This document shows, piece by piece, positions 1 through 64,000 of a DNA stretch of 64,000 nt (positions are counted from its first letter, which is position 1; each line of letters opens with the position of its first letter). Both the position numbers and the translations under genes were made by a program. A model generated the notes under the pieces. It was not told the DNA's origin. It did not search any database and worked only from the letters and a program-made list of their open reading frames with translations. The DNA comes from Desulfosudaceae bacterium (lineage in GTDB: Bacteria > Desulfobacterota > Desulfobacteria > Desulfobacterales > Desulfosudaceae): contig CAXXDV010000003.1 of the NCBI GenBank assembly GCA_963674745.2, positions 2,080,001 through 2,144,000 on the forward strand, written 5' to 3'.

Positions 1-292
1 CTTTATTTCCAGCTAGCGTCTCTCATTCATCCAAAACATATGGTGTTTCAAATGTTTTGACATACAAGCCCGGTTTTGCTATAGATATCGACCATAAAAG
101 CGAATTCCTGATCCTTTCAGGAATATAATTGCGTCCCCAAGAAAACAAAAAAAGACTGGCATAAAAAAATGTGACATGATCAGCCGGGAATAAAAACCCT
201 GACTGATGTCCAGTGGCGTAAATATTATTATATGAATCTGCGCCGATTTTGTTCAGGACGAACGCCGCACCTGATGAATTAAGGAACAAGAC

Positions 293-3200
293 ATGACCGT
301 TAAGAAGAAGACATTTTTAATCGTTTTTCTGGCCGTAATGGGCGCCTGGCTGATATATATCGCAGTCTTTAAATTCATTGTTTTAAAAAACTTTGCTGCG
401 CTTGAGCGGAATGAGGCAGAACGAACCATACAACTGTGCCTGACACTTATCGACCTGGAAAAAGAGCACATTGAAAGGTACCTTCACGATCGTTCAGTCT
501 GCAATGATTCATATAATTTCGTTGTCGACCGCAACCAGCAATACATCGACTCCAATCTGGCACCTGCTATCTTTTCGTGTCAGAAGCTCAACCTTATTCA
601 CTACTATAACAATGATGGCATTCTTGTGTGGGGAAAAGCTTATGATCTTAAGGGGAAAAAAGAAATCCCGTTTGACCTGAAAAAAGAGCTGAAGCCGTCA
701 CTTTTCTCCAGGCTTTTCATTAAAAACCACTCGGAGGCTTTTACCGGAGGAGTCGGACATACCAGCCTTGGGCCGATGCTTATAATGGCGCACCCGATCC
801 TGCCCACGTCGGGGGCCGGGCCCGTTCGCGGCACTCTGGTCATGGGCCGGTTGTTAACGACAGACTATATCTCCTCACTCACCCGGATGACCGGCGTGAA
901 GCTTGAGTCATGGTCGATAAAAGATGAACATACTCCGGCGGCCATAAGTGCGTTAGTCGCGTCATGGGAAAGCGCTGCCCCTTCTAAAATTGAATATGCT
1001 TCATCCGAACTTCTCCGGGTATACTCAATCATCAGGGATTTAGAAGATCAACCGGTAATTATCCTTCAAGCCTCATTGCCGCGAAGTATCATGACCAGAG
1101 GAGTAAGGGTATACCGAATCAGCATCATATTCATGCTGGCAGCAGGTCTGTTCGCCATAATTATTATCCCGTGGATAGCGGGATTTTTGATAGTGAACTC
1201 CATTACCCGGCTGACGAAGAACGCCATGGCCATCGAAATATCTTCCAATAATCAGACCGTTTTCGAGACCAACCGTAAAGATGAGATCGGGGACCTGTCA
1301 AGGGCCCTGGCCAGGATGGTAGGCCACCTCTCCAAGAGTGAAGAACTCTATCGAATCCTGGCTGAAAATGCCCGTGATGTCATCTGGGCCTTCGATCTTA
1401 ACCTGAATTACACCTATATAAGCCCGTCAGTCATGCAGTTGCGGGGATACACCCCGGAAGAGGCGATGGCGCATCGTTTCGAACAGATACTAACACCAGC
1501 ATCACTTGAATATGCCATGGAAATAATCGCCAAAGAACTGGAACTTGAATTGAACGGACACCTGCACGGCCCTAACTGGTCAACGACTGCTGAACTGGAG
1601 ATGATGTGTAAAGACGGCTCAACCGTCTGGACCGAAATTGCCTCCAGCTTTTATTATGACAAGGAAGGTAAGCCGAAAGGTATTATGGGTATAACAAGAG
1701 ACATTTCCGAGCGCAAGCAGGTTGAACTGGAGCTTCGCCGGGCTGAGCAGCTGGCGGAACAGGCCAGCCAGGCCAAGTCCCAGTTTCTGGCCAATATGAG
1801 TCATGAGATTCGAACACCCTTAAATGGTGTCATCAGCATGACCGATCTGCTGCTTGACACGCCCTTAAACGTTGAACAGCAGAAATTCGCCAAAATCGTG
1901 AAATCAAGCGGCAAAGCACTTCTGGCCCTGATCAGTGACATTCTCGACTTTTCCAAGATCGAAGCCAACAAGCTCGATCTGGAAACAATCGAATTCGACC
2001 TGCGCAACGTGCTGGAAGATATCCAAGAAATACTTTCAACCAAGGTCAATGCAAAAGGGCTCGAGCTGGACTGGACAATCGATCCTGAAGTGCCTTCCTG
2101 GCTTGAAGGAGATCCGGGACGCCTGCGCCAGATCATCCTCAACCTGGCCGATAACGCCGTGAAATTCACCGCCAGCGGAGGGATCTTCTTGCGAGCGGCC
2201 CTGGAATCCGAAGAGGATAGCCAGGTCACCATCCGCTTCTTAATTACCGATACCGGCATAGGCATCCAGAAAGACCGCATCACCGAATTGTTCCAGCCCT
2301 TTGTACAGGAAGACAGTTCAACCACGCGCAGGTTCGGAGGCACCGGCCTTGGTCTGTCAATCTCAAAACAGCTTTCCGAACTGATGGGCGGACAGATCGG
2401 CGCGGAGAGCGAAAAGAACAAAGGCTCCACCTTCTGGTTTACGGCCTGTTTTAAAAAACAGGCCGAAGACAATATCCTTTTCGAAGAAGCCCTCCAGGAT
2501 CTGGAAGGGATAAGGGTACTGATAGTTGATGATGATGACACGAGCCTGATACAGGTGACGAAACTTGTGCAATCATGGGGATGCCGTTTTGATACCGCGA
2601 GTGACGGAGAAGCCGCCCTGTCCCTGCTCAAAGGGGCCGGCCACGACCAGGATCCTTACGCCATAGCCCTTATTGACTTTGTTATGCCCGGCATGGATGG
2701 TATGGGTCTGGGGAAGAGAATCAAGGGAGATCCGGGCCTGATGAAGACCTCCCTGATCCTGATGACCTCAGTGGGACAAAGGGGTGATGCCGCCGAGTTA
2801 AAGCGCATCGGATTTTCCGGATATCTGATCAAACCTTTCCGTAAAACGCAATTACGTAAATGTCTGGAGATGGTTCTCGGCCGAACGACGGACAAAACAC
2901 ACCGCTACGCAGGAGAACTGGTCACCAGACATGTCATTAAAGAGTCACTGAAAAAGAAAATCCGCATCCTGGTAGTTGAGGACAACTCCACCAACCGGGT
3001 AGTGGCACTTACCATTCTCAACAAGCTTGGCTTCAAAGCCGATTCAGTTGACGACGGCCAGGAGGCCATTGAAAGGATACAGCAGCACCCTTATGACCTC
3101 ATCCTGATGGACTGCCAGATGCCCGAGATGGACGGTTATGAGGCGACCCGTCATATACGGAATCAGCAAACAGGTATTACCAGGCCCACTGTCCCCATCA

Positions 3201-3745
3201 TTGCCATGACGGCCCATGCCATGGACGGTGACCGCGACAAATGCCTTAAAGCAGGCATGGATGACTTTCTGGTCAAACCCATTCAGCCGAATGAATTAGC
3301 AAAAATGCTGAACCGGTGGCTAAGCATAAATCTGACAGAGCGGGAAACGGATGCGAGGCCTGCAGCTGGTTTGACAGAAGAAAAGGATTTCGGCTATGAT
3401 GAGAAAAATATTTTTGACGCTGATGATCTGCTCGGAAGACTCATGACGGACAAAGATTCGTGCCGTCCCATTGTCGCAGGTTTTCTGGCCGATATATCTA
3501 CCTATGTCCTGGCCCTCAAAAATTTTTTGCGCAGCGGCGACGCGCATTCCGTGCAGTATCAGGCCCATACCATCAAAGGGGCGGCAGCTAATGTCAGTTG
3601 CTACCGCCTCAAAAAAACAGCCCATGAAATGGAGGAAGCCGGTGAAGCCGGTAATCTTGAAAAAGCGGCCTCACTCCTGCCCGGGCTGGAAGAAGAGATT
3701 GCGCTTATAAGAAAGGTTATGAAACAGACCGGGTGGATAGAATAA
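293..3745 (+). CDS. Hybrid sensor histidine kinase (TM-CHASE4-like periplasmic domain-TM-HAMP-PAS-HisKA-HATPase-REC-REC-Hpt)
   Basis: Two TM segments; HAMP (RKDEIGDLSRAL); PAS (YISPS...GITRDISERK); H-box FLANMSHEIRTPLNG; G-boxes DTGIGI and GGTGLGL; receivers IALIDFVMP and LILMDCQMP; Hpt AHTIKGAAAN. Confidence 0.93.
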   Translation: MTVKKKTFLIVFLAVMGAWLIYIAVFKFIVLKNFAALERNEAERTIQLCLTLIDLEKEHIERYLHDRSVCNDSYNFVVDRNQQYIDSNLAPAIFSCQKLNLIHYYNNDGILVWGKAYDLKGKKEIPFDLKKELKPSLFSRLFIKNHSEAFTGGVGHTSLGPMLIMAHPILPTSGAGPVRGTLVMGRLLTTDYISSLTRMTGVKLESWSIKDEHTPAAISALVASWESAAPSKIEYASSELLRVYSIIRDLEDQPVIILQASLPRSIMTRGVRVYRISIIFMLAAGLFAIIIIPWIAGFLIVNSITRLTKNAMAIEISSNNQTVFETNRKDEIGDLSRALARMVGHLSKSEELYRILAENARDVIWAFDLNLNYTYISPSVMQLRGYTPEEAMAHRFEQILTPASLEYAMEIIAKELELELNGHLHGPNWSTTAELEMMCKDGSTVWTEIASSFYYDKEGKPKGIMGITRDISERKQVELELRRAEQLAEQASQAKSQFLANMSHEIRTPLNGVISMTDLLLDTPLNVEQQKFAKIVKSSGKALLALISDILDFSKIEANKLDLETIEFDLRNVLEDIQEILSTKVNAKGLELDWTIDPEVPSWLEGDPGRLRQIILNLADNAVKFTASGGIFLRAALESEEDSQVTIRFLITDTGIGIQKDRITELFQPFVQEDSSTTRRFGGTGLGLSISKQLSELMGGQIGAESEKNKGSTFWFTACFKKQAEDNILFEEALQDLEGIRVLIVDDDDTSLIQVTKLVQSWGCRFDTASDGEAALSLLKGAGHDQDPYAIALIDFVMPGMDGMGLGKRIKGDPGLMKTSLILMTSVGQRGDAAELKRIGFSGYLIKPFRKTQLRKCLEMVLGRTTDKTHRYAGELVTRHVIKESLKKKIRILVVEDNSTNRVVALTILNKLGFKADSVDDGQEAIERIQQHPYDLILMDCQMPEMDGYEATRHIRNQQTGITRPTVPIIAMTAHAMDGDRDKCLKAGMDDFLVKPIQPNELAKMLNRWLSINLTERETDARPAAGLTEEKDFGYDEKNIFDADDLLGRLMTDKDSCRPIVAGFLADISTYVLALKNFLRSGDAHSVQYQAHTIKGAAANVSCYRLKKTAHEMEEAGEAGNLEKAASLLPGLEEEIALIRKVMKQTGWIE

Positions 3746-3798
3746 AAAAGGTATAAGCTGAGAACAGAACGTATAGCCATCACTTGAGGAGGTTAAAC

Positions 3799-4191
3799 AT
3801 GAAAACCCTTATCGTGGAAGATGATTTTACAAGTCGGTTGATACTGCAGCAGATTTTCAGCCCTTATGGTGAGTGCCATATGGCCATGAACGGGAAAGAA
3901 GCAATCGATGCGTTCATCATAGCGACCAAGGAAGGCGCACCTTACAACCTTATCTGCCTGGACCTTATGATGCCTGAAATGAATGGCCGGGATGCACTGA
4001 AGCGAATCCGTAAACTGGAAAATGAATTTGGAATAAAAGAAAGTGACGAAGTAAAGATACTTATGTTGTCGATGATGAAAGATTCCCAGCGGGTTGACGA
4101 CATCTGTAGAGAAGGTGCCACGGCCTATATGGTCAAACCCATAGTTAAAGAATTGTTGCTAAAACATCTAACCGACTTTGGACTGCCATAA
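3799..4191 (+). CDS. Single-domain response regulator (CheY-like receiver)
   Basis: LIVEDD...ICLDLMMP...YMVKP motifs; GAGGAGG RBS before the ATG at 3799. Confidence 0.9.
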   Translation: MKTLIVEDDFTSRLILQQIFSPYGECHMAMNGKEAIDAFIIATKEGAPYNLICLDLMMPEMNGRDALKRIRKLENEFGIKESDEVKILMLSMMKDSQRVDDICREGATAYMVKPIVKELLLKHLTDFGLP

Positions 4192-4306
4192 ACGCAAGTC
4201 GTTCCGGGCTCTCGAATGGCGGTCTTTATCTGGTAGCTTATGATATTGTGGGGATGATTTTCAGGAATTGTGCTCATGACTGAAGCTCAACGGGAGAGGC
4301 GGCATC

Positions 4307-4585
4307 ATGTCAAAAAAGCTGGAAACCATGACGGTCGAAGAATTAATGGCTGAGGCGGATAAACTGATCCGGCAACTCGATTCTGAAATAATCAATGACC
4401 TGGAAGAGACACATCGTTCCAAGCTGGAAGAACACGCTCAGAACTTAAAGAATATTAAAGCCGGGACTCAGGATAAAACCGGTAAACAAAAAACGTCCGA
4501 GACAGGTTCCGTAGCGGAAGGCATGCACGAGGCGATCCTGGACATTGTAAAAGCCTTTCAGGAATTTGATATCGATGTTTCCTGA
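4307..4585 (+). CDS. Small helical hypothetical protein
   Basis: 92-aa ORF with GGAGAGG RBS and charged helical composition. Confidence 0.65.
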   Translation: MSKKLETMTVEELMAEADKLIRQLDSEIINDLEETHRSKLEEHAQNLKNIKAGTQDKTGKQKTSETGSVAEGMHEAILDIVKAFQEFDIDVS

Positions 4586-4607
4586 ACAAAAAATCCGGAC
4601 ACGTTTT

Positions 4608-6206
4608 TTAACCGTCCAATTTTTTCTGGGCGCCCTGTAATCCGGCAATCCGCCCCAGTGTCCAGACAATCCGTTCAAAAACACCGGTCAATTCCAGGAG
4701 CATAGCCCGATCCGACGCGGACAGGTCATCCTGACGGCTGATATAGGCCGCCCTGATGGACTGGATGACATCTCCCTTGTTGCCTGTAAGATGAATAAAA
4801 TTTTCCGCATCCGTCAAATCGCCTGAAGTTTCCGTCTCACAAAGGGTATTCAGCAGAAAATCAAGACTCTGAACAAAAGAATCCTCAAAAGTCTTTCTGA
4901 GGCTGCCGGACCATTGCCGGCAGAGTTGGTTGAACTGATAAAGCAGCGCCTCAAGCCCCTCCATCAGCTTCTGTTTGTTCTGCAGTATCATTAACAGGTC
5001 CACCCCTGAATGAGATAAAGGCTGCCGGACCAGTTCTTCGATCTGAGCATTTATTTCTCCGGAAACAGTTTTAAAAGAGCCGTTGAGAGCGTCCAGGGTT
5101 CCCGCCTGATCAGGAGCCGGTTCCAGAAGCATGGCCGGGTATCGGGGCATTCGGCACATCAGGCGGGCCTGTTCTTTGACCAGAAGGCCGAGGTGAAGCT
5201 CAGGTGCGCCGCCGAAGTCATCCCTTAAAAACGCCGTGCGTGACCATTCTTCTTCCTGAGTGGCCGGCCAGAATCGCGCCAGAGCTCCGACAAAAGGCAT
5301 CAGCGCCAATGACATGACGACGGCGCCGCCCCAGTTAAAAACCAGAAAAACCATGGCCGCTTTCTGCTCCAGCGGCAGGTGGAGATGAAGGATCAAAGCA
5401 TGAACCAGGGGCAGGCCGGCAAACAATTCCAGATAAAATAAAAGCACAAAAACTGCCCCGGTAATCAGGTTAAAAAAAACCTGGGACATGATCAACTGCT
5501 TGGGCGTTCCCCTGATCGTCATGCCGAGCAGCCAGGTTACCGCACCTGATCCGACATTAGTGCCGTAAATAATCATCATGGTCTGTTCAAGGCTGAACAC
5601 GCCCACCTGGGCCAGGGCGATGGCCAGAATCGACACGGCCGTGGAGGACTGACACAACCCGGTCAACAAAGCACCGATCAGAAAAGAATAAAGATAGGAC
5701 GACTGGTGCGACATAAGCATGGTCTTGAACCAGGGCATGGCGGCCAGAGGCTCGGCACCGGCCCGGAGCATAATCAACCCGTAAAACAGCATGGAGCCCC
5801 CGAAAAGCGCCTGTGAAACCAGGGCCATCCGCCGGGGACGTTTAAATGCAAAAGAAAGGCCGGAAACACCGAGAATAAAAAGCACCGCCAGTTTGATGTT
5901 CAGCACAGCCAGTACAATCATGATACCGGCGCCGGCGTTGGCCCAGAAAATAAGCAGTATGCCGCGTTGTACAGGCAGCAGTCCGGCGCTCACAAGGCTG
6001 CCGGTGATAAAAGACAGAGCGGGCATGGACTGGGATAAAAATCCGGCCATAAAACCCGCCAGGCCCGTGCGCAGGGCTGTTCCCAGCCACCGTGCGAATT
6101 GCATACGGAAACGGCGGCCGGCCATTTGTTTCAGGCCCGAACTGAGCAGGAACAATCCGACGAAAAAGACCCCGATGCCACCGATGAGACTGCCTATGGC
6201 CTCCAC
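4608..6206 (-). CDS. Na/Pi-cotransporter family protein with PhoU-like C-terminal helical domain
   Basis: Repeated QS(S/M)...ANxG/GTNVG motifs in a multi-TM N-terminal region; soluble helical C-terminus. Confidence 0.85.
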   Translation of the reverse strand: MEAIGSLIGGIGVFFVGLFLLSSGLKQMAGRRFRMQFARWLGTALRTGLAGFMAGFLSQSMPALSFITGSLVSAGLLPVQRGILLIFWANAGAGIMIVLAVLNIKLAVLFILGVSGLSFAFKRPRRMALVSQALFGGSMLFYGLIMLRAGAEPLAAMPWFKTMLMSHQSSYLYSFLIGALLTGLCQSSTAVSILAIALAQVGVFSLEQTMMIIYGTNVGSGAVTWLLGMTIRGTPKQLIMSQVFFNLITGAVFVLLFYLELFAGLPLVHALILHLHLPLEQKAAMVFLVFNWGGAVVMSLALMPFVGALARFWPATQEEEWSRTAFLRDDFGGAPELHLGLLVKEQARLMCRMPRYPAMLLEPAPDQAGTLDALNGSFKTVSGEINAQIEELVRQPLSHSGVDLLMILQNKQKLMEGLEALLYQFNQLCRQWSGSLRKTFEDSFVQSLDFLLNTLCETETSGDLTDAENFIHLTGNKGDVIQSIRAAYISRQDDLSASDRAMLLELTGVFERIVWTLGRIAGLQGAQKKLDG

Positions 6207-6332
6207 TTTTCCCTCACCTTCTGATCAGCATACACATTACGAAATCCTTTTTAAATATGCCGAATAATTTTTTGGATTCAATAATCAAGGCGGATCCGGA
6301 CAATCGCCCCGACCGTTTCGTTATCCCCTTTC

Positions 6333-7145
6333 TCAGTAATACTGACGCTCCAGGACCACGGCCACGGATTCGTCAAAAAGTTCCCGCTTCTGTACCCGGT
6401 CGAAAGTGGCCATCAGGTCGGGTACCCGGACCCGGCGTTTTCGCTCGTGCTGATAATCTTCCACAATCGTGCCCCGGTTCATCATGATAATACGATCGGG
6501 CAGGTCAACGGCCTGCTGCATGGAGTGGGTCACCATGAGGGCGGTGAGTTTTTCCAGGTCAATGATGGCTTTTGTCAGCTCGGCCACCTTGGCGGCGCTT
6601 TTGGGATCAAGTGCGGCCGTATGTTCGTCCAGGAGCAACAGTTTGGGGCGTGTCCACACGGCCATGAGCAGGGTCAGTGCCTGACGCTGGCCGCCTGAAA
6701 GGGTGCCGATGGGATTGTCCAACCGGTCTTCCAGCCCCATTTTCAAAGTACTTACCCGGTCCGCCACTTCTTCCCGAAACGAACGGGTTACCGCCCGGCG
6801 AAGTGATCGGCGCTGCCCGCGTTTCATGGCAATGGCAATGTTTTCCGCTATGGTCATGTCCGGGGCGGTTCCCGCAAACGGGTCCTGAAAGACCCGTCCG
6901 ACAAGGGCGGCCCGTTTATATTCAGGCCAGGCGGTGATGTTTTGACCATCCAGGTGAATATTGCCGCTGTCCACGAAGAATGTTCCGGCCACGGCATTGA
7001 GCAGGGTGCTCTTACCGGAGCCGTTGGTGCCGATAATCCCGGTAAAGCTGCCGTCCTGTATGGTCACATGAACGCCGCGCAAAGCCCGGACTTCGTTGAC
7101 CGTATGAGCATGAAAGGTCTTAAAAACCGACTCAATTTTCAACAT
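6333..7145 (-). CDS. ABC transporter ATP-binding protein
   Basis: Walker A GTNGSGKST, signature LSGGQRQ, Walker B LLLLDEHTAALDP. Confidence 0.93.
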   Translation of the reverse strand: MLKIESVFKTFHAHTVNEVRALRGVHVTIQDGSFTGIIGTNGSGKSTLLNAVAGTFFVDSGNIHLDGQNITAWPEYKRAALVGRVFQDPFAGTAPDMTIAENIAIAMKRGQRRSLRRAVTRSFREEVADRVSTLKMGLEDRLDNPIGTLSGGQRQALTLLMAVWTRPKLLLLDEHTAALDPKSAAKVAELTKAIIDLEKLTALMVTHSMQQAVDLPDRIIMMNRGTIVEDYQHERKRRVRVPDLMATFDRVQKRELFDESVAVVLERQYY

Positions 7146-8079
7146 AACGGTGTTCTCCTTTCATCAATCTGCCCAGAGACCCGAACCACGACGGCGCAAC
7201 CAGGGCGGCGAAAACAAAGACCGCCGTGACCAGCTTGAGGTCATTGGGATTCAGTCCCCAGCGAAGGGCAATGGCAATCAGCAACCGGAACAGAATGGTG
7301 CCCAGAATAACGCCGGTGATGGTCAGCCCCAGACCGGCACGACCGACCAGCGCTTCGCCGATGATAATACTGGCCAGGCCCCATACCATCATGCCGATAC
7401 CCATCTGAACATCCGCGAACCCCTGGTATTGGGCCAGAAGCGAACCGGCCATGGCCACCAGGGCGTTGGCCATGGCCAGGCTGAAAACGATCATGGTCTG
7501 GTTGTTAACGCCCTGCGCACGCACCATCTGGGGGTTGCTGCCGGCTGCCCTGAGGGCGGTGCCGGTGTGTGTAAACAGAAAAACACACAGGATAGCGGCG
7601 ACCCCGACAGCCGTCAAACCGCTGGTCGCAAAAACCGCCATATCACCCGGCGGTACCTGCCAGCCCAGGATGTCGATCCGCGAAACGTTGGCGGTGATTT
7701 TTGTCAGCAGATTTTCCATACCGGTGGAAATGGTGGTCACATCCAGCAAAGGGATATTGCTTCTTCCCATGACCCGGAGGTTGATGGAGTACAGGGCCGT
7801 CATGACCAGAATCCCGGACAGGATCTCCTGAATCTTGAAACGGGTGTAAAGAATACCGGTAACCGCCCCGGCCAGGGCGCCGCCTAGGATAGAAACCAGA
7901 ATCGCCAGCCAGGGAGAATACCCCTGAACGATCAGAACGGCTGAAATGGACGCGCCCAGGGTGATGGAACCGTCGACCGTAATATCCGTAAACCGGATCA
8001 TCCGGAAACTGATGAACATGCCCAGGGACAGCAAGGAAAGAATCAGCCCCATGGTAAAGGCCCCGATGACCAGACTCAT
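7132..8079 (-). CDS. ABC transporter permease (BPD_transp_2-like)
   Basis: Multi-TM; DITVDGS, LYSINLRVMG, QYQGFADVQMGIG motifs. Start chosen at the ATGA overlap with the upstream gene. Confidence 0.9.
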   Translation of the reverse strand: MSLVIGAFTMGLILSLLSLGMFISFRMIRFTDITVDGSITLGASISAVLIVQGYSPWLAILVSILGGALAGAVTGILYTRFKIQEILSGILVMTALYSINLRVMGRSNIPLLDVTTISTGMENLLTKITANVSRIDILGWQVPPGDMAVFATSGLTAVGVAAILCVFLFTHTGTALRAAGSNPQMVRAQGVNNQTMIVFSLAMANALVAMAGSLLAQYQGFADVQMGIGMMVWGLASIIIGEALVGRAGLGLTITGVILGTILFRLLIAIALRWGLNPNDLKLVTAVFVFAALVAPSWFGSLGRLMKGEHRYVEN

Positions 8080-9293
8080 GACAGCACCTCCGGATTCTCT
8101 ATTGGTCCGCACCAGCAGGCCCCGCGGACCAGCGCGCTCTCACCCAATCCGACCACGGGCCGGTCATCATCGGTCAGATGCATGACCGCCAGTGGCGGCG
8201 GGCCGTTAAAAAATTTTTCCGTAACCGCGGCCAGTTCGATTTTTCCATTGGGCAGGGGCTGGTATGGGAAAACCGCGGCGTGAATATGGGCGGCCCGATC
8301 CGGGACAGCCGGTGTCGACAGCAGCAAAAGACCGCTGCCGGCCGAAACGATCCCCACCAGCATTGCCTGCTGGTGGGCAAATGACCGTTCGCCGCAGAAC
8401 GTCAGCCATTCGCGGATTTCAGGGAAAACGATTTTTCTGTCTTCCCCGAGGCGCCCCGGGGATTGGATCAGGGCCGTTCCGACCAGCCCTTCAACTTCAC
8501 CCCAGATAACAAAACCGGCCGCCCGGCCGCCTGTTTGTTTCAGAACAAGCCCCAGCAGATCGGAAACCGGATAAAAAGGGGTTGAGTCCGTTGGGGCAAA
8601 CCGGATCAAATGGCCCGGGTCCCCGGCCCAGTTCAATGCCTGGACACACTGCATCCGGGGCAGGAACTGTTTTTCAGCAATAAGATAATCCGGCGGCGCC
8701 TGTTCATCCGGGGGCTGGTAAACGACATTTCCGGCTACGGCCAGAAACTCGCCAAAATGGTCCCGGGCGTCCTCAAACGTTCCTGCCGCACTGCCGATAC
8801 CCAGACCATAGCTATTCCGGGCAAAGGTGCGGGCCGCCACCTGCTCCTGAACGACACCCTGCCAGGGTTGCCAGCAGGCCGGCTTATCAACGGTCAACAG
8901 TGCATTCTCATCAAATGCATAGTACTGAACGCCTGTATGCCCGGCCACCCCGCCTGCGCCGGCATGCCCGGTGTCCGGCATATCATCCGGGGTGCCCTTT
9001 TCCAGCCACATATCAAAGCCGGAAGTGCTCAGGGTCTGCTCCACAAAAGCGGTGGGATTGACGATGCGAAAATCGCCGGAGACCGTTTTGAGCTCTTTGA
9101 ACACCTGCAGAAGGGCACGTATGCCGGCTGAACTCAAAAAAGACGTTTTGGCGGCGTCAAGCACCAGGTGGTGCCGGCCCTTACGGATCTGAAGCATAAG
9201 CGTATCCGTGAAATAATCGGCCCAGGCGGCGTCCAGCCGTCCCTCGGCCCTGATCAGCAGGTATTTTCCCCGTTGTTCACAATCGATCTTCAT
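8076..9293 (-). CDS. STAS (anti-anti-sigma-like) domain fused to an uncharacterised ~300-aa domain
   Basis: N-terminal EGRLDAA...LVLD...FLSSAGIR STAS motif; C-terminal domain carries an HIH motif. Confidence 0.8.
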   Translation of the reverse strand: MKIDCEQRGKYLLIRAEGRLDAAWADYFTDTLMLQIRKGRHHLVLDAAKTSFLSSAGIRALLQVFKELKTVSGDFRIVNPTAFVEQTLSTSGFDMWLEKGTPDDMPDTGHAGAGGVAGHTGVQYYAFDENALLTVDKPACWQPWQGVVQEQVAARTFARNSYGLGIGSAAGTFEDARDHFGEFLAVAGNVVYQPPDEQAPPDYLIAEKQFLPRMQCVQALNWAGDPGHLIRFAPTDSTPFYPVSDLLGLVLKQTGGRAAGFVIWGEVEGLVGTALIQSPGRLGEDRKIVFPEIREWLTFCGERSFAHQQAMLVGIVSAGSGLLLLSTPAVPDRAAHIHAAVFPYQPLPNGKIELAAVTEKFFNGPPPLAVMHLTDDDRPVVGLGESALVRGACWCGPIENPEVLS

Positions 9294-9308
9294 GATTTAT
9301 CCTGTCTG

Positions 9309-11297
9309 TTATTCCGGCTTATAAATGGTCGCCTTTTTCATCAGCTCTTCTGAAATCCGCAGGTTATAGTGTCTTGCCAGTTTTAGATTGAGCAACAATT
9401 TCTCTGATTGGGTGTTACTGAATGGAATGTCTTTCGGATTCTCTCCGCGCAGGACACGCAAAGCTTTCTGCGCCGCTTCCAACCCGGCGTCATAATAATC
9501 CCGGGCCAGGCAGACAACGCCACCGTCTTTCATCTGGGCACTGTCAAACACAAAAACAGGCAGATTGTTTTCCGCGGCTTTTCTGGCAATCAAGGCGAAC
9601 CCGGGCCGGGTCAGGTTGTCTACCACCTGAGCGACCACCTGAATATCCTTGCCGCAGAGCTCGATGGCCGATTGGGCCACATCGGCACTGGCGGTGACCG
9701 GTACGGTCACGAGTTCCATGCCCTGGTCCACCAGGGCTTCTTTAAACCAGTCCTTGTAAAGCACGCTGTTAATTTCCGCCGGGGTAAACAGGGTCCCCAC
9801 CCGGCGGGTATCCGGAAGGGTCTGTCTGATTATCCGGGCCATGCCGTCAAAAGGGGAGCGGGTGCTGATACCGGTAACATTGGGCAGATGATCGGTCTCG
9901 CTTGTTCCCGCCCCGGCCCTGACACCGTCTCCGACACCGGTGAATACGATTCGGGTGTCTTCACCGGCCTGGCGCAGGGCCGCCTGAAGGGTCGGCGTGG
10001 AGACCACCATGAGCAGGTCTACCCTGTCCGACCGGACGGTGGTCATGATACTTGACAGGGTGGACATATCACCCTGGGCATTATAGCTTTTGAGTTCGTA
10101 ATCCCTGCCCTCCTTTAAACCGGCCTTGTTTATGCCGTCAATCAACCCTTCTTTGCATCGTTCCGCGAATTCTGTTTCGCTGTAAAGGACAATCCGCAGC
10201 TTAAAAGGGGCTGTCGGTTGTGAAACGGATCGGGGTTCGGGTCTGGGGGGACTTTCTTTTGCCGTTCCTTTCTGAGCGCCCAGCATGTTTTCGATGGCCG
10301 TCGTCATTTTCCAGGAACCTTTAAGGGAGGCCAGCACACTTCGATTCACAGCCAGTTGTTCCGGGACCACGTTATCAATACGGATGGTCGACGGTTTTTG
10401 CCCTCCCAGAATTGCCGCGGCGATATCCGCAGTATACAGGCCCACGGTAAAATAATCGGCCCCCAGGCCGAACAGGGCGCCCTTTTCCGTATCCGTGGGA
10501 TCGTTTGAAAAAACCGGAATTTCGGCATCACCGGCCAGATTAATGATAAGATTAATGGCTGAAATGGCCACATTATCCCCCCCGACCCAGACGGCATCCA
10601 CGTTTTTCGCGATAACCGAACGCAGGGCTTCCGGCACCTCGGAGGTGTTGCCGGCGTTGGCCTCGATCAGTTCAATCCCCAGCGCGTTACATGCTTTGCG
10701 GGCTTTCTTCAAGCAGGCTTCCGAGCATTGTTCTCCGGGGTTCCAGACCACACCCAGCCGCTGGAGTGCCGGATTCATTTCACGGGCTATCTCGATGGTA
10801 CGTTCTACCGGCTGGAATGTGCCTACCCCGGCCATATATGGGGGATGCTGGTCCGGTTCCGGACCGCTGATGCCCACACCGGCACCGTAAGGATCGGTGA
10901 CCGTCCCGAAAACATGATGTTTTTGAATGGTCATATTGGCCTTGGAAACCACCTGCAGGGCCACCGTACTGGACGTGATCAGCAGATCATAAGGGCTGTT
11001 GACCATGTCACGGGCCATGGCATTGGCGGTGGCGTAATCCCCCTGGGGATTGTAAATCCGGATGTTGCTCCCGTCCGGCGCCCGAAAGCCTTTTTCTTCC
11101 AGGCGGGTGACCACACCGGCGATATGGGAATCCAGCAGTGTTGACGAGGCAATCTGCATTACGGCAACGGACGGATATGCCCCGGTCTTCTCATTTTTAT
11201 GGCCGTCCCTTTGCTCCAGGTCCGACATTAACAAAATAAGGGATGCCGCCAGGATCAAGCCCACGGCCGGACCCAGGTGTTTGATAATGTTTTTCAT
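9309..11297 (-). CDS. ABC transporter substrate-binding protein with two tandem ABC_sub_bind domains
   Basis: N-terminal TM/signal; two homologous halves (NPQGD/NAQGD, VFGTVTDP/VFTGVGDG, DYFTVG/DYYDAG). Confidence 0.88.
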   Translation of the reverse strand: MKNIIKHLGPAVGLILAASLILLMSDLEQRDGHKNEKTGAYPSVAVMQIASSTLLDSHIAGVVTRLEEKGFRAPDGSNIRIYNPQGDYATANAMARDMVNSPYDLLITSSTVALQVVSKANMTIQKHHVFGTVTDPYGAGVGISGPEPDQHPPYMAGVGTFQPVERTIEIAREMNPALQRLGVVWNPGEQCSEACLKKARKACNALGIELIEANAGNTSEVPEALRSVIAKNVDAVWVGGDNVAISAINLIINLAGDAEIPVFSNDPTDTEKGALFGLGADYFTVGLYTADIAAAILGGQKPSTIRIDNVVPEQLAVNRSVLASLKGSWKMTTAIENMLGAQKGTAKESPPRPEPRSVSQPTAPFKLRIVLYSETEFAERCKEGLIDGINKAGLKEGRDYELKSYNAQGDMSTLSSIMTTVRSDRVDLLMVVSTPTLQAALRQAGEDTRIVFTGVGDGVRAGAGTSETDHLPNVTGISTRSPFDGMARIIRQTLPDTRRVGTLFTPAEINSVLYKDWFKEALVDQGMELVTVPVTASADVAQSAIELCGKDIQVVAQVVDNLTRPGFALIARKAAENNLPVFVFDSAQMKDGGVVCLARDYYDAGLEAAQKALRVLRGENPKDIPFSNTQSEKLLLNLKLARHYNLRISEELMKKATIYKPE

Positions 11298-11503
11298 ATT
11301 TTCAGACTCGACTTATTTTCCGGTTTGATATTTTTCAGGCCATCTCTATGTTGTCCGGTATCCGCATTTTTAAAGGCTATGGCCCCGCTTTCATGGCAGC
11401 GTACAATAAAAGGGATTTTATTTTCCTGCCAATGGGTAATGGCCAGGCTCTGATCTCTGTGACAGTGGGGCAGCAGCATCAAGACCAGCGGCATCCCGGG
11501 CCC

Positions 11504-13462
11504 TTATCCGCCCGAATAACGGATCATCATCATGGTAATATCATCCGACTGGGGCGCGCCGGCTGAAAAGCGCTCTACGGCATCCATGACGTTCCCTATC
11601 GATGCCTGGATTTCCGCATCTTTGCAACCCGACAGCACATCGGCCAGCCGCTCTTCCGAGAACAATTCGTCGGCAGGGTTCATCGCCTCGGTCACGCCGT
11701 CGGTATACAGAAACAGGCTGTCTCCATGTGAAAGGGAGATTCGCTCACAGCCGTACTCCACGTCCTCCATGGCGCCGGCTACGAGTGATCCGGCCCGGGG
11801 CAACCACTCCACCGATCCGCTCTGTTTAACCAGCAGCGGCGGATTATGCCCGGCGTTGGCATACAGAATTTCACCGCTTGTCATGTCCAGCAGGCCGCAG
11901 AACAGCGTAACAAACATACAGGCGTCGTTTTCAGCGGCCAACTCCTTGTTGACATGATTCAGAATCACCTCCGGCGAGACATCATCTCTGGCGAATGATT
12001 TAATCAGCGTCTTGGTAACGGCCATGAACAAAGCCGCCGGAACGCCTTTTCCGGAAACGTCACCGATCACAAAGCAAAGGCGGTTTTCGCCCAGCTGAAA
12101 AAAATCATAAAAATCTCCGCCGACCTCCCTGGCCGGTGTAATCATGGCGTAAAGGTCAAACTCATCGCGGGTGGGGAACGGCGGGAATGTCTTGGGCAGA
12201 ATCGACATCTGAATATCATGGGCAATTTCCAGTTCACTTTCCATCCGTTCCCTGGCGGCGGTTGTCTCCGTTAACTGCCGGATATAATCCTTCAGGGAAT
12301 CCTTCATGATCTGGAAGTCCCGGGTCAGTGCGCCCACTTCATCTTTTGACTGTGGCTCCGGAAGATCGGCCTCAAAATCACCGGCCGCGATTTTATCCGA
12401 CGCCTCCGCCAGCGCCCGGACCGGCCTGCTGATAGAACCTGAGATATAGACCACCACCATGGCCAGAAGGAAGATACCGGCCAGGCTCATGCCGGCCATG
12501 ATCAACGTAAGATGGCGAATATCCGCCAGAAGCTCATCCCTGGGGAAAACAACGGCCAGCGTCCACCCCATTTGCGGCAGCGGCATGTAATACATCCAGC
12601 TGGGGACCCCGTCAAGGGTTTCAAACGAGATGAATCCGGTTTCGCCGGCGGCCATCCGGCGGCCGATATCCCGCAGATTGGAGTCCTGCCGTTCTTCAGC
12701 GATACTGAACAAAGATTCGTTCATAACGATGTCCTGCCGGGGATGGGCCAGAAAGACACCGTTTCTTGACAGCAGGCAGCCATATCCCGTCTTCAGGACC
12801 CGGATTGAAGACACAATATTGGTCAGATGTTCAAGCGAGATATCGGCCGTCACGATCCCGGCAAAGCGCTTCCGGTTGTCATGTTCTTCAAAAAAAGGGA
12901 CTGAATAGGTCGACATGAGAATGTTGCCGCCGCCTTCATCATAATAGGGCTCACTCCATACGCTCTTTTTCAATTCCCGGGGAATATGAAACCAGTCCTG
13001 CAGAACATAATTGTAACTGTCCGCTAAATCGACGAAGCCTAGACCTTCCGGAATCTTATAGAAATACGGCGCATAAGGGGTGGGAAACCGGCTGTCTTCG
13101 TATGGTTCGAAAGCGACCGTGGACCCGAATACATCGGGATGGGAAAGGACAGTGGTTTGAATAAAATCAAGCAGCTGGGGGTCGTTAAAAGGCAATGTTT
13201 CCAAGGCCCGGGCCATGCCTTCGGTTGCGGCCGTGACCGAAGCGATCGGCGTAGCGACCTTCCCTGCAGCCGCCGTCACGACATTCCGGGCCTGGACCTC
13301 CATCCTGGAAATGATCATTTTCCGGGCCTGGTAATAGTTATATCCCAGCGTGAACCCGAAAATCAGGATACTGAAAACGGAAAAAAGAATGCTCAACCGA
13401 ACGGATAAACGATGACGCCACTTTATCCCGGTGTTTTCTAAACCATGGTCAGCGCTGGACAT
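11504..13462 (-). CDS. Cache-HAMP-SpoIIE (PP2C, RsbU-like) membrane phosphatase
   Basis: dCache-like W..PYYDEGGG region, HAMP (KDEVGAL), PP2C motifs VGGDFYD, IGDVSGKG, YTDGVTEA, SDDIT. Start approximate (track start 13504). Confidence 0.92.
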   Translation of the reverse strand: MSSADHGLENTGIKWRHRLSVRLSILFSVFSILIFGFTLGYNYYQARKMIISRMEVQARNVVTAAAGKVATPIASVTAATEGMARALETLPFNDPQLLDFIQTTVLSHPDVFGSTVAFEPYEDSRFPTPYAPYFYKIPEGLGFVDLADSYNYVLQDWFHIPRELKKSVWSEPYYDEGGGNILMSTYSVPFFEEHDNRKRFAGIVTADISLEHLTNIVSSIRVLKTGYGCLLSRNGVFLAHPRQDIVMNESLFSIAEERQDSNLRDIGRRMAAGETGFISFETLDGVPSWMYYMPLPQMGWTLAVVFPRDELLADIRHLTLIMAGMSLAGIFLLAMVVVYISGSISRPVRALAEASDKIAAGDFEADLPEPQSKDEVGALTRDFQIMKDSLKDYIRQLTETTAARERMESELEIAHDIQMSILPKTFPPFPTRDEFDLYAMITPAREVGGDFYDFFQLGENRLCFVIGDVSGKGVPAALFMAVTKTLIKSFARDDVSPEVILNHVNKELAAENDACMFVTLFCGLLDMTSGEILYANAGHNPPLLVKQSGSVEWLPRAGSLVAGAMEDVEYGCERISLSHGDSLFLYTDGVTEAMNPADELFSEERLADVLSGCKDAEIQASIGNVMDAVERFSAGAPQSDDITMMMIRYSGG

Positions 13463-14456
13463 GTATTGCTCCGGTAAACTGGTCATAATCGGGTATTTCT
13501 TCAATCAGGCCGGTCTGAAAAAGAAAAAGCGAGACCGAGTCAAAATCCGATTTTTTCAATCGGCCGTTATCATCGGCATCCAGAACCGGCATAATAAGGT
13601 CCCGCATCCTGGACAGCATCCATTTCTGATGCGTCCGGTTGGCACATATTTTGGCTTCTCGCATGTGCCGGATAACAACATCCAGCGCTTCATCCGGGTG
13701 CTCAAACGCGTATCGCCACCCTTCCAGCGAGGCCTTGACGCAGGCCTCCGCCAGGGCCGGATTTTCTTTGAATGCCGATTCAAGCATGTAAATACCGTCT
13801 TCCGGAAAATTCAGGCCGTAATCGGACATGGAAAACACGTTCAGTTCTTCGGGATTTATGCCGGTATTCAGAATGGTGTGATATTCATTGTACCACATGG
13901 CCGAAGCCACATCCACGCCGTCTCGCAGAAAAAGATTGACGGTATAAGATTGAGGCACTTCTTTTACATGGAGCCCGTATTTCCAGAAAAACGCCCGGGG
14001 CGGGATGGCCAGGTCACCACCCCAGAGGCTCACTTTTTTAGCGTTCATGTCCGATGGTTGCCGTATATTCCGGGATTTTTTGGCCACCAGCATCATGGCG
14101 GAGCGAGGGATGACCTGGCCTGCATGCACCAGTCGAAGCCCTTCACCATACTGACGAATAGCTGTTGTCAGCCACAGGACAGCAAAATCAGCCCGGCCGT
14201 TTTCCAGATATTCGCAACCGGAGAAGGCGGGGCCGCCCTTCAAAATGGTCATATTAAGGCCGTGATTCCGGTAAAAGCCCTTTTCCCGTGCCATGTAATA
14301 ACCGGCAAACTGCGCCTGGGGGCTCCACAGCGGAAGCATGCTGCAGGACGTCAGGTTGTCCTCACATCTTGTATTCAGTGGAAGAAACAGGGCGACAATC
14401 AGGATCACCAGCAAGGAAACAGGGCTGCCGTTGTTTACAAACCCGGGATTCCTCAT
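13449..14456 (-). CDS. NMT1/THI5-like periplasmic substrate-binding protein
   Basis: Signal peptide; W.PQAQFAGYY.A.EKGFY motif; SLEGWRYA. Confidence 0.88.
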   Translation of the reverse strand: MRNPGFVNNGSPVSLLVILIVALFLPLNTRCEDNLTSCSMLPLWSPQAQFAGYYMAREKGFYRNHGLNMTILKGGPAFSGCEYLENGRADFAVLWLTTAIRQYGEGLRLVHAGQVIPRSAMMLVAKKSRNIRQPSDMNAKKVSLWGGDLAIPPRAFFWKYGLHVKEVPQSYTVNLFLRDGVDVASAMWYNEYHTILNTGINPEELNVFSMSDYGLNFPEDGIYMLESAFKENPALAEACVKASLEGWRYAFEHPDEALDVVIRHMREAKICANRTHQKWMLSRMRDLIMPVLDADDNGRLKKSDFDSVSLFLFQTGLIEEIPDYDQFTGAIHVQR

Positions 14457-14887
14457 GAAGAAACCTTTCCATCATGTATTTTAACCGTGAGACGGAGAAC
14501 GTTCCAGTTGTTTTCCCTGTGCCAGTCGACACGATCCGTGAAATTCCGTATAAAATGAACGCCCAGCCCGCCGATGGGTCTTTCTTCAAACGGAATGGTA
14601 AGATCCGGCTCCGGGACCGAGAGCGGGTTAAATTCCGGTCCTGTATCCCTGATTTCCAGAACGAATGTTTCGGTGCCGGGAAAGCCGGCCAGCGCCACTT
14701 CCCCCCGGCCGCCCTTTAAAGCGTAGCTGCAAATATTGACAAACGCCTCTTCAACGGCCAGGCAGAGACCGGAGATCTTTTCGGGCGGAACACCCGCCTG
14801 CCCGGCACTGGTTTCAACAAACGCCATGACATCTTTCAGGCGGTCCAGGGATGAAGAGAGCTTTATGGTTAAAGGTGACAGGGTCAT
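14453..14887 (-). CDS. RsbW/SpoIIAB-like anti-sigma Ser/Thr kinase (HATPase_c_2)
   Basis: LAVEEAFVNI, IRDTGPEFNP, GGLGVHFI boxes. Confidence 0.92.
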   Translation of the reverse strand: MTLSPLTIKLSSSLDRLKDVMAFVETSAGQAGVPPEKISGLCLAVEEAFVNICSYALKGGRGEVALAGFPGTETFVLEIRDTGPEFNPLSVPEPDLTIPFEERPIGGLGVHFIRNFTDRVDWHRENNWNVLRLTVKIHDGKVSS

Positions 14888-15222
14888 CAGCCTTCTGCTT
14901 TCACGGCTGTTTCCACAGAACCGTAAATATCAAACACGGAACCGAAACCTGAAATATCAAAAACCTCTTTGACCGGCCCACGGGGACCGGCCAGGAGCAT
15001 CTTACCGTTCTTCCCCTTGAGGGCCTTGGCGGATGCCAGAATGACCCGCAACCCCGCGCTGCTGATATATTCGACTCCACCCAGGTCCAGAACCAGCTTC
15101 AGCCGCCCTTTGTCGATCAGATCGGTAAGGGATGATTCAAAAGCCGGTGCCGTCATGGCATCAATTTTCCCTGAAGCAGATACCACCATTATTTCGCCTT
15201 CCTGTTTTATCTGGATATTCAA
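14887..15222 (-). CDS. STAS anti-sigma factor antagonist (RsbV/SpoIIAA-like)
   Basis: GKIDA...LVLDLGGVEYISSAGLR...VFDISG; TTG start. Confidence 0.92.
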   Translation of the reverse strand: MNIQIKQEGEIMVVSASGKIDAMTAPAFESSLTDLIDKGRLKLVLDLGGVEYISSAGLRVILASAKALKGKNGKMLLAGPRGPVKEVFDISGFGSVFDIYGSVETAVKAEG

Positions 15223-15526
15223 TTTCTTTTCCCCTGTTTTTAAAAAGACATGGATTGTTTTATCCGACTATTTCATGATCTTTTTTTTGCGATCACAACC
15301 AAACCTGTTCCCGCAGACGCTCAAAAATCAGGTGTTCAGGCCTGATGAATCATAAACCACCATACAAATGAGTATTCTTTTTAAAATACTGAAATAAATC
15401 ATACTTGTCAATCAGCCCGGATATTTCATGAAATTTTTGATTAATATTTTTTCAGACTTGTTCAAAGTTTCGGGTCACCCCGTCATTATGATAAAGACGG
15501 GTTGTGATTTTTGATCGACAAAACAA

Positions 15527-15554
15527 TTGACATTCTTCAGGCCTCAGCTAAACT
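15527..15554 (+). promoter_or_regulatory. Putative sigma70 promoter for the exporter operon
   Basis: TTGACA-16 nt-TAAACT upstream of the ATG at 15653. Confidence 0.5.
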
Positions 15555-15652
15555 TACAAGATCAATCTCTTGCTCATCCTCTAAAAACGGATAGTTATTA
15601 TATTAATGATATTACCGGCAGCGGTAAAAATCGGCTTCATCGGAAACGGTAT

Positions 15653-17446
15653 ATGAATCAGGGGCGATTGATCTATCAGAATATTCTCCAGAACATGAGC
15701 GACGGCGTCCTGACGATCGGCATGGATGGACGGGTGATGACCCTGAATAATGCCGGTGAACAGATTCTGGACATTCGTGCCGAAGAGTGCATCGGCCGCC
15801 CTTATGGTGAGGTGTTCTTTCTAAGAGAAGGAAATGATAATTTCAACCAGCTGATTCTGGATGCCGTTTACGAGTCGACGGTCACCCACAACCGGACCGT
15901 GAAATTTGATACCGGCAACGGTATCAAGACCCTGCGGGTTTCGACTTCTTTTCTCAAACCCGACCATAATGATCAGGAAACTGCCGTCATCGTTGTCATT
16001 AATGACGTTTCAGAACTTGAACGCACGCATCAGGCAGAACGCGATCTGACTGAAGAGTTAAAGCAGAAGCACGGGGAGTTGCGCGATTCCTATCTCCAGC
16101 TTGAAGAGGCGAATGCCGACATGGCCGCCCTTTTGAAAAAAGTCCAGGTCATTCGCATCGCGGCCACGGCTTTCATCCTGGTGCTTTTTCTGGGTATCGG
16201 TATTTTCACCTGGCTGAGGACCGGTGTTCATTCTCAGAATATGTCCGCTACGGGACAACAGCATGTCGACGCAACGGCATCGCAGGCCTATACGGTTTCT
16301 TACCGCCCATTATCCGACAGCATCTCTTTAAAAAGCATGATCAAGCCGATACGGGTGGTCAACGTTACCTGCCCGTTTACCGGGTCTATTGAAAAAGTAT
16401 TTTTCGAATACGGCCAGGCTGTAGAAAAAGGACAGATTCTGCTGCGGATGGACAAAAAAGAGGCGGAAATGCAGTATCGGGAAGCCTATGCAGCGGCCAT
16501 CAAGGCGGAGGAAAAATTCCGGGACTTCCAGAACTGGGAACAGAATGATCAGGTGGTCAAGGCCCGGCGCTCACTGGCCAGGTCAAAAATGAGCCTGAAC
16601 AATTATAAAAAAGTTTTTGAAGAGACGGAGTACCTGTTCAAAAAAGGCCTTATTCCGGAAAAGGAATACGAAAATGCCGGGCAGATGCATGAGAATGCCA
16701 AGCTTGATTACGAAGCCGCCTCACATGAACTGAACATTGTCCGGGCGAACGGTACAGGCAACAACTATGAAATCGCCAGGCTGGAAATGGAAAATGCCAA
16801 AGCCAAGCTGGCGGAATACGAGCAGCAGTTGAATCTGGCCGACGTCGTCGCACCGGTGGCCGGCACCGTCATGATCGGAGAAAGTGCCGGTAAAAAGGAC
16901 GCCGGTGCCCGGATTGTCAATGGCGCGCCGGTATCCGAAGGAGATATCCTTGTATCCGTGGGCGATACCAGCGGTTTATCGGTGGAAGTCGATGTGGACG
17001 AAATCGAGGTACGTAAAATTCATCAGGGCCAGACGGCACGAATTACAGGAGAAGCGTTTCCAGGCATCACGTTAAACGGGCGGGTCGCCAATGTGTCCAC
17101 CCAGGCCAATATTTCTTCAGGCCATTACCAGCGCCCCACTTTCGGCGTCCTCATCGTCATCGAAGACATCACCCCTGAAGTACGCCAGCAGATCCGCCTG
17201 GGAATTACCGCAAATGTGGTTATTGTCGTCTACAACAAGCCGGAGGCGATCCTGGTCCCCATCCAGGCAGTGATAATGGAAGGTAATGACCGGTTCGTGA
17301 TGCTGAGAGACAAGGCCACCGGCGCCATCAAGAAAGTCCGGGTAAAGACCGGTGTAACGACCCTCGATTCCGTTGAAATTTTAAGCGGTGTAGAAGCCGG
17401 CGATGAATTGATCATCAGTCAAGGGGTGGGATTTGCTGGCACTTGA
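15653..17446 (+). CDS. PAS-domain-fused membrane fusion (MacA/HlyD-like periplasmic adaptor) protein
   Basis: N-terminal PAS (ILQNMSDGVLTI..G.V...NNAGEQIL), coiled coil, single TM, lipoyl/hairpin/barrel motifs (CPFTGSI, VAPVAGTV, VDEIEV), C-terminal VKTG...VEILSGVEAGD. Confidence 0.88.
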   Translation: MNQGRLIYQNILQNMSDGVLTIGMDGRVMTLNNAGEQILDIRAEECIGRPYGEVFFLREGNDNFNQLILDAVYESTVTHNRTVKFDTGNGIKTLRVSTSFLKPDHNDQETAVIVVINDVSELERTHQAERDLTEELKQKHGELRDSYLQLEEANADMAALLKKVQVIRIAATAFILVLFLGIGIFTWLRTGVHSQNMSATGQQHVDATASQAYTVSYRPLSDSISLKSMIKPIRVVNVTCPFTGSIEKVFFEYGQAVEKGQILLRMDKKEAEMQYREAYAAAIKAEEKFRDFQNWEQNDQVVKARRSLARSKMSLNNYKKVFEETEYLFKKGLIPEKEYENAGQMHENAKLDYEAASHELNIVRANGTGNNYEIARLEMENAKAKLAEYEQQLNLADVVAPVAGTVMIGESAGKKDAGARIVNGAPVSEGDILVSVGDTSGLSVEVDVDEIEVRKIHQGQTARITGEAFPGITLNGRVANVSTQANISSGHYQRPTFGVLIVIEDITPEVRQQIRLGITANVVIVVYNKPEAILVPIQAVIMEGNDRFVMLRDKATGAIKKVRVKTGVTTLDSVEILSGVEAGDELIISQGVGFAGT

Positions 17447-18098
17447 GAACATCATAAAAAAATACACCATCGGCCCCACTGAACTGACCGCATTAAAAGG
17501 CATTTCCCTGGAAATCAAAGAGGGGGAACTGGTATCCGTCATCGGTCCTTCCGGGTGCGGCAAATCCACACTGATGAATATCCTCGGTCTCCTTGACCAA
17601 CCGACTTCCGGGACCTATCGCATCAGCGGCAGACAGGTTGGTTACGGTGATGACCGGGTATTATCCACCCTGAGGAATCAGCAAATCGGTTTTATTTTCC
17701 AGATGTATTATCTTCTACCGCGTCTGAACGCGATAGAAAATGTCACGCTTCCGCTGATATACAGAAAAGCCGGCAGACCGGCAGCCCGGCAGCAGGCCCT
17801 GGAATACCTCAAAAAAGTCGACATGGAAAGCCGGGCCTATCACCGTCCGGATGAGCTGTCGGGCGGACAGCAGCAGCGGGTTTCCATTGCCCGCGCCCTG
17901 GTCGGAAGGCCGGCCATTCTACTGGCGGATGAACCGACCGGCGCCCTTGATACACGGACCGGCCAGGAAATCATGAACCTGTTTAAACTATTAAATGAAC
18001 AAGAGGGAATCACCATCGTCATTATCACCCATGACCCGAAAATTGCCGCCCAGTGCCAGCGTAGTATCCAATTGCTCGACGGGCAGATTTATGAATAA
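17433..18098 (+). CDS. MacB/LolD-type ABC ATP-binding protein
   Basis: GPSGCGKSTLMNILG, LSGGQQQRV, LADEPTGALD. Confidence 0.93.
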   Translation: MLALENIIKKYTIGPTELTALKGISLEIKEGELVSVIGPSGCGKSTLMNILGLLDQPTSGTYRISGRQVGYGDDRVLSTLRNQQIGFIFQMYYLLPRLNAIENVTLPLIYRKAGRPAARQQALEYLKKVDMESRAYHRPDELSGGQQQRVSIARALVGRPAILLADEPTGALDTRTGQEIMNLFKLLNEQEGITIVIITHDPKIAAQCQRSIQLLDGQIYE

Positions 18099-18164
18099 TC
18101 GGCCTTGCGTCTTCCAGCGGGCCTTTTTGCGCACCGGCATCCGGCAAAAACCTGAACAGAGATT

Positions 18165-19340
18165 ATGATAATCAGCACAAACCTGAGAGAAGCCACCCGA
18201 AGCCTGATGACGTCCAAGCAGAGAACGCTGCTTGCTTTAATCGGTATCGTCATCGGTATCGGTTCGGTCATCGGTATGGTTTCCATCGGTTCGATTGTTC
18301 AGCACCAGGCCCTGAAACAATTCAAAGAGATGGGTATCGACATTATCTCGATTCGCAAGGAAACAGCCCCGGGCGATCTAGAAGGACTGCCCCTGGACCA
18401 TATCCTTAACTTAAAATCGGTACCGATCATCCGGGAGGTTGCCCCCTACCTGCTTTCGTCCACCACTTTGCAGCAGGGAAAAAGTCAAACCGTTATGTCA
18501 ATGATGGGTGTCACCGGCGCTTTCTTTGATATCAACAAGCTTTATATCAAAGAAGGCAGGGCCATATCTGGCATGGATAATAACCGTTATTTCTGCGTGA
18601 TCGGAGCCGACATCGGCGCCCTGCTTCGAAACAGCGGCGTTGACCCCGTTCTCGGCAGTTCACTGACGCTGGGTTCACGGAACTATATGATTGTCGGTGT
18701 TCTGGAACGCGTGTCGGAAGGGAGCGGCATCCGCCCTTACGGTATTAACAAGGGCGTTATCGTCCCCCTGTCTACGGCCCGGAGAAACTTTGACCGGCCG
18801 GATATCGACACCCTTCTGGCCCGTGTAAGAGAAGGGACACCGCCGGCTGTAATCAAGCAAACCGTGCGGACATATTTCATGTCAACAATGCCCGGGACTC
18901 ATATTACCGTACAGACGGCGGAAGAGATTATTGCCACCATGCAGTCCCAGATGCGCCTTTTCACACTCCTTCTCGGTGCGATCGGCAGTATTTCACTGAT
19001 TGTCGGCGGCATTGGGGTTATGAATGTCATGCTGATCTCCGTTGCGGAAAGGCGAAAAGAAATCGGCATTCGCCGGGCTTTGGGGGCGCTGCAGAGCGAT
19101 ATTCAGTCCCAGTTTATCATTGAATCCGTTTCCCTGTGCAGTATCGGCGGTATCATCGGAATCATCCTGGGCGTCTTTGTGTCTTATGTTTTCTCCCGTG
19201 CCAATCACTGGGACTTTCAGGTGTCCGCCGTTTCCATCATTCTTGGCCTTGCCGTGGCTTTTGCCGTGGGTGTTTTTTTCGGTTTCTACCCTGCCCGTTC
19301 AGCAGCAAAACTGGATCCGATAACCGCTCTACGGTCTTAA
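18165..19340 (+). CDS. MacB-type ABC permease (MacB_PCD + FtsX)
   Basis: GIVIGIGSV TM1, VGGIGVMNVML.SV.ER..EIGIRRALGA, FYPA..AAKLDPI.ALR. Confidence 0.93.
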   Translation: MIISTNLREATRSLMTSKQRTLLALIGIVIGIGSVIGMVSIGSIVQHQALKQFKEMGIDIISIRKETAPGDLEGLPLDHILNLKSVPIIREVAPYLLSSTTLQQGKSQTVMSMMGVTGAFFDINKLYIKEGRAISGMDNNRYFCVIGADIGALLRNSGVDPVLGSSLTLGSRNYMIVGVLERVSEGSGIRPYGINKGVIVPLSTARRNFDRPDIDTLLARVREGTPPAVIKQTVRTYFMSTMPGTHITVQTAEEIIATMQSQMRLFTLLLGAIGSISLIVGGIGVMNVMLISVAERRKEIGIRRALGALQSDIQSQFIIESVSLCSIGGIIGIILGVFVSYVFSRANHWDFQVSAVSIILGLAVAFAVGVFFGFYPARSAAKLDPITALRS

Positions 19341-19406
19341 ATATCGGCGTTCGGCCGGAAGGGCATGCGGTAAACCAAGTTTTGTTAAGGTTTTGCAGAT
19401 GTTTAC

Positions 19407-19434
19407 TTGACAAGGGCTCAATTTTAAATATAAT
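19407..19434 (+). promoter_or_regulatory. Consensus sigma70 promoter of hup
   Basis: Perfect TTGACA-16 nt-TATAAT ~75 nt upstream of the HU start; strong AGGAGGAGG RBS. Confidence 0.75.
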
Positions 19435-19507
19435 ATTTGGCATCATCAAAGGGATTAAGCAACAAGGGTTTTCCAAAAACCCATACTTAAAGGAGGAGGA
19501 ACTCCAT

Positions 19508-19780
19508 ATGACAAAAGCGGAATTAATAGAAAAAATGGCCAAAGATGCAGGTATATCAAAAGTTGCCGCTGGCCAGGCGCTCGATTCTTTTATCGGTGGC
19601 GTAACCAAAGCGCTCAAGAAAAAAGACGGTAAAGTCACCCTGGTTGGTTTCGGTACATTCTCAAAAGTCCGCCGCAAAGCTCGGAAAGGCCGCAATCCTC
19701 AGACAGGCGAACCCATTAAAATAAAAGCTCGCACAGCTGTTAAATTCAAAGCCGGCAAAAAACTTAGTGACGCTGTTTAA
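19508..19780 (+). CDS. hup: DNA-binding protein HU
   Basis: MTKAELI...VGFGTF...RKGRNPQTG; true start at 19508, not the ORF-track start at 19136. Confidence 0.96.
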   Translation: MTKAELIEKMAKDAGISKVAAGQALDSFIGGVTKALKKKDGKVTLVGFGTFSKVRRKARKGRNPQTGEPIKIKARTAVKFKAGKKLSDAV

Positions 19781-19936
19781 TTAACTGGAATAACCCTTGT
19801 TGCTTTCACTCCTTCCCTCGTCACATCATGTCTTGATTCACTGAAAGAAGTAACCTTATTACCGGTGCGACCAGCGGCATCGTCCGTTCTATCGTTATTG
19901 TCTCGGGAAGACCGGACGCGGTTTTTTGAACCGCCA

Positions 19937-20425
19937 TCAACAACACCTTTCCGTCAGGCGCTCGTTTAATTCTGATATCCGTTGCCTCATTTTATTAATC
20001 TTCTGCGGCGATATAGACTTCAGGTTATCAATACATATCAAATGGGTCGTTCCGCGGGCACGACTTCCGATGTTAACGAAGTCTTTAATCAGCCCGCGGA
20101 TATCCGAAGACATGAAAACACGGTCGGTCAGAAAATCATCGCAGAAAAATTCATAACAGACCATCGGTCGGCCATATTCCAGGCGGCATCCCTGAGGCCC
20201 CAGCCAACCTTTCTTCTGGTCATAGGTCACTTTCTGCATCCGGACGAGACGACTGAGGAAACGGCTTTGAAATGATTCACGGCAGTACGCTTCGGCACAG
20301 CATTTTTTGACGCACCGGGCACAAAAGTCATTTGAGATATCCCGGACCCGCCTGAGTATCTCCCGTTCAACCTGGATATAATCCGGGATGATTAATGATA
20401 TGGATTCCATCGCCGTCTTCTTCAT
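19937..20425 (-). CDS. Cys-rich hypothetical protein (YkgJ/Zn-Fe chelating-like pattern)
   Basis: CxxCxxxCC...C...GC.....RP.VC.EFFC pattern; start uncertain. Confidence 0.6.
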   Translation of the reverse strand: MKKTAMESISLIIPDYIQVEREILRRVRDISNDFCARCVKKCCAEAYCRESFQSRFLSRLVRMQKVTYDQKKGWLGPQGCRLEYGRPMVCYEFFCDDFLTDRVFMSSDIRGLIKDFVNIGSRARGTTHLICIDNLKSISPQKINKMRQRISELNERLTERCC

Positions 20426-20597
20426 CAGCACATCAGTCTTCCAGGCCAAGCAGACGGCCGTATCCATCTTGAACGGCCGTCATTTCATCTATTGTTCTAT
20501 CATGAAACGTCTTGCGAAACCATTTTTTTCTGGCATCTTCCACCTGTTTTATTATATTATTATTGAATAAAATTAAAACATTCCCGGATACGAGCCA

Positions 20598-22349
20598 ATG
20601 AGCCCAAAACCGACCTACGAGGAACTGGAACAACAGGTGGCCCTGTTACGGCAGGAAACCCAGAAACAGCTCATGGCCGAAGAGGCCCTGAAAGAAAGCG
20701 AACAACGCTACCGGACCATTCTTGAAAAGATCCAGGACGCTTATTACGAAGTGGATTTCAAGGGGAATTTCACCTTCTTCAATCACCAGATGTGCCAAAT
20801 GCTGGGTTATTCAAAAGAAGAAATGAAAGGCATGAACAACCGGCAATATCTGGACGAGCATAATGCCAAGCTTGTCTACCAGACGTTTAATCATGTCTTT
20901 CAGACGGAAAAACCATCCAACGGGTTTGATTGGAAACTGACGCGGAAAGATCAGTCGGAGATATGGGTCAATGCTTCGGTGTCACTGATCAAAAATACAG
21001 ACGGTGACAAAATAGGGTTCCGGGGCATTGTCCGGGATATTACCCGGCAGAAAGAGATGGAGAAAGAACTTCATCAAAAGGCTTATTTCGATGCCCTGAC
21101 CGGCCTGGCCAACCGGTCACTCCTGCATGACCGGTTTGATAAAGCCATTGCCAGGGCTTACCGGTATGGATCATTACTGGCGGTTTATGTGGTAGACATG
21201 AATCAGACCAAGGATATCAATGATACCCTGGGACACGCTGCCGGTGATGAGCTGATCAAGGAAGTGGCCCGTCGTCTGGAACAGTCGGTAAGGGAAAGCG
21301 ACACCGTGGCCCGGACCGGGGGTGACGAATTTGTCATCCTTGGTGAAGGTGTCACCATGGAAAAGGGTGCCTGGGCACTGGGGCAGAAAATTATCAACAA
21401 CATCAAAGACACCCCTTTCAACATCATGGGTAATGTCATTTTCCAGGATGTCAGCGTCGGTTTCAGCCTATACCCCAATGACGGCCAAACCAAAGAAGAC
21501 CTTCTGCGCCAGGCGGACGTGGCCATGTATTACGCCAAGGAATCCCTCAGCATCAGACCCCACCGGTACAGCACGGATGACGATATGCTGTCCACCCGCT
21601 TTTCCATTGCCCAGGAACTCCGGAAAGCCATTGAACAGAACCAGTTTCTGATTTTTTATCAGCCCCAGGTGGATCTGAAGACCCGTGATATCATCGGCAT
21701 GGAAGCATTGCTGCGCTGGGACCATCCGGAAAAAGGCCTGATTTCACCTTCTGATTTTATCCCGGTGCTGGAACGAACCGGTTTAATCCGGACCGTCGGG
21801 CTTCGCGTGGAAAAAAGCGTCTGTGAGCAGATCGTGGCCTGGAAAAATGAACAACGCCCCATCAACCAGAAAACGATCAACTGCTGCATTTACGAATTGA
21901 ACAATCCGGCCATGCTCGATGAACTCATGAACACCATCAAACAATACGGCGTTGACTCCTCCCTGATCGGGATTGAAATCACCGAACGCGTGGCCACCCG
22001 GCAGATTGATGAAGTCCAGCGTTTGCTGCAAGCCCTGTCCGATGAAGGCATCACGATCCTGCTCGATGATTTCGGCACCGGGTATTCATCTCTAAGCCTG
22101 CTGCAGAAACTGCCCATTGATATCGTCAAAATCGATGAATTATTCGTGCACGCCATGCTGAACGATCAATACAGCGCCTCCCTTGTCAAGGCCATTATCA
22201 ACATGTGCCATGAAACAGACAAAAAAGTCATGGCCGAAGGGATTGAAACCGAAGAACAGCTGCGGTTTTTAATGGACCTGGGCTGTGATTACGGGCAGGG
22301 ATTTCTGCTCGGCAAACCCCTCCCGCCGGAAGAAGTTTATGCCGTCTAA
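20598..22349 (+). CDS. PAS-GGDEF-EAL diguanylate cyclase/phosphodiesterase
   Basis: PAS; RESD I-site followed by GGDEF; EALLRW, EITE, DDFGTGYSSL, AEGIET. Confidence 0.94.
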   Translation: MSPKPTYEELEQQVALLRQETQKQLMAEEALKESEQRYRTILEKIQDAYYEVDFKGNFTFFNHQMCQMLGYSKEEMKGMNNRQYLDEHNAKLVYQTFNHVFQTEKPSNGFDWKLTRKDQSEIWVNASVSLIKNTDGDKIGFRGIVRDITRQKEMEKELHQKAYFDALTGLANRSLLHDRFDKAIARAYRYGSLLAVYVVDMNQTKDINDTLGHAAGDELIKEVARRLEQSVRESDTVARTGGDEFVILGEGVTMEKGAWALGQKIINNIKDTPFNIMGNVIFQDVSVGFSLYPNDGQTKEDLLRQADVAMYYAKESLSIRPHRYSTDDDMLSTRFSIAQELRKAIEQNQFLIFYQPQVDLKTRDIIGMEALLRWDHPEKGLISPSDFIPVLERTGLIRTVGLRVEKSVCEQIVAWKNEQRPINQKTINCCIYELNNPAMLDELMNTIKQYGVDSSLIGIEITERVATRQIDEVQRLLQALSDEGITILLDDFGTGYSSLSLLQKLPIDIVKIDELFVHAMLNDQYSASLVKAIINMCHETDKKVMAEGIETEEQLRFLMDLGCDYGQGFLLGKPLPPEEVYAV

Positions 22350-23445
22350 CCGGCCCAATCGTTTTGAACGACACCCGTTCATTACCATTGTTGCGGTTAT
22401 CGTCGTGTCCGTCATTGCGTCTGCTGCCGTATTTCTGTTCGTCTATAAATCTTATCTGGCGCCGATCGAAGAAGAAGACCTGCTGGATGCAGCCTTTACC
22501 TACCGTGAAGCATCCCCGGTATTTAATCACGGATTAACAAAAAACAAATCCGTTGAAGCGGTCTGGGGACCGATGAAATACCGGCTTTACACCAATTCTC
22601 TGGGATTCAAAGACCGCCTTGTCCGGGAGGTCCCGCTTAATACCGAAAACCATCGTATCCTGCTGATGGGGGATTCTTTTACCGAAGGCATCGGCCTGCC
22701 TTATGAAGAGACCTTTGCCGGCATCATTGGCGAAACCCTTGCCGCAGACCGCGTGGAAGTCCTCAATGCCGCCGCCGTATCCTATTCACCCATCATCTAC
22801 TGGCGTAAAACAAAATACCTGATCGAGACCATCGGGCTTCATTTTGATGAGATGGTTGTGTTCCTTGACATTTCCGACGCCAGGGATGAGGCCGAGTCCT
22901 ACTACCTGGATGACAAAGGAAACGTTCAAAGTCACCTGTTTGAAGACCGCACAACCCGGAAAAAAATACTGAACCGGATCCAACGGGACAACATCATCGA
23001 CTCGTTGAGCCGCTACCTGTCGATATTGATTGAATTTTCATCCAAACCGGCCTGGGAAACCGGTCGCTGGACCATCGACCCGGAACTTCTTGAAAAATAT
23101 GGCCGCCCCGGACTGGCCCAGATGACGATCTACATGAACCGGTTAAGGGAGCTGCTCGAGCGACACCATATCAAACTGACGGTCGCGGTTTATCCCTGGC
23201 CGGTTCAAATACGGGAAAATGACCGGCACTCCATCCAGGCACGGTACTGGGAGGACTGGTGCCGGCAATACAACATTGACTTTATCAACTACTTTCCGGT
23301 GTTTATCCGTAATGACAAAACAGACCCGCAAAAAGTGATCGATCAATACTTTATACCGGGTGACGCCCACTGGAACCGGCAGGGCCACGAACTCATCGCC
23401 CGGATTTTCTGCCGACACTTCCGGCAGCGTTCCACCGCCGAATGA
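22339..23445 (+). CDS. Membrane-anchored SGNH/GDSL hydrolase family protein
   Basis: N-terminal TM; TNSLGFKD; MGDSFTEG (block I); D.HWN..GH (block V). Confidence 0.85.
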   Translation: MPSNRPNRFERHPFITIVAVIVVSVIASAAVFLFVYKSYLAPIEEEDLLDAAFTYREASPVFNHGLTKNKSVEAVWGPMKYRLYTNSLGFKDRLVREVPLNTENHRILLMGDSFTEGIGLPYEETFAGIIGETLAADRVEVLNAAAVSYSPIIYWRKTKYLIETIGLHFDEMVVFLDISDARDEAESYYLDDKGNVQSHLFEDRTTRKKILNRIQRDNIIDSLSRYLSILIEFSSKPAWETGRWTIDPELLEKYGRPGLAQMTIYMNRLRELLERHHIKLTVAVYPWPVQIRENDRHSIQARYWEDWCRQYNIDFINYFPVFIRNDKTDPQKVIDQYFIPGDAHWNRQGHELIARIFCRHFRQRSTAE

Positions 23446-23457
23446 ACATAGGCGTTT

Positions 23458-24213
23458 TTATCCTTCCTCAAAAGGAATCGTATTGATCGCGGCGAACTTC
23501 GGCTCATGCAGGGGAATGAGGATGTCCGCCCGGTACTTCACATCCAGCATGATATCATAGGCGTCATAAGCATTAACGACGGTACCCGGTGGAATAACCT
23601 CCATTTCCATGCCCTTGATTTCCGGCGGCGGAAAGAAATTCTCTTCAATCACACAAAAACCGGTAATGGCCGCCACCCCCTTTTCCGTCTGAATCCAGAT
23701 CGTCAAACCGCCCGGGGTGTGTACCGGGGTGTTGGTGACGGAAATGCCCGGCAGGATATCGCCGTCTTCAGAGACGGTCTTTATCTGGCCGTTTTCGGCC
23801 ACATCATCGATAAAGTCCTCCAGGTACCTGAAGTCCAGCGGATGAGGATCACGAATGCGCGCCAATTCCTTTTCATGGCAATAGACGACCGCTCTTGTAC
23901 ATTTATAGTCATTTTCACAATGATCATTGTGCAGGTGGGTATGAATTACGACATCGATGTCTTCCGGCGTCAAACCGTATTGGGCCAACCCTTCTTCAAA
24001 AGAATAAATTTTGCCACCAATGGCCTGCTCCCTGGCCGATGACTGAATCGGTTTCATCTCACCGGTGTCTACCAGAATCTTTTTATCGCCGCCTTCAATG
24101 TACCAGCAGTAAATGGGAATGGTATATTCTTTTCCGTAATCATGCTGATAGGTCATCATGCCCTTGTCAAACACCTTGGTCCCCATCACGATGGGATGAA
24201 TCCTGTATTGCAT
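23458..24213 (-). CDS. Metallo-beta-lactamase fold protein, N-acyl homoserine lactonase-like family
   Basis: LVDTG, HTHLHNDH, HTPG, terminal PLHE. Confidence 0.85.
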   Translation of the reverse strand: MQYRIHPIVMGTKVFDKGMMTYQHDYGKEYTIPIYCWYIEGGDKKILVDTGEMKPIQSSAREQAIGGKIYSFEEGLAQYGLTPEDIDVVIHTHLHNDHCENDYKCTRAVVYCHEKELARIRDPHPLDFRYLEDFIDDVAENGQIKTVSEDGDILPGISVTNTPVHTPGGLTIWIQTEKGVAAITGFCVIEENFFPPPEIKGMEMEVIPPGTVVNAYDAYDIMLDVKYRADILIPLHEPKFAAINTIPFEEG

Positions 24214-24517
24214 AGCACGCCTTTCGGCAACAACGGCTGCCGTCTTTTATTTATTCCGGTTTGCATTAAACGTTCTGATCCGGCCTCATGGACCGGAGAT
24301 CGCGTCTGCATTATATGTCTTTTTTATTATATCCCACCACGGACAAACGAATTCAAGCTTTTCTGAAATTGAAGCTGGATACTTCTAATTGAAAAATTCC
24401 GGCGTATTGTTCGGCACATCCACCCCGCCGGTTACAGGCACCGGCCAGATGCCGCAGGTGCAGCCCAAAATATTCGGGGCAAATTCCTTTCCAGTATTGA
24501 ATCTCAGCACTTGCCTT

Positions 24518-24548
24518 TTGACTTTAAGTTTCCATTCCGGTATATACT
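24518..24548 (+). promoter_or_regulatory. Putative sigma70 promoter
   Basis: TTGACT-17 nt-TATATA(CT) upstream of 24629. Confidence 0.5.
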
Positions 24549-24628
24549 CAGAATTATCCCGAACAATTTAGCCGGACCTGAGAACCGGCTTCTTTTATAT
24601 CACTAACTTTATTTTAAGGAGATCCGTA

Positions 24629-25261
24629 ATGGCCGTTATTACCATTTCACGACAATTCGGGGCCGGTGGACGAACCCTGGGAAAAATGATAGCTGAAAAA
24701 CTGGGATACCGGTTCCTGGATGAACTGATCATCAAGGAAATTGCCAAGGAGGCCAGGGTGTCCAAAGACACGGTCATCTCCCTGGAGCGGTCTGCCGGAG
24801 GCACCATTTCCAAAATGATTTCGTCACTTTTATCCAGGGATTACATGGAACGCCTGACGGGGGAAGGAAAAGGATATATTGACGAACAGATCTATGTCGA
24901 CATCCTGCAGGAGGTCATGACCAAGCTGGCGTCCGAAGACAATGTGGTGCTCATGGGTCGGGGCGGTCAGTATATTCTGCAAGACGCCCCGAATGCTTTC
25001 CATATCCTGCTGGTAGCCAACATGACGGATCGTATTGCCTTCATGCGCCGCTTTTACAGGCTGTCCGACCGGCAGGCCGAAGAAGCGGTCAATAACGGCG
25101 CCAAACGCCGGGCCAATCTTTATCGCCGCATGGGCAAGCAGGATTACGACCAGCCGGAGCTCTATCACCTGGTCATTAACCACAGCAAGGTGTCACTGAA
25201 AAAAGCCCGGGACCTGGTCTGCGATCTGATCACACAGGAAAAAATCGATATTCTTGATTAA
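24629..25261 (+). CDS. Cytidylate kinase-like family protein
   Basis: ITISRQFGAGG, VVLMGRGGQ, YHLVIN; AAGGAGA RBS. Confidence 0.88.
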   Translation: MAVITISRQFGAGGRTLGKMIAEKLGYRFLDELIIKEIAKEARVSKDTVISLERSAGGTISKMISSLLSRDYMERLTGEGKGYIDEQIYVDILQEVMTKLASEDNVVLMGRGGQYILQDAPNAFHILLVANMTDRIAFMRRFYRLSDRQAEEAVNNGAKRRANLYRRMGKQDYDQPELYHLVINHSKVSLKKARDLVCDLITQEKIDILD

Positions 25262-25274
25262 AAAAGGGATTACC

Positions 25275-27026
25275 ATGGAGCCGAGTTCACCCAACATCAT
25301 CGCCAATGCCCTGGGTTGTCACGCCCTTCACAACGCTTCCGGTGAAGCCATTGTTTACGGAGACAAACGAATCACCTGGAAAGAACTGGCCGAGCGGGTA
25401 TTCAAGCTGGCCAACGCCCTGATCAATTCCGGCATCAAAAAAGACGACAAGGTCGCCTTTATGTTTTACAACAGTCCGGCGTTTATCGAAATCAACTTCG
25501 CCATCCAGGTGGCGGGCGCCATTCCGGTGCCCATGAACTATCGCTTTGTGGCCAATGAAGTCGTATACCAGCTCAACCACTGTGATGCCCGGCTGCTGAT
25601 ATATGATCATCATTTCAAAGACACCGTAGCCGAAGCCGCGCCGGAACTGTCGGGCATTGAAACCTTTGTCTGCCGGAACGCGGAAAGTGCCAACAACGGC
25701 CCGGAATATGAATTCTTCCTGGCCTCAGGCAGCACCGATGATCCGAAGGTACCCACCGACTGGGACGAAGTGGCCGTCATGATCTACACCGGCGGCACCA
25801 CCGGATTTCCCAAGGGGGTCATGCTGACCTACGGCGGACACCTGGATATGTTCTGTCATTTATTTTCTTCCATTGTTACCCGGGCGGCAACGGTCGATTT
25901 GACCCGCGAACAGGTGAAGTCCCTGACAAATATGGTGGCTTTACCCGGCGTAAGTCTTTTTTCCGGACTGGCGCGGACAAAACTGGCCAAAAAACTGCTG
26001 GCCAGCAAAAAAACCTATAAAACAATCGAGAAAGCCGTCCGCTACCTGCTGACCCATCCCCAGGCGGCCCGGGTCGGCTATAAAAACACCATCCGTCTGA
26101 TGACACCGTCCATGCCGTATTTTCATGATGCCTCCTACCAGACGCTGATTCTGGGTGCATTGACCGGCAACGCCTGCGCCATTATCGTTCCGGGCAGCAA
26201 ATTCGACCCGGAGAAAATTCTTCAGACCGTCGAACGGGAAAAACCGGCCTTCATGGCCAACGTACCCACCGGCTGGAAAAAACTCGTTTCTTTTGCCGGT
26301 TTTGATCAATATGACGTCAGCTCCCTGCTGGCCGCGGCCACAGGCGCCGGCGCATGTTCGGCCGACCTGAAGCGGAAAATGTTCGCCAAATTTCCCGGCA
26401 TCATTATCCTGGATATGTTCGGCCAGACGGAAATGACGCCGATCACCTCTTTTCGTATCGACATCAGCCCGGAAACCGTCAAAGAGCGTTCCGTGGGCCA
26501 GACGATTCTTGACGTCCGCATTGTTGATGAAAATGACAACGATGTGCCCCGGGGTGAAATCGGTGAAATCATGTACCGGTCCAAGTGGATCATGAAAGGC
26601 TACTACAAGGATGAAGAAAAGACGGCCGAAGCCATGAACGACGGCTGGTTCAAGGGCGGCGACCTGGGTTATATCGACGAGGACGGTGAGGTCCGGCTCA
26701 TTGACCGCAAAAAAGAATGCATCAACACCGGCGGTGAGAAAGTTTTTCCACTTGAGGTGGAAGAAGTGCTGCACAATCACCCGGATGTCCAGGACGTATG
26801 CATTATCGGCGTTCCTGACGAGGAGTGGGGCAATACGGTCAGAGCGGTTGTTCAGCCCATGCCGGGAACAAACCCGGATCCGGATGAATTAATGAAATTC
26901 TGCCGGGGCAAACTGGCCGGTTTTAAAATTCCCCGTTCAGTGGTCTTTGTGGAAGAGTTGCCGCTCTCCCCGGTGGGCAAAGTCCTGCGGGCCAAAATCC
27001 GCGAATATTACGGACAACCGGATTAG
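25275..27026 (+). CDS. AMP-binding acyl-CoA synthetase (class I adenylate-forming enzyme)
   Basis: YTGGTTGFPKG, FGQTE, GGDLG, DRKKECINTGGEKV, PLSPVGKV. Confidence 0.92.
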   Translation: MEPSSPNIIANALGCHALHNASGEAIVYGDKRITWKELAERVFKLANALINSGIKKDDKVAFMFYNSPAFIEINFAIQVAGAIPVPMNYRFVANEVVYQLNHCDARLLIYDHHFKDTVAEAAPELSGIETFVCRNAESANNGPEYEFFLASGSTDDPKVPTDWDEVAVMIYTGGTTGFPKGVMLTYGGHLDMFCHLFSSIVTRAATVDLTREQVKSLTNMVALPGVSLFSGLARTKLAKKLLASKKTYKTIEKAVRYLLTHPQAARVGYKNTIRLMTPSMPYFHDASYQTLILGALTGNACAIIVPGSKFDPEKILQTVEREKPAFMANVPTGWKKLVSFAGFDQYDVSSLLAAATGAGACSADLKRKMFAKFPGIIILDMFGQTEMTPITSFRIDISPETVKERSVGQTILDVRIVDENDNDVPRGEIGEIMYRSKWIMKGYYKDEEKTAEAMNDGWFKGGDLGYIDEDGEVRLIDRKKECINTGGEKVFPLEVEEVLHNHPDVQDVCIIGVPDEEWGNTVRAVVQPMPGTNPDPDELMKFCRGKLAGFKIPRSVVFVEELPLSPVGKVLRAKIREYYGQPD

Positions 27027-27068
27027 GGGTTCAGGGTTCAGGGTTCGGGGTTCAGGGTCCAAGGTTCG
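27027..27068. repeat. Heptamer tandem repeat (GGGTTCR) x6
   Basis: gggttca gggttca gggttcg gggttca gggtcca aggttcg. Confidence 0.85.
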
Positions 27069-27086
27069 GGGCCGTTCGTTGGTGTT

Positions 27087-27155
27087 GTAGGGGCGACCGG
27101 CGGGTCGCCCTCACATCGGGATGCCGCGGCTGTAGGGGCACGGCGTGCCGTGCCC
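27087..27155 (+). repeat. Two GTAG-type REP hairpins
   Basis: GTAG-GGGCGACC-GGCG-GGTCGCCC (27087-27110) and GTAG-GGGCACGG-CGTG-CCGTGCCC (27132-27155). Confidence 0.85.
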
Positions 27156-27170
27156 TTCTGCCAGGGTTCA

Positions 27171-28607
27171 TCATTCAAACTTCCAGGCGGTGGTCCCGTC
27201 CGGCTTATCCTCCAGAACGACCTTCATTTCGGCCAGCTGATCCCGGATGCGGTCCGCTTCGGCAAAATCCCTGTCTTTTCTGGCCTGACGCCGGGCGTCA
27301 ACCAGGCGATCGACCTCGGCCGGATCAATGCCCCCCTGGGCAGCGGCCGCTGATTTCCGGTTGGCGAAATAATCAGCGGGGGTATCATAAAGAATGCCCA
27401 GCACACGTCCCATGCGCCGCATATCCCCGGCTTCAACGGTCATATCGGTCACGGCCGCATTACCGCCGGCTTCAGCCTCATCCATCAGCCGGTTCAGGGT
27501 CCTGGCGGTCTCAAACACAACACCGACGCCCCGGGCCGTGTTAAAATCATCATCCATGGCCCGGCAGAAGGCCTGCCAGTGGCTGCCGGGGCCGGCTTCG
27601 GCAACCTTCTCTTCCGGTAAGGCCTCTTCCGCACGCTGCAACGCCAGATAAAGTTTATCCAGGCCGCCGGCCGCATCACCCATGGCTTCATCTGAAAAGT
27701 CCACCGGGCTGCGGTAATGGCTGGAAAGCAGGAACAGCCGGATCACTTCCGGATGAAAGGCGTCGAGCATGTCATCCACGGTCAGAAAATTATTCAGGGA
27801 TTTGGACATTTTCTCCTGGTTGATGCGGACAAAACCGTTATGCATCCAGAACCGGGCAAACGGTTTATCAAAAGCAGCCTCGGACTGGGCGATTTCGTTT
27901 TCATGATGGGGAAAAATAAGATCCTGGCCACCGCCGTGAATATCGAAGGTTTCGCCCAGAATCCGGGCGCTCATGGCCGAACACTCGATGTGCCAGCCCG
28001 GCCGCCCCTTTCCCCAGGGGCTGTCCCAGGACGGTTCGCCCGGTTTTTCGGCCTTCCAGAGCACAAAATCAAAAGGATTTTTCTTGCGTTCATCCACTTC
28101 GATCCTGGCCCCGGCCATCATATCGTCCAGCTTCCGGCCGGACAACTTGCCGTAACCGGGAAAGGCCGTAATCGAAAAAAACACGTCGCCATCTACGGCA
28201 TAAGCGACTTTTTTGTCGACCAGGCGTTGAATCACGTCAATGATGGATGAGATATGTTCTGTGGCCCGGGGTTCATGGGTGGCCCGTTCCACATGCAGCG
28301 CATCCATATCCCTGTAGAATTCATCAATATATTTTTCTGAAACGTCCGTACAGGTCAGGCATTCTTCGGCAGCCCGGTTGATAATCTTGTCGTCCACATC
28401 GGTAAAGTTCCGGACATAGGTCACCTCCAGCCCACTGGCACGAAAATAACGGGCGACAACATCAAAAACAATCACCGAACGGGCGTGCCCGATATGACTC
28501 GGCCCGTATACGGTGGGGCCGCATACATACATCATCACTTTTCCGGGATGCAGCGGTTCGAAATCTTCTTTTTGTCTGGTCAGCGTATTATAAATCTGGA
28601 TCGTCAT
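27171..28607 (-). CDS. cysS: Cysteine--tRNA ligase
   Basis: [30 protein letters not shown]. Confidence 0.97.
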
Positions 28608-29097
28608 TCGTATTATTCCTGTTACCTGTTGAACGCAGCAAAGCGACACTCATGGCAGCCATGCCGTCTCCTCTGCCGATATATCCCAGTCCTTCGGTGG
28701 TAGTCGCCTTGATGTTGACACAATCTCCGCCGACATTCAATGCAGCGGCTATATTTTCCGCCATCATCTCGATAAACGGGGCCAGCCTGGGGGCCTGTGC
28801 CAATATGGTGGCATCGATATTAACGACAGCATAACCCCGGGCCCGGATTTTTTCGGCGGTCTTCTCCAGCAGACGGATGCTGAATATATCCTTGAAATCC
28901 GGATCGGTATCCGGGAAATGCCGGCCGATATCACCCAGACCGGCGGCGCCCAGCAGGGCGTCACACACGGCATGCACCAGCACATCGGCATCTGAGTGGC
29001 CTTCCAGCCCTTTTTCAAAGGGAACGGTCACCCCGCCCAGAATCAATTTTCGACCGGCCACCAGCCGGTGCACATCATATCCCGTGCCGATACGCAT
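28588..29097 (-). CDS. ispF: 2-C-methyl-D-erythritol 2,4-cyclodiphosphate synthase
   Basis: [30 protein letters not shown]. Confidence 0.97.
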
Positions 29098-29115
29098 AAA
29101 AACTCCCTGACGGTA

Positions 29116-30804
29116 TCAGGCCTGCTGTTTCCCGTCCAGTTCCTGCTCCGAATATTTCTGATAAAGCCTGTCTTCCACGAACAAATCGTATATATCGGGG
29201 TCAATGTGACCGTCTTTTTTCATAAAGCCCAGTATTTTCAATGCCTGGGAAATGCTCATCGGCCCCTTGTAGGGACGGTCCTGGGCGGTCAAGGCTTCAA
29301 ACACATCGGCAATAGCGATGATCCGGCTCTGAATGGGAATATCTTCGGCCTTCAATCCCAATGGATATCCCGAACCATCCATTTTTTCATGATGGCCGGC
29401 GGCGAATTCGGGAACCCGTGACAGGCGTTCCGGAAAAGGCAGTTCCCGGGTAATGCGGCGGGTCATTTCAGCATGATGTTCGATGATCTTCCGTTCGCTC
29501 GAAAGCAGGTTGCCACGGATGATACTCAAGCATTCCGCCTCTTCAGGTGACAGGTAAGACTGTTCTTGACCGTCAAGCCGGAAGATTTTTTCCGCGATTG
29601 ACCTGACCTGGATCACGGTGTCTTCATCCGCCTGCTGTTTGTCGGCATTAATACGCCTCAACAGATCCAGTTCATCCCTCAAGGCGGCTGTTTTCCCCTC
29701 CAGTTCCGTGTTGAGTTGATCCAGTTTCCCCTGCTGCCCGGGATTGATTTCTCCGGATTGAAGAATGTCAATTTTACGTTTCAGATATTCATTTTCAAAC
29801 GACTTGTGAATAAGTGCGAAGCGGGTCTCAAGCAGTTCGATCCGATCAAAAATCCCTTCCAGTTTGTTGGTTTTACTGAGCAGATGTTCGGGCGTGGTGA
29901 TTTTACCGATGTCATGCATCCAGGCGGCAATCCGCAGTTCTTCCATTTCATCGGGCGTGAAGCAGACGTCCTTGAAACACTCACGGTCCGACTCGTTTAT
30001 GGCCCGGGCGATATCCATGGTCAACGTCACCACCCGGGCAATGTGTCCGCCCGTAAACGGTGATTTCTCATCAATGGCCGTGGCAATGCTCCGGATAAAA
30101 GAATCGAACAGTTTCTGCAGGTCTTCGATCAGCCGGGCATTGGTCAGTGCCACCGCCGCCTGGGAAGCCAGGGAAGCCACCAGGTCGACATTTTCAGGCA
30201 GAAAAGAAACCACCTGGCCGGATTCGGTATCGGTAGCGTTCAACAACTGCAACACACCGATAATGCGGTTTTCGTGGTCCGCCATGGGAATGACCAGCAT
30301 GGATTGAGAGCGATATCCGGTGGCGCTGTCATATTTACGGGTACCGGAAAACTCGAACTCACTGGCTTCATAAACATCGGCAAAGGCAATGCGTTTACCG
30401 GTCAGGGCGACATATGAAGAGACATTGGCATAGTTGGGATGACCGTCATCATCGTAAAGCGGTACACTGGGCAGGTCATCAATGTTCTCACCGCTGATGC
30501 CGCCCTTGCGGATATTCATGGTATCATTCTGCAGGATCTGAAACCGCAGACAGTTTTCCTTTTTATCGAGAATGTAAAGGGTTCCGGCGTCGGCACTGGC
30601 AATGGTACGGGCCTCGTCCACAATCATTTCAAGAAGCCGCTCGATATTTTTTTCGCCGGACAGGGCCAGGCCGATATGGGTCAGGTTACTGATGCGATCC
30701 AGCTGGTATTCGGCGTAGGACTTGACTTCCCGAACCACTTTTTCCAGCATCCGGCCCAGTTTTTTATCGTCGGTAACGCTCTCGATTTGTTTTTTTTCTG
30801 CCAT
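29116..30804 (-). CDS. GAF-HD-GYP c-di-GMP phosphodiesterase
   Basis: GAF (ADAGTLY...SMLVIPM...GVLQLLN); HDIGK, HHEKMDGSGYP, IADVFEAL. Start approximate. Confidence 0.92.
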   Translation of the reverse strand: MAEKKQIESVTDDKKLGRMLEKVVREVKSYAEYQLDRISNLTHIGLALSGEKNIERLLEMIVDEARTIASADAGTLYILDKKENCLRFQILQNDTMNIRKGGISGENIDDLPSVPLYDDDGHPNYANVSSYVALTGKRIAFADVYEASEFEFSGTRKYDSATGYRSQSMLVIPMADHENRIIGVLQLLNATDTESGQVVSFLPENVDLVASLASQAAVALTNARLIEDLQKLFDSFIRSIATAIDEKSPFTGGHIARVVTLTMDIARAINESDRECFKDVCFTPDEMEELRIAAWMHDIGKITTPEHLLSKTNKLEGIFDRIELLETRFALIHKSFENEYLKRKIDILQSGEINPGQQGKLDQLNTELEGKTAALRDELDLLRRINADKQQADEDTVIQVRSIAEKIFRLDGQEQSYLSPEEAECLSIIRGNLLSSERKIIEHHAEMTRRITRELPFPERLSRVPEFAAGHHEKMDGSGYPLGLKAEDIPIQSRIIAIADVFEALTAQDRPYKGPMSISQALKILGFMKKDGHIDPDIYDLFVEDRLYQKYSEQELDGKQQA

Positions 30805-30924
30805 TTTAATTCCTTTTACCATGGCGCCATCCCGTCGGCAACCACAAAAAAAGGGACTGCTTGATATTACTTTTGGAATCGGGCATAAAGAAAACCGGTT
30901 ATGTTTCAGTTTGTTGAACCGGTA

Positions 30925-30953
30925 TTGACACCCGGCTTCGATATCGCTATAAA
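30925..30953 (+). promoter_or_regulatory. Putative sigma70 promoter
   Basis: TTGACA-17 nt-TATAAA upstream of 31018. Confidence 0.6.
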
Positions 30954-31017
30954 TATATAACCAGAACAATATGTTATCATAATTTCACACTCCAAAAACC
31001 AAGGAAACGTAAACAAT

Positions 31018-32610
31018 ATGGCCAGTAAAGACAACCCAGACCACGAACCGTTACGTCCCGAACTGAATGAACTGATCAACCGGCTTGCTTACGGGCTGGA
31101 TGAAAATCGCCCTGAAGCGGTCGCCAAACGACGGCAAAAAAACCAGCGGACCGCCCGTGCCAATGTCAGCACCCTGTGTGATCCGGACAGCTTTATTGAA
31201 TACGGCGCCCTGGCGGTTGCCGCCCAGCGAGGCAGACGATCAGAAGAAGATCTGATCAGCAAAACACCGGCCGACGGCATGATTGCGGGGGTGGGGTCGG
31301 TCAACGGCAAACTGTTTAAGACAACGGCCTCCCGCTGCATGGTCCTGGCGTATGATTATACCGTACTGGCCGGTACGCAAGGATTTTTCAATCATAAAAA
31401 GATCGACCGCATGCTGAAACTCGCCCATGAGCAGCGCCTTCCCCTGGTATTGTTCGCCGAAGGGGGCGGCGGCCGTCCGGGCGATGTAGATGCCATCGGC
31501 ATCATGACGGCCGGATTGGATTTGTCCACCTTCGCCTCCTTTGCCGGATTAAGCGGACGGGTACCACTGATCGGCGTTGTCTCAGGCCCCTGTTTTGCCG
31601 GTAACGCCGCCCTGCTGGGCTGTTGCGATGTGATTATCGCCACTGAAAACGCCAATATCGGCATGGGCGGACCGGTCATGATCGAAGGCGGTGGGCTGGG
31701 GACGTTTACGCCCCGGGAAATCGGCCCCATCGAGGTGCAGACGAAAAACGGTGTGGTCGATATTGTCGTGGCCGACGATGTTGAAGCGGTCACAGCAGCC
31801 GCACAATATCTCTCCTATTTCCAGGGCACGACCAGCCAGTGGGAAGCCGATGACCAGACCCTGCTGCGAGACCTGATTCCGGAAAACAGAAAGCAGCCCT
31901 ATGATGTACGAAACGTCATTACCACTCTGGCGGACAAGGGCTCCTTTCTGGAGCTGCGTTCAGCGTTCGGCCCCGGTATGGTCACGGGATTGATTCGCGT
32001 GGCAGGCCGGCCGTATGGCCTCATCGCCAACAGCTGCCTGCACATGGCCGGTGCCATTGAAGCTGAAGGCGCGGACAAGGCGGTGCGCCTGATGCAGATC
32101 TGTCAGGCCCATGGCCTGCCCATTTTGTCCCTGTGCGATACGCCCGGGTTCATGGTGGGGCCGGAAATTGAAAAACGTGCCCAGGTCCGTCATGTATGCC
32201 GGATGTTCGTGGTCGGTTCCCACCTGACGGTCCCTTATTTTACGCTGGTGTTACGCCGGGGATTTGGGCTGGGCGCCATGGCCATGGCCCGGGGCGGATT
32301 TCATGAGTCGTTTTTTACAGCCGCCTGGCCGACCGGTGAATTCGGTGCCATGGGTATCGAAGGCGCCATCAAGGCCGGTTTTAAAAAAGAGCTGGCCGCC
32401 ATTGAAGACCCCGAAGATCGTCAGAAACTCTATGACCACCTGGTCGGCGAATTGTACAAACGCGGCAAGGCCCTGAACATGGCGTCATACCTGGAGATTG
32501 ATGCCGTCATCGATCCGGCCGACACCCGCGACTGGATCATCCGGGGCATTAAATCCGTTCCGCCGGGAAAACTGGAAAGCGCTTGTCATGCTTTCGTTGA
32601 TCCCTGGTAA
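31018..32610 (+). CDS. Acyl-CoA carboxylase carboxyltransferase domain protein
   Basis: YDYTVLAGTQG, EGGGGRPGD, FAGNA, GMGGP, CDTPGFMVG. Confidence 0.9.
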   Translation: MASKDNPDHEPLRPELNELINRLAYGLDENRPEAVAKRRQKNQRTARANVSTLCDPDSFIEYGALAVAAQRGRRSEEDLISKTPADGMIAGVGSVNGKLFKTTASRCMVLAYDYTVLAGTQGFFNHKKIDRMLKLAHEQRLPLVLFAEGGGGRPGDVDAIGIMTAGLDLSTFASFAGLSGRVPLIGVVSGPCFAGNAALLGCCDVIIATENANIGMGGPVMIEGGGLGTFTPREIGPIEVQTKNGVVDIVVADDVEAVTAAAQYLSYFQGTTSQWEADDQTLLRDLIPENRKQPYDVRNVITTLADKGSFLELRSAFGPGMVTGLIRVAGRPYGLIANSCLHMAGAIEAEGADKAVRLMQICQAHGLPILSLCDTPGFMVGPEIEKRAQVRHVCRMFVVGSHLTVPYFTLVLRRGFGLGAMAMARGGFHESFFTAAWPTGEFGAMGIEGAIKAGFKKELAAIEDPEDRQKLYDHLVGELYKRGKALNMASYLEIDAVIDPADTRDWIIRGIKSVPPGKLESACHAFVDPW

Positions 32611-32633
32611 AATGAATGATATAAAAAATATTT

Positions 32634-33995
32634 ATGACATCATCCGACAAAACTACCGGTACGGTCTATTCCGTATCCGGGCTGACAGCCGCCATCAAGC
32701 ACCTGCTGGAAAAAAGTTATCCAATCATCTGGATTGAAGGAGAAATCTCCAATTTCCGTGTGCCCGGTTCCGGCCATTTTTATTTCACCTTAAAAGATGA
32801 GCGGGCGGCCATCAGCGCCGTCATGTTTGCCGGTCAGCACCGTCATCTGAAATTTTCACCCGAAGACGGCATGCGCGTTACCGGCCTGGGGAGGATCAGC
32901 GTCTATGAACCGCGGGGCACCTACCAGATCATACTTGAACATATGATGCCCAAGGGGGCCGGCGAACTGCTGATCGCCTTTGAACAACTCAAAAAACGGC
33001 TGGAAGAAGAAGGCCTCTTTGATCCCGTCCACAAAAAGGCCATTCCGTTTATGCCGGACAAAATCGGCGTTATCTCCTCGCCCACGGGCGCGGTGGTTCA
33101 TGATATCATCAACGTATCGACCCGGCGTTTTCCCGGTCTTTCCATCCAGGTCATGCCCGTGTCTGTCCAGGGCAAAAACGCCCCCCGGGAAATTGCCGAA
33201 GCGGTGGCCCTGGCCAACGAAAGGGCCGAGGTCAAGGTGCTGATCGTTGCCAGGGGCGGCGGCAGCCTGGAAGATCTGATGCCGTTTAACTCGGAAACCG
33301 TGGCCCGGGCCGTCTTTGAATCCCGGATACCGGTCATTTCGGCCGTAGGCCATGAAACGGATTTTACCATCTGCGACTTTGTGGCCGACTTGAGGGCCCC
33401 GACGCCTTCGGCGGCGGCCGAATTAATGGTGCCGGTCAAGCAGGAGCTTACGGCTGTCTGCCAGGCGCTGCATCGGCGACTGCTGGCGAGTGGTGAAAAA
33501 CTGATCAGCCGCAAACGTGACCTTTTAACTGCCACATCGCGCCGACTGGTTGACCCCCGGCGCTATATCCAGGATGTCCGGCTCCGGCTGGATGACCTGG
33601 CCCTCCGCATGGAGCGGTTACTGAAAAAAAAGCTGGAAGAGGGAAAAACACGCCTGAACTGGATATCAGACCGTCTCACCGGTGGCCAGCCGCGCCGGCT
33701 GACGGAGAACCGTCGTCAGGCGGTGGACAGGGTCGCGACCGGACTGCTGCATGGCATGTCGGCCCTGATCAAAGAAAGGCAGTACCGGTTCAAGACCGCA
33801 GCAGAAAAACTGCTGGTCCTGGACCCCACGGCCGTGCTTGAGCGGGGCTACAGTATTACCCGGACGGTGCCCGGCGGATTGATCGTCCGGGACAGCGAAC
33901 AGGTTAACAACGGCGACAACCTTGAGATTCTGGTAGCCAGAGGCCGTATTGATGCACTCGTAAAAAGTCGAGATGTGGATGGCAACGTAAAATAA
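32634..33995 (+). CDS. xseA: Exodeoxyribonuclease VII large subunit
   Basis: GEISNF..SGH.YFTLKD, ARGGGSLEDL, SAVGHETD, RAPTPSAAAE. Confidence 0.97.
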   Translation: MTSSDKTTGTVYSVSGLTAAIKHLLEKSYPIIWIEGEISNFRVPGSGHFYFTLKDERAAISAVMFAGQHRHLKFSPEDGMRVTGLGRISVYEPRGTYQIILEHMMPKGAGELLIAFEQLKKRLEEEGLFDPVHKKAIPFMPDKIGVISSPTGAVVHDIINVSTRRFPGLSIQVMPVSVQGKNAPREIAEAVALANERAEVKVLIVARGGGSLEDLMPFNSETVARAVFESRIPVISAVGHETDFTICDFVADLRAPTPSAAAELMVPVKQELTAVCQALHRRLLASGEKLISRKRDLLTATSRRLVDPRRYIQDVRLRLDDLALRMERLLKKKLEEGKTRLNWISDRLTGGQPRRLTENRRQAVDRVATGLLHGMSALIKERQYRFKTAAEKLLVLDPTAVLERGYSITRTVPGGLIVRDSEQVNNGDNLEILVARGRIDALVKSRDVDGNVK

Positions 33996-34011
33996 CAAAA
34001 AGAGATACACC

Positions 34012-34257
34012 ATGAGTCAGAAAAAAAACTTTGAGCATGCCCTGCAGGAACTTGAAAAAATCGTTGAAGAGATTGAATCCGGTGATCTGCCCCTGGAAAC
34101 CGCCTTGAAAAAATTCGAAACCGGGGTCAAGCTGTCGGCGGCCTGTAATGAAAAATTAAACGAAGCCGAAAAGAAAATCACCATGCTGCTCAAAAGCAGT
34201 GACGGAAATTACGTGGAAACACCGTTCAGCGACGATGAAAGCAATGATGATGGCTGA
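34012..34257 (+). CDS. xseB: Exodeoxyribonuclease VII small subunit
   Basis: FE.AL.ELE.IV..IESG.L.LE pattern; follows xseA. Confidence 0.95.
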   Translation: MSQKKNFEHALQELEKIVEEIESGDLPLETALKKFETGVKLSAACNEKLNEAEKKITMLLKSSDGNYVETPFSDDESNDDG

Positions 34258-35164
34258 TTCACTCCCGACATCAGCGCCTTTTCCGCTGGAACAATACCTG
34301 GCAACCCGGCGCGATGCCGTTAACGCCGCTCTGACCGGTATTTTAAATGAGTTTGTACCAGGAGGAAGACTGCGTGACGCCATGGGTTATTCCCTGGAAG
34401 CGGGCGGGAAACGACTGCGCCCCATCCTCTGCCTGGCGGCCACGGAAGCCGTGAACGGGGACCCGGACGTGTCCCTGCCGGCCGCTTGCGCCATCGAATT
34501 GGTCCACACCTATTCCCTGATCCATGATGATCTGCCGGCGGTGGACAATGACGTGCTGCGTCGCGGCAAGCCTTCCTGCCACGTGGCTTTTGATGAAGCG
34601 ACGGCGATTTTTGCCGGTGATGCGCTGCACACCCTGGCTTTCCAGGTTCTGGCCGCGAAAAACCACCCCGTTTCCGATCCGGAAACCCGGCTGCGCTGCA
34701 TCCGGATCATTGCCGCAGCCACCGGCAACTCCGGTATGATCGAAGGCCAGATGCGGGATATGCAGGCGGCGGCCAAACCACTGACAACCGAAGAACTTCG
34801 CCGGCTGCAGGAGCTGAAAACCGGGGCGCTCATTACCGCCGCCGTTCACGTCGGCGCCCTGCTCGGCGGGGCAGACGGCGACCGGATCGGATGCATGATT
34901 GAATACGGGAACCATATCGGCCTGGCGTTTCAGGTTGCCGATGACCTTCTGGATATAGAAGGTGACGCAGCCATGATGGGCAAAGAAACAGGGGGGGATG
35001 TACGGCAGAAGAAAGCCACTTTTCCGGCCCTGCTGGGAATTGATGCCACCCGGGACCTGTCCCGCTCGCTGCTAAAAAACAGTCTCGAAGCGCTGTCGTC
35101 TTTCGGGAAGGAAGCTGATCCCTTAAGGGGAATCGCCAATTTTATGATCGAACGCCGCTATTGA
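34244..35164 (+). CDS. ispA: Farnesyl/geranylgeranyl diphosphate synthase
   Basis: GGKRLRP, SLIHDDLP..D...RRG, KTGAL, FQVADD; start 34244-34250. Confidence 0.93.
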   Translation: MMMADSLPTSAPFPLEQYLATRRDAVNAALTGILNEFVPGGRLRDAMGYSLEAGGKRLRPILCLAATEAVNGDPDVSLPAACAIELVHTYSLIHDDLPAVDNDVLRRGKPSCHVAFDEATAIFAGDALHTLAFQVLAAKNHPVSDPETRLRCIRIIAAATGNSGMIEGQMRDMQAAAKPLTTEELRRLQELKTGALITAAVHVGALLGGADGDRIGCMIEYGNHIGLAFQVADDLLDIEGDAAMMGKETGGDVRQKKATFPALLGIDATRDLSRSLLKNSLEALSSFGKEADPLRGIANFMIERRY

Positions 35165-35183
35165 TGAGGAGCTCATTATAACC

Positions 35184-37061
35184 GTGAACCTTTTAAACAA
35201 TATCAACTCCCCGGCTGACCTGAAAAAACTTTCCGTGGCGGAACTTACCGATTTAGCAATGGAAATCCGTGAGCTAATTGTCGACGTGGTTTCTAAAACC
35301 GGCGGGCATCTGGCTTCCAGTCTGGGAGCGGTTGAACTGGCCATCGCCATCCATTACGTGTTTGATGTTCCCCGGGACAAGGTCATCTGGGACGTGGGGC
35401 ATCAGGCTTATGCGCACAAAATACTCACCGGCCGCAGGGACCGGTTTGACACCCTTCGCCAGCACAATGGCCTGTCCGGCTTTACCCGGCGTGGGGAAAG
35501 CGTTTATGACGCGTTTTCCACCGGCCACAGCGGGACTTCGGTGTCCGCCGGGCTGGGGTTCCTGTGCGCCCAGGACTTAAAAGACGACCCTTCCAGCGTC
35601 CTGGCCGTTATCGGCGACGGTTCCCTTACCGCAGGACTGGCCTATGAGGCCCTCAACCAGGCCGGGTACCAGCACAAGGACAAAAACCTGATCGTCATTC
35701 TCAACGACAATGAGATGTCCATCACCCAAAACGTGGGCGCCCTGTCCTCTTTTCTCAGCCGTACGCTTTCGGCCACCTATCTTCAGGATTGGCGTAAAGA
35801 ACTGGGGGAACTGCTTCGCGCCCTACCGAAAATCGGGGACGACGTCTACCAGTTTGCCAAACGCTCAGAAGAATCCTTTAAAACATTTGTTACTCCCGGG
35901 ATGCTGTTCGAGGCTTTTGATTTTGAATATTTCGGCCCCATCAAGGGGCACAACATCAAACAACTCATAAATATCCTTCAGAACATCAGAGAAATACGAG
36001 AACCCGTCCTGCTTCACGTGACCACCACCAAGGGCAAGGGATACCCGCCGGCAGAAAAAAATCCGGTTTATTTTCACGGCGTCGGCGCTTTCGAGCCGGA
36101 AACAGGCAGCTGCCTTTCCTCCCGGAAGGACTCACCGACCTATACCCAGGTATTCGGGGACACCATGGTCGAACTGGCTGAAAAGGATGACCGCATTGTG
36201 GCGGTAACCGCCGCCATGCCGGAGGGTACCGGGTTGACCCGTTTTGCGGAAAAGTTCCCGGACCGTTTTTTTGATGTCGGCATTGCCGAGCAGCACGGCG
36301 TTACCTTTGCGGCCGGCATGGCCGCCGAAGGACTGCGGCCGGTGGTGGCCATCTATTCCACTTTTCTCCAGAGAGGATACGACCAGATTATTCATGATGT
36401 CTGTCTGGATGCGTTGCCGGTTACGTTTGCCGTTGACCGCGCCGGCATTGTCGGCGAAGACGGTCCGACCCATCATGGATTATACGATCTGTCCTATTTA
36501 CGAAGCATGCCCAATATGATCGTCATGGCCCCGGCGGATGAAAACGAGCTCAAACGGATGCTGCATACGGCCGTTTACCACGAAGGCCCGGTTGCCGTGC
36601 GATACCCCCGCGGCCGCGGGCCGGGTGTGACGATTCAGCAAGGCATATCATCACTGAGTATCGGCAAAGGAAAAGTGATGAAATCCGGCGACGACGTCCT
36701 GGTCCTGGCCGTGGGAAGCGCTGTTTGTGAGGCCCTGACCGCCGGCGAACAGCTGGCTCAAAAAGGGATTTCCGCCACCGTCGTCAACTGCCGGTTTATC
36801 AAACCGCTGGATACGGAATTGATCTGCTCCCTGGCGACGAGAATCCCCCGGATCATCACGGTGGAAGACAATATGCTCATGGGCGGATTTTCCAGCGCGG
36901 TCCTGGAGGCCTTAAACGATACCGGTGTGTCCGGATTTTCCATGAAACGACTGGGCATCAACGACACCTTTGTGGAACACGGCCCCAAAGACGTGCTTCG
37001 TGCCGTCTATGGCATTAATGCTGATGCCATTATCGCGGCCGCCATCGATCTGATTTCCTGA
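35184..37061 (+). CDS. dxs: 1-deoxy-D-xylulose-5-phosphate synthase
   Basis: GGHLASSLG, WDVGHQAY, GDG...NDN, GIAEQH, DGPTHHG. Confidence 0.97.
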   Translation: MNLLNNINSPADLKKLSVAELTDLAMEIRELIVDVVSKTGGHLASSLGAVELAIAIHYVFDVPRDKVIWDVGHQAYAHKILTGRRDRFDTLRQHNGLSGFTRRGESVYDAFSTGHSGTSVSAGLGFLCAQDLKDDPSSVLAVIGDGSLTAGLAYEALNQAGYQHKDKNLIVILNDNEMSITQNVGALSSFLSRTLSATYLQDWRKELGELLRALPKIGDDVYQFAKRSEESFKTFVTPGMLFEAFDFEYFGPIKGHNIKQLINILQNIREIREPVLLHVTTTKGKGYPPAEKNPVYFHGVGAFEPETGSCLSSRKDSPTYTQVFGDTMVELAEKDDRIVAVTAAMPEGTGLTRFAEKFPDRFFDVGIAEQHGVTFAAGMAAEGLRPVVAIYSTFLQRGYDQIIHDVCLDALPVTFAVDRAGIVGEDGPTHHGLYDLSYLRSMPNMIVMAPADENELKRMLHTAVYHEGPVAVRYPRGRGPGVTIQQGISSLSIGKGKVMKSGDDVLVLAVGSAVCEALTAGEQLAQKGISATVVNCRFIKPLDTELICSLATRIPRIITVEDNMLMGGFSSAVLEALNDTGVSGFSMKRLGINDTFVEHGPKDVLRAVYGINADAIIAAAIDLIS

Positions 37062-37063
37062 AA

Positions 37064-37819
37064 ATGAAAACTGAAAAAAAACGCATCGACCAGCTCCTGG
37101 TGGAACGGGGCCTGGCTGAATCCCGCCAGCGGGCCCAGGCCATGATCATGGCCGGAGACGTTCTGATTGAAGATCGAAAAGTTGCCAAAGCCGGCCATCA
37201 GGTTTCAGAACACGTTGAAATAACTATAAAAGAGAGCTGTCCGTATGTCAGCCGGGGGGGGCTGAAACTGGCGGGGGGGCTGCGAGCCTTTAACATCGAC
37301 GTCCAAAACCGGATCTGCCTTGATGTTGGTGCTTCCACCGGCGGTTTTACCGACTGCCTGCTGCAGAACGGCGCCAAAAAGGTTTTTGCCGTTGATGTGG
37401 GTTACGGCCAGCTGGCCTGGAAACTGCGCCAGGATGAACGGGTGGTGGTCATCGAACGGGCCAATATCCGCTATCTTCCGGAAACGACATTGTCAGAACC
37501 GGTTGACCTGATCACCATTGACGTGTCCTTTATTTCCCTGAAAATCGTCATCCCCTCAGTATTAAAATTTTTAAAACCCGGCGGCCTGATTATCGCCCTG
37601 ATTAAACCGCAGTTCGAGATCGGCAAAGGCCGGGTCGGCAAGGGGGGGGTGGTCCGCGATCCCAGGGACCATCAGGAAGTACTGGCGGGAATAACCCTTT
37701 TCGCTCAACAGCAGGGCTTGACCTGCCGAACCGCCGAGACCTCCCCCATAATCGGCCCCAAGGGCAATGTGGAATTTTTTAATGTTTTTAGCCTTGATTT
37801 TCATAAAAATGCGGACTAA
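37064..37819 (+). CDS. tlyA: TlyA family rRNA 2'-O-methyltransferase
   Basis: S4 domain, YVSRGGLKL, DVGASTGGFTD, KPQFE, GNVEF. Confidence 0.95.
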   Translation: MKTEKKRIDQLLVERGLAESRQRAQAMIMAGDVLIEDRKVAKAGHQVSEHVEITIKESCPYVSRGGLKLAGGLRAFNIDVQNRICLDVGASTGGFTDCLLQNGAKKVFAVDVGYGQLAWKLRQDERVVVIERANIRYLPETTLSEPVDLITIDVSFISLKIVIPSVLKFLKPGGLIIALIKPQFEIGKGRVGKGGVVRDPRDHQEVLAGITLFAQQQGLTCRTAETSPIIGPKGNVEFFNVFSLDFHKNAD

Positions 37820-37862
37820 TTTATTAAGATTTATATCAGAAACTTGTACAATATTAATGACG

Positions 37863-38010
37863 ATAGGGTGCCTCTAAAAATTAGAATTTTGGTTCGAGGT
37901 CAAGGCGTGCGAAAATTTTAACCGGAGGAATACATAGAAGTATTTCGAGGATTAAAATTTGAGCACAACGCCGGCATCGGGCCAAAAGGCAATTTTTAGA
38001 GGTACCCTAT
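37863..38010. mobile_element. MITE-like element (~148 bp) with 20-bp terminal inverted repeats
   Basis: ATAGGGTGCCTCTAAAAATT ... AATTTTTAGAGGTACCCTAT (1 mismatch); internal imperfect palindrome; second copy at 46659-46785. Confidence 0.75.
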
Positions 38011-38077
38011 TGATGATGACCGTCGGTTCCCAAAGAGGCTTGCGGTTATAACCCCGACAGTGGAAGAGGAGTGTTAA

Positions 38078-40150
38078 ATGGATGAACAGGTCAAAAAGAT
38101 AAGGAATATCGCCCTGGTCGGTCACGCCGGCGCGGGCAAAACCATTGTTGCCGAAGCCATGCTTTACAATGCCAAGGCCATCGACCGTTTCGGACGCGTT
38201 GAGGACGGTAACAGCGCCATGGACTTTGAACCCGAGGAAATAAAGCGGGTATCCAGTATCTCCACCGGTATTTTTCAGTACGAATGGAAAAAGCATACCA
38301 TCAACCTTCTGGACACGCCCGGGGACCAGAACTTTTTTTCAGATGCCATCAGCAGTATGCAGGCCGCGGAAACGGCCATTGTCGTCATTGACAGTGTGGA
38401 CGGCATAAAAGTCCAGACAGAAGAGTCCTGGGAATTTGCCACAGTTCGGGAAATGCCCTGCGTGATTTTCATCAATAAACTGGACAAGGAAAGAGCCGAT
38501 TTCCGGCAGACATTCCAGGACGCGACCGACGCGCTGGCACAGCCCCGGCCCATTCTCCTGCAGCTGCCCATCGGATCCAAGGAAAATTTTGCCGGTGTCG
38601 TTGACCTGATCACCATGAAAGCCCATACCTACGATGACAAGGGGGAACGGACGACCGGCGATATCCCGGCGGACATGATGGATGAAGTAGAATCGGAAAA
38701 AGAAGCCCTGATCGAAAATATTGCCGAAGCGGATGATTCCCTCCTGGAGCGTTATCTGGAAGGTGAAACATTATCCGATGAGGAGTTGAACGCGGCGCTT
38801 AAAAAAGGCATCCTTTCCCGGACCTTTGTGCCGGTCCTCTGCGGCGCCGCCAGTGCCAATATCGGTGTCGATCTGCTGGCTGATTTTGTGGTCAACTGCC
38901 TGCCTTCACCGGCAGATAAAGGCGCCTGGGAGGCAAAAGATACGGACGGCAATCCGGTCACCTGCATGCCCTCCCCGGATGAGCCTTTCGCGGGTTTTGT
39001 ATTCAAAACCGTGGCCGACCCCTTTTCCGGACGGCTTTCGCTTATCCGGGTTATTTCCGGTAAAATGGGGTCGGACGGGAACTTTTTGAACGTTTCCACC
39101 GACACCAACGAACGTTACAGCCAGTTGCTGTCACTGGCCGGGAAAAAGCAGAAACCCGCCACCGAGGCCGGTCCGGGGGCGATCGTGGCACTGGCCAAGC
39201 TCAAAAACACCAATACCGGTGACACCCTCAGCGATCCGGCCAGAAAAGTCGTCTTTGATTGTGCCGAACCGCTGCCGACGGTTATTTCCTTTGCTGTTTC
39301 ACCGAAAAATAAAGGAGACGAGGACAAGCTGCAATCCTCGATCAACAAACTGATCGAGGAAGACCCCTCCCTGCATCTGTCCCGCGATGCCGAAGCCAAG
39401 GCCATCATCCTGGCCGGCAGAGGCCAGATTCACATTGAAACGGGCGTGGAACGGCTTAAACGCAAATACAATGTTGAAGTCGAGTTAAGCACGCCGAAAA
39501 TCCCCTACCGGGAAACCATCACCAAAACGGTCCGGGTCCAGGGCAGACACAAGAAACAATCCGGTGGACACGGCCAGTTCGGTGACTGCTGGGTGCAACT
39601 TGAGCCGATGGAAAGGGGTGCCGGTTATGAATTTGTAGACAAAATCGTGGGCGGCGTAATTCCCAAAACCTATATTCCGGCGGTAGACAAAGGCATTCAG
39701 GAAGCCGCGGTTGCCGGTCCAATCGCCGGTTTCCCCTGTATCGACTTCAGGGCGATCCTGGATTTCGGTTCCTATCATTCGGTCGATTCTTCGGAAATGG
39801 CGTTTAAAATCGCCGGCTCACTGGCTTTTAAAAAAGCCTCTGTAGAAGCCGGGCCGGTTATCCTGGAACCGATCATGGAAATCACCATTACCACGCCCGA
39901 AGATTTCATGGGTGACGTCATGGGCGACCTGAACAGCAAGCGCGGCCGGGTGCTGGGAATGGACAGCAAGGGCAAAAACCAGGTCATCAAGGCCCATGTC
40001 CCTCTGGCGGAGTTTCAGGCCTACGACCCTGATCTGCGTTCCATGACCGGCGGCCGGGGAAAATTCACCCTGGAATTCGCGCATTATGAAATCATGCCGA
40101 CCCAGGAAGCCAACAAGGTGATCGAAGCGGCCAACAAAGAAAAAGAATAA
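38078..40150 (+). CDS. fusA: Elongation factor G paralogue (EF-G2-like)
   Basis: GHAGAGKT, NKLD, KKQSGGHGQF, HSVDSSEMAF, LRSMTGGRG; divergent switch motifs; outside the str operon. Confidence 0.9.
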   Translation: MDEQVKKIRNIALVGHAGAGKTIVAEAMLYNAKAIDRFGRVEDGNSAMDFEPEEIKRVSSISTGIFQYEWKKHTINLLDTPGDQNFFSDAISSMQAAETAIVVIDSVDGIKVQTEESWEFATVREMPCVIFINKLDKERADFRQTFQDATDALAQPRPILLQLPIGSKENFAGVVDLITMKAHTYDDKGERTTGDIPADMMDEVESEKEALIENIAEADDSLLERYLEGETLSDEELNAALKKGILSRTFVPVLCGAASANIGVDLLADFVVNCLPSPADKGAWEAKDTDGNPVTCMPSPDEPFAGFVFKTVADPFSGRLSLIRVISGKMGSDGNFLNVSTDTNERYSQLLSLAGKKQKPATEAGPGAIVALAKLKNTNTGDTLSDPARKVVFDCAEPLPTVISFAVSPKNKGDEDKLQSSINKLIEEDPSLHLSRDAEAKAIILAGRGQIHIETGVERLKRKYNVEVELSTPKIPYRETITKTVRVQGRHKKQSGGHGQFGDCWVQLEPMERGAGYEFVDKIVGGVIPKTYIPAVDKGIQEAAVAGPIAGFPCIDFRAILDFGSYHSVDSSEMAFKIAGSLAFKKASVEAGPVILEPIMEITITTPEDFMGDVMGDLNSKRGRVLGMDSKGKNQVIKAHVPLAEFQAYDPDLRSMTGGRGKFTLEFAHYEIMPTQEANKVIEAANKEKE

Positions 40151-40189
40151 AACTGGGAGTCAAATAACATTTAAAACGGAGGTCCCATT

Positions 40190-40600
40190 ATGGCCAAAAT
40201 GACAGAACGCATACAGAAATTGTTTACAACCGTCCCTACGGCAGTCCTTTCAACCGCCACTGGTGACGGCGTGCCCAATGCCGTGCCGGTCGGGGCAAAA
40301 AAAATTATTGACGATGAAACCATTCTCATCTCCGACCAGTTTTTCAACAAAACACTGGCCAACATTAAAGCCAACCCGAACGTGGCCGTCTCTTTCTGGG
40401 AAGGTCATGAAGGATATCAACTGAAAGGAACCGTAACGATTGAGACTAGCGGCCAGCGATACGAGGAAACCGCCCGATGGATCGAAGATCTTGGCAACCA
40501 GGTCGGTGTCCCCCTTAAATCCAAGGGCGCAGTAATTCTTAAAATTGATGAAATTTACGCCCTGGCCCCGGGACCCGGCGCCGGCAAAAAACTGGCCTGA
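40190..40600 (+). CDS. Pyridoxamine 5'-phosphate oxidase-like FMN-binding protein
   Basis: LSTA...G.PN.VP, FFNKTLANI..NP, GYQLKG. Confidence 0.85.
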   Translation: MAKMTERIQKLFTTVPTAVLSTATGDGVPNAVPVGAKKIIDDETILISDQFFNKTLANIKANPNVAVSFWEGHEGYQLKGTVTIETSGQRYEETARWIEDLGNQVGVPLKSKGAVILKIDEIYALAPGPGAGKKLA

Positions 40601-40620
40601 AAAAAATCGGGTATTTCACC

Positions 40621-42246
40621 ATGAGACCTCAATCTCTCACCAGCATGGATATCTGGAAGCAATTGAGCCGTCAGGCGGTAAACATGTCTCGGCCGGAAAT
40701 GCATTTAAAGCATCTTACCGCCGATCCTCGGCGCCTGCCGGATTTTTCGCTGTCTGGCAAGGATTTCTTCTATGATTTTTCCCGGCAGCGGGTGGATCAA
40801 CCGGCCATGGACCTGCTGAAGGAACTGGCTGAAGCCAGGGAGATCATGGAGAAAATCCATGCCATGGCCGATGGCGCCATTGTCAACACCACTGAGAACC
40901 GGGCCGCCCTGCATACCGCGGCCCGCGATTTTTCCGAAAAGCCCCTGGTGGTCGACGACATGGACGTGCCATCGGAAATCAGGCGGGTACGGGATGAGAT
41001 AAAAGCCTTCTCAGAAGCCGTCCACAACCATACCCTGGTCGGTGATACAGGGAAACCGTTCCGCCACGTGGTCGTGATCGGTATCGGCGGTTCTTACCTG
41101 GGCACGGAATGCGTGGCCCGGGCACTGGAAGCCATGGCGGACAAAGGCATAACCCTGCACTTTCTGGCCAATGTCGATATTCATAATTTCGGCCGCGTGG
41201 TCGAATGTATCGATCCGGAGGCAACCTTATGGGTGGTGGTTTCCAAGAGTTTTACAACGGCCGAAACCATGGCCAATGCCCATCAGGCCCGGCGTTACAT
41301 GGAAACAAAAGGGCTGAATCCGGCCAGGCATTTTGTGTCCGTCACCAGCAAGGGCAGCCCCGGAGACAACCCGGATGATCCGGCGGCTTTTCCGGTGTTG
41401 CGGGCATTCCACATGTTCGACTTTATCGGCGGCCGCTACAGCGTTTCCTCGGCCGTGGGCGGCGTACCCTTGAGCCTTTATCTCGGCTACGACCGGTTTG
41501 AAGCCTTCCTTCAAGGCGCCCATGACATGGACGTACATGCCCTGACCGCTCCGCCTGAGAAGAATATGCCGTTGACGGCCGCCCTGATCAGCATCTGGAA
41601 CAATAACTTTCTGGGTTTCCGGCATCAGGCCATCATTCCCTATGCCTCGCCCCTGTGTGAACTGACACCGCACATCCAGCAGCTCTACATGGAAAGTAAC
41701 GGCAAATCCGTCACCGCCGACGGTGAGCCGGTGGATGTCGAGACCGGTGTCATTATTTTCGGTGAACCCGGCACCAACGCCCAGCACTCTTTTTTTCAAC
41801 TGGCCCACCAGGGCAGCCCCTTTCCCATTGATTTTATCGGCGTGGTCAACCCGCAGTATGAACAGTACCGTGAACTGTCCCGGGGCGTTACCAATCACCA
41901 AGAGCTGTGGGCCAATCTGATTTCCCAGCCCCGGGCCCTGGCCGAAGGCAAATCATCCGAGAATGGCCACAGGGCCTTTAACGGCAACCGCCCCTCGTCG
42001 ACCATCATTATTCCAGAACTATCGCCGGCCGGTATCGGACGACTGATCGCTTTCTACGAAGCCCGCACCGTGTTTGAGGCCTTTGTCTGGGGAATCAATC
42101 CTTTTGATCAGTTCGGGGTGGAACTGGGTAAAACCATGGCCGGTGACATCCGCAAACACATGGCCGGGAAAAACACCGACCCCGCCCATGCCTTCGACGA
42201 GGTTGATCCCATTTCCCGTCATTACCTGGATATGCTTTTTAAGTAG
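40621..42246 (+). CDS. pgi: Glucose-6-phosphate isomerase
   Basis: IGIGGSYLG, SKSFTT.ET, GGRYS, QQL.MESNGK, NPFDQFGVELGK. Confidence 0.96.
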   Translation: MRPQSLTSMDIWKQLSRQAVNMSRPEMHLKHLTADPRRLPDFSLSGKDFFYDFSRQRVDQPAMDLLKELAEAREIMEKIHAMADGAIVNTTENRAALHTAARDFSEKPLVVDDMDVPSEIRRVRDEIKAFSEAVHNHTLVGDTGKPFRHVVVIGIGGSYLGTECVARALEAMADKGITLHFLANVDIHNFGRVVECIDPEATLWVVVSKSFTTAETMANAHQARRYMETKGLNPARHFVSVTSKGSPGDNPDDPAAFPVLRAFHMFDFIGGRYSVSSAVGGVPLSLYLGYDRFEAFLQGAHDMDVHALTAPPEKNMPLTAALISIWNNNFLGFRHQAIIPYASPLCELTPHIQQLYMESNGKSVTADGEPVDVETGVIIFGEPGTNAQHSFFQLAHQGSPFPIDFIGVVNPQYEQYRELSRGVTNHQELWANLISQPRALAEGKSSENGHRAFNGNRPSSTIIIPELSPAGIGRLIAFYEARTVFEAFVWGINPFDQFGVELGKTMAGDIRKHMAGKNTDPAHAFDEVDPISRHYLDMLFK

Positions 42247-42276
42247 GTTTGAGGTTCGGGGTTCGCCTGCGGACGT

Positions 42277-42773
42277 TGTAGGGGCAGGCCCCCCCCGTGC
42301 CTGCCCGGCAAAGGGCAACCACAGGGGGTTTGCCCCTACGGGCACGTGGTGGGTGTTCATGGAATCATGGTGGGCGTCCATGGAACAATGTAGGGGCAGG
42401 CCCCCGTGCCTGCCCGGTGGAGGGCAACCACAGGGGGTTGCCCCTACGGGCACGTGGTGGGTGTTCATGGAATCGTGGTGGGCGTCCATGGAACAATGTA
42501 GGGGCAGGCCCCCGTGCCTGCCCGGTGAAGGGCAACCACAGGATGTTGCCCCTACGGGCACGTGGTGGGTGTTCATGGAATCGTGGTGGGCGTCGATGGA
42601 ACAATGTAGGGGCAGGCCCCCGTGCCTGCCCGGCAAAGGGCAACCACAGGGGGTTGCCCCTACGGGCACGTGGTGGGTGTTCATGGAATCGTGGTGGGCG
42701 TCCATGGAACAATGTAGGGGCAGGCCCCCGTGCCTGCCCGGTGGAGGGCAACCACAGGGGGTTGCCCCTACGG
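42277..42773. repeat. Tandem REPIN/BIME-like array: 5 inverted REP pairs, 108-bp period
   Basis: Unit starts 42277, 42389, 42497, 42605, 42713; TGTAGGGGCAGGCCCCCGTGCCTGCCCGGnnnAGGGCAACCACAGGGGGTTGCCCCTACGG plus near-identical 47-nt linkers. Confidence 0.93.
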
Positions 42774-42838
42774 AAGCCGGGAGGACATGGGGGAGTCGGT
42801 TTTATAGGGTCGAGGGTCGGGGTTCGAATAAATTCCGT

Positions 42839-43645
42839 TTACTCGGACGGCTGCCCTTTCCAGTAGGAGACCCATTGACCACCTTCGGGGTCAACCAGGT
42901 GGGGGATACTATCGGGATTGATGCCGAGCAGACCGGCGGCAGCGCGGTCGACATCCATTCCGTCAAAACCGGCCACAAGTTGCCCCACAGGGGGATCGCA
43001 GACCCGACCGCCCAGGTGATATTCGGCCAGCCCGACGCTGGCGTCCAGAAGGGTCAGATCCGGTGTGCGATAACGATTCAGGTCCGTTATGGCGGCGTGC
43101 ATCCGAAGATGAAAAGTCGATTTCTTCCAACCGCCGATACCGCCATAGTGCCGAGGCGGCGCAAAACCGATCATGTTCTTGCGGGTTCCGGTGATGCCGG
43201 CCAGGGAATGGGCCTTTAACACCGGCAGGGAAACGATGAAATGGGTAAAGGCGATTTTCGGCAGATGGATTTCCGGGAACACCTTACAGGCCGGATCCGA
43301 CAGGGTCTTAAGCGGTTCATGGTTCAGATCGATCAGCTTTATTTCCGACCGCTGGGCCATACGGGTATACCCGAGACGTTCAAACACCTCCGGTGTTTCC
43401 ATGCCAGCTGAGCCGGTGCCTTCGGCCACGACGATGTCGGCCACGGTGAACCGACGAAGTGCCTGAATCACGGCTTCACAAAAATCAGGTGAAGTCGTCA
43501 CCGGATGAGGACTGGCATTGACCAGATTCGGCTTGACCAGAATGTGCCGCTGTTTCGCCAGAAGAGGGCCGGCGTCCAGAAGGTCGAGGGCCAGGGGCAC
43601 ACTGGCGGCATAAGAATCAAACGGAAGAGTGACCAGATCAGGCAA
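42839..43645 (-). CDS. DUF362 domain protein
   Basis: ILVKPNLV, TT.P, VAEG, LPVLKAH...TG..KNMIG; TTG start. Confidence 0.85.
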   Translation of the reverse strand: MPDLVTLPFDSYAASVPLALDLLDAGPLLAKQRHILVKPNLVNASPHPVTTSPDFCEAVIQALRRFTVADIVVAEGTGSAGMETPEVFERLGYTRMAQRSEIKLIDLNHEPLKTLSDPACKVFPEIHLPKIAFTHFIVSLPVLKAHSLAGITGTRKNMIGFAPPRHYGGIGGWKKSTFHLRMHAAITDLNRYRTPDLTLLDASVGLAEYHLGGRVCDPPVGQLVAGFDGMDVDRAAAGLLGINPDSIPHLVDPEGGQWVSYWKGQPSE

Positions 43646-43661
43646 AACAACTTCCTTTGGA

Positions 43662-45344
43662 TCAGCGGGTTAAATGTCGATATTTAATACGATGGGGCTG
43701 GTCCGCATCCTTGCCCAGTCTTTTTTTCCGGTCCGCTTCGTAATCTGAATAGTTACCTTCAAACCAGACGACCCGGCTGTCACCTTCAAAGGCCAGCACA
43801 TGGGTGGCGATACGATCTAAAAACCAGCGGTCATGGCTGATGACCACGGCACAGCCGCCGAAATGTTCCAGGGCTTCTTCCAGGGCCCGCATGGTATTAA
43901 CATCCAGATCGTTGGTGGGCTCGTCCAGCAGGATAACGTTGGCCCCCTGTTTAAGCATACAGGCCAGATGGACCCGGTTTCGTTCCCCGCCGGAAAGCAT
44001 GGATGTCTTTTTCTGCTGATCGGACCCGGTAAAATTAAAGCGGGAGACATAGGCCCGGGAATTGACCTCCCGGCTGCCGAGTTGGACAAAGTCGGCTCCG
44101 CCGGAAATCACCTCCCAGATCGACTTGTCCGGGTCCAGGCTTTCGCGTTCCTGATCGACATAGGACAGGCTGACCGTCTCGCCCAGGCGCAACGTGCCCG
44201 AATCCGGCGTTTCGGCCCCTGTAATCATTTTAAACAGGGTTGTCTTGCCGGCACCGTTGGGACCGATAACGCCGACAATGCCGCCGGCCGGCAGGGCAAA
44301 GGTCATGTCCTCGAATAACAGCCGGTCACCATATCCCTTGCCGACATTATCTGCTTCAATGACCACCTTGCCCAGGCGGGGACCGGGCGGAATATATATC
44401 TCCAGGTCGGCGGCCTGTTTTTCATGCGCCTGGTTGAGCAGATTTTCATAAGCGGTGATACGGGCTTTGGACTTGGCATGACGCCCTTTGGGCGACATAT
44501 GGATCCATTCCAGTTCGCGTTGAAGGGTTTTCTGTCGCTCGCTTTCCGTTTTTTCCTCCTGTTTCAGCCGCAACTGCTTCTGCTCCAGCCACGAGGAATA
44601 GTTGCCTTTCCATGGCACCCCTCGGCCGCGGTCCAGCTCCAGAATCCAGCCGGCCACGTTGTCCAGAAAATAGCGGTCATGGGTGACGGCGATGACGGTC
44701 CCGGCATATTGCTGCAGGTGCCGTTCCAGCCAGGCCACGGTTTCCGCGTCAAGATGGTTGGTCGGTTCATCCAGCAGCAGGATATCGGGTTTTCGCAGCA
44801 ACAGCCGGCAGAGGGCCACCCGCCGTTTTTCACCCCCGGACAGGACCTTGATGGGCATATCGCCGGACGGACAGCGCAGGGCGTCCATGGCCATTTCCAG
44901 CCGCGAATCAATGTCCCAGGCATCCATATGGTCGATCTTTTCCTGAAGCTCGCCCTGTCGCTGGATGAGCTGATCCATTTCCTCGTCGTCCATGGGTTCG
45001 GCAAACTTTTCGCTGATGGTATTATACTCGTTCACCAGGCTGACCGCCTCGTGCAGGCCCTCTTCGACCACTGCCTTGACGGTTTTCTCCGGGTCGAGCA
45101 GCGGCTCCTGCTCCAGAAACCCCAGGGTGTAACCCGGCGAGAGCATCGCCTCACCGTCAAAGTCCGGATCCACCCCGGCCATTATCTTCAACAGGGAGCT
45201 TTTGCCCGATCCATTTAGCCCCAGTACGCCGATCTTGGCGCCGTAAAAATAGGACAGCGAAATGTCTTTTAAAACCTGGCGGGTCTGATGGAACTTGCTG
45301 ACCCGCATCATGGAATAAATAATTTTTTCCGGTTCCGTGCTCAT
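43662..45344 (-). CDS. ettA: Energy-dependent translational throttle ABC-F protein
   Basis: LKDISLSYF.GAKIGVLGLNGSGKS, two ABC domains, C-terminal PHRIKY..L.R. Confidence 0.96.
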   Translation of the reverse strand: MSTEPEKIIYSMMRVSKFHQTRQVLKDISLSYFYGAKIGVLGLNGSGKSSLLKIMAGVDPDFDGEAMLSPGYTLGFLEQEPLLDPEKTVKAVVEEGLHEAVSLVNEYNTISEKFAEPMDDEEMDQLIQRQGELQEKIDHMDAWDIDSRLEMAMDALRCPSGDMPIKVLSGGEKRRVALCRLLLRKPDILLLDEPTNHLDAETVAWLERHLQQYAGTVIAVTHDRYFLDNVAGWILELDRGRGVPWKGNYSSWLEQKQLRLKQEEKTESERQKTLQRELEWIHMSPKGRHAKSKARITAYENLLNQAHEKQAADLEIYIPPGPRLGKVVIEADNVGKGYGDRLLFEDMTFALPAGGIVGVIGPNGAGKTTLFKMITGAETPDSGTLRLGETVSLSYVDQERESLDPDKSIWEVISGGADFVQLGSREVNSRAYVSRFNFTGSDQQKKTSMLSGGERNRVHLACMLKQGANVILLDEPTNDLDVNTMRALEEALEHFGGCAVVISHDRWFLDRIATHVLAFEGDSRVVWFEGNYSDYEADRKKRLGKDADQPHRIKYRHLTR

Positions 45345-45388
45345 AACTGCTCCTTCTAAAAAACGACGCTGAGAGGTAACCCACAATC

Positions 45389-45507
45389 GGGCACGGCACG
45401 CCGTGCCCCTACATTAACTCGCATCCTGCGCCCTGCAGGTTTTACTCTCGTAGGGGCACCCCCCTGTGGGTGCCCTGTTTCGGGCGGCCACAGGGGGCCG
45501 CCCCTAC
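45389..45507. repeat. Single REP plus REPIN doublet
   Basis: 45389-45412 is the exact reverse complement of the REP at 27132-27155; 45450-45507 is a GTAGGGGCACC...GGTGCCC / GGGCGGCC...GGCCGCCCCTAC pair. Confidence 0.85.
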
Positions 45508-45535
45508 AACTTTATCGTGTAGCTGCCGATTAATA

Positions 45536-46550
45536 TCAGGCATGTCGGTAAAGGTTGGCCCCCCAGGTGACACCGGCGCCAAGTCCCAGACAGAGAAGCG
45601 TATCACCTTTTTTGTAGCGGCCCTGCTCGATCAGCTCATCCAGCGCCAGGGGGATAGTGGCCGCCGTGGTATTACCGTATTTTCTGGATATTGTTGTATA
45701 TCTTCTCATCCGGCAGTTCCATGGTTTTCTGGTAGAATTCATTGATACGCAGATTGGCCTGATGCGGTATGACCATATCGATTTCATCCATCGAGGTCAG
45801 ACCGGCTTTGGCCATCACTTCCAGGGTGATCTCCGGCAGCCGCGTCACCGCCAGCTTGAAAATCCGTTTGCCGTCCATTTTGGGATAATGACGGGCTTCA
45901 TCCATCATCCGGGAGGTAAGGCGTTCCGGACTGACCCTTGAAGCCGGGGCTTCCAGGCACAGGCTTTCGGCGTATTTGCCTTCGGCGTGAAGTACCGAAG
46001 CCAGGACACCGACATTTTCCTCGGTATCTTCCCCTTCCAGGCACATCGCCGCGGCACCGTCTCCGAATATCACCGTCACATCACGGCCCCGGGTGGACTT
46101 GTCCAGGCCGGTACTGTGAACTTCCGCACCGGCAAACAGAATACGATTGGCCAGCCCGCTCTTGATATAGGCATCGGCCGTGGCCAGCCCGTAAATAAAG
46201 CCCGTGCACTGCTGCCGGATATCCAGGGCCGGGGTGTTGAACAATCCCAGCTTGTGCTGCAACAGGCAACCCGATCCGGGAAAAAAAATATCCGGGCTCA
46301 GGGTGGCGAATATAATCATGTCCAGGTCTTCGGCCTGCCAGCCGGCACGTTCCAGGGCAAGCTTTGAAGCATGTAAAGCCAGGTCCGAGGCCCCGGTCTC
46401 ACCTTCCGCCGGCACCCAGTAACGCTGCTCGATACCTGTTCGTTTGCGGATCCATTCATCAGAAGTGTCCATCCATTGCGTCAAATCATCGTTGGTAACC
46501 AGCCGTTCGGGAATATACCGCCCCGTGCCTCTTATCAGTGTGCGCTTCAT
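45536..46550 (-). pseudogene. fabH: 3-oxoacyl-ACP synthase III (FabH family) with a 1-nt frameshift (real or sequencing error)
   Basis: DTSDEWI..RTGI, QQCTGF, FGDGA, PHQAN in one frame; YGNTTAATIP...GAGVTWG in another; extra A in CAGAAAATAC (45680-45683). Confidence 0.85.
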
Positions 46551-46658
46551 TTAACACTCCTCTTTTTTTTAATTAAAATGTGCCGGGGCATTATCAGCCG
46601 TCTATGGAAATTCCTGCCGCGCCGAATAAACGCCAAATGTTTTTGATTATCGCTAACA

Positions 46659-46785
46659 TTAAAGTTCTGGTTCGAGGTCAAGGCCTGCGAAAATTTTAAT
46701 CGGAGGAATACATTGACGTGTTTCGAAGATTAAAATTTAAGCGCAATGCCGGCATCGGGTCAAAAGACAATTCTTAGAAGTGCCC
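46659..46785. mobile_element. Degenerate second copy of the MITE (left TIR lost)
   Basis: tggttcgaggtcaaggc.tgcgaaaattttaa.cggaggaatacat...gccggcatcggg.caaaag.caatt.ttaga.gt.ccc aligns to 37880-38007. Confidence 0.75.
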
Positions 46786-46786
46786 G

Positions 46787-47554
46787 TTATTCAAATATGC
46801 CGACAACCCCTATAGAATAGGCTCGGTTATCCGATTCCCCCTTCAAATCAGATCGCTTGATCGATTTCCCCGTTCTTAATTCGTCGTTTACATAAACTGT
46901 TTCACCGGTCCCGCGGTCATATGTCACACCGACCACCCCGCGGAAAGTATAGGCAATGACGTCGCCTTTTTCAACCGATACAGGAACCCTGAAGTTAAAT
47001 TTCTGAAATCCCGTGTCAACCACATTGCATGGATCCGCCTGCCAGACGACAAACCACTTCTCATCAACCTTTCTGAGTACGCTGGCGATATAATTACAGG
47101 AAGCGGCAAAATGGCCCCAGGACCCGAAGACAGAACCGGCGGAGGGGATGGGGTTCATCAGATCCACCAGGGTCAGGTCTTTGCCTTCGAGGTACTGACG
47201 GCTGATCAATTCGCCGCCCACATAATCCATAAGTTCTGTCTTTTGTGAAAACTCCCGCAAAAAAGCAATCTGGGAGCTCACGAATTCACGTGTATTTTGT
47301 CGCAGATCTCCGACCTGGGTCACGTGAACCGCCTTTTCCTTTCCCAGGGTTTTGGTGATATCCCGTTGCCGCTGCAGTAACTCAGTAAGATCCCTGTTGG
47401 TTTTTTCAAGCATGGTCACCCGATCCTGCGCAGCTTGCAGACGGGTCGACAGCTCTTTTGTCTGTGCTTCAAGGGCGCTCATCTTTTCAGGCACAGATGC
47501 GCATCCCGCCAGTACGGCAAAGAACAAAAAAAGATAAATCGTTGTTACCTTCAT
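46787..47554 (-). CDS. Hypothetical lipoprotein with N-terminal coiled coil
   Basis: Lipobox LAGC at residues 15-18; heptad-rich segment; beta-rich C-terminus. Confidence 0.75.
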   Translation of the reverse strand: MKVTTIYLFLFFAVLAGCASVPEKMSALEAQTKELSTRLQAAQDRVTMLEKTNRDLTELLQRQRDITKTLGKEKAVHVTQVGDLRQNTREFVSSQIAFLREFSQKTELMDYVGGELISRQYLEGKDLTLVDLMNPIPSAGSVFGSWGHFAASCNYIASVLRKVDEKWFVVWQADPCNVVDTGFQKFNFRVPVSVEKGDVIAYTFRGVVGVTYDRGTGETVYVNDELRTGKSIKRSDLKGESDNRAYSIGVVGIFE

Positions 47555-47557
47555 CGG

Positions 47558-49231
47558 CTACCTCGTGAATTGTCTTTCTATGTTAAAGCTTACGCTTCCC
47601 ATTGTATCAGCCCCAGACCTGCAGTCAATCCGATATCGACCGGGTGGCCAGCCATCTATCGGACGATGGATGACGAATCCGGCCTGACCGCTTTTTTGGG
47701 TGATGACCACAGGGAACTCCCGCAATATTGACCGCCTGCCTTCATCAAGAAAAACGCCCGTAATAATTGTCCCTGGCGTCATATCAAAGAAAGTGAACAA
47801 TACATATATCTGGTCGGTAAAAATGCTGAAATTCCTGACTGCCGGCACATCCGGTCCGGAAGGGCGTTCAGTGAGGGTATATATCTGACCGATTCTGCCC
47901 TTTTGCTCAGGGGGCGTACCGGTCATCCTGCCTGTTGCGGGCGTCTTTTCAGCGCTTTCCGGCCCGATGGGAACAGCAGCAGGTACACTGTTTTCGTCGT
48001 CTCCGGCTTGCAGCGAAAGGTTGAGCCAGGCCGCCCAGTCTTCACCGACATCGTCTCCACCACTGGTTGTCACCAGCCGGATTTCCCTGATACCGGTCAG
48101 ATCGACGGAAAACGGCCTGGCCGGTTGTTTGTGACGGATTGGCCCGCTGTCCCATAACCGTCTTCCGTCACCGAAAAGCATCATCTCGACCAGCCCGTTT
48201 TCACCGCAGTAGTCCAGGCAATCCACAATTGCCGCCCGACCGGAAAACCGCAGGGGGGAACCGTCATGCCGGTAGATGATCTCCGTGGGTTGATGCTGAC
48301 CGGGCACTGTCAGCCAACCGTTCTGTGTGTTTACACCCGATGCCAGGGTCCCCGGATTCCGGTTATAAGCGGCATGATCATGCAGGGGGATTACCCCGGC
48401 ATCTCCGCCGGGGACAACCACATCAGACAAACCATAGGGATCGCGCCAGGGTGACGGAGAAGTCCTGCTCAAACGATTACCGGTATCCCGGATCTCTTCT
48501 GCTGAAAGCGCCCGGTTATAGATGCGCAGCCAGCGGATATAGCCGTGAAAAAAGGCGTCGCTCACATCAGGTGTACCGCCGCCGATTCTCAGGCCGTCCC
48601 GCGTTCTGCGGATACCATCTGTCGAAAATTTCCCCGAGGCGGCTATTTCGCCATCCAGAAATGTCTTTAAGGTCCCTTCGGTACAATTTACGACAAAAGC
48701 GAATACCCGCTTTTTTGTGACACTCTCCGTTCTTGTATTAATGTATATATGGCCTATGCCGATCCGGTCATCCGGTGTCGCGGTTGTATGCAGAGAAGCA
48801 TTGTTGTGCAGCCAGACACTGAATTCACGATTATCGCTTTTAATGGCGTAAGTCGGCTGATCACCCTTCCAGACAATATTCTGCCATGTTTTTTTGGCAA
48901 AAGACGCTGGCAGAATCTCTCCCATGACCGTAATGGCCGTATCGGAATGAAGGGTTTCCCCTCCCTTGACCCGTATAAAGTCATCTTCACCGTCAAAATA
49001 AAGGCCGGTATCCCCGGTCCATAACGGTCCCATCAACTGGCCGGTATAGCCACTGCCGGAAAGATCGTCCACGTTGAACCCCTCAGGCGCCCGGGTAAAG
49101 TCATACCACAGGATCAGCCCCTGGTCGGGATTATTGTCATCCCCGGCAAAACAGGGTATAGGCCCGGTCGGGGATGCGGCCATAAAAAGAAAGCCGAGCA
49201 GAATGAACGGGATTAATACGATTTTTCTCAT
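47558..49231 (-). CDS. Secreted LamG-like jellyroll + NPCBM/NEW2 domain protein
   Basis: Signal peptide; D.SG.G..G, YFDG.DDF, FHG.I...RIYNRALSAEEI (LamG); GDG..LWDSG...VDLTG.REIRL...DWAAW (NPCBM). Confidence 0.75.
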   Translation of the reverse strand: MRKIVLIPFILLGFLFMAASPTGPIPCFAGDDNNPDQGLILWYDFTRAPEGFNVDDLSGSGYTGQLMGPLWTGDTGLYFDGEDDFIRVKGGETLHSDTAITVMGEILPASFAKKTWQNIVWKGDQPTYAIKSDNREFSVWLHNNASLHTTATPDDRIGIGHIYINTRTESVTKKRVFAFVVNCTEGTLKTFLDGEIAASGKFSTDGIRRTRDGLRIGGGTPDVSDAFFHGYIRWLRIYNRALSAEEIRDTGNRLSRTSPSPWRDPYGLSDVVVPGGDAGVIPLHDHAAYNRNPGTLASGVNTQNGWLTVPGQHQPTEIIYRHDGSPLRFSGRAAIVDCLDYCGENGLVEMMLFGDGRRLWDSGPIRHKQPARPFSVDLTGIREIRLVTTSGGDDVGEDWAAWLNLSLQAGDDENSVPAAVPIGPESAEKTPATGRMTGTPPEQKGRIGQIYTLTERPSGPDVPAVRNFSIFTDQIYVLFTFFDMTPGTIITGVFLDEGRRSILREFPVVITQKSGQAGFVIHRPIDGWPPGRYRIDCRSGADTMGSVSFNIERQFTR

Positions 49232-49289
49232 TTTCACCGACAACCGGAAACCGAAAGAAATCTGAAAAAAAGGCCGGCCCTTAAAGGGG

Positions 49290-50654
49290 TCACCGCGCTT
49301 TAAAATAGGCATCCACCAGCTGTTCCGCCAGACCGGTATATGTATCACAGGTCAAGGTTCTCAAACGGGCTTTGAATTCCTCCGGCACCTTCTCCAGCGA
49401 AGCGATCAGGCCATTAAAGGCATCGGTCGTTACCGTCTGCCCCCGGGTCAGGGCCTTGAGCTTTTCATACGGATCGTCTTCGCCGAACATCCGCATGACG
49501 GTCTGAACCGGTTCTGCCAGAAGTGCCGGATGATGCTCCAGATCGCTCAATATGACCGTTGGATTGACATTGATTTTTCCCAGCCCTTTCAGGCTGTTTT
49601 TAATACCGATGAGAAAATATCCGAAAACAGCCCCCAGGTTTCGCAGCACCGTGCTGTCGGAAAGATCCCGCTGAAAACGTGATTGCAGCAGCTTCACGGA
49701 AAGGTGAGACATCAGGGAAATGGCCACGCCCAGGTTGCCTTCACTGTTCTCAAAGTCAATGGGATTGATTTTGTGGGGCATGGTAGACGAGCCGACCTCT
49801 CCTGGTTTCAGCTTCTGAGTAAAGTAGCCCAGGGAGATATAGCCCCACATATCACGATCCAGGTCGATTAAGGCGGCTGAAATTCGTGTCATGATCTGCA
49901 GCAGTTCCGAAATATAGTGGTAAGGATTGATCTGAGTCGTAAACAGCAACGGCTCTGCGCCCAGATAATCCGCTACAAACCGCTGAGAAGCCCCGACCCA
50001 GTCAATGTCCGGAAAGGCTGCCAGGTGAGCGTTAAAATTACCTGAAGCACCGTTTATTTTGGAATGAATTTCAGCTTCTTGAAATTTTTTCAGTTCCCGC
50101 CGGAGGCGCCATGAAAAATTGACGAACTCTTTCCCCAGAGTCGTCGGAGTGGCCGGCTGGCCATGGGTTCTGGCCATCATCGGCAAAGACTTATTGGCCA
50201 GTGCCAGTTCTTCCAGAATTGTCAGCAGTTCCGCCAGCGCCCTGGCCACCACAACCCGGCCCTCTTTGATCATCAGGCCGTAAGCCGAATTATTGATATC
50301 CTCGGAAGTACAGGCAAAATGGGTCCATTCCCTGATACCGGACAACCCTGCGGCATCCAGTTCCTGTTTAATATAGTACTCGACTGCTTTTACGTCGTGA
50401 TTGGTTGTTTTCTCAATATCTTTAACCGCTTGCGCGCTTTTAACATCAAAGGCACGGCCGATGGCCTCAATCTTCTCCGCGTCTTCTGCCGACAAATCAA
50501 ACAGGCGCAGGTCCTGCCCCAGGAATCTCAACCATTGCAGTTCCACAAACACCCGGTTCCGGATCAGGCCGGCCTCGGAAAAAATATTCACCAGATCAAC
50601 CGTCATGGCGGCGTATCGGCCGTCCAGGACGGACAGAGCGGTCAGTGCGTCCAT
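49290..50654 (-). CDS. purB: Adenylosuccinate lyase
   Basis: LDGRY, TTNHDVKAVEY, RTHGQPATPTT, GSSTMPHKINPIDFENSEGN. Confidence 0.97.
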   Translation of the reverse strand: MDALTALSVLDGRYAAMTVDLVNIFSEAGLIRNRVFVELQWLRFLGQDLRLFDLSAEDAEKIEAIGRAFDVKSAQAVKDIEKTTNHDVKAVEYYIKQELDAAGLSGIREWTHFACTSEDINNSAYGLMIKEGRVVVARALAELLTILEELALANKSLPMMARTHGQPATPTTLGKEFVNFSWRLRRELKKFQEAEIHSKINGASGNFNAHLAAFPDIDWVGASQRFVADYLGAEPLLFTTQINPYHYISELLQIMTRISAALIDLDRDMWGYISLGYFTQKLKPGEVGSSTMPHKINPIDFENSEGNLGVAISLMSHLSVKLLQSRFQRDLSDSTVLRNLGAVFGYFLIGIKNSLKGLGKINVNPTVILSDLEHHPALLAEPVQTVMRMFGEDDPYEKLKALTRGQTVTTDAFNGLIASLEKVPEEFKARLRTLTCDTYTGLAEQLVDAYFKAR

Positions 50655-50711
50655 TGTGCCTCCATTAAGTTATTACCAGGTATTGCCCCTGGAATCGGCC
50701 CTTAACACCTG

Positions 50712-50954
50712 AGGGTTCGAGGATTCAAGGATTCGAGGGGTCGAGGTTTCTATTATGATTCAAAGGTTTTTTTTAACGTTCAACAGGCTTCATTTATGTC
50801 TGCAATCTGTTTTCAGGTGCGAACGGCTATATTCCTCATTTGACAATTTACGAATCTGGGAAAAGCACAATATGTGGTTTGCTGTTTGCCAAACCACCAT
50901 TTTTGGTTCATGGGGACGTCACTTGAACCCTTGAACCCTTGAACCCTTGAACCC
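50712..50954. repeat. Inverted octamer tracts (AGGRTTCR)x5 ... (CTTGAACC)x4 flanking ~170 bp
   Basis: agggttcg aggattca aggattcg aggggtcg aggtttc at 50712-50750; cttgaacc x4 at 50922-50953. Confidence 0.8.
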
Positions 50955-50956
50955 TA

Positions 50957-51757
50957 TTAGTATCCCAGCAAATCAGCATACCACATTACCAGCTCCGGGC
51001 CGAAAAAAACATACAGAATCGCCCCCAGGGCCAGAAAAGGGCCATAGGGTATGGCGACTTTCATATTTTTATGATACACCGCCATAACGACAAAGCCCAC
51101 CAGCGTTCCGGCGGCGGAACTGACCAGAATGGTAAAAAAAACGCCGACCCAGCCGCACCAGGCACCGATCATGGCCAGCAACTTGACATCTCCGCCACCC
51201 AGGCCCTCGACCCCGGTCAACAGTTTATACCCTACCGCCACCACATACAGACTGCCGCCGCCGAAGACAATTCCCAGCAGTGACGCCTTCCATGACATGC
51301 CCTGAATGAACACCGAGGCCAGAAAGGTTATCACAATCCCGGGCAGTGTGATGATGTCAGGTATGATCCAATGGTCAAGGTCGATGAAGACGACCACGAT
51401 CAAAGCGGCAATAAAAGCGAACAGAAAAATGCCTTCAGCAGTTAAACCGGACTTGTTAAATACGGCCAGGGCCGATAGACCGGTCATGAGCTCTACCAGG
51501 GGATACCGAAACGAGATAGGCAGACCGCAACTCCGGCAACGACCGGCGAGCAACAGGTAGCTGATAATGGGAATATTGTGATAGGCTTTAATCTTACGGT
51601 CGCACTGGGGGCAGGCAGAGGGCGGAAAAACGATCGATTTACCCAGAGGCAGCCGGTAAATGCAAACATTCAGAAAACTGCCCAGAATGGTTCCGAACAC
51701 AAAAACAAATATTTTTACAGTAAGTTCCGGCACTTTTTCACTCTCTTCAGATATCAC
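50957..51757 (-). CDS. pilD: Type IV prepilin peptidase
   Basis: GSFLNVCIYRLP, CPQC/CRSC, FIDL, GGGDVKL, PYGPFL; start may be the GTG at 51733. Confidence 0.93.
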   Translation of the reverse strand: MISEESEKVPELTVKIFVFVFGTILGSFLNVCIYRLPLGKSIVFPPSACPQCDRKIKAYHNIPIISYLLLAGRCRSCGLPISFRYPLVELMTGLSALAVFNKSGLTAEGIFLFAFIAALIVVVFIDLDHWIIPDIITLPGIVITFLASVFIQGMSWKASLLGIVFGGGSLYVVAVGYKLLTGVEGLGGGDVKLLAMIGAWCGWVGVFFTILVSSAAGTLVGFVVMAVYHKNMKVAIPYGPFLALGAILYVFFGPELVMWYADLLGY

Positions 51758-52025
51758 CAGGACAATTTTTTAATATTACGGGCATAATACGAAAAAAGCA
51801 AGATGATGACTTCTTTATGAAAATAAAAAACTGAGGCCAGCACATCAAAAAAAACGCCTATAGAGTTAAATTAATTATCAATATCAAAACCTTATTGCCA
51901 TTCAAAGCCAGAGGGTGGCTGGCGGAGACTTATATCAGTCCTTTACAAGACCTTCAAAATTGACATTGTAAAAATCAAAAGAAGCATTATAATTAAGAGA
52001 TTAATATAGATAAGGAAGGATAACC

Positions 52026-54437
52026 ATGGGCGAAACCGATAAAGACGACCTAATAAATATCATTGAAGAACAGGAACTTGACCCTGACCTGCCGACGAAG
52101 CTGCCGCTTCTGCCGGTTCGGGATGTGGTCATATTCACGGACATGGTTCTGCCGCTGTTTATCGGCCGCGAACGGTCCATTCAGGCCGTGGAAGCGGCCA
52201 TGTCAACCAGTGATAAATATATTCTGCTGGCCGCGCAGAAGGATCCCGCCGACGAAGTACCGTCTCAGGATGAAATCTATCAGATCGGTACGGTGGGCAA
52301 AATCCTGCGCATGCTGAAACTGCCGGACGGTCATCTGAAAACGCTGGTGCAGGGTATTGCCAAAGCCAAAATCATCGAATACGTGGACTCAACAGAAGGT
52401 TACTTGGTCAATATTGAAGTTATCAAGGAAACACCTCTGGATGAAATCGATATTCAGACCGAAGCACTGATGCGGACCGTCCGGGAGCAGTGCGAAAAGA
52501 TTCTGACCTTAAGAGGAGAGATGTCGTCTGAAATCGACACTATCCTGGAAAGCATGGAAGAGCCCGGGAAACTGGCCGATCTCATCTCCTCCAACCTTAA
52601 ACTTAAAATTGAAGAGGCCCAGGAACTTCTGGAAATAATTGACCCGCTTGAACGATTGGCCCGAATCAATGAAACCCTTTCCCGGGAAATCGACCTGTCT
52701 ACGATCCAGGCCAGGATTCATTCCAACGTCAAGGATGAGATATTTAAGACCCAGCGGGATTACTATTTAAGAGAACAGATGCGCGCCATCCACAAAGAGC
52801 TGGGTGAATCAGACGAACGTACCGTTGAGATAAACGAATATAAGCAGCGCATTAAAAAGGCAAAAATGCCCAAACATGCCAAGCAGGAGGCGGATAAACA
52901 GTTAAAACGGCTGGGACAGATGCATCCGGATTCAGCTGAAGCTTCCATTGTCCGGACATATCTTGACTGGATGGTTGATATTCCCTGGCACCATACCACC
53001 AAAGACGTTCTGGACATCAAGAAGGCCAAGTCCGTCCTGGATGAAGACCACTATGGACTGGAAAATGTCAAAGACCGCATCCTTGAATATCTCAGTGTCC
53101 GCAAACTGAATCCACAGATGAAAGGGCCGATTCTATGTTTTATCGGCTCCCCCGGCGTGGGCAAAACATCCCTGGGACGATCCATTGCCCGGGCCATGGA
53201 AAGAAAATTCGTGCGTGTCTCCCTGGGCGGTATCCGGGACGAAGCTGAAATCCGCGGTCATCGGCGGACATATATCGGCGCCCTGCCCGGCCGTATTATC
53301 CAGGGCCTGAAACAGGCCGGATCCAAAAACCCCGTGTTTATCATGGATGAAATCGACAAACTGGGTGCGGATTTCAGGGGCGATCCGTCCGCGGCCCTGC
53401 TTGAAGCACTGGATCCGGAGCAAAACGCGGAATTCAGCGACCATTACCTGAATATCCCTTTTGATCTGTCAAAGGTGCTTTTTATTCTCACGGCCAACCA
53501 GCATGACAGCATCCCTTCGGCCCTGTATGATCGTATGGAAATCATCAATATTCCGGGTTACACAGAAGAAGAGAAAAAGATAATCGCCGAAAAATATCTG
53601 CTGCCACGGCAGCTAAAAGAAAACGGTCTGAAGAAAAAACAGGTCTCCTTCAGCGGCCAGGCTGTTTTAAAAATAATCAACCAGTACACGGCCGAAGCCG
53701 GGTTGCGCAACCTGGAACGGGAACTCGGAGCGGTCTGCCGGAAAATCGCCCGGAAAATTGCCGAAGGTGAAAAGACAACCCTGGTTGTCAATGCTGCCAA
53801 CCTGCACAAGTATATCGGTATTCCCAAATTTATCCCCGAGCTTGATCAGGAGGAAAGTCAGGTTGGTCTTTCAACCGGCCTGGCCTGGACTCAGAGCGGC
53901 GGAGAAGCCATGTATGTCGAGGTATCCCTGTTCCCCGGCAAGGGCGAACTGATATTGACCGGTCAACTGGGTGAAGTCATGCAGGAATCGGCCCGGGCCG
54001 CATTGACCTACGCCAAGGCGAACCTGAAATTATTCGGGCTCAAACCGGCCGGTCTTGAGAACACCGATATTCATATTCACGTGCCGGCAGGCTCCATCCC
54101 CAAAGACGGGCCATCGGCAGGTGTCGCCATTGCCACAGCACTGCTTTCCGCTCTGACCGGATCACCGGTCAATAATGATGTGGCAATGACCGGAGAAATA
54201 ACGCTGAGGGGGAGGGTGTTGCCCGTCGGTGGACTGAAGGAGAAAACCCTGGGCGCCCTGAGGGCAGGCATAAAGACGATCCTCGTACCGGAAAAAAACC
54301 GAAAGGAAATTTCGGAAATACCCAAGGCCATCAGGCGAAAAGTAAAATTCCTGTTTGTCGACAGCATGGACAAGGTCCTTCCTGTCGCCTTAAAACAGAA
54401 ACCGGCCAAAAAAAGTGCCCGAAAAAAAACAAAATGA
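52026..54437 (+). CDS. lon: ATP-dependent Lon protease
   Basis: LPLLPVRD, GSPGVGKTS, RGHRRTYIG, PKDGPSAG, GGLKEK. Confidence 0.97.
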   Translation: MGETDKDDLINIIEEQELDPDLPTKLPLLPVRDVVIFTDMVLPLFIGRERSIQAVEAAMSTSDKYILLAAQKDPADEVPSQDEIYQIGTVGKILRMLKLPDGHLKTLVQGIAKAKIIEYVDSTEGYLVNIEVIKETPLDEIDIQTEALMRTVREQCEKILTLRGEMSSEIDTILESMEEPGKLADLISSNLKLKIEEAQELLEIIDPLERLARINETLSREIDLSTIQARIHSNVKDEIFKTQRDYYLREQMRAIHKELGESDERTVEINEYKQRIKKAKMPKHAKQEADKQLKRLGQMHPDSAEASIVRTYLDWMVDIPWHHTTKDVLDIKKAKSVLDEDHYGLENVKDRILEYLSVRKLNPQMKGPILCFIGSPGVGKTSLGRSIARAMERKFVRVSLGGIRDEAEIRGHRRTYIGALPGRIIQGLKQAGSKNPVFIMDEIDKLGADFRGDPSAALLEALDPEQNAEFSDHYLNIPFDLSKVLFILTANQHDSIPSALYDRMEIINIPGYTEEEKKIIAEKYLLPRQLKENGLKKKQVSFSGQAVLKIINQYTAEAGLRNLERELGAVCRKIARKIAEGEKTTLVVNAANLHKYIGIPKFIPELDQEESQVGLSTGLAWTQSGGEAMYVEVSLFPGKGELILTGQLGEVMQESARAALTYAKANLKLFGLKPAGLENTDIHIHVPAGSIPKDGPSAGVAIATALLSALTGSPVNNDVAMTGEITLRGRVLPVGGLKEKTLGALRAGIKTILVPEKNRKEISEIPKAIRRKVKFLFVDSMDKVLPVALKQKPAKKSARKKTK

Positions 54438-55135
54438 AAATTCTGGCCGTCAATACAGCCACCCCCAGTTGCGGCGCAGCCGTTATTGACGAAGGCACTA
54501 TTTCCGCCCATTTTGTCGTTAACAGTCGTGAAACACACGCCCGCCAGCTGCTGCCCCTGATTGACCGGACGCTGGAGACATGCCGCCTGTCGGTAAATGA
54601 TCTGGACGGACTTGCGGCCGTACGCGGGCCCGGCAGTTTTACCGGCCTGCGCATCGGGATCAGCACCGTCAAAGGGCTGGCCCTGGCCTGCGATAAACCC
54701 CTGGTGGGAATATCCAGCCTGGACGCGCTGGCCTACCCTTTTTCCGACTATACCGGTTTAATCTGTTCCCTGATCGATGCCCGGAAAAATGAAGTTTATG
54801 CCTGCTGGTACCGGCACATCAACAGCAGCATGGAAAAGCTAACGGCCGAGGAAGTACTTGATCCGGAAAAAGCGGCCCTCAGAGAAGACGGCCCCTGCCT
54901 GTTTGTCGGTACCGGCGCCCTGGTTTACCGGGATCTGATCAAAAAAACCGCCGGCAGCAAAGCCCTTTTTGCACCGGCCTACCAGAACGACATCCGGCCG
55001 GAGGTACTGGCCCATATGGCCCTCGCGCTTTTCCGGGAAAGCGACACATACCCGCCGGAAAGTTTCATCCCGGTATATATCCGGCCGCCGGACGCCGTTG
55101 CCGCCAGGCCGAAGGTGCCGTTTGATAATAGTTGA
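54434..55135 (+). CDS. tsaB: tRNA t6A biosynthesis protein TsaB
   Basis: ILAVNTAT, GPGSFTGLRIG, IDARKNEVY, P.YIR. Confidence 0.94.
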   Translation: MKILAVNTATPSCGAAVIDEGTISAHFVVNSRETHARQLLPLIDRTLETCRLSVNDLDGLAAVRGPGSFTGLRIGISTVKGLALACDKPLVGISSLDALAYPFSDYTGLICSLIDARKNEVYACWYRHINSSMEKLTAEEVLDPEKAALREDGPCLFVGTGALVYRDLIKKTAGSKALFAPAYQNDIRPEVLAHMALALFRESDTYPPESFIPVYIRPPDAVAARPKVPFDNS

Positions 55136-55203
55136 CATGTTCAAAAAGGCATGTTTTTCTAAAAAATTTAACTATCAAAATAATTATAATTGGATAAATA
55201 AAG

Positions 55204-57078
55204 ATGCCCCATCAAGACTGGCTGAATCAGTACTGCAAAGGTAAAGTCATCAGCGCCGAAAAAGCGATTTCGAATATTAAAAGCGGTGACCGGGTATTTA
55301 TCGGCACCGGTTGCGGAGAACCTCAGCATCTAATTAAAACCATGGTCTGTGATCAGACGATTCAGGACATCATGGTCTACCAGATGCTGTCTTCGACTTT
55401 CGCCCAGTTTGTGGAGGATGAATCGTTTTTGAGACGGTTTTTTCTCAAACTGTTTTTTATCAGCCGGGACATGCGCCAGGCCGCTTTTAACGGTAAAATT
55501 GAATATATTCCGGCCTATCTGTCCCAGATCCCCAGCCTGTTCGCCAGCCGTGCCATCGGCCTGGATGTGGCCCTGATCCAGGTCAGCCCGCCGGACAGCT
55601 TCGGCTACTGCAGCCTGGGGGTGTCGGTTGACATCACCAAGGCCGGTACCGAAAACGCCAAGCTGGTCATCGCCCAGGTCAATCGAAATATGCCCATGAC
55701 CTATGGTGACGGCTTTATTCACGTCGATGACATTGATTACCTGGTACTGCATGATGAACCCCTGGTGGTCGGCTTCCGCGAATCCCGGGAGAATGTGATC
55801 TCACAACGCATCGGTTTTTATGTTTCCCAACTGGTCCCCGACGGTGCCACCCTTCAGATAGGGTTCGGGGCCCTGCCCAATGATATTCTGAAACATCTGG
55901 AGAACAAAAAGGACCTGGGGCTGCACACGCAGCTGATCACAGACGGTATGATACCCCTGTTTAAGAAAAAAATCATAAACAATAAAAAGAAGACCCTGCT
56001 TCCGGGTCGGGCCGTGGCTTCCCTGTGCATGGGTACCCCGGAACTTTATGCGTATGTGAACAAAAATCCGCAATTTCTTTTTCGTTCTTCGGAATTTGTC
56101 AACGACCCCACGGTCATTGCCAGAAACGACAAGTTGATTTCCATCAGTTCGGCTTTGGAAGTCGACCTGACCGGTCAGGTCTGTTCGGACTCGGTGGGCT
56201 ATCATTTTTACAGCGGCATCGGTGATCAGGTTGATTTTTTGAGGGGCAGCGCCATGTCCCGCGGCGGGTTTTCGATCATCGCCCTGCCCTCCACCGCGCA
56301 GAAGGGACAGGTTTCACGAATTGTCTCCCACCTCAGCGAAGGCGCCGGGGTGGCCACCACCAGGGGGGATATCAACTTCGTCGTCACGGAATACGGCATT
56401 GCCGAACTCCATGGCAAGGGAATTTACCAACGGACCATGGAACTGGCGCAGATCGCCCACCCCAAATTCCGGGAAGAACTGATCAACGTCGCCAAGAAGC
56501 ACCACTATATCTTTGCCGACCAGTTGCCGCCCATCCAGGAAGACCTGATCTTTCTGGAAGATTACAAAAGCACCCTCAAGCTCAAGGACGACAGAACCGT
56601 GGAGATTCGTCCGATTCTGCCGTCAGACGAGTTCGGCTACCGAAACTTTTATTATTCCCTGAAAGGGGAAACCATCTATTACCGGTTTTTTCACAAAAAA
56701 CGCATCTTTTCCCATGCCATGCTTCAGAAGCAGTGGTCGGCCGTGGACTATCGTAAAAATATGTCGCTGGTCGGCCTGGTCCGGGAAAAAGGCCGCAAGG
56801 AATTTATGGCCATTGCCTCTTATGCCAAAGCGGATGACGACGGACGGGCTGAAGTCGCCTTTGTTGTACGCGAAGACTACCAGGGCAAGGGAATTACCAG
56901 CTACATGCTGGAACAGCTGGAAAAAATAGCCATCGAAAACGGTTATAAAGGGTTTTCCGCAACCGTCCTGGCGGACAATACCGCCATGCTGCATATTTTT
57001 AAAAAGCGGTACCCCCACGCCACGTTTTTCCGGGAAGGCGGCAATGAAATCATCATCACCATGGATTTCAAAAAGTAG
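55204..57078 (+). CDS. Acetyl-CoA hydrolase/4-hydroxybutyrate CoA-transferase-like domain fused to a C-terminal GNAT acetyltransferase
   Basis: DVALIQVSPPD, GATLQIG, EVDLTGQVC, SGIGDQVDF, VTEYG; GNAT IRPI...AEVAFVVREDYQGKGI...N.AM. Confidence 0.9.
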   Translation: MPHQDWLNQYCKGKVISAEKAISNIKSGDRVFIGTGCGEPQHLIKTMVCDQTIQDIMVYQMLSSTFAQFVEDESFLRRFFLKLFFISRDMRQAAFNGKIEYIPAYLSQIPSLFASRAIGLDVALIQVSPPDSFGYCSLGVSVDITKAGTENAKLVIAQVNRNMPMTYGDGFIHVDDIDYLVLHDEPLVVGFRESRENVISQRIGFYVSQLVPDGATLQIGFGALPNDILKHLENKKDLGLHTQLITDGMIPLFKKKIINNKKKTLLPGRAVASLCMGTPELYAYVNKNPQFLFRSSEFVNDPTVIARNDKLISISSALEVDLTGQVCSDSVGYHFYSGIGDQVDFLRGSAMSRGGFSIIALPSTAQKGQVSRIVSHLSEGAGVATTRGDINFVVTEYGIAELHGKGIYQRTMELAQIAHPKFREELINVAKKHHYIFADQLPPIQEDLIFLEDYKSTLKLKDDRTVEIRPILPSDEFGYRNFYYSLKGETIYYRFFHKKRIFSHAMLQKQWSAVDYRKNMSLVGLVREKGRKEFMAIASYAKADDDGRAEVAFVVREDYQGKGITSYMLEQLEKIAIENGYKGFSATVLADNTAMLHIFKKRYPHATFFREGGNEIIITMDFKK

Positions 57079-57091
57079 GGGTTGCCCCTAC
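57075..57091. repeat. Collapsed REP palindrome overlapping a stop codon
   Basis: GTAGGGG-TTG-CCCCTAC; both ends match the REPIN termini. Confidence 0.55.
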
Positions 57092-57118
57092 TCGCCCGGA
57101 GGGTAAAATATTCGCCCT

Positions 57119-57841
57119 ATGACGAAAAGCACGCCACCGCCCCCGAACTGGAAAAGCTGGCAGGACCTCATTATCCGTCACGCCCCCGAACTGGACATGC
57201 CTGTCTCTGAAGAGCAGGCCCGCATGTTTGCCATCCATGCCGACGAGCTGTTTCGCTGGAATCGAAAAATCAATCTGACCGCCATTACCGACCCGACTGA
57301 GGCGGCCATCAAACATTTTCTGGACGCGCTTGTACCGGCGCACCAGATTCCCGACAACACCTCACTGCTGGACGTCGGGACCGGCGGCGGTTTCCCCGGC
57401 ATTCCGCTGAAGGTGATCAAACCGTCTCTTACCGTCACCCTGGTAGATGCTACTTTAAAGAAAATCAATTTTGTGCGGCAGGTGATCCGGACCATGAACC
57501 TTGACAATATCACGGCCGTTCAGGACCGGGCTGAATCCCTGATAAACGACCCGCTGTTTGCAGGCCGCTTTGACACCGTTATTTGCCGGGCGTTTGACGC
57601 CCTGCCGGGCTTTGTCTCCTTATCCCATGGGCTGATCCGGACAAACGGCCGCCTGATTGCCATGAAAGGCCCTCAAGTAGAGACGGAATTAAAACAGCTG
57701 GAGACACTGAAACTCAACATAAACGGCCGGGTGATGACCGCCCGGGACCGGTTTTCTATTGACGTGTACCATTACACGCTGCCGGTTCTGGGAGACCAAC
57801 GGTCGCTGATTATTCTGACCCCTGACCGGGGCATCACCTGA
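57119..57841 (+). CDS. rsmG: 16S rRNA m7G527 methyltransferase
   Basis: WNRKINLTAI, HFLD, DVGTGGGFPGIP, CRAF, MKG. Confidence 0.95.
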   Translation: MTKSTPPPPNWKSWQDLIIRHAPELDMPVSEEQARMFAIHADELFRWNRKINLTAITDPTEAAIKHFLDALVPAHQIPDNTSLLDVGTGGGFPGIPLKVIKPSLTVTLVDATLKKINFVRQVIRTMNLDNITAVQDRAESLINDPLFAGRFDTVICRAFDALPGFVSLSHGLIRTNGRLIAMKGPQVETELKQLETLKLNINGRVMTARDRFSIDVYHYTLPVLGDQRSLIILTPDRGIT

Positions 57842-57850
57842 CCTGTCGCC

Positions 57851-57893
57851 GGCCTCAACTCTTGCAGCCGATCAACACAAGAGTTGAAAGGCC
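57851..57893 (+). terminator. Stem-loop after rsmG (possible terminator)
   Basis: ggcc-tcaactcttg ... caagagttga-aaggcc; no clear U-tract. Confidence 0.35.
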
Positions 57894-58095
57894 TGATGCA
57901 AAGGCCTTGACTTGTGATATAAATTTTGCTTTTTATTACGTATTCGACCAACCAGCCTTTTTAACTGTGGCTGAACTTGATCGACCCGGACAAAGACAGT
58001 ACAATTCTTCTTAAAATCAGGGTACAGTCGGACTGTCGTGTTAACCCGGATATTTCATGTTTTTTTTTGATTAATACTTTTTAAGAATACAAAAA

Positions 58096-60387
58096 ATGAA
58101 TACCATCATTAAACACCTCCCACGGAAACTTTTGTTCATAACCCGCTATACCTTCCTGCTGGCCGTCATCAGTTTGGGGCTGGTTTCAATTATCGCCACC
58201 GGCGGCGGCGGTTCCGGCGGCTCCCCCACTTATTATCTTGATGGGGACGGGGATGGGTATGGCGATCCGGATGTTTTTTTAAAGCAGGACAAACAACCCG
58301 ATGAATACGTAACCAACAGTGCGGACTGCGATGACAGCAACGCGGAAATCAACCCGGGTGCCTCTGATGTACCGGACGACGGTGTTGACCAGAACTGTGA
58401 CGGCTTTGATTTAAAGTCATGGTTTGAGGATGCCGACGGCGACGGTTACGGCAACCCGGACGTCTTTCTCCAGGCCAATGCCGCGCCTGACGGATATGTT
58501 ACCGAGGGCATTGATTGTGATGACACAAATCCCGGTGTCTTTCCCGGCAATACGGAAATCGCCAACGATGGTATTGACCAGGACTGTGACGGATTCGACC
58601 TTTTTCCCTGGTACCGGGATGCCGATGACGACGGCTATGGCGACCCCTATAATGGCGTCATGGAACGGCCAGATTTCGGTGACTATGTGGAAAACAACAA
58701 AGACTGTGATGATACCGATGCCGGAGCGTACCCCGGTGCGCCGGAAATCGCGGACGACGGCATTGACCAGGACTGTGACGGTTTTGATTTGAAATCATGG
58801 TTCCCGGATGCCGACGGTGACGGCTACGGCGATCCCGAAACGGTCGTTACGTCCAATTCGGCCCCCGGGGGATACGTGGCCAATAACGACGACTGCGATG
58901 ACAAAAATGCCGGAATATATCCCGGCGCCTGTGATGCGCCCGACATTTTTCTGACCGTCAACGACATTCCCGCTGCCATGAACGGCAGCATCCCGTACCG
59001 GGACAACAACGATGAACTGGTTGACTTCACCCTGGCCGTTCCGACCAGTGACGCGGTCTGGAACATAACCGTGGACTGCCCCTGCGGTTGCCGGAAAGAA
59101 GGGCTGCAGGTCTGGTCGGATCCGCCTATGAATGAAAACCCGGCGGATCTTTTTGAATCCGACGGTAACGATCGCTTTATATGGCGGGTTGATGCCGCCA
59201 ACGCCTTGCCCCAGACGGCTGCCCTGACCATTTACGCCGCCATAACCGACAATTGCGGCCAGGAATCAGAGACGTCGTCACTGACCGTCCGGACCATCGC
59301 CAACCGCCCCCTGCTGGCCCCCTTTGATCTTCAGGACCCGTGGCTGTTCGTTTACAGCCGGGATAACTATACCATCACCAGCGGTATGTCGTCCGACACA
59401 ACCTGGGAAGTTTACAGCGAGGCCGTCCCCAACGGCATATCCGATTTTATTGAAGACCTGTGGTCACTCGGTTTGGGGACACCGACCCCGGACCCGGCTT
59501 TTGAGGCCGTAACCTGCGAGAGCGGTCAAAACGGCAACGACTGCCTGGCCAGGATGGTCCTGGAACAGACCCGGGAAAAAGCCTATCAGCTGTTTCTCTG
59601 CGGACCCGACGGCACCCGCGGTGACGACGGCGTCGACATCCGTCTCTGGATCGAGGGTGAACCCGGGGCCCCGGATCCGGCAGATTTCACCCCGCAAACA
59701 CTCAACAGCCTGGACATCGAAAAAACGTTTTCCATGATGGGTTTCGGGGGAGGTGACCTGGAACAATACCGGGTCGGTTACGCGGAACGCATTGACTACC
59801 TGAACCTGTTAAACGAAGACAACACGCCAAAGGATCTGGGCGTTCTGACGACATCCCTGGTCCGCTATGCTTACAATTTCCTCAATGACAGCGAAGCACT
59901 CGAACTGATGGCAGCCATCAACCTGGGCGATATACTCGTTCCCGTGGGCGGTACCCCTATCGGTACCTATGCGGAAGATGTCCGGATGATCGATCTTTCC
60001 ATTCCGCCGGAGGACCTTTCTGAACGGTTCCAGTCGCGCCGTGAGCAGATGCTGATGCTGATGGACAAGCTGACCGACGGATTAAGCCTGCTGACCGTCC
60101 ATGAAATCGGGCATTCGGTGGGCCTGGTCCCCCCGGGTCATCCGCCTTACGGCTTTTTCGCCGGAGAGACCAAAGCCGATTTTATCGACGATCCTGACGG
60201 GTCAACCGAAGCGCATATCGACACCGCCGGTTTCAACATCATGCAGGCCGGCCCGGAAACAGGTTATATATCCGAAGATCTGCTCAAGGCCTTAACAGGC
60301 AGCCTGTTCGAAGAAGACGGCCCGGTCTTTCGCTTCAATGAAATGAACATGGCTTATCTGCAGGGCCGGCTGCTGCTTCTGCCCTAG
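58096..60387 (+). CDS. Secreted/surface protein with four Asp/Cys-rich putative metal-binding repeats and a C-terminal HExxH zincin-like domain
   Basis: Repeats (W/Y)xxDxDxDGYG...DCDD...PG (first three continue to DGxDQxCDG); VHEIGHSVGL. Confidence 0.8.
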   Translation: MNTIIKHLPRKLLFITRYTFLLAVISLGLVSIIATGGGGSGGSPTYYLDGDGDGYGDPDVFLKQDKQPDEYVTNSADCDDSNAEINPGASDVPDDGVDQNCDGFDLKSWFEDADGDGYGNPDVFLQANAAPDGYVTEGIDCDDTNPGVFPGNTEIANDGIDQDCDGFDLFPWYRDADDDGYGDPYNGVMERPDFGDYVENNKDCDDTDAGAYPGAPEIADDGIDQDCDGFDLKSWFPDADGDGYGDPETVVTSNSAPGGYVANNDDCDDKNAGIYPGACDAPDIFLTVNDIPAAMNGSIPYRDNNDELVDFTLAVPTSDAVWNITVDCPCGCRKEGLQVWSDPPMNENPADLFESDGNDRFIWRVDAANALPQTAALTIYAAITDNCGQESETSSLTVRTIANRPLLAPFDLQDPWLFVYSRDNYTITSGMSSDTTWEVYSEAVPNGISDFIEDLWSLGLGTPTPDPAFEAVTCESGQNGNDCLARMVLEQTREKAYQLFLCGPDGTRGDDGVDIRLWIEGEPGAPDPADFTPQTLNSLDIEKTFSMMGFGGGDLEQYRVGYAERIDYLNLLNEDNTPKDLGVLTTSLVRYAYNFLNDSEALELMAAINLGDILVPVGGTPIGTYAEDVRMIDLSIPPEDLSERFQSRREQMLMLMDKLTDGLSLLTVHEIGHSVGLVPPGHPPYGFFAGETKADFIDDPDGSTEAHIDTAGFNIMQAGPETGYISEDLLKALTGSLFEEDGPVFRFNEMNMAYLQGRLLLLP

Positions 60388-60412
60388 CCCGGGAGACGTT
60401 TCCTGATCGGCT

Positions 60413-61510
60413 TTACGAATTGTCCTGATGCTTTAAAAAGGCGCCAAACTCAAGGTCGTAAATATACAGCAGCACCATGGTGATACCAAACACCAGCGGT
60501 CCGTAAAGGATACCGGTCAGTCCGAAATAGCTGATCCCCCCCAGAATGGAGAAAAAAATCAAGACAGTGCTCATACCGGCACCACCTTTCATGAATAGCG
60601 GGCGCAGCAGGTTGTCGATCATGCCGACCACCACCACACACCAGATCACCAGAAACAGGCCCCGCCCCCAGGAACCTGAAACCAACAGGTAACCGGCCGC
60701 GGGCACCCAGATCAGGGCGGTTCCCACTACCGGAATGAGGGACGCAAAAGCCATTACAGCGCCCCAGAAGAATCCGGGTAAACCGCAAATGGCAAAGGCC
60801 AGCCCACCGGCCGCGCCCTGGGCAAGGGCGGTCACAAAGCTGCCCAGGAGGGCGGACCGGGCGACATCTTTAATTTTTTTGACCAGTACGGTTTCATGTC
60901 CGCTGGACAGTGGAACCAGATGAAGCACATAATCGACCATGCGCTGCAAATCCTTGATGGCAAAAAAGAAGACAAAAATCATGATAAAAAACTTGCCGGC
61001 CGCCATGGAAAGATTACCGATAAAATACCCGCCTTTGCTGACCAGCCATTTGCCGGAAGCGGAAGATACCTGCATGACCGTCGAACTCAGATCCAGATCC
61101 TGCATGATATTGGCCGGCAGGTATTTGGTCGCCAGCCCCATCACCCGTGCAATCAGGGGGCTGTTCATGAGCGTCTCGAAATGGCCCGCTGCGATCCACT
61201 GCTGAATGGCGGTAAAGGAATGAATTCCCTGCCGGATGACAACGGACAGCATAATCACCACCGGAACAACGATAATCAGGACCAGCAGCAGACAGGAGAT
61301 CAGCGCGGCCAGGTTTTCCCTCCCCCGCAACCGTTTGACCAGCCATTCATTGACCGGACTGGTCAAGGCGGCCAGAATCAATGCCATAAGAACGGGATCA
61401 ACATAAGGCCTCATTATCAGCCAGCAGAAATACAATGCCAGGATAATGAGAAAAATCAGAAAATAATGACCGATGTTAAGCTGACTGGAAGGGTTTTGAG
61501 GCTCAACCAT
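60413..61510 (-). CDS. AI-2E family transporter
   Basis: Multi-TM; AQG, SLIPVVG, IDNLLRP, GG...FG..G..YGP. Confidence 0.92.
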   Translation of the reverse strand: MVEPQNPSSQLNIGHYFLIFLIILALYFCWLIMRPYVDPVLMALILAALTSPVNEWLVKRLRGRENLAALISCLLLVLIIVVPVVIMLSVVIRQGIHSFTAIQQWIAAGHFETLMNSPLIARVMGLATKYLPANIMQDLDLSSTVMQVSSASGKWLVSKGGYFIGNLSMAAGKFFIMIFVFFFAIKDLQRMVDYVLHLVPLSSGHETVLVKKIKDVARSALLGSFVTALAQGAAGGLAFAICGLPGFFWGAVMAFASLIPVVGTALIWVPAAGYLLVSGSWGRGLFLVIWCVVVVGMIDNLLRPLFMKGGAGMSTVLIFFSILGGISYFGLTGILYGPLVFGITMVLLYIYDLEFGAFLKHQDNS

Positions 61511-61805
61511 TGCGTTCCTCCTCTGGTGGCAGTTTTTATTAAAACAGGGTATGGTTAGATTTGGCTTTTTTCTCTAAATTTAGTGAGCACACACTGAACT
61601 TTATACAATTTACTCCCCACCACTGATCGGGAGATGAACCTTAAATTATCGCTCATGAAAAGCCGGATTTACCGGCCAACACGGAAAGCCGCTGGCCCCG
61701 GGTGATGATATATCACATTATATTTATTGACACAATATCACCCTTTTGATAGCAGATAACAGATAAAATCCGTTCTCAAACGCCAAAAAGAGGTGCCTGG
61801 ACAGA

Positions 61806-63260
61806 ATGTATAGAGAAAATTATATTGATTCGCTGCAGTCAGATCTGCTTGACCTGATGGAAAACCACTTGACACCGGCCGCCATTCGTTACGGCTACAG
61901 CGACACGCCCCTGGAAAACAATATCAAATGGCGACCGCTTATTCTGGTCATCGGCAACTATTCTTCGGGGAAATCCACGCTGATCAATGATTTTATCGGC
62001 ACCCGGATCCAGGCTACCGGGCAGGCCCCCACGGATGACTCGTTTACGGTAATTACCTACGATGACTCGGTTGAAGTGGATACCGATATCCGTGTCACCG
62101 AGCAGCGGGACGGTAATTATCTGCTGTCCAACCCCGAGTTTCCTTTTGAGTCACTGAAAAAACACGGCCAGCAGTTCGCCTCCCATTTCTGCATGAAAAA
62201 AGTCAACGCCTCTTTTCTTAAACATTTCGCGATTATCGATACGCCGGGCATGCTGGACAGTATTACCAAGCGGGACCGGGGATATGACTATCTCCAGGTC
62301 ATCGGCGACCTGGCGCACATGGCGGACCTGGTTCTTGTCCTGTTCGATCCCCATAAAGCCGGCACCATCCGTGAAGCGCATATCAGCCTTCGGGACACCC
62401 TGCCGGCGCATACCTTTGAGCACCGGATCTTCTACGTTTTGAACCGGATCGATGAATGCGCATCTCTGGTGGATCTGTTGCGGGTGTACGGTACCCTTTG
62501 CTGGAACCTGTCGCAAATCACCGGGCGCAAGGATATTCCCCCCATCCGGCTGACTTACTCACAACATGCCGCCGAGCAGGCCCACACGCTCCAGAAAGGC
62601 GCCGCAGAGTATCTTCACCATCTGAATAATCAGCGGGAAGAGTTAAAAACAGCCCTGATGCAGGCCCCCAAGTACCACCTGGATAACCTGGCCACATTTC
62701 TGGAAACCCACAGCATCCGTTTAACGCACCTGCTGGAAGCCCTGCTGGCTTATCGACGAAAAAGAAGTGCCGCCTTCGTGCGTTTTCTGATAACCGGTCT
62801 GCTCACCAGTATTCCGATAGGCGCCGCTGCCACACTGTTGTTCTCAAGAATCGGGCTGCCGGCCCCTCCCGACATCATATACCTGTCCGGCGGAATATCC
62901 GGTCTGATCTTCTTCGTACTATGGAGTACCTTTATCCGTAAATATTACCTGTCCCGCTTTCATCGCCGACAGATGAAAAACATTGACAGCCTGACCGAGC
63001 TTGGAAATCAGAACAGAAAAGAAACGTGGCAATTTGTAAAATCCCTGGTCCTGGATTACCTCAAAAAGACGGGGGGGCTGTTTCCGGCCTGGATGATCAA
63101 ACAGGAATATGCCGCCATTAATGATATTGCCACCAATGAGACCAGGGAAGTCCGGGAAGCATTAAATGAGATCAATATGATCAAAGCGGATACCCCCTTT
63201 GATCCCGCCTCACCTTATCTGCAATCGCTTGATCAAAAAAACAGGGAAGAGGTTCAGTAG
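61806..63260 (+). CDS. EHD-like dynamin-family NTPase with two C-terminal TM segments
   Basis: GNYSSGKS, GQAPTDDSF, IIDTPG, RGYDY, LFDPHK, VLNRID, LLRVYGTLCWNL. Confidence 0.85.
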   Translation: MYRENYIDSLQSDLLDLMENHLTPAAIRYGYSDTPLENNIKWRPLILVIGNYSSGKSTLINDFIGTRIQATGQAPTDDSFTVITYDDSVEVDTDIRVTEQRDGNYLLSNPEFPFESLKKHGQQFASHFCMKKVNASFLKHFAIIDTPGMLDSITKRDRGYDYLQVIGDLAHMADLVLVLFDPHKAGTIREAHISLRDTLPAHTFEHRIFYVLNRIDECASLVDLLRVYGTLCWNLSQITGRKDIPPIRLTYSQHAAEQAHTLQKGAAEYLHHLNNQREELKTALMQAPKYHLDNLATFLETHSIRLTHLLEALLAYRRKRSAAFVRFLITGLLTSIPIGAAATLLFSRIGLPAPPDIIYLSGGISGLIFFVLWSTFIRKYYLSRFHRRQMKNIDSLTELGNQNRKETWQFVKSLVLDYLKKTGGLFPAWMIKQEYAAINDIATNETREVREALNEINMIKADTPFDPASPYLQSLDQKNREEVQ

Positions 63261-63328
63261 CCCCCGGCCCGGATATTTCATAAAATATTCGGGATAGCGA
63301 ACAGGCATAACTCTTATCAGAGACGACA

Positions 63329-64000
63329 ATGTTACCGGCAATTCCTGCTCTGGCAAAAATCGCCTTTATTTTCGCGGTTATCATTTTTGCCATCCGCAAA
63401 AACATTTCCCTGGCCAATGCTTTTATAACCGGTGCCGGACTGCTGGCGCTCTTTTTTGCGCTGCCGGTGACAAAAACCATCGGCGCTGTTCTGGTCTGTC
63501 TGGTGGATCCCAAAACGATTTCCCTGTGCCTGATCGTGGCCCTGATCCTGATGCTCAGCAACGGTCTTGAACAATGCGGCCAAATGAAACGGATGCTAAA
63601 AAACTTCAGGGGTTTGATAAAAAACCCGAAGTTAAACCTGGCTCTCTTTCCGGCCATTATCGGCCTTCTGCCCATGCCCGGCGGCGCTGTCTTTTCAGCC
63701 CCCATGGTCAAGGAACTCGGCGGGCAATCCGAACTGGCCCCGGCGCATCTGAGTTATATCAACTACTGGTTCCGCCATATCTGGGAGTACTGGTGGCCCA
63801 TGTACCCCGGCGTCCTGCTGGCCACCCTGCTGGCCGACATTAACCTGGCCGGATTCATCGCCATGATGTTTCCTTTTACCCTGGTGGTAGTGGTTATCGG
63901 CTGGCTCCCTGTTGACCAGACCCGGCTTAACCCGGCCGGGCCAGGCCCTTCCGGCGGTAAAAAGTTCAAACCGTTCCTTAAAGAAATTACACCGATTCTG
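63329..64000 (+). CDS. DUF401 family membrane protein (runs off the window end; absent from the ORF track)
   Basis: Manual translation MLPAIPALAK...GLLPMPGGAVFSAPMV...NYWFRHIWEYWWPMYPG. Confidence 0.8.
   Translation, partial: MLPAIPALAKIAFIFAVIIFAIRKNISLANAFITGAGLLALFFALPVTKTIGAVLVCLVDPKTISLCLIVALILMLSNGLEQCGQMKRMLKNFRGLIKNPKLNLALFPAIIGLLPMPGGAVFSAPMVKELGGQSELAPAHLSYINYWFRHIWEYWWPMYPGVLLATLLADINLAGFIAMMFPFTLVVVVIGWLPVDQTRLNPAGPGPSGGKKFKPFLKEITPIL

Follow-up and report, generated by a model that had tools for sequence, protein, structure and literature searches.

A putative sigma-less partner switch beside an ABC importer in a Desulfosudaceae bacterium

In the RsbU-RsbV-RsbW and SpoIIE-SpoIIAA-SpoIIAB switches of Bacillus, a PP2C phosphatase and a GHKL serine kinase share a STAS substrate with a conserved serine. 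Proteins of these three kinds are encoded next to an ABC importer, and with no sigma factor gene, in the window studied here (the whole stretch of 64,000 nucleotides of DNA that was analysed, from a Desulfosudaceae bacterium). This raises the question of what such a switch would act on. The reading we favour, to which we assign a probability of roughly 0.6, is that of a phospho-switch without a sigma factor, ending at an accessory protein that belongs to the importer.

Gene layout and domain composition

The earlier note had described the locus as one run of minus-strand genes with several overlapping junctions and no sigma factor gene. All nine ORFs lie where it placed them, with domains assigned by Pfam and NCBIfam; ORF coordinates give five overlaps, and the absence of a sigma gene holds window-wide, Sigma70 regions being matched by none of the 48 non-nested ORFs of at least 100 aa. 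The features are:

15383..15411, minus strand: promoter-like site 5′ of the small STAS gene (consensus scan TTGACA-17-TATTTT, 10/12 matches)
14887..15222, minus strand: small single-domain STAS protein, 111 aa, TTG start (Pfam STAS, E 6e-24; TIGR00377, E 5e-28)
14453..14887, minus strand: RsbW-like serine kinase, 144 aa, GHKL ATPase fold (Pfam HATPase_c_2, E 2e-23)
13449..14456, minus strand: NMT1/THI5-like periplasmic binding protein, 335 aa (Pfam NMT1, E 1e-34)
11504..13504, minus strand: membrane phosphatase with TM, extracytoplasmic dCache/PDC, TM, HAMP and PP2C (SpoIIE family) (Pfam SpoIIE, E 5e-53; MCP-like_PDC_1, E 6e-27; HAMP, E 2.5e-14; dCache_1, E 6e-14)
11298..11503, minus strand: spacer between signalling and transporter genes, 206 nt, with a promoter-like site at 11432-11403
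9309..11297, minus strand: membrane-anchored binding protein with two tandem ABC_sub_bind domains (PF04392; Pfam, 2 stretches, E 2.5e-90)
8076..9293, minus strand: STAS fusion, 405 aa, N-terminal SpoIIAA-like STAS domain plus a 286-aa C-domain (Pfam STAS, E 6e-16)
7132..8112, minus strand: ABC permease (BPD_transp_2; Pfam, E 9e-29)
6333..7145, minus strand: ABC ATPase, 270 aa (Pfam ABC_tran, E 1e-28)
4608-6206, minus strand: Na/Pi cotransporter (Pfam Na_Pi_cotrans)

The eight genes of the system, small STAS through ATPase, span 6333-15222. By ORF coordinates, the small STAS and kinase genes overlap by 1 nt, the kinase and NMT1 genes by 4 nt and the permease and ATPase genes by 14 nt, and there are overlaps also between the NMT1 and PP2C genes and between the STAS fusion and permease genes. 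Gaps of 206, 15 and 126 nt follow the PP2C, binding-protein and ATPase genes, respectively. For the permease, a start at ATG 8079 is probable: the protein would then have 315 aa, in line with its homologues (313-328 aa), and its gene an ATGA overlap with the stop codon of the STAS fusion; the phosphatase, too, probably begins at an ATG, a few codons 3′ of the annotated TTG. The site at 15383..15411 is a candidate operon promoter and the one in the spacer agrees with the consensus at 9 of 12 positions, similarities that are in themselves no evidence of function.

Among the signalling proteins, the kinase matches the RsbW equivalogs of NCBIfam weakly (E 1e-4; 21 bits against a cut-off of 145). 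The phosphatase contains GDVSGKG and C-terminal DD motifs, read from its sequence, which we take to be catalytic, and shows a weak match to NCBIfam SiaA (E 3e-22). The NMT1 protein has a hydrophobic N-terminal segment and is encoded without a cognate permease. The putative phosphosite motif of the small STAS protein is YISSAGL, and the protein is 37% identical to the STAS domain of the fusion over 93 ungapped residues, so one kinase could plausibly take both.

Conservation of the importer core and its linkage to signalling genes

Binding protein, STAS fusion, permease and ATPase are encoded together in essentially all of 78 related loci, and this core occurs in Desulfobacterota, Bacteroidota, Neomarinimicrobiota, Verrucomicrobiota/Kiritimatiellae, Synergistota and Planctomycetota. 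In 71 of the 72 loci that leave room for it, the immediate upstream neighbour of the STAS fusion gene is a binding-protein gene. Our script found the permease gene after the fusion in 65 of 67 loci and the ATPase gene in 55 of 60; all seven misses were ORF-calling artefacts, with the genes visible on the locus map (in L051 and L071 the fusion ORF is split and the permease is present). The last 35 or so residues of the ATPase form a conserved C-terminal tail, and the mean column identity, tail included, is 80% (35 sequences, several phyla). The importer shares its three families (ABC_sub_bind, BPD_transp_2 and ATPase) with TrpXYZ-type importers, and the solved ABC_sub_bind proteins given in Table 1 of one paper bind L-Trp, L-Tyr or L-Phe (PMC10443332). 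It differs from them in a binding protein whose best NCBIfam match, TrpX-like, stays below the cut-off (302.7 versus 390 bits), in a tandem domain number of the binding protein that varies from 1 to 4, and in the extra STAS fusion gene between the binding-protein and permease genes.

The STAS domain occupies residues 3-95 of the fusion, and to the remaining ~300 aa Pfam and NCBIfam assign no family. Its putative phosphosite, S55 in the motif FLSSAGI, aligns with the SpoIIAA serine, the position that is S in one and A in the other of PDB chains 1th8_B and 1tid_B. Because the pattern FLSSAGIR was part of the seed for the 78 loci, motif conservation among them is biased. We searched with a profile of the C-domain, which yielded 924 clusters at 50% identity; among the best 150 of these are 129 proteins of at least 380 aa in which the C-domain follows about 120 N-terminal residues, so it is essentially always fused to STAS. 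The SpoIIAA-type SS phosphosite is kept in 129/129 of these proteins, which were chosen without regard to the STAS part and give the sole unbiased count. The fusion defines a conserved family, and its C-domain, matched by Pfam in none of 41 sequences, is a new family without a Pfam entry, its modelled fold being similar to those of acetolactate decarboxylase and PTD012.

Orthologues of the kinase and/or the NMT1-PP2C pair are encoded beside the core in 28 of the 78 loci, from several phyla, and in 15 of the 27 loci flanked by 5 kb or more on either side; in the other 12 of these 27, neither kinase nor phosphatase is nearby. At least five gene arrangements occur, with the signalling genes upstream, downstream or on the opposite strand, or with PP2C-kinase fusions. 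Kinase orthologues (27-59% identity) adjoin the core in 22 loci; the PP2C-kinase fusions of L014 and L069 add another two. In 16 loci the kinase and binding-protein genes share a strand, and the kinase gene ends at most 150 nt 5′ of the other. Two loci (L006, L010) encode NMT1-PP2C and small STAS, with no kinase found within 8 kb. The earlier note had treated the whole run as one unit. This largely holds: the core stands as such and its linkage to signalling genes recurs, in a window free of sigma genes, but the kinase and phosphatase are not a constant part, and the Na/Pi cotransporter falls out, having a homologue in just one of the 78 loci (L022), more than 5 kb off the core. On the whole, the earlier reading is thus partly supported.

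Phosphatase orthologues (37-68% identity) align over about 95% of their length and those of the NMT1 protein are 38-66% identical. In 19 of the 21 loci with the PP2C gene, the NMT1 gene lies directly upstream of it, which fits a proposed role of the NMT1 protein as phosphatase co-sensor. In LuxP-LuxQ, TorT-TorS and NspS-MbaA, an orphan periplasmic binding protein is encoded directly 5′ of a membrane receptor with a periplasmic PAS/Cache-type domain, and the receptor signals through histidine kinase or c-di-GMP enzyme activity; the periplasmic sensor domain of chlamydial RsbU is likewise Cache-like. The gene order here is similar, with an orphan NMT1 gene directly 5′ of a membrane signalling protein with a periplasmic Cache-type domain, whereas the receptor output is a PP2C phosphatase.

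The proposed switch and its analogues

The kinase/phosphatase/STAS set adjoins, here and in related loci of several phyla, a nutrient importer that always has a STAS fusion of its own, and the switch therefore probably controls uptake rather than transcription. We infer every biochemical step of the following model. The importer, with its ATPase, BPD_transp_2 permease and multi-domain binding protein of the ABC_sub_bind family, is always paired with the fusion, a presumably cytoplasmic protein in which a SpoIIAA-like STAS domain precedes one that resembles acetolactate decarboxylase. The RsbW-like kinase would phosphorylate Ser55 of this STAS domain and also the paralogous small STAS protein, which would compete for or buffer the kinase. 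The membrane PP2C would strip the phosphate in response to a trigger at its extracytoplasmic dCache domain, and this trigger would probably be the orphan NMT1 protein with its ligand bound. The phosphorylation state would then set whether the fusion docks onto the transporter, as MlaB does onto MlaF, and/or whether the C-domain binds or acts on the imported compound.

MlaB-MlaF is the closest analogue; a STAS protein is encoded with an ABC transporter in both systems. In the lipid transporter MlaFEDB of E. coli, the interface at which MlaB binds the ATPase MlaF contains Thr52, the equivalent of the phosphosite; T52E weakens this binding, and phosphoregulation was proposed by the authors, the kinase not being known (PMC7367683). 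MlaB consists of a minimal STAS domain only, is not known to have a kinase or phosphatase, and serves a transporter that is no binding-protein-dependent importer, whereas the fusion described here has a SpoIIAA-like STAS, an extra 286-aa domain and a genetic link to kinase and phosphatase. Sigma-less or atypical partner switches include SiaABCD, HsbR-HsbA (Pseudomonas), SypE-SypA (Vibrio fischeri), BtrUVW (Bordetella) and chlamydial RsbU/V/W, all listed in the literature (among others PMC8256260, which cites a reference whose title gives chlamydial RsbU a periplasmic sensor domain). They resemble our locus in their non-canonical outputs and, for some, in a membrane PP2C with a periplasmic sensor, and the phosphatase here is weakly SiaA-like. 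What they control is diguanylate cyclases, secretion, biofilm genes or the availability of a sigma factor, and none of them is known to us to target an accessory protein of an ABC importer or to pair an orphan binding protein with the phosphatase.

Alternative outputs

It is possible, if unlikely, that the transporter is the input of the switch. The fusion would report transporter activity or the cytoplasmic level of the imported compound through its C-domain, in the manner of the STAS proteins RsbR/RsbS, and titrate the kinase. The output would then lie with the small STAS protein, or with some partner of the kinase whose gene is elsewhere and which might be a sigma factor. Two STAS proteins per kinase, as in multi-tier Rsb systems, would suit this arrangement; so would a C-domain with a fold like that of small-molecule enzymes, which could sense a ligand, and the small STAS genes that accompany the module in 19 of 78 loci. 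However, in three loci (L035, L052, L058) the operon reads NMT1-PP2C-kinase-binding protein-STAS fusion-permease-ATPase and lacks a small STAS gene, which leaves the fusion as the only in-operon substrate candidate, and seven more (L003, L013, L015, L020, L023, L025, L061) have the kinase gene alone before the transporter genes. Unlike the Bacillus systems, the locus has two STAS proteins, one of them fused and inside the transporter operon, a kinase far below the RsbW cut-off, and no SigB/SigF-type sigma in the window or in scanned neighbours of related loci. The search covered loci and not whole genomes, so distant partners would be invisible to it. Of the 72 unlabelled neighbours of signalling genes, 54 were scanned and none is a sigma gene (the other 18 belong to clusters whose representatives were scanned); the only sigma genes found in related loci are ECF-type, several kb upstream in three Bacteroidota loci.

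We think it improbable that the fusion serves mainly in metabolism, as a metal-dependent decarboxylase or hydrolase for which the imported compound is the substrate, with STAS phosphorylation switching catalysis and no transporter contact. The AF2 model of the C-domain (pLDDT 94.2) has as its best Foldseek matches acetolactate decarboxylases (ALDC, PF03306) and the human zinc protein PTD012/C11orf54 (E 2e-5 to 1e-3, probability 1.00), and the modelled fold resembles theirs. Across 41 diverse sequences (full-length numbering), H338, D376, R378 and E266 never vary, and H336, H372 and E302 hardly do. Conserved histidines of the HxH..H type are shared with ALDC, in whose alignment H198, H200 and H211, presumably the zinc ligands, are invariant, but the third histidine is spaced by 34 residues here and by 11 in ALDC. 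The location of the fusion gene within the transporter operon would also be in keeping with an enzyme. Nevertheless, TM-scores are only 0.42-0.58 at 8-12% identity, and the relation to ALDC rests on fold only, with hhalign giving a probability of 1% against the ALDC alignment. The position of the gene between those of binding protein and permease, together with the ATGA overlap onto the latter, suggests stoichiometric co-production rather than a free enzyme.

Finally, a generic partner-switching set and an ordinary importer that are neighbours by chance, or merely co-transcribed, would account for the 206-nt gap with a promoter-like site between the two halves and for the 50 of 78 loci without an orthologous kinase or phosphatase in the available flanks, but this reading is already disfavoured, and very improbable, given linkage in 28 loci, at least five arrangements and several phyla, a kinase gene abutting the binding-protein gene in 16 loci, full-length PP2C and NMT1 orthologues (37-68% identity) and an importer whose own STAS protein is always there, its phosphosite intact. 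If the phospho-switch acting on the importer's accessory protein is the true arrangement, an external signal would be converted into post-translational control of uptake, or of the first step in processing what is taken up.

The gene run and its proteins

The earlier note had described a minus-strand run at 4608-15222 as a sigma-less partner-switching module wired into an ABC importer, and Pfam and NCBIfam searches bore out its nine consecutive ORFs. Five junctions overlap, and gaps of 206 nt, 15 nt and 126 nt separate the phosphatase from the binding protein, the binding protein from the STAS fusion and the ATPase from the Na/Pi symporter, respectively.

Genes of the run, with coordinates, strand and best assignments
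14887-15222 (-): single-domain STAS protein (small STAS); STAS E 6e-24, TIGR00377 above cut-off
14453-14887 (-): 144-aa GHKL kinase; HATPase_c_2 E 2e-23, RsbW equivalogs weakly, E 1e-4
13449-14456 (-): NMT1/THI5-like binding protein; E 1e-34
11504-13504 (-): membrane phosphatase with PDC/dCache, HAMP and PP2C domains; SpoIIE E 5e-53
9309-11297 (-): binding protein with two ABC_sub_bind domains; E 2.5e-90
8076-9293 (-): 405-aa protein (STAS fusion), STAS at residues 3-95 and then ~300 residues without family; STAS E 6e-16
7132-8112 (-): BPD_transp_2 permease; E 9e-29
6333-7145 (-): ABC ATPase; E 1e-28
4608-6206 (-): Na/Pi symporter; E 6e-30

A sigma factor gene is indeed missing, with 0 of the 48 non-nested window ORFs of at least 100 aa matching a Sigma70 domain. 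The search for regulatory RNAs at 4000-16000 (Rfam, E up to 1) returned only a chance match to XIST, and no riboswitch or T-box pointing to a substrate was found there. One flank (293-4191, +) encodes a hybrid histidine kinase, in which CHASE4 and PAS domains are combined with two receivers and an Hpt domain, and also a separate single-receiver protein; on the other flank (15527-19340, +) a PAS-HlyD fusion is encoded together with an ABC exporter of the MacB type. Further along the window are a PAS-GGDEF-EAL protein (20598-22349) and a protein of 763 aa in which putative metal-binding motifs of the MopE type are repeated (58096-60387, +; PF11617, three stretches, E 2e-27).

By fold and sequence family, both the small STAS protein and the N-domain of the fusion are of the SpoIIAA/RsbV type: they scored 97.1 and 54.3 bits against TIGR00377 (cut-off 53.45), and the fusion N-domain matched SpoIIAA and RsbV in Foldseek with target-normalised TM of 0.74-0.89. 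The two are paralogues, 37% identical over an ungapped alignment. The kinase has a GHKL kinase domain, its HATPase_c_2 match spanning residues 11-134, and stays below the level of the RsbW/SpoIIAB equivalogs (NF003144, 21.4 bits against a cut-off of 145; TIGR01924, 15.6 against 155). The SpoIIE/PP2C domain of the phosphatase (PF07228) takes up residues 473-663, which match positions 2-191 of the 192 in the profile. This protein is not a SiaA equivalog (NF038263, 78.8 bits vs the 700 cut-off) and resembles SiaA, the biofilm phosphatase of P. aeruginosa, in architecture only. Likewise, the binding protein is not a TrpX equivalog, since its 302.7 bits against NF041285, summed over two tandem domains, compare with a cut-off of 390. 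As ligands, excerpts of one paper (PMC10443332) give aromatic amino acids for solved ABC_sub_bind proteins and thiamine or pyrimidine precursors for NMT1 proteins. In one related locus (L012) the genes for small STAS, binding protein, STAS fusion, permease and ATPase come right after one for a PLP-dependent tyrosine decarboxylase (1643-3475), which fits an aromatic amino-acid substrate, though in a single locus.

The importer core and the STAS fusion family

One scan of genome contigs yielded 78 related loci, whose ORFs were labelled by phmmer and jackhmmer with the nine window proteins as queries. Their record titles place them in Desulfobacterota, Bacteroidota, Neomarinimicrobiota, Kiritimatiellae/Verrucomicrobiota, Synergistota and Planctomycetota, with some MAGs unclassified. 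In 71 of the 72 loci with room for it (all but L047), the gene immediately before the fusion encodes the binding protein, which has one to four tandem domains. By script, the permease follows the fusion in 65/67 loci and the ATPase in 55/60, and on the map the loci missed by the script carry the genes after all: in L051 and L071 the fusion is split into two ORFs, and in L074, L076 and L078 the ATPase lies within a spurious long ORF. The fusion gene always shares an operon with the transporter genes, and in this importer subfamily the STAS fusion is a constant part. The Na/Pi symporter, which had been counted into the system, is ruled out as a component by its recurrence, a homologue being present in only one of the 78 loci (L022) and more than 5 kb off. 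Mean column identity in the ATPase alignment is 80% (35 sequences from several phyla, the C-terminal tail of ~35 residues included), against 45-63% for the fusion, and this unusually high conservation of the ATPase suggests either strong constraint or a recent spread from phylum to phylum.

A word-indexed search found 266 relatives of the fusion at E up to 0.001. Among the 120 of these that were listed, nearly all are 400-426 aa long (five exceptions, of 255, 325, 385 and twice 433 aa), and none bears a name more specific than "STAS domain-containing protein" or "anti-anti-sigma factor". With a profile of the 286-aa C-domain (41 aligned sequences, the STAS part left out) we obtained a family of 924 clusters at 50% identity. 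As 129 of the 150 clusters listed are at least 380 aa long and carry the C-domain behind ~120 N-terminal residues, the domain is essentially found only as a STAS fusion; the remaining 21 of those listed, at 201-342 aa, are possibly fragments. All 129 members of at least 380 aa, a set chosen by the C-domain alone, keep the Ser-Ser pair of the phosphosite (119 counted by strict motif, the other 10 by eye). We used this count and set aside the 78/78 conservation of the motif in the loci, which is biased because the loci were gathered with a search pattern. S55 of the FLSSAG motif aligns with the first serine of the SpoIIAA DSSG motif (Ser in 1th8_B, Ala in the ATP-complex chain 1tid_B), which is Ser58, the residue phosphorylated in SpoIIAA.

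A search of PDB sequences with the family profile returned STAS domains only, and a search of the ESM Atlas with the C-domain gave no usable match. The whole fusion was modelled with pLDDT 79.6 and the C-domain alone with pLDDT 94.2 and pTM 0.93. In Foldseek the best PDB matches of the modelled C-domain were alpha-acetolactate decarboxylases (ALDC; 5yho, 6j92, 4bt2/3, 1xv2, 6inb/c, 6j3d, 5xne), and the human zinc protein PTD012 (1xcr) was also among the matches. Probability was 1.00 and E 2e-5 to 3e-3, but TM was 0.40-0.58 and identity 8-12%, with TM of 0.42-0.58 and rmsd of 4-7 A in the superposition on ALDC. None of 41 C-domains matched ALDC (PF03306) in Pfam at E up to 10, where only three single meaningless matches appeared. 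We do not claim sequence homology between the C-domain and ALDC, because hhalign gave a probability of 2.6% for the C-domain profile against a single genuine ALDC (from L014) and 1% for the C-domain alignment against an alignment of 28 ALDC sequences. The models thus suggest a new family with an ALDC/PTD012-like fold, to which ALDC would be linked by fold and not by sequence. Invariant in the C-domain alignment are E266, H338, D376 and R378 (full-length numbering), with H336, H372 and E302 nearly so; the invariant histidines of ALDC are H198, H200 and H211. The C-domain is possibly metal-binding. The genuine ALDC gene of L014 (16849-17622; PF03306, E 1e-80) directly follows a gene for a PP2C-kinase fusion, a striking neighbour for an ALDC-like C-domain fold, which in a single locus may be due to chance.

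Kinase, phosphatase and sigma factor genes around the core

The signalling genes proved less constant than the core of binding protein, STAS fusion, permease and ATPase. They stand beside it in 28 of the 78 loci, as orthologues of the small kinase (22 loci), as PP2C-kinase fusions (L014, L069) and/or as an adjacent NMT1-PP2C pair. Of the loci flanked on each side by 3 kb or more, 19/37 show the linkage, and so do 15/27 of those flanked by 5 kb or more; the other 12 of these 27 have no kinase or phosphatase nearby. Conservation of the run as a unit held for the core, in part for the signalling genes, and failed for the Na/Pi gene. A looser count of loci with any signalling part (34/78) was discarded because it takes in matches to a different module, of STAS-TCAD9 type, in L063 and L064 and to a HATPase protein of 553 aa in L047. 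Two loci (L006, L010) have the phosphatase and no kinase within 8 kb; a 300-aa protein after the small STAS in L006, considered as a hidden kinase, was rejected as a secreted or anchored FQ-repeat protein.

The arrangement of the linked genes varies. They lie upstream of the core in the window and L002, downstream of the ATPase in L006, L007, L010, L014 and L059, and on the opposite strand in L039, L056, L057 and L071. NMT1, PP2C and kinase genes are joined to the front of the transporter operon in seven loci (L028, L029, L035, L052, L058, L060, L062), the kinase alone in another seven (L003, L013, L015, L020, L023, L025, L061), and kinase plus small STAS in L024 and L027. Three operons, those of L035, L052 and L058, lack a small STAS gene, and NMT1 is preceded there by an unrelated gene. 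In 16 loci the kinase gene precedes the binding-protein gene on the same strand and ends at most 150 nt before it. NMT1 directly precedes PP2C in 17 loci by strict spacing, and in 19 of the 21 PP2C loci once L014, where the ORF call is long, and L060, where NMT1 is fragmented, are added; of the other two, L068 is cut at the locus end and L074 encodes a different, 1473-aa protein. The PP2C orthologues align over ~95% of their length, sensor domain included, at 37-68% identity, compared with 38-66% for the NMT1 proteins and 27-59% for the kinases. Cache-PP2C phosphatase and RsbW-like kinase form one protein of 803-854 aa in L014 (14272-16836) and L069 (1722-4133), and the Planctomycetota loci L074 and L078 have STAS-kinase fusions of 474-570 aa instead. 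In two Bacteroidota loci a GPP34 (Golgi phosphoprotein 3-like) protein adjoins the small STAS gene of the opposite-strand module (L039 3918-4808, L056 2777-3667).

No sigma factor was found within 3 kb of the signalling genes among the 54 scanned of 72 unlabelled neighbours, the other 18 belonging to clusters whose representatives were scanned separately; the search covered the loci. ECF sigma genes occur only in three Bacteroidota loci (L020, L053, L068), several kb upstream, inside a PrsW/anti-sigma-like block. This block recurs upstream of the core in L013, L015, L020, L023, L035, L053, L058, L063, L064, L067 and L068 and downstream in L006 and L010. Besides the PrsW-family protease and, in those three loci, the ECF sigma, it contains a weakly anti-sigma-like 245-aa protein, one to four copies of a 332-aa protein without assignment and a ~982-aa secreted protein (weak Peptidase_MA_2, E 7e-5, 15 loci). 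A 136-aa protein without assignment follows the ATPase gene in eight loci, and none of these is encoded in the window. NCBIfam, run on six recurrent neighbours without assignment, gave only the weak anti-sigma match of the 245-aa protein. In several Bacteroidota loci the opposite strand encodes a second module with STAS proteins (L013 14296-19562; also L021, L026, L035, L039, L058, L063, L064, L068), made up of a 730-753-aa STAS plus TCAD9/APH-like protein, a ~495-aa HATPase_c_2 protein, a small STAS, an ABC ATPase of 360 aa and a GlnP-like permease to which two SBP_bac_3 domains are fused. It may be another set of STAS and kinase tied to an amino-acid importer.

Proposed phospho-control of an importer

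The simplest reading of the run leads from the kinase through the fusion to the importer. The kinase would phosphorylate the STAS fusion, with the small STAS, where present, as a competing substrate; the Cache-PP2C phosphatase would reverse this on an extracytoplasmic cue, probably brought by the orphan NMT1 protein; and the phosphorylation state would control the importer or the C-domain. We favour phospho-control because the fusion is fixed in the importer, keeps its phosphosite everywhere and is the sole STAS protein in some operons with kinase and phosphatase. The STAS fusion may instead be an input sensor rather than the output. Possibly, too, the kinase has a sigma partner encoded at a distance.

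A more elaborate version of the phospho-control reading, which we regard as unlikely, is that the unphosphorylated fusion is a fifth importer subunit, docked on the ATPase via the Ser55 face of its STAS domain, and that its metal-dependent decarboxylase- or hydrolase-like domain converts the incoming substrate, so that uptake and first-step processing are chemically coupled and gated by an external cue, which the orphan binding protein and Cache-PP2C phosphatase would read. If true, this would be a case of kinase- and phosphatase-controlled STAS-ABC regulation, for which the MlaFB work had no more than a hypothesis.

To our knowledge, few forms of post-translational control of ABC importers have been described, namely inducer exclusion at MalK, PII proteins and trans-inhibition domains. 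The nearest precedent for the fusion is MlaB, a STAS protein on an ABC ATPase, the contact of the fusion with its ATPase being putative. In the excerpts of the MlaFB study (PMC7367683), the interface between MlaB and the ATPase MlaF includes Thr52 of MlaB, and binding is weakened or lost when this residue is replaced by Glu; its authors proposed phosphoregulation, knew of no kinase, and left open the phosphoregulation of STAS proteins on ABC ATPases. In the full-text literature, subscription journals aside, we found no description of a STAS fusion in the operon of a binding-protein-dependent importer with kinase and phosphatase. The matches nearest in topic were MlaB papers and partner-switching reviews, and COG and Pfam identifiers led to general surveys only. 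Partner switching with outputs other than sigma factors is already known, as are STAS proteins that regulate ABC transporters; what would be new is the form they take here.

The fusion family is a natural test case for phosphoregulation of STAS-ABC pairs, as its STAS domain is fixed in the operon across at least six phyla with an unbroken phosphosite, often beside genes for a dedicated kinase and phosphatase and for an extracytoplasmic sensor. The C-domain family gains a functional context, and a binding protein and a Cache phosphatase emerge as a conserved pairing. For partner-switching modules, the gene arrangement would offer a new class of output.
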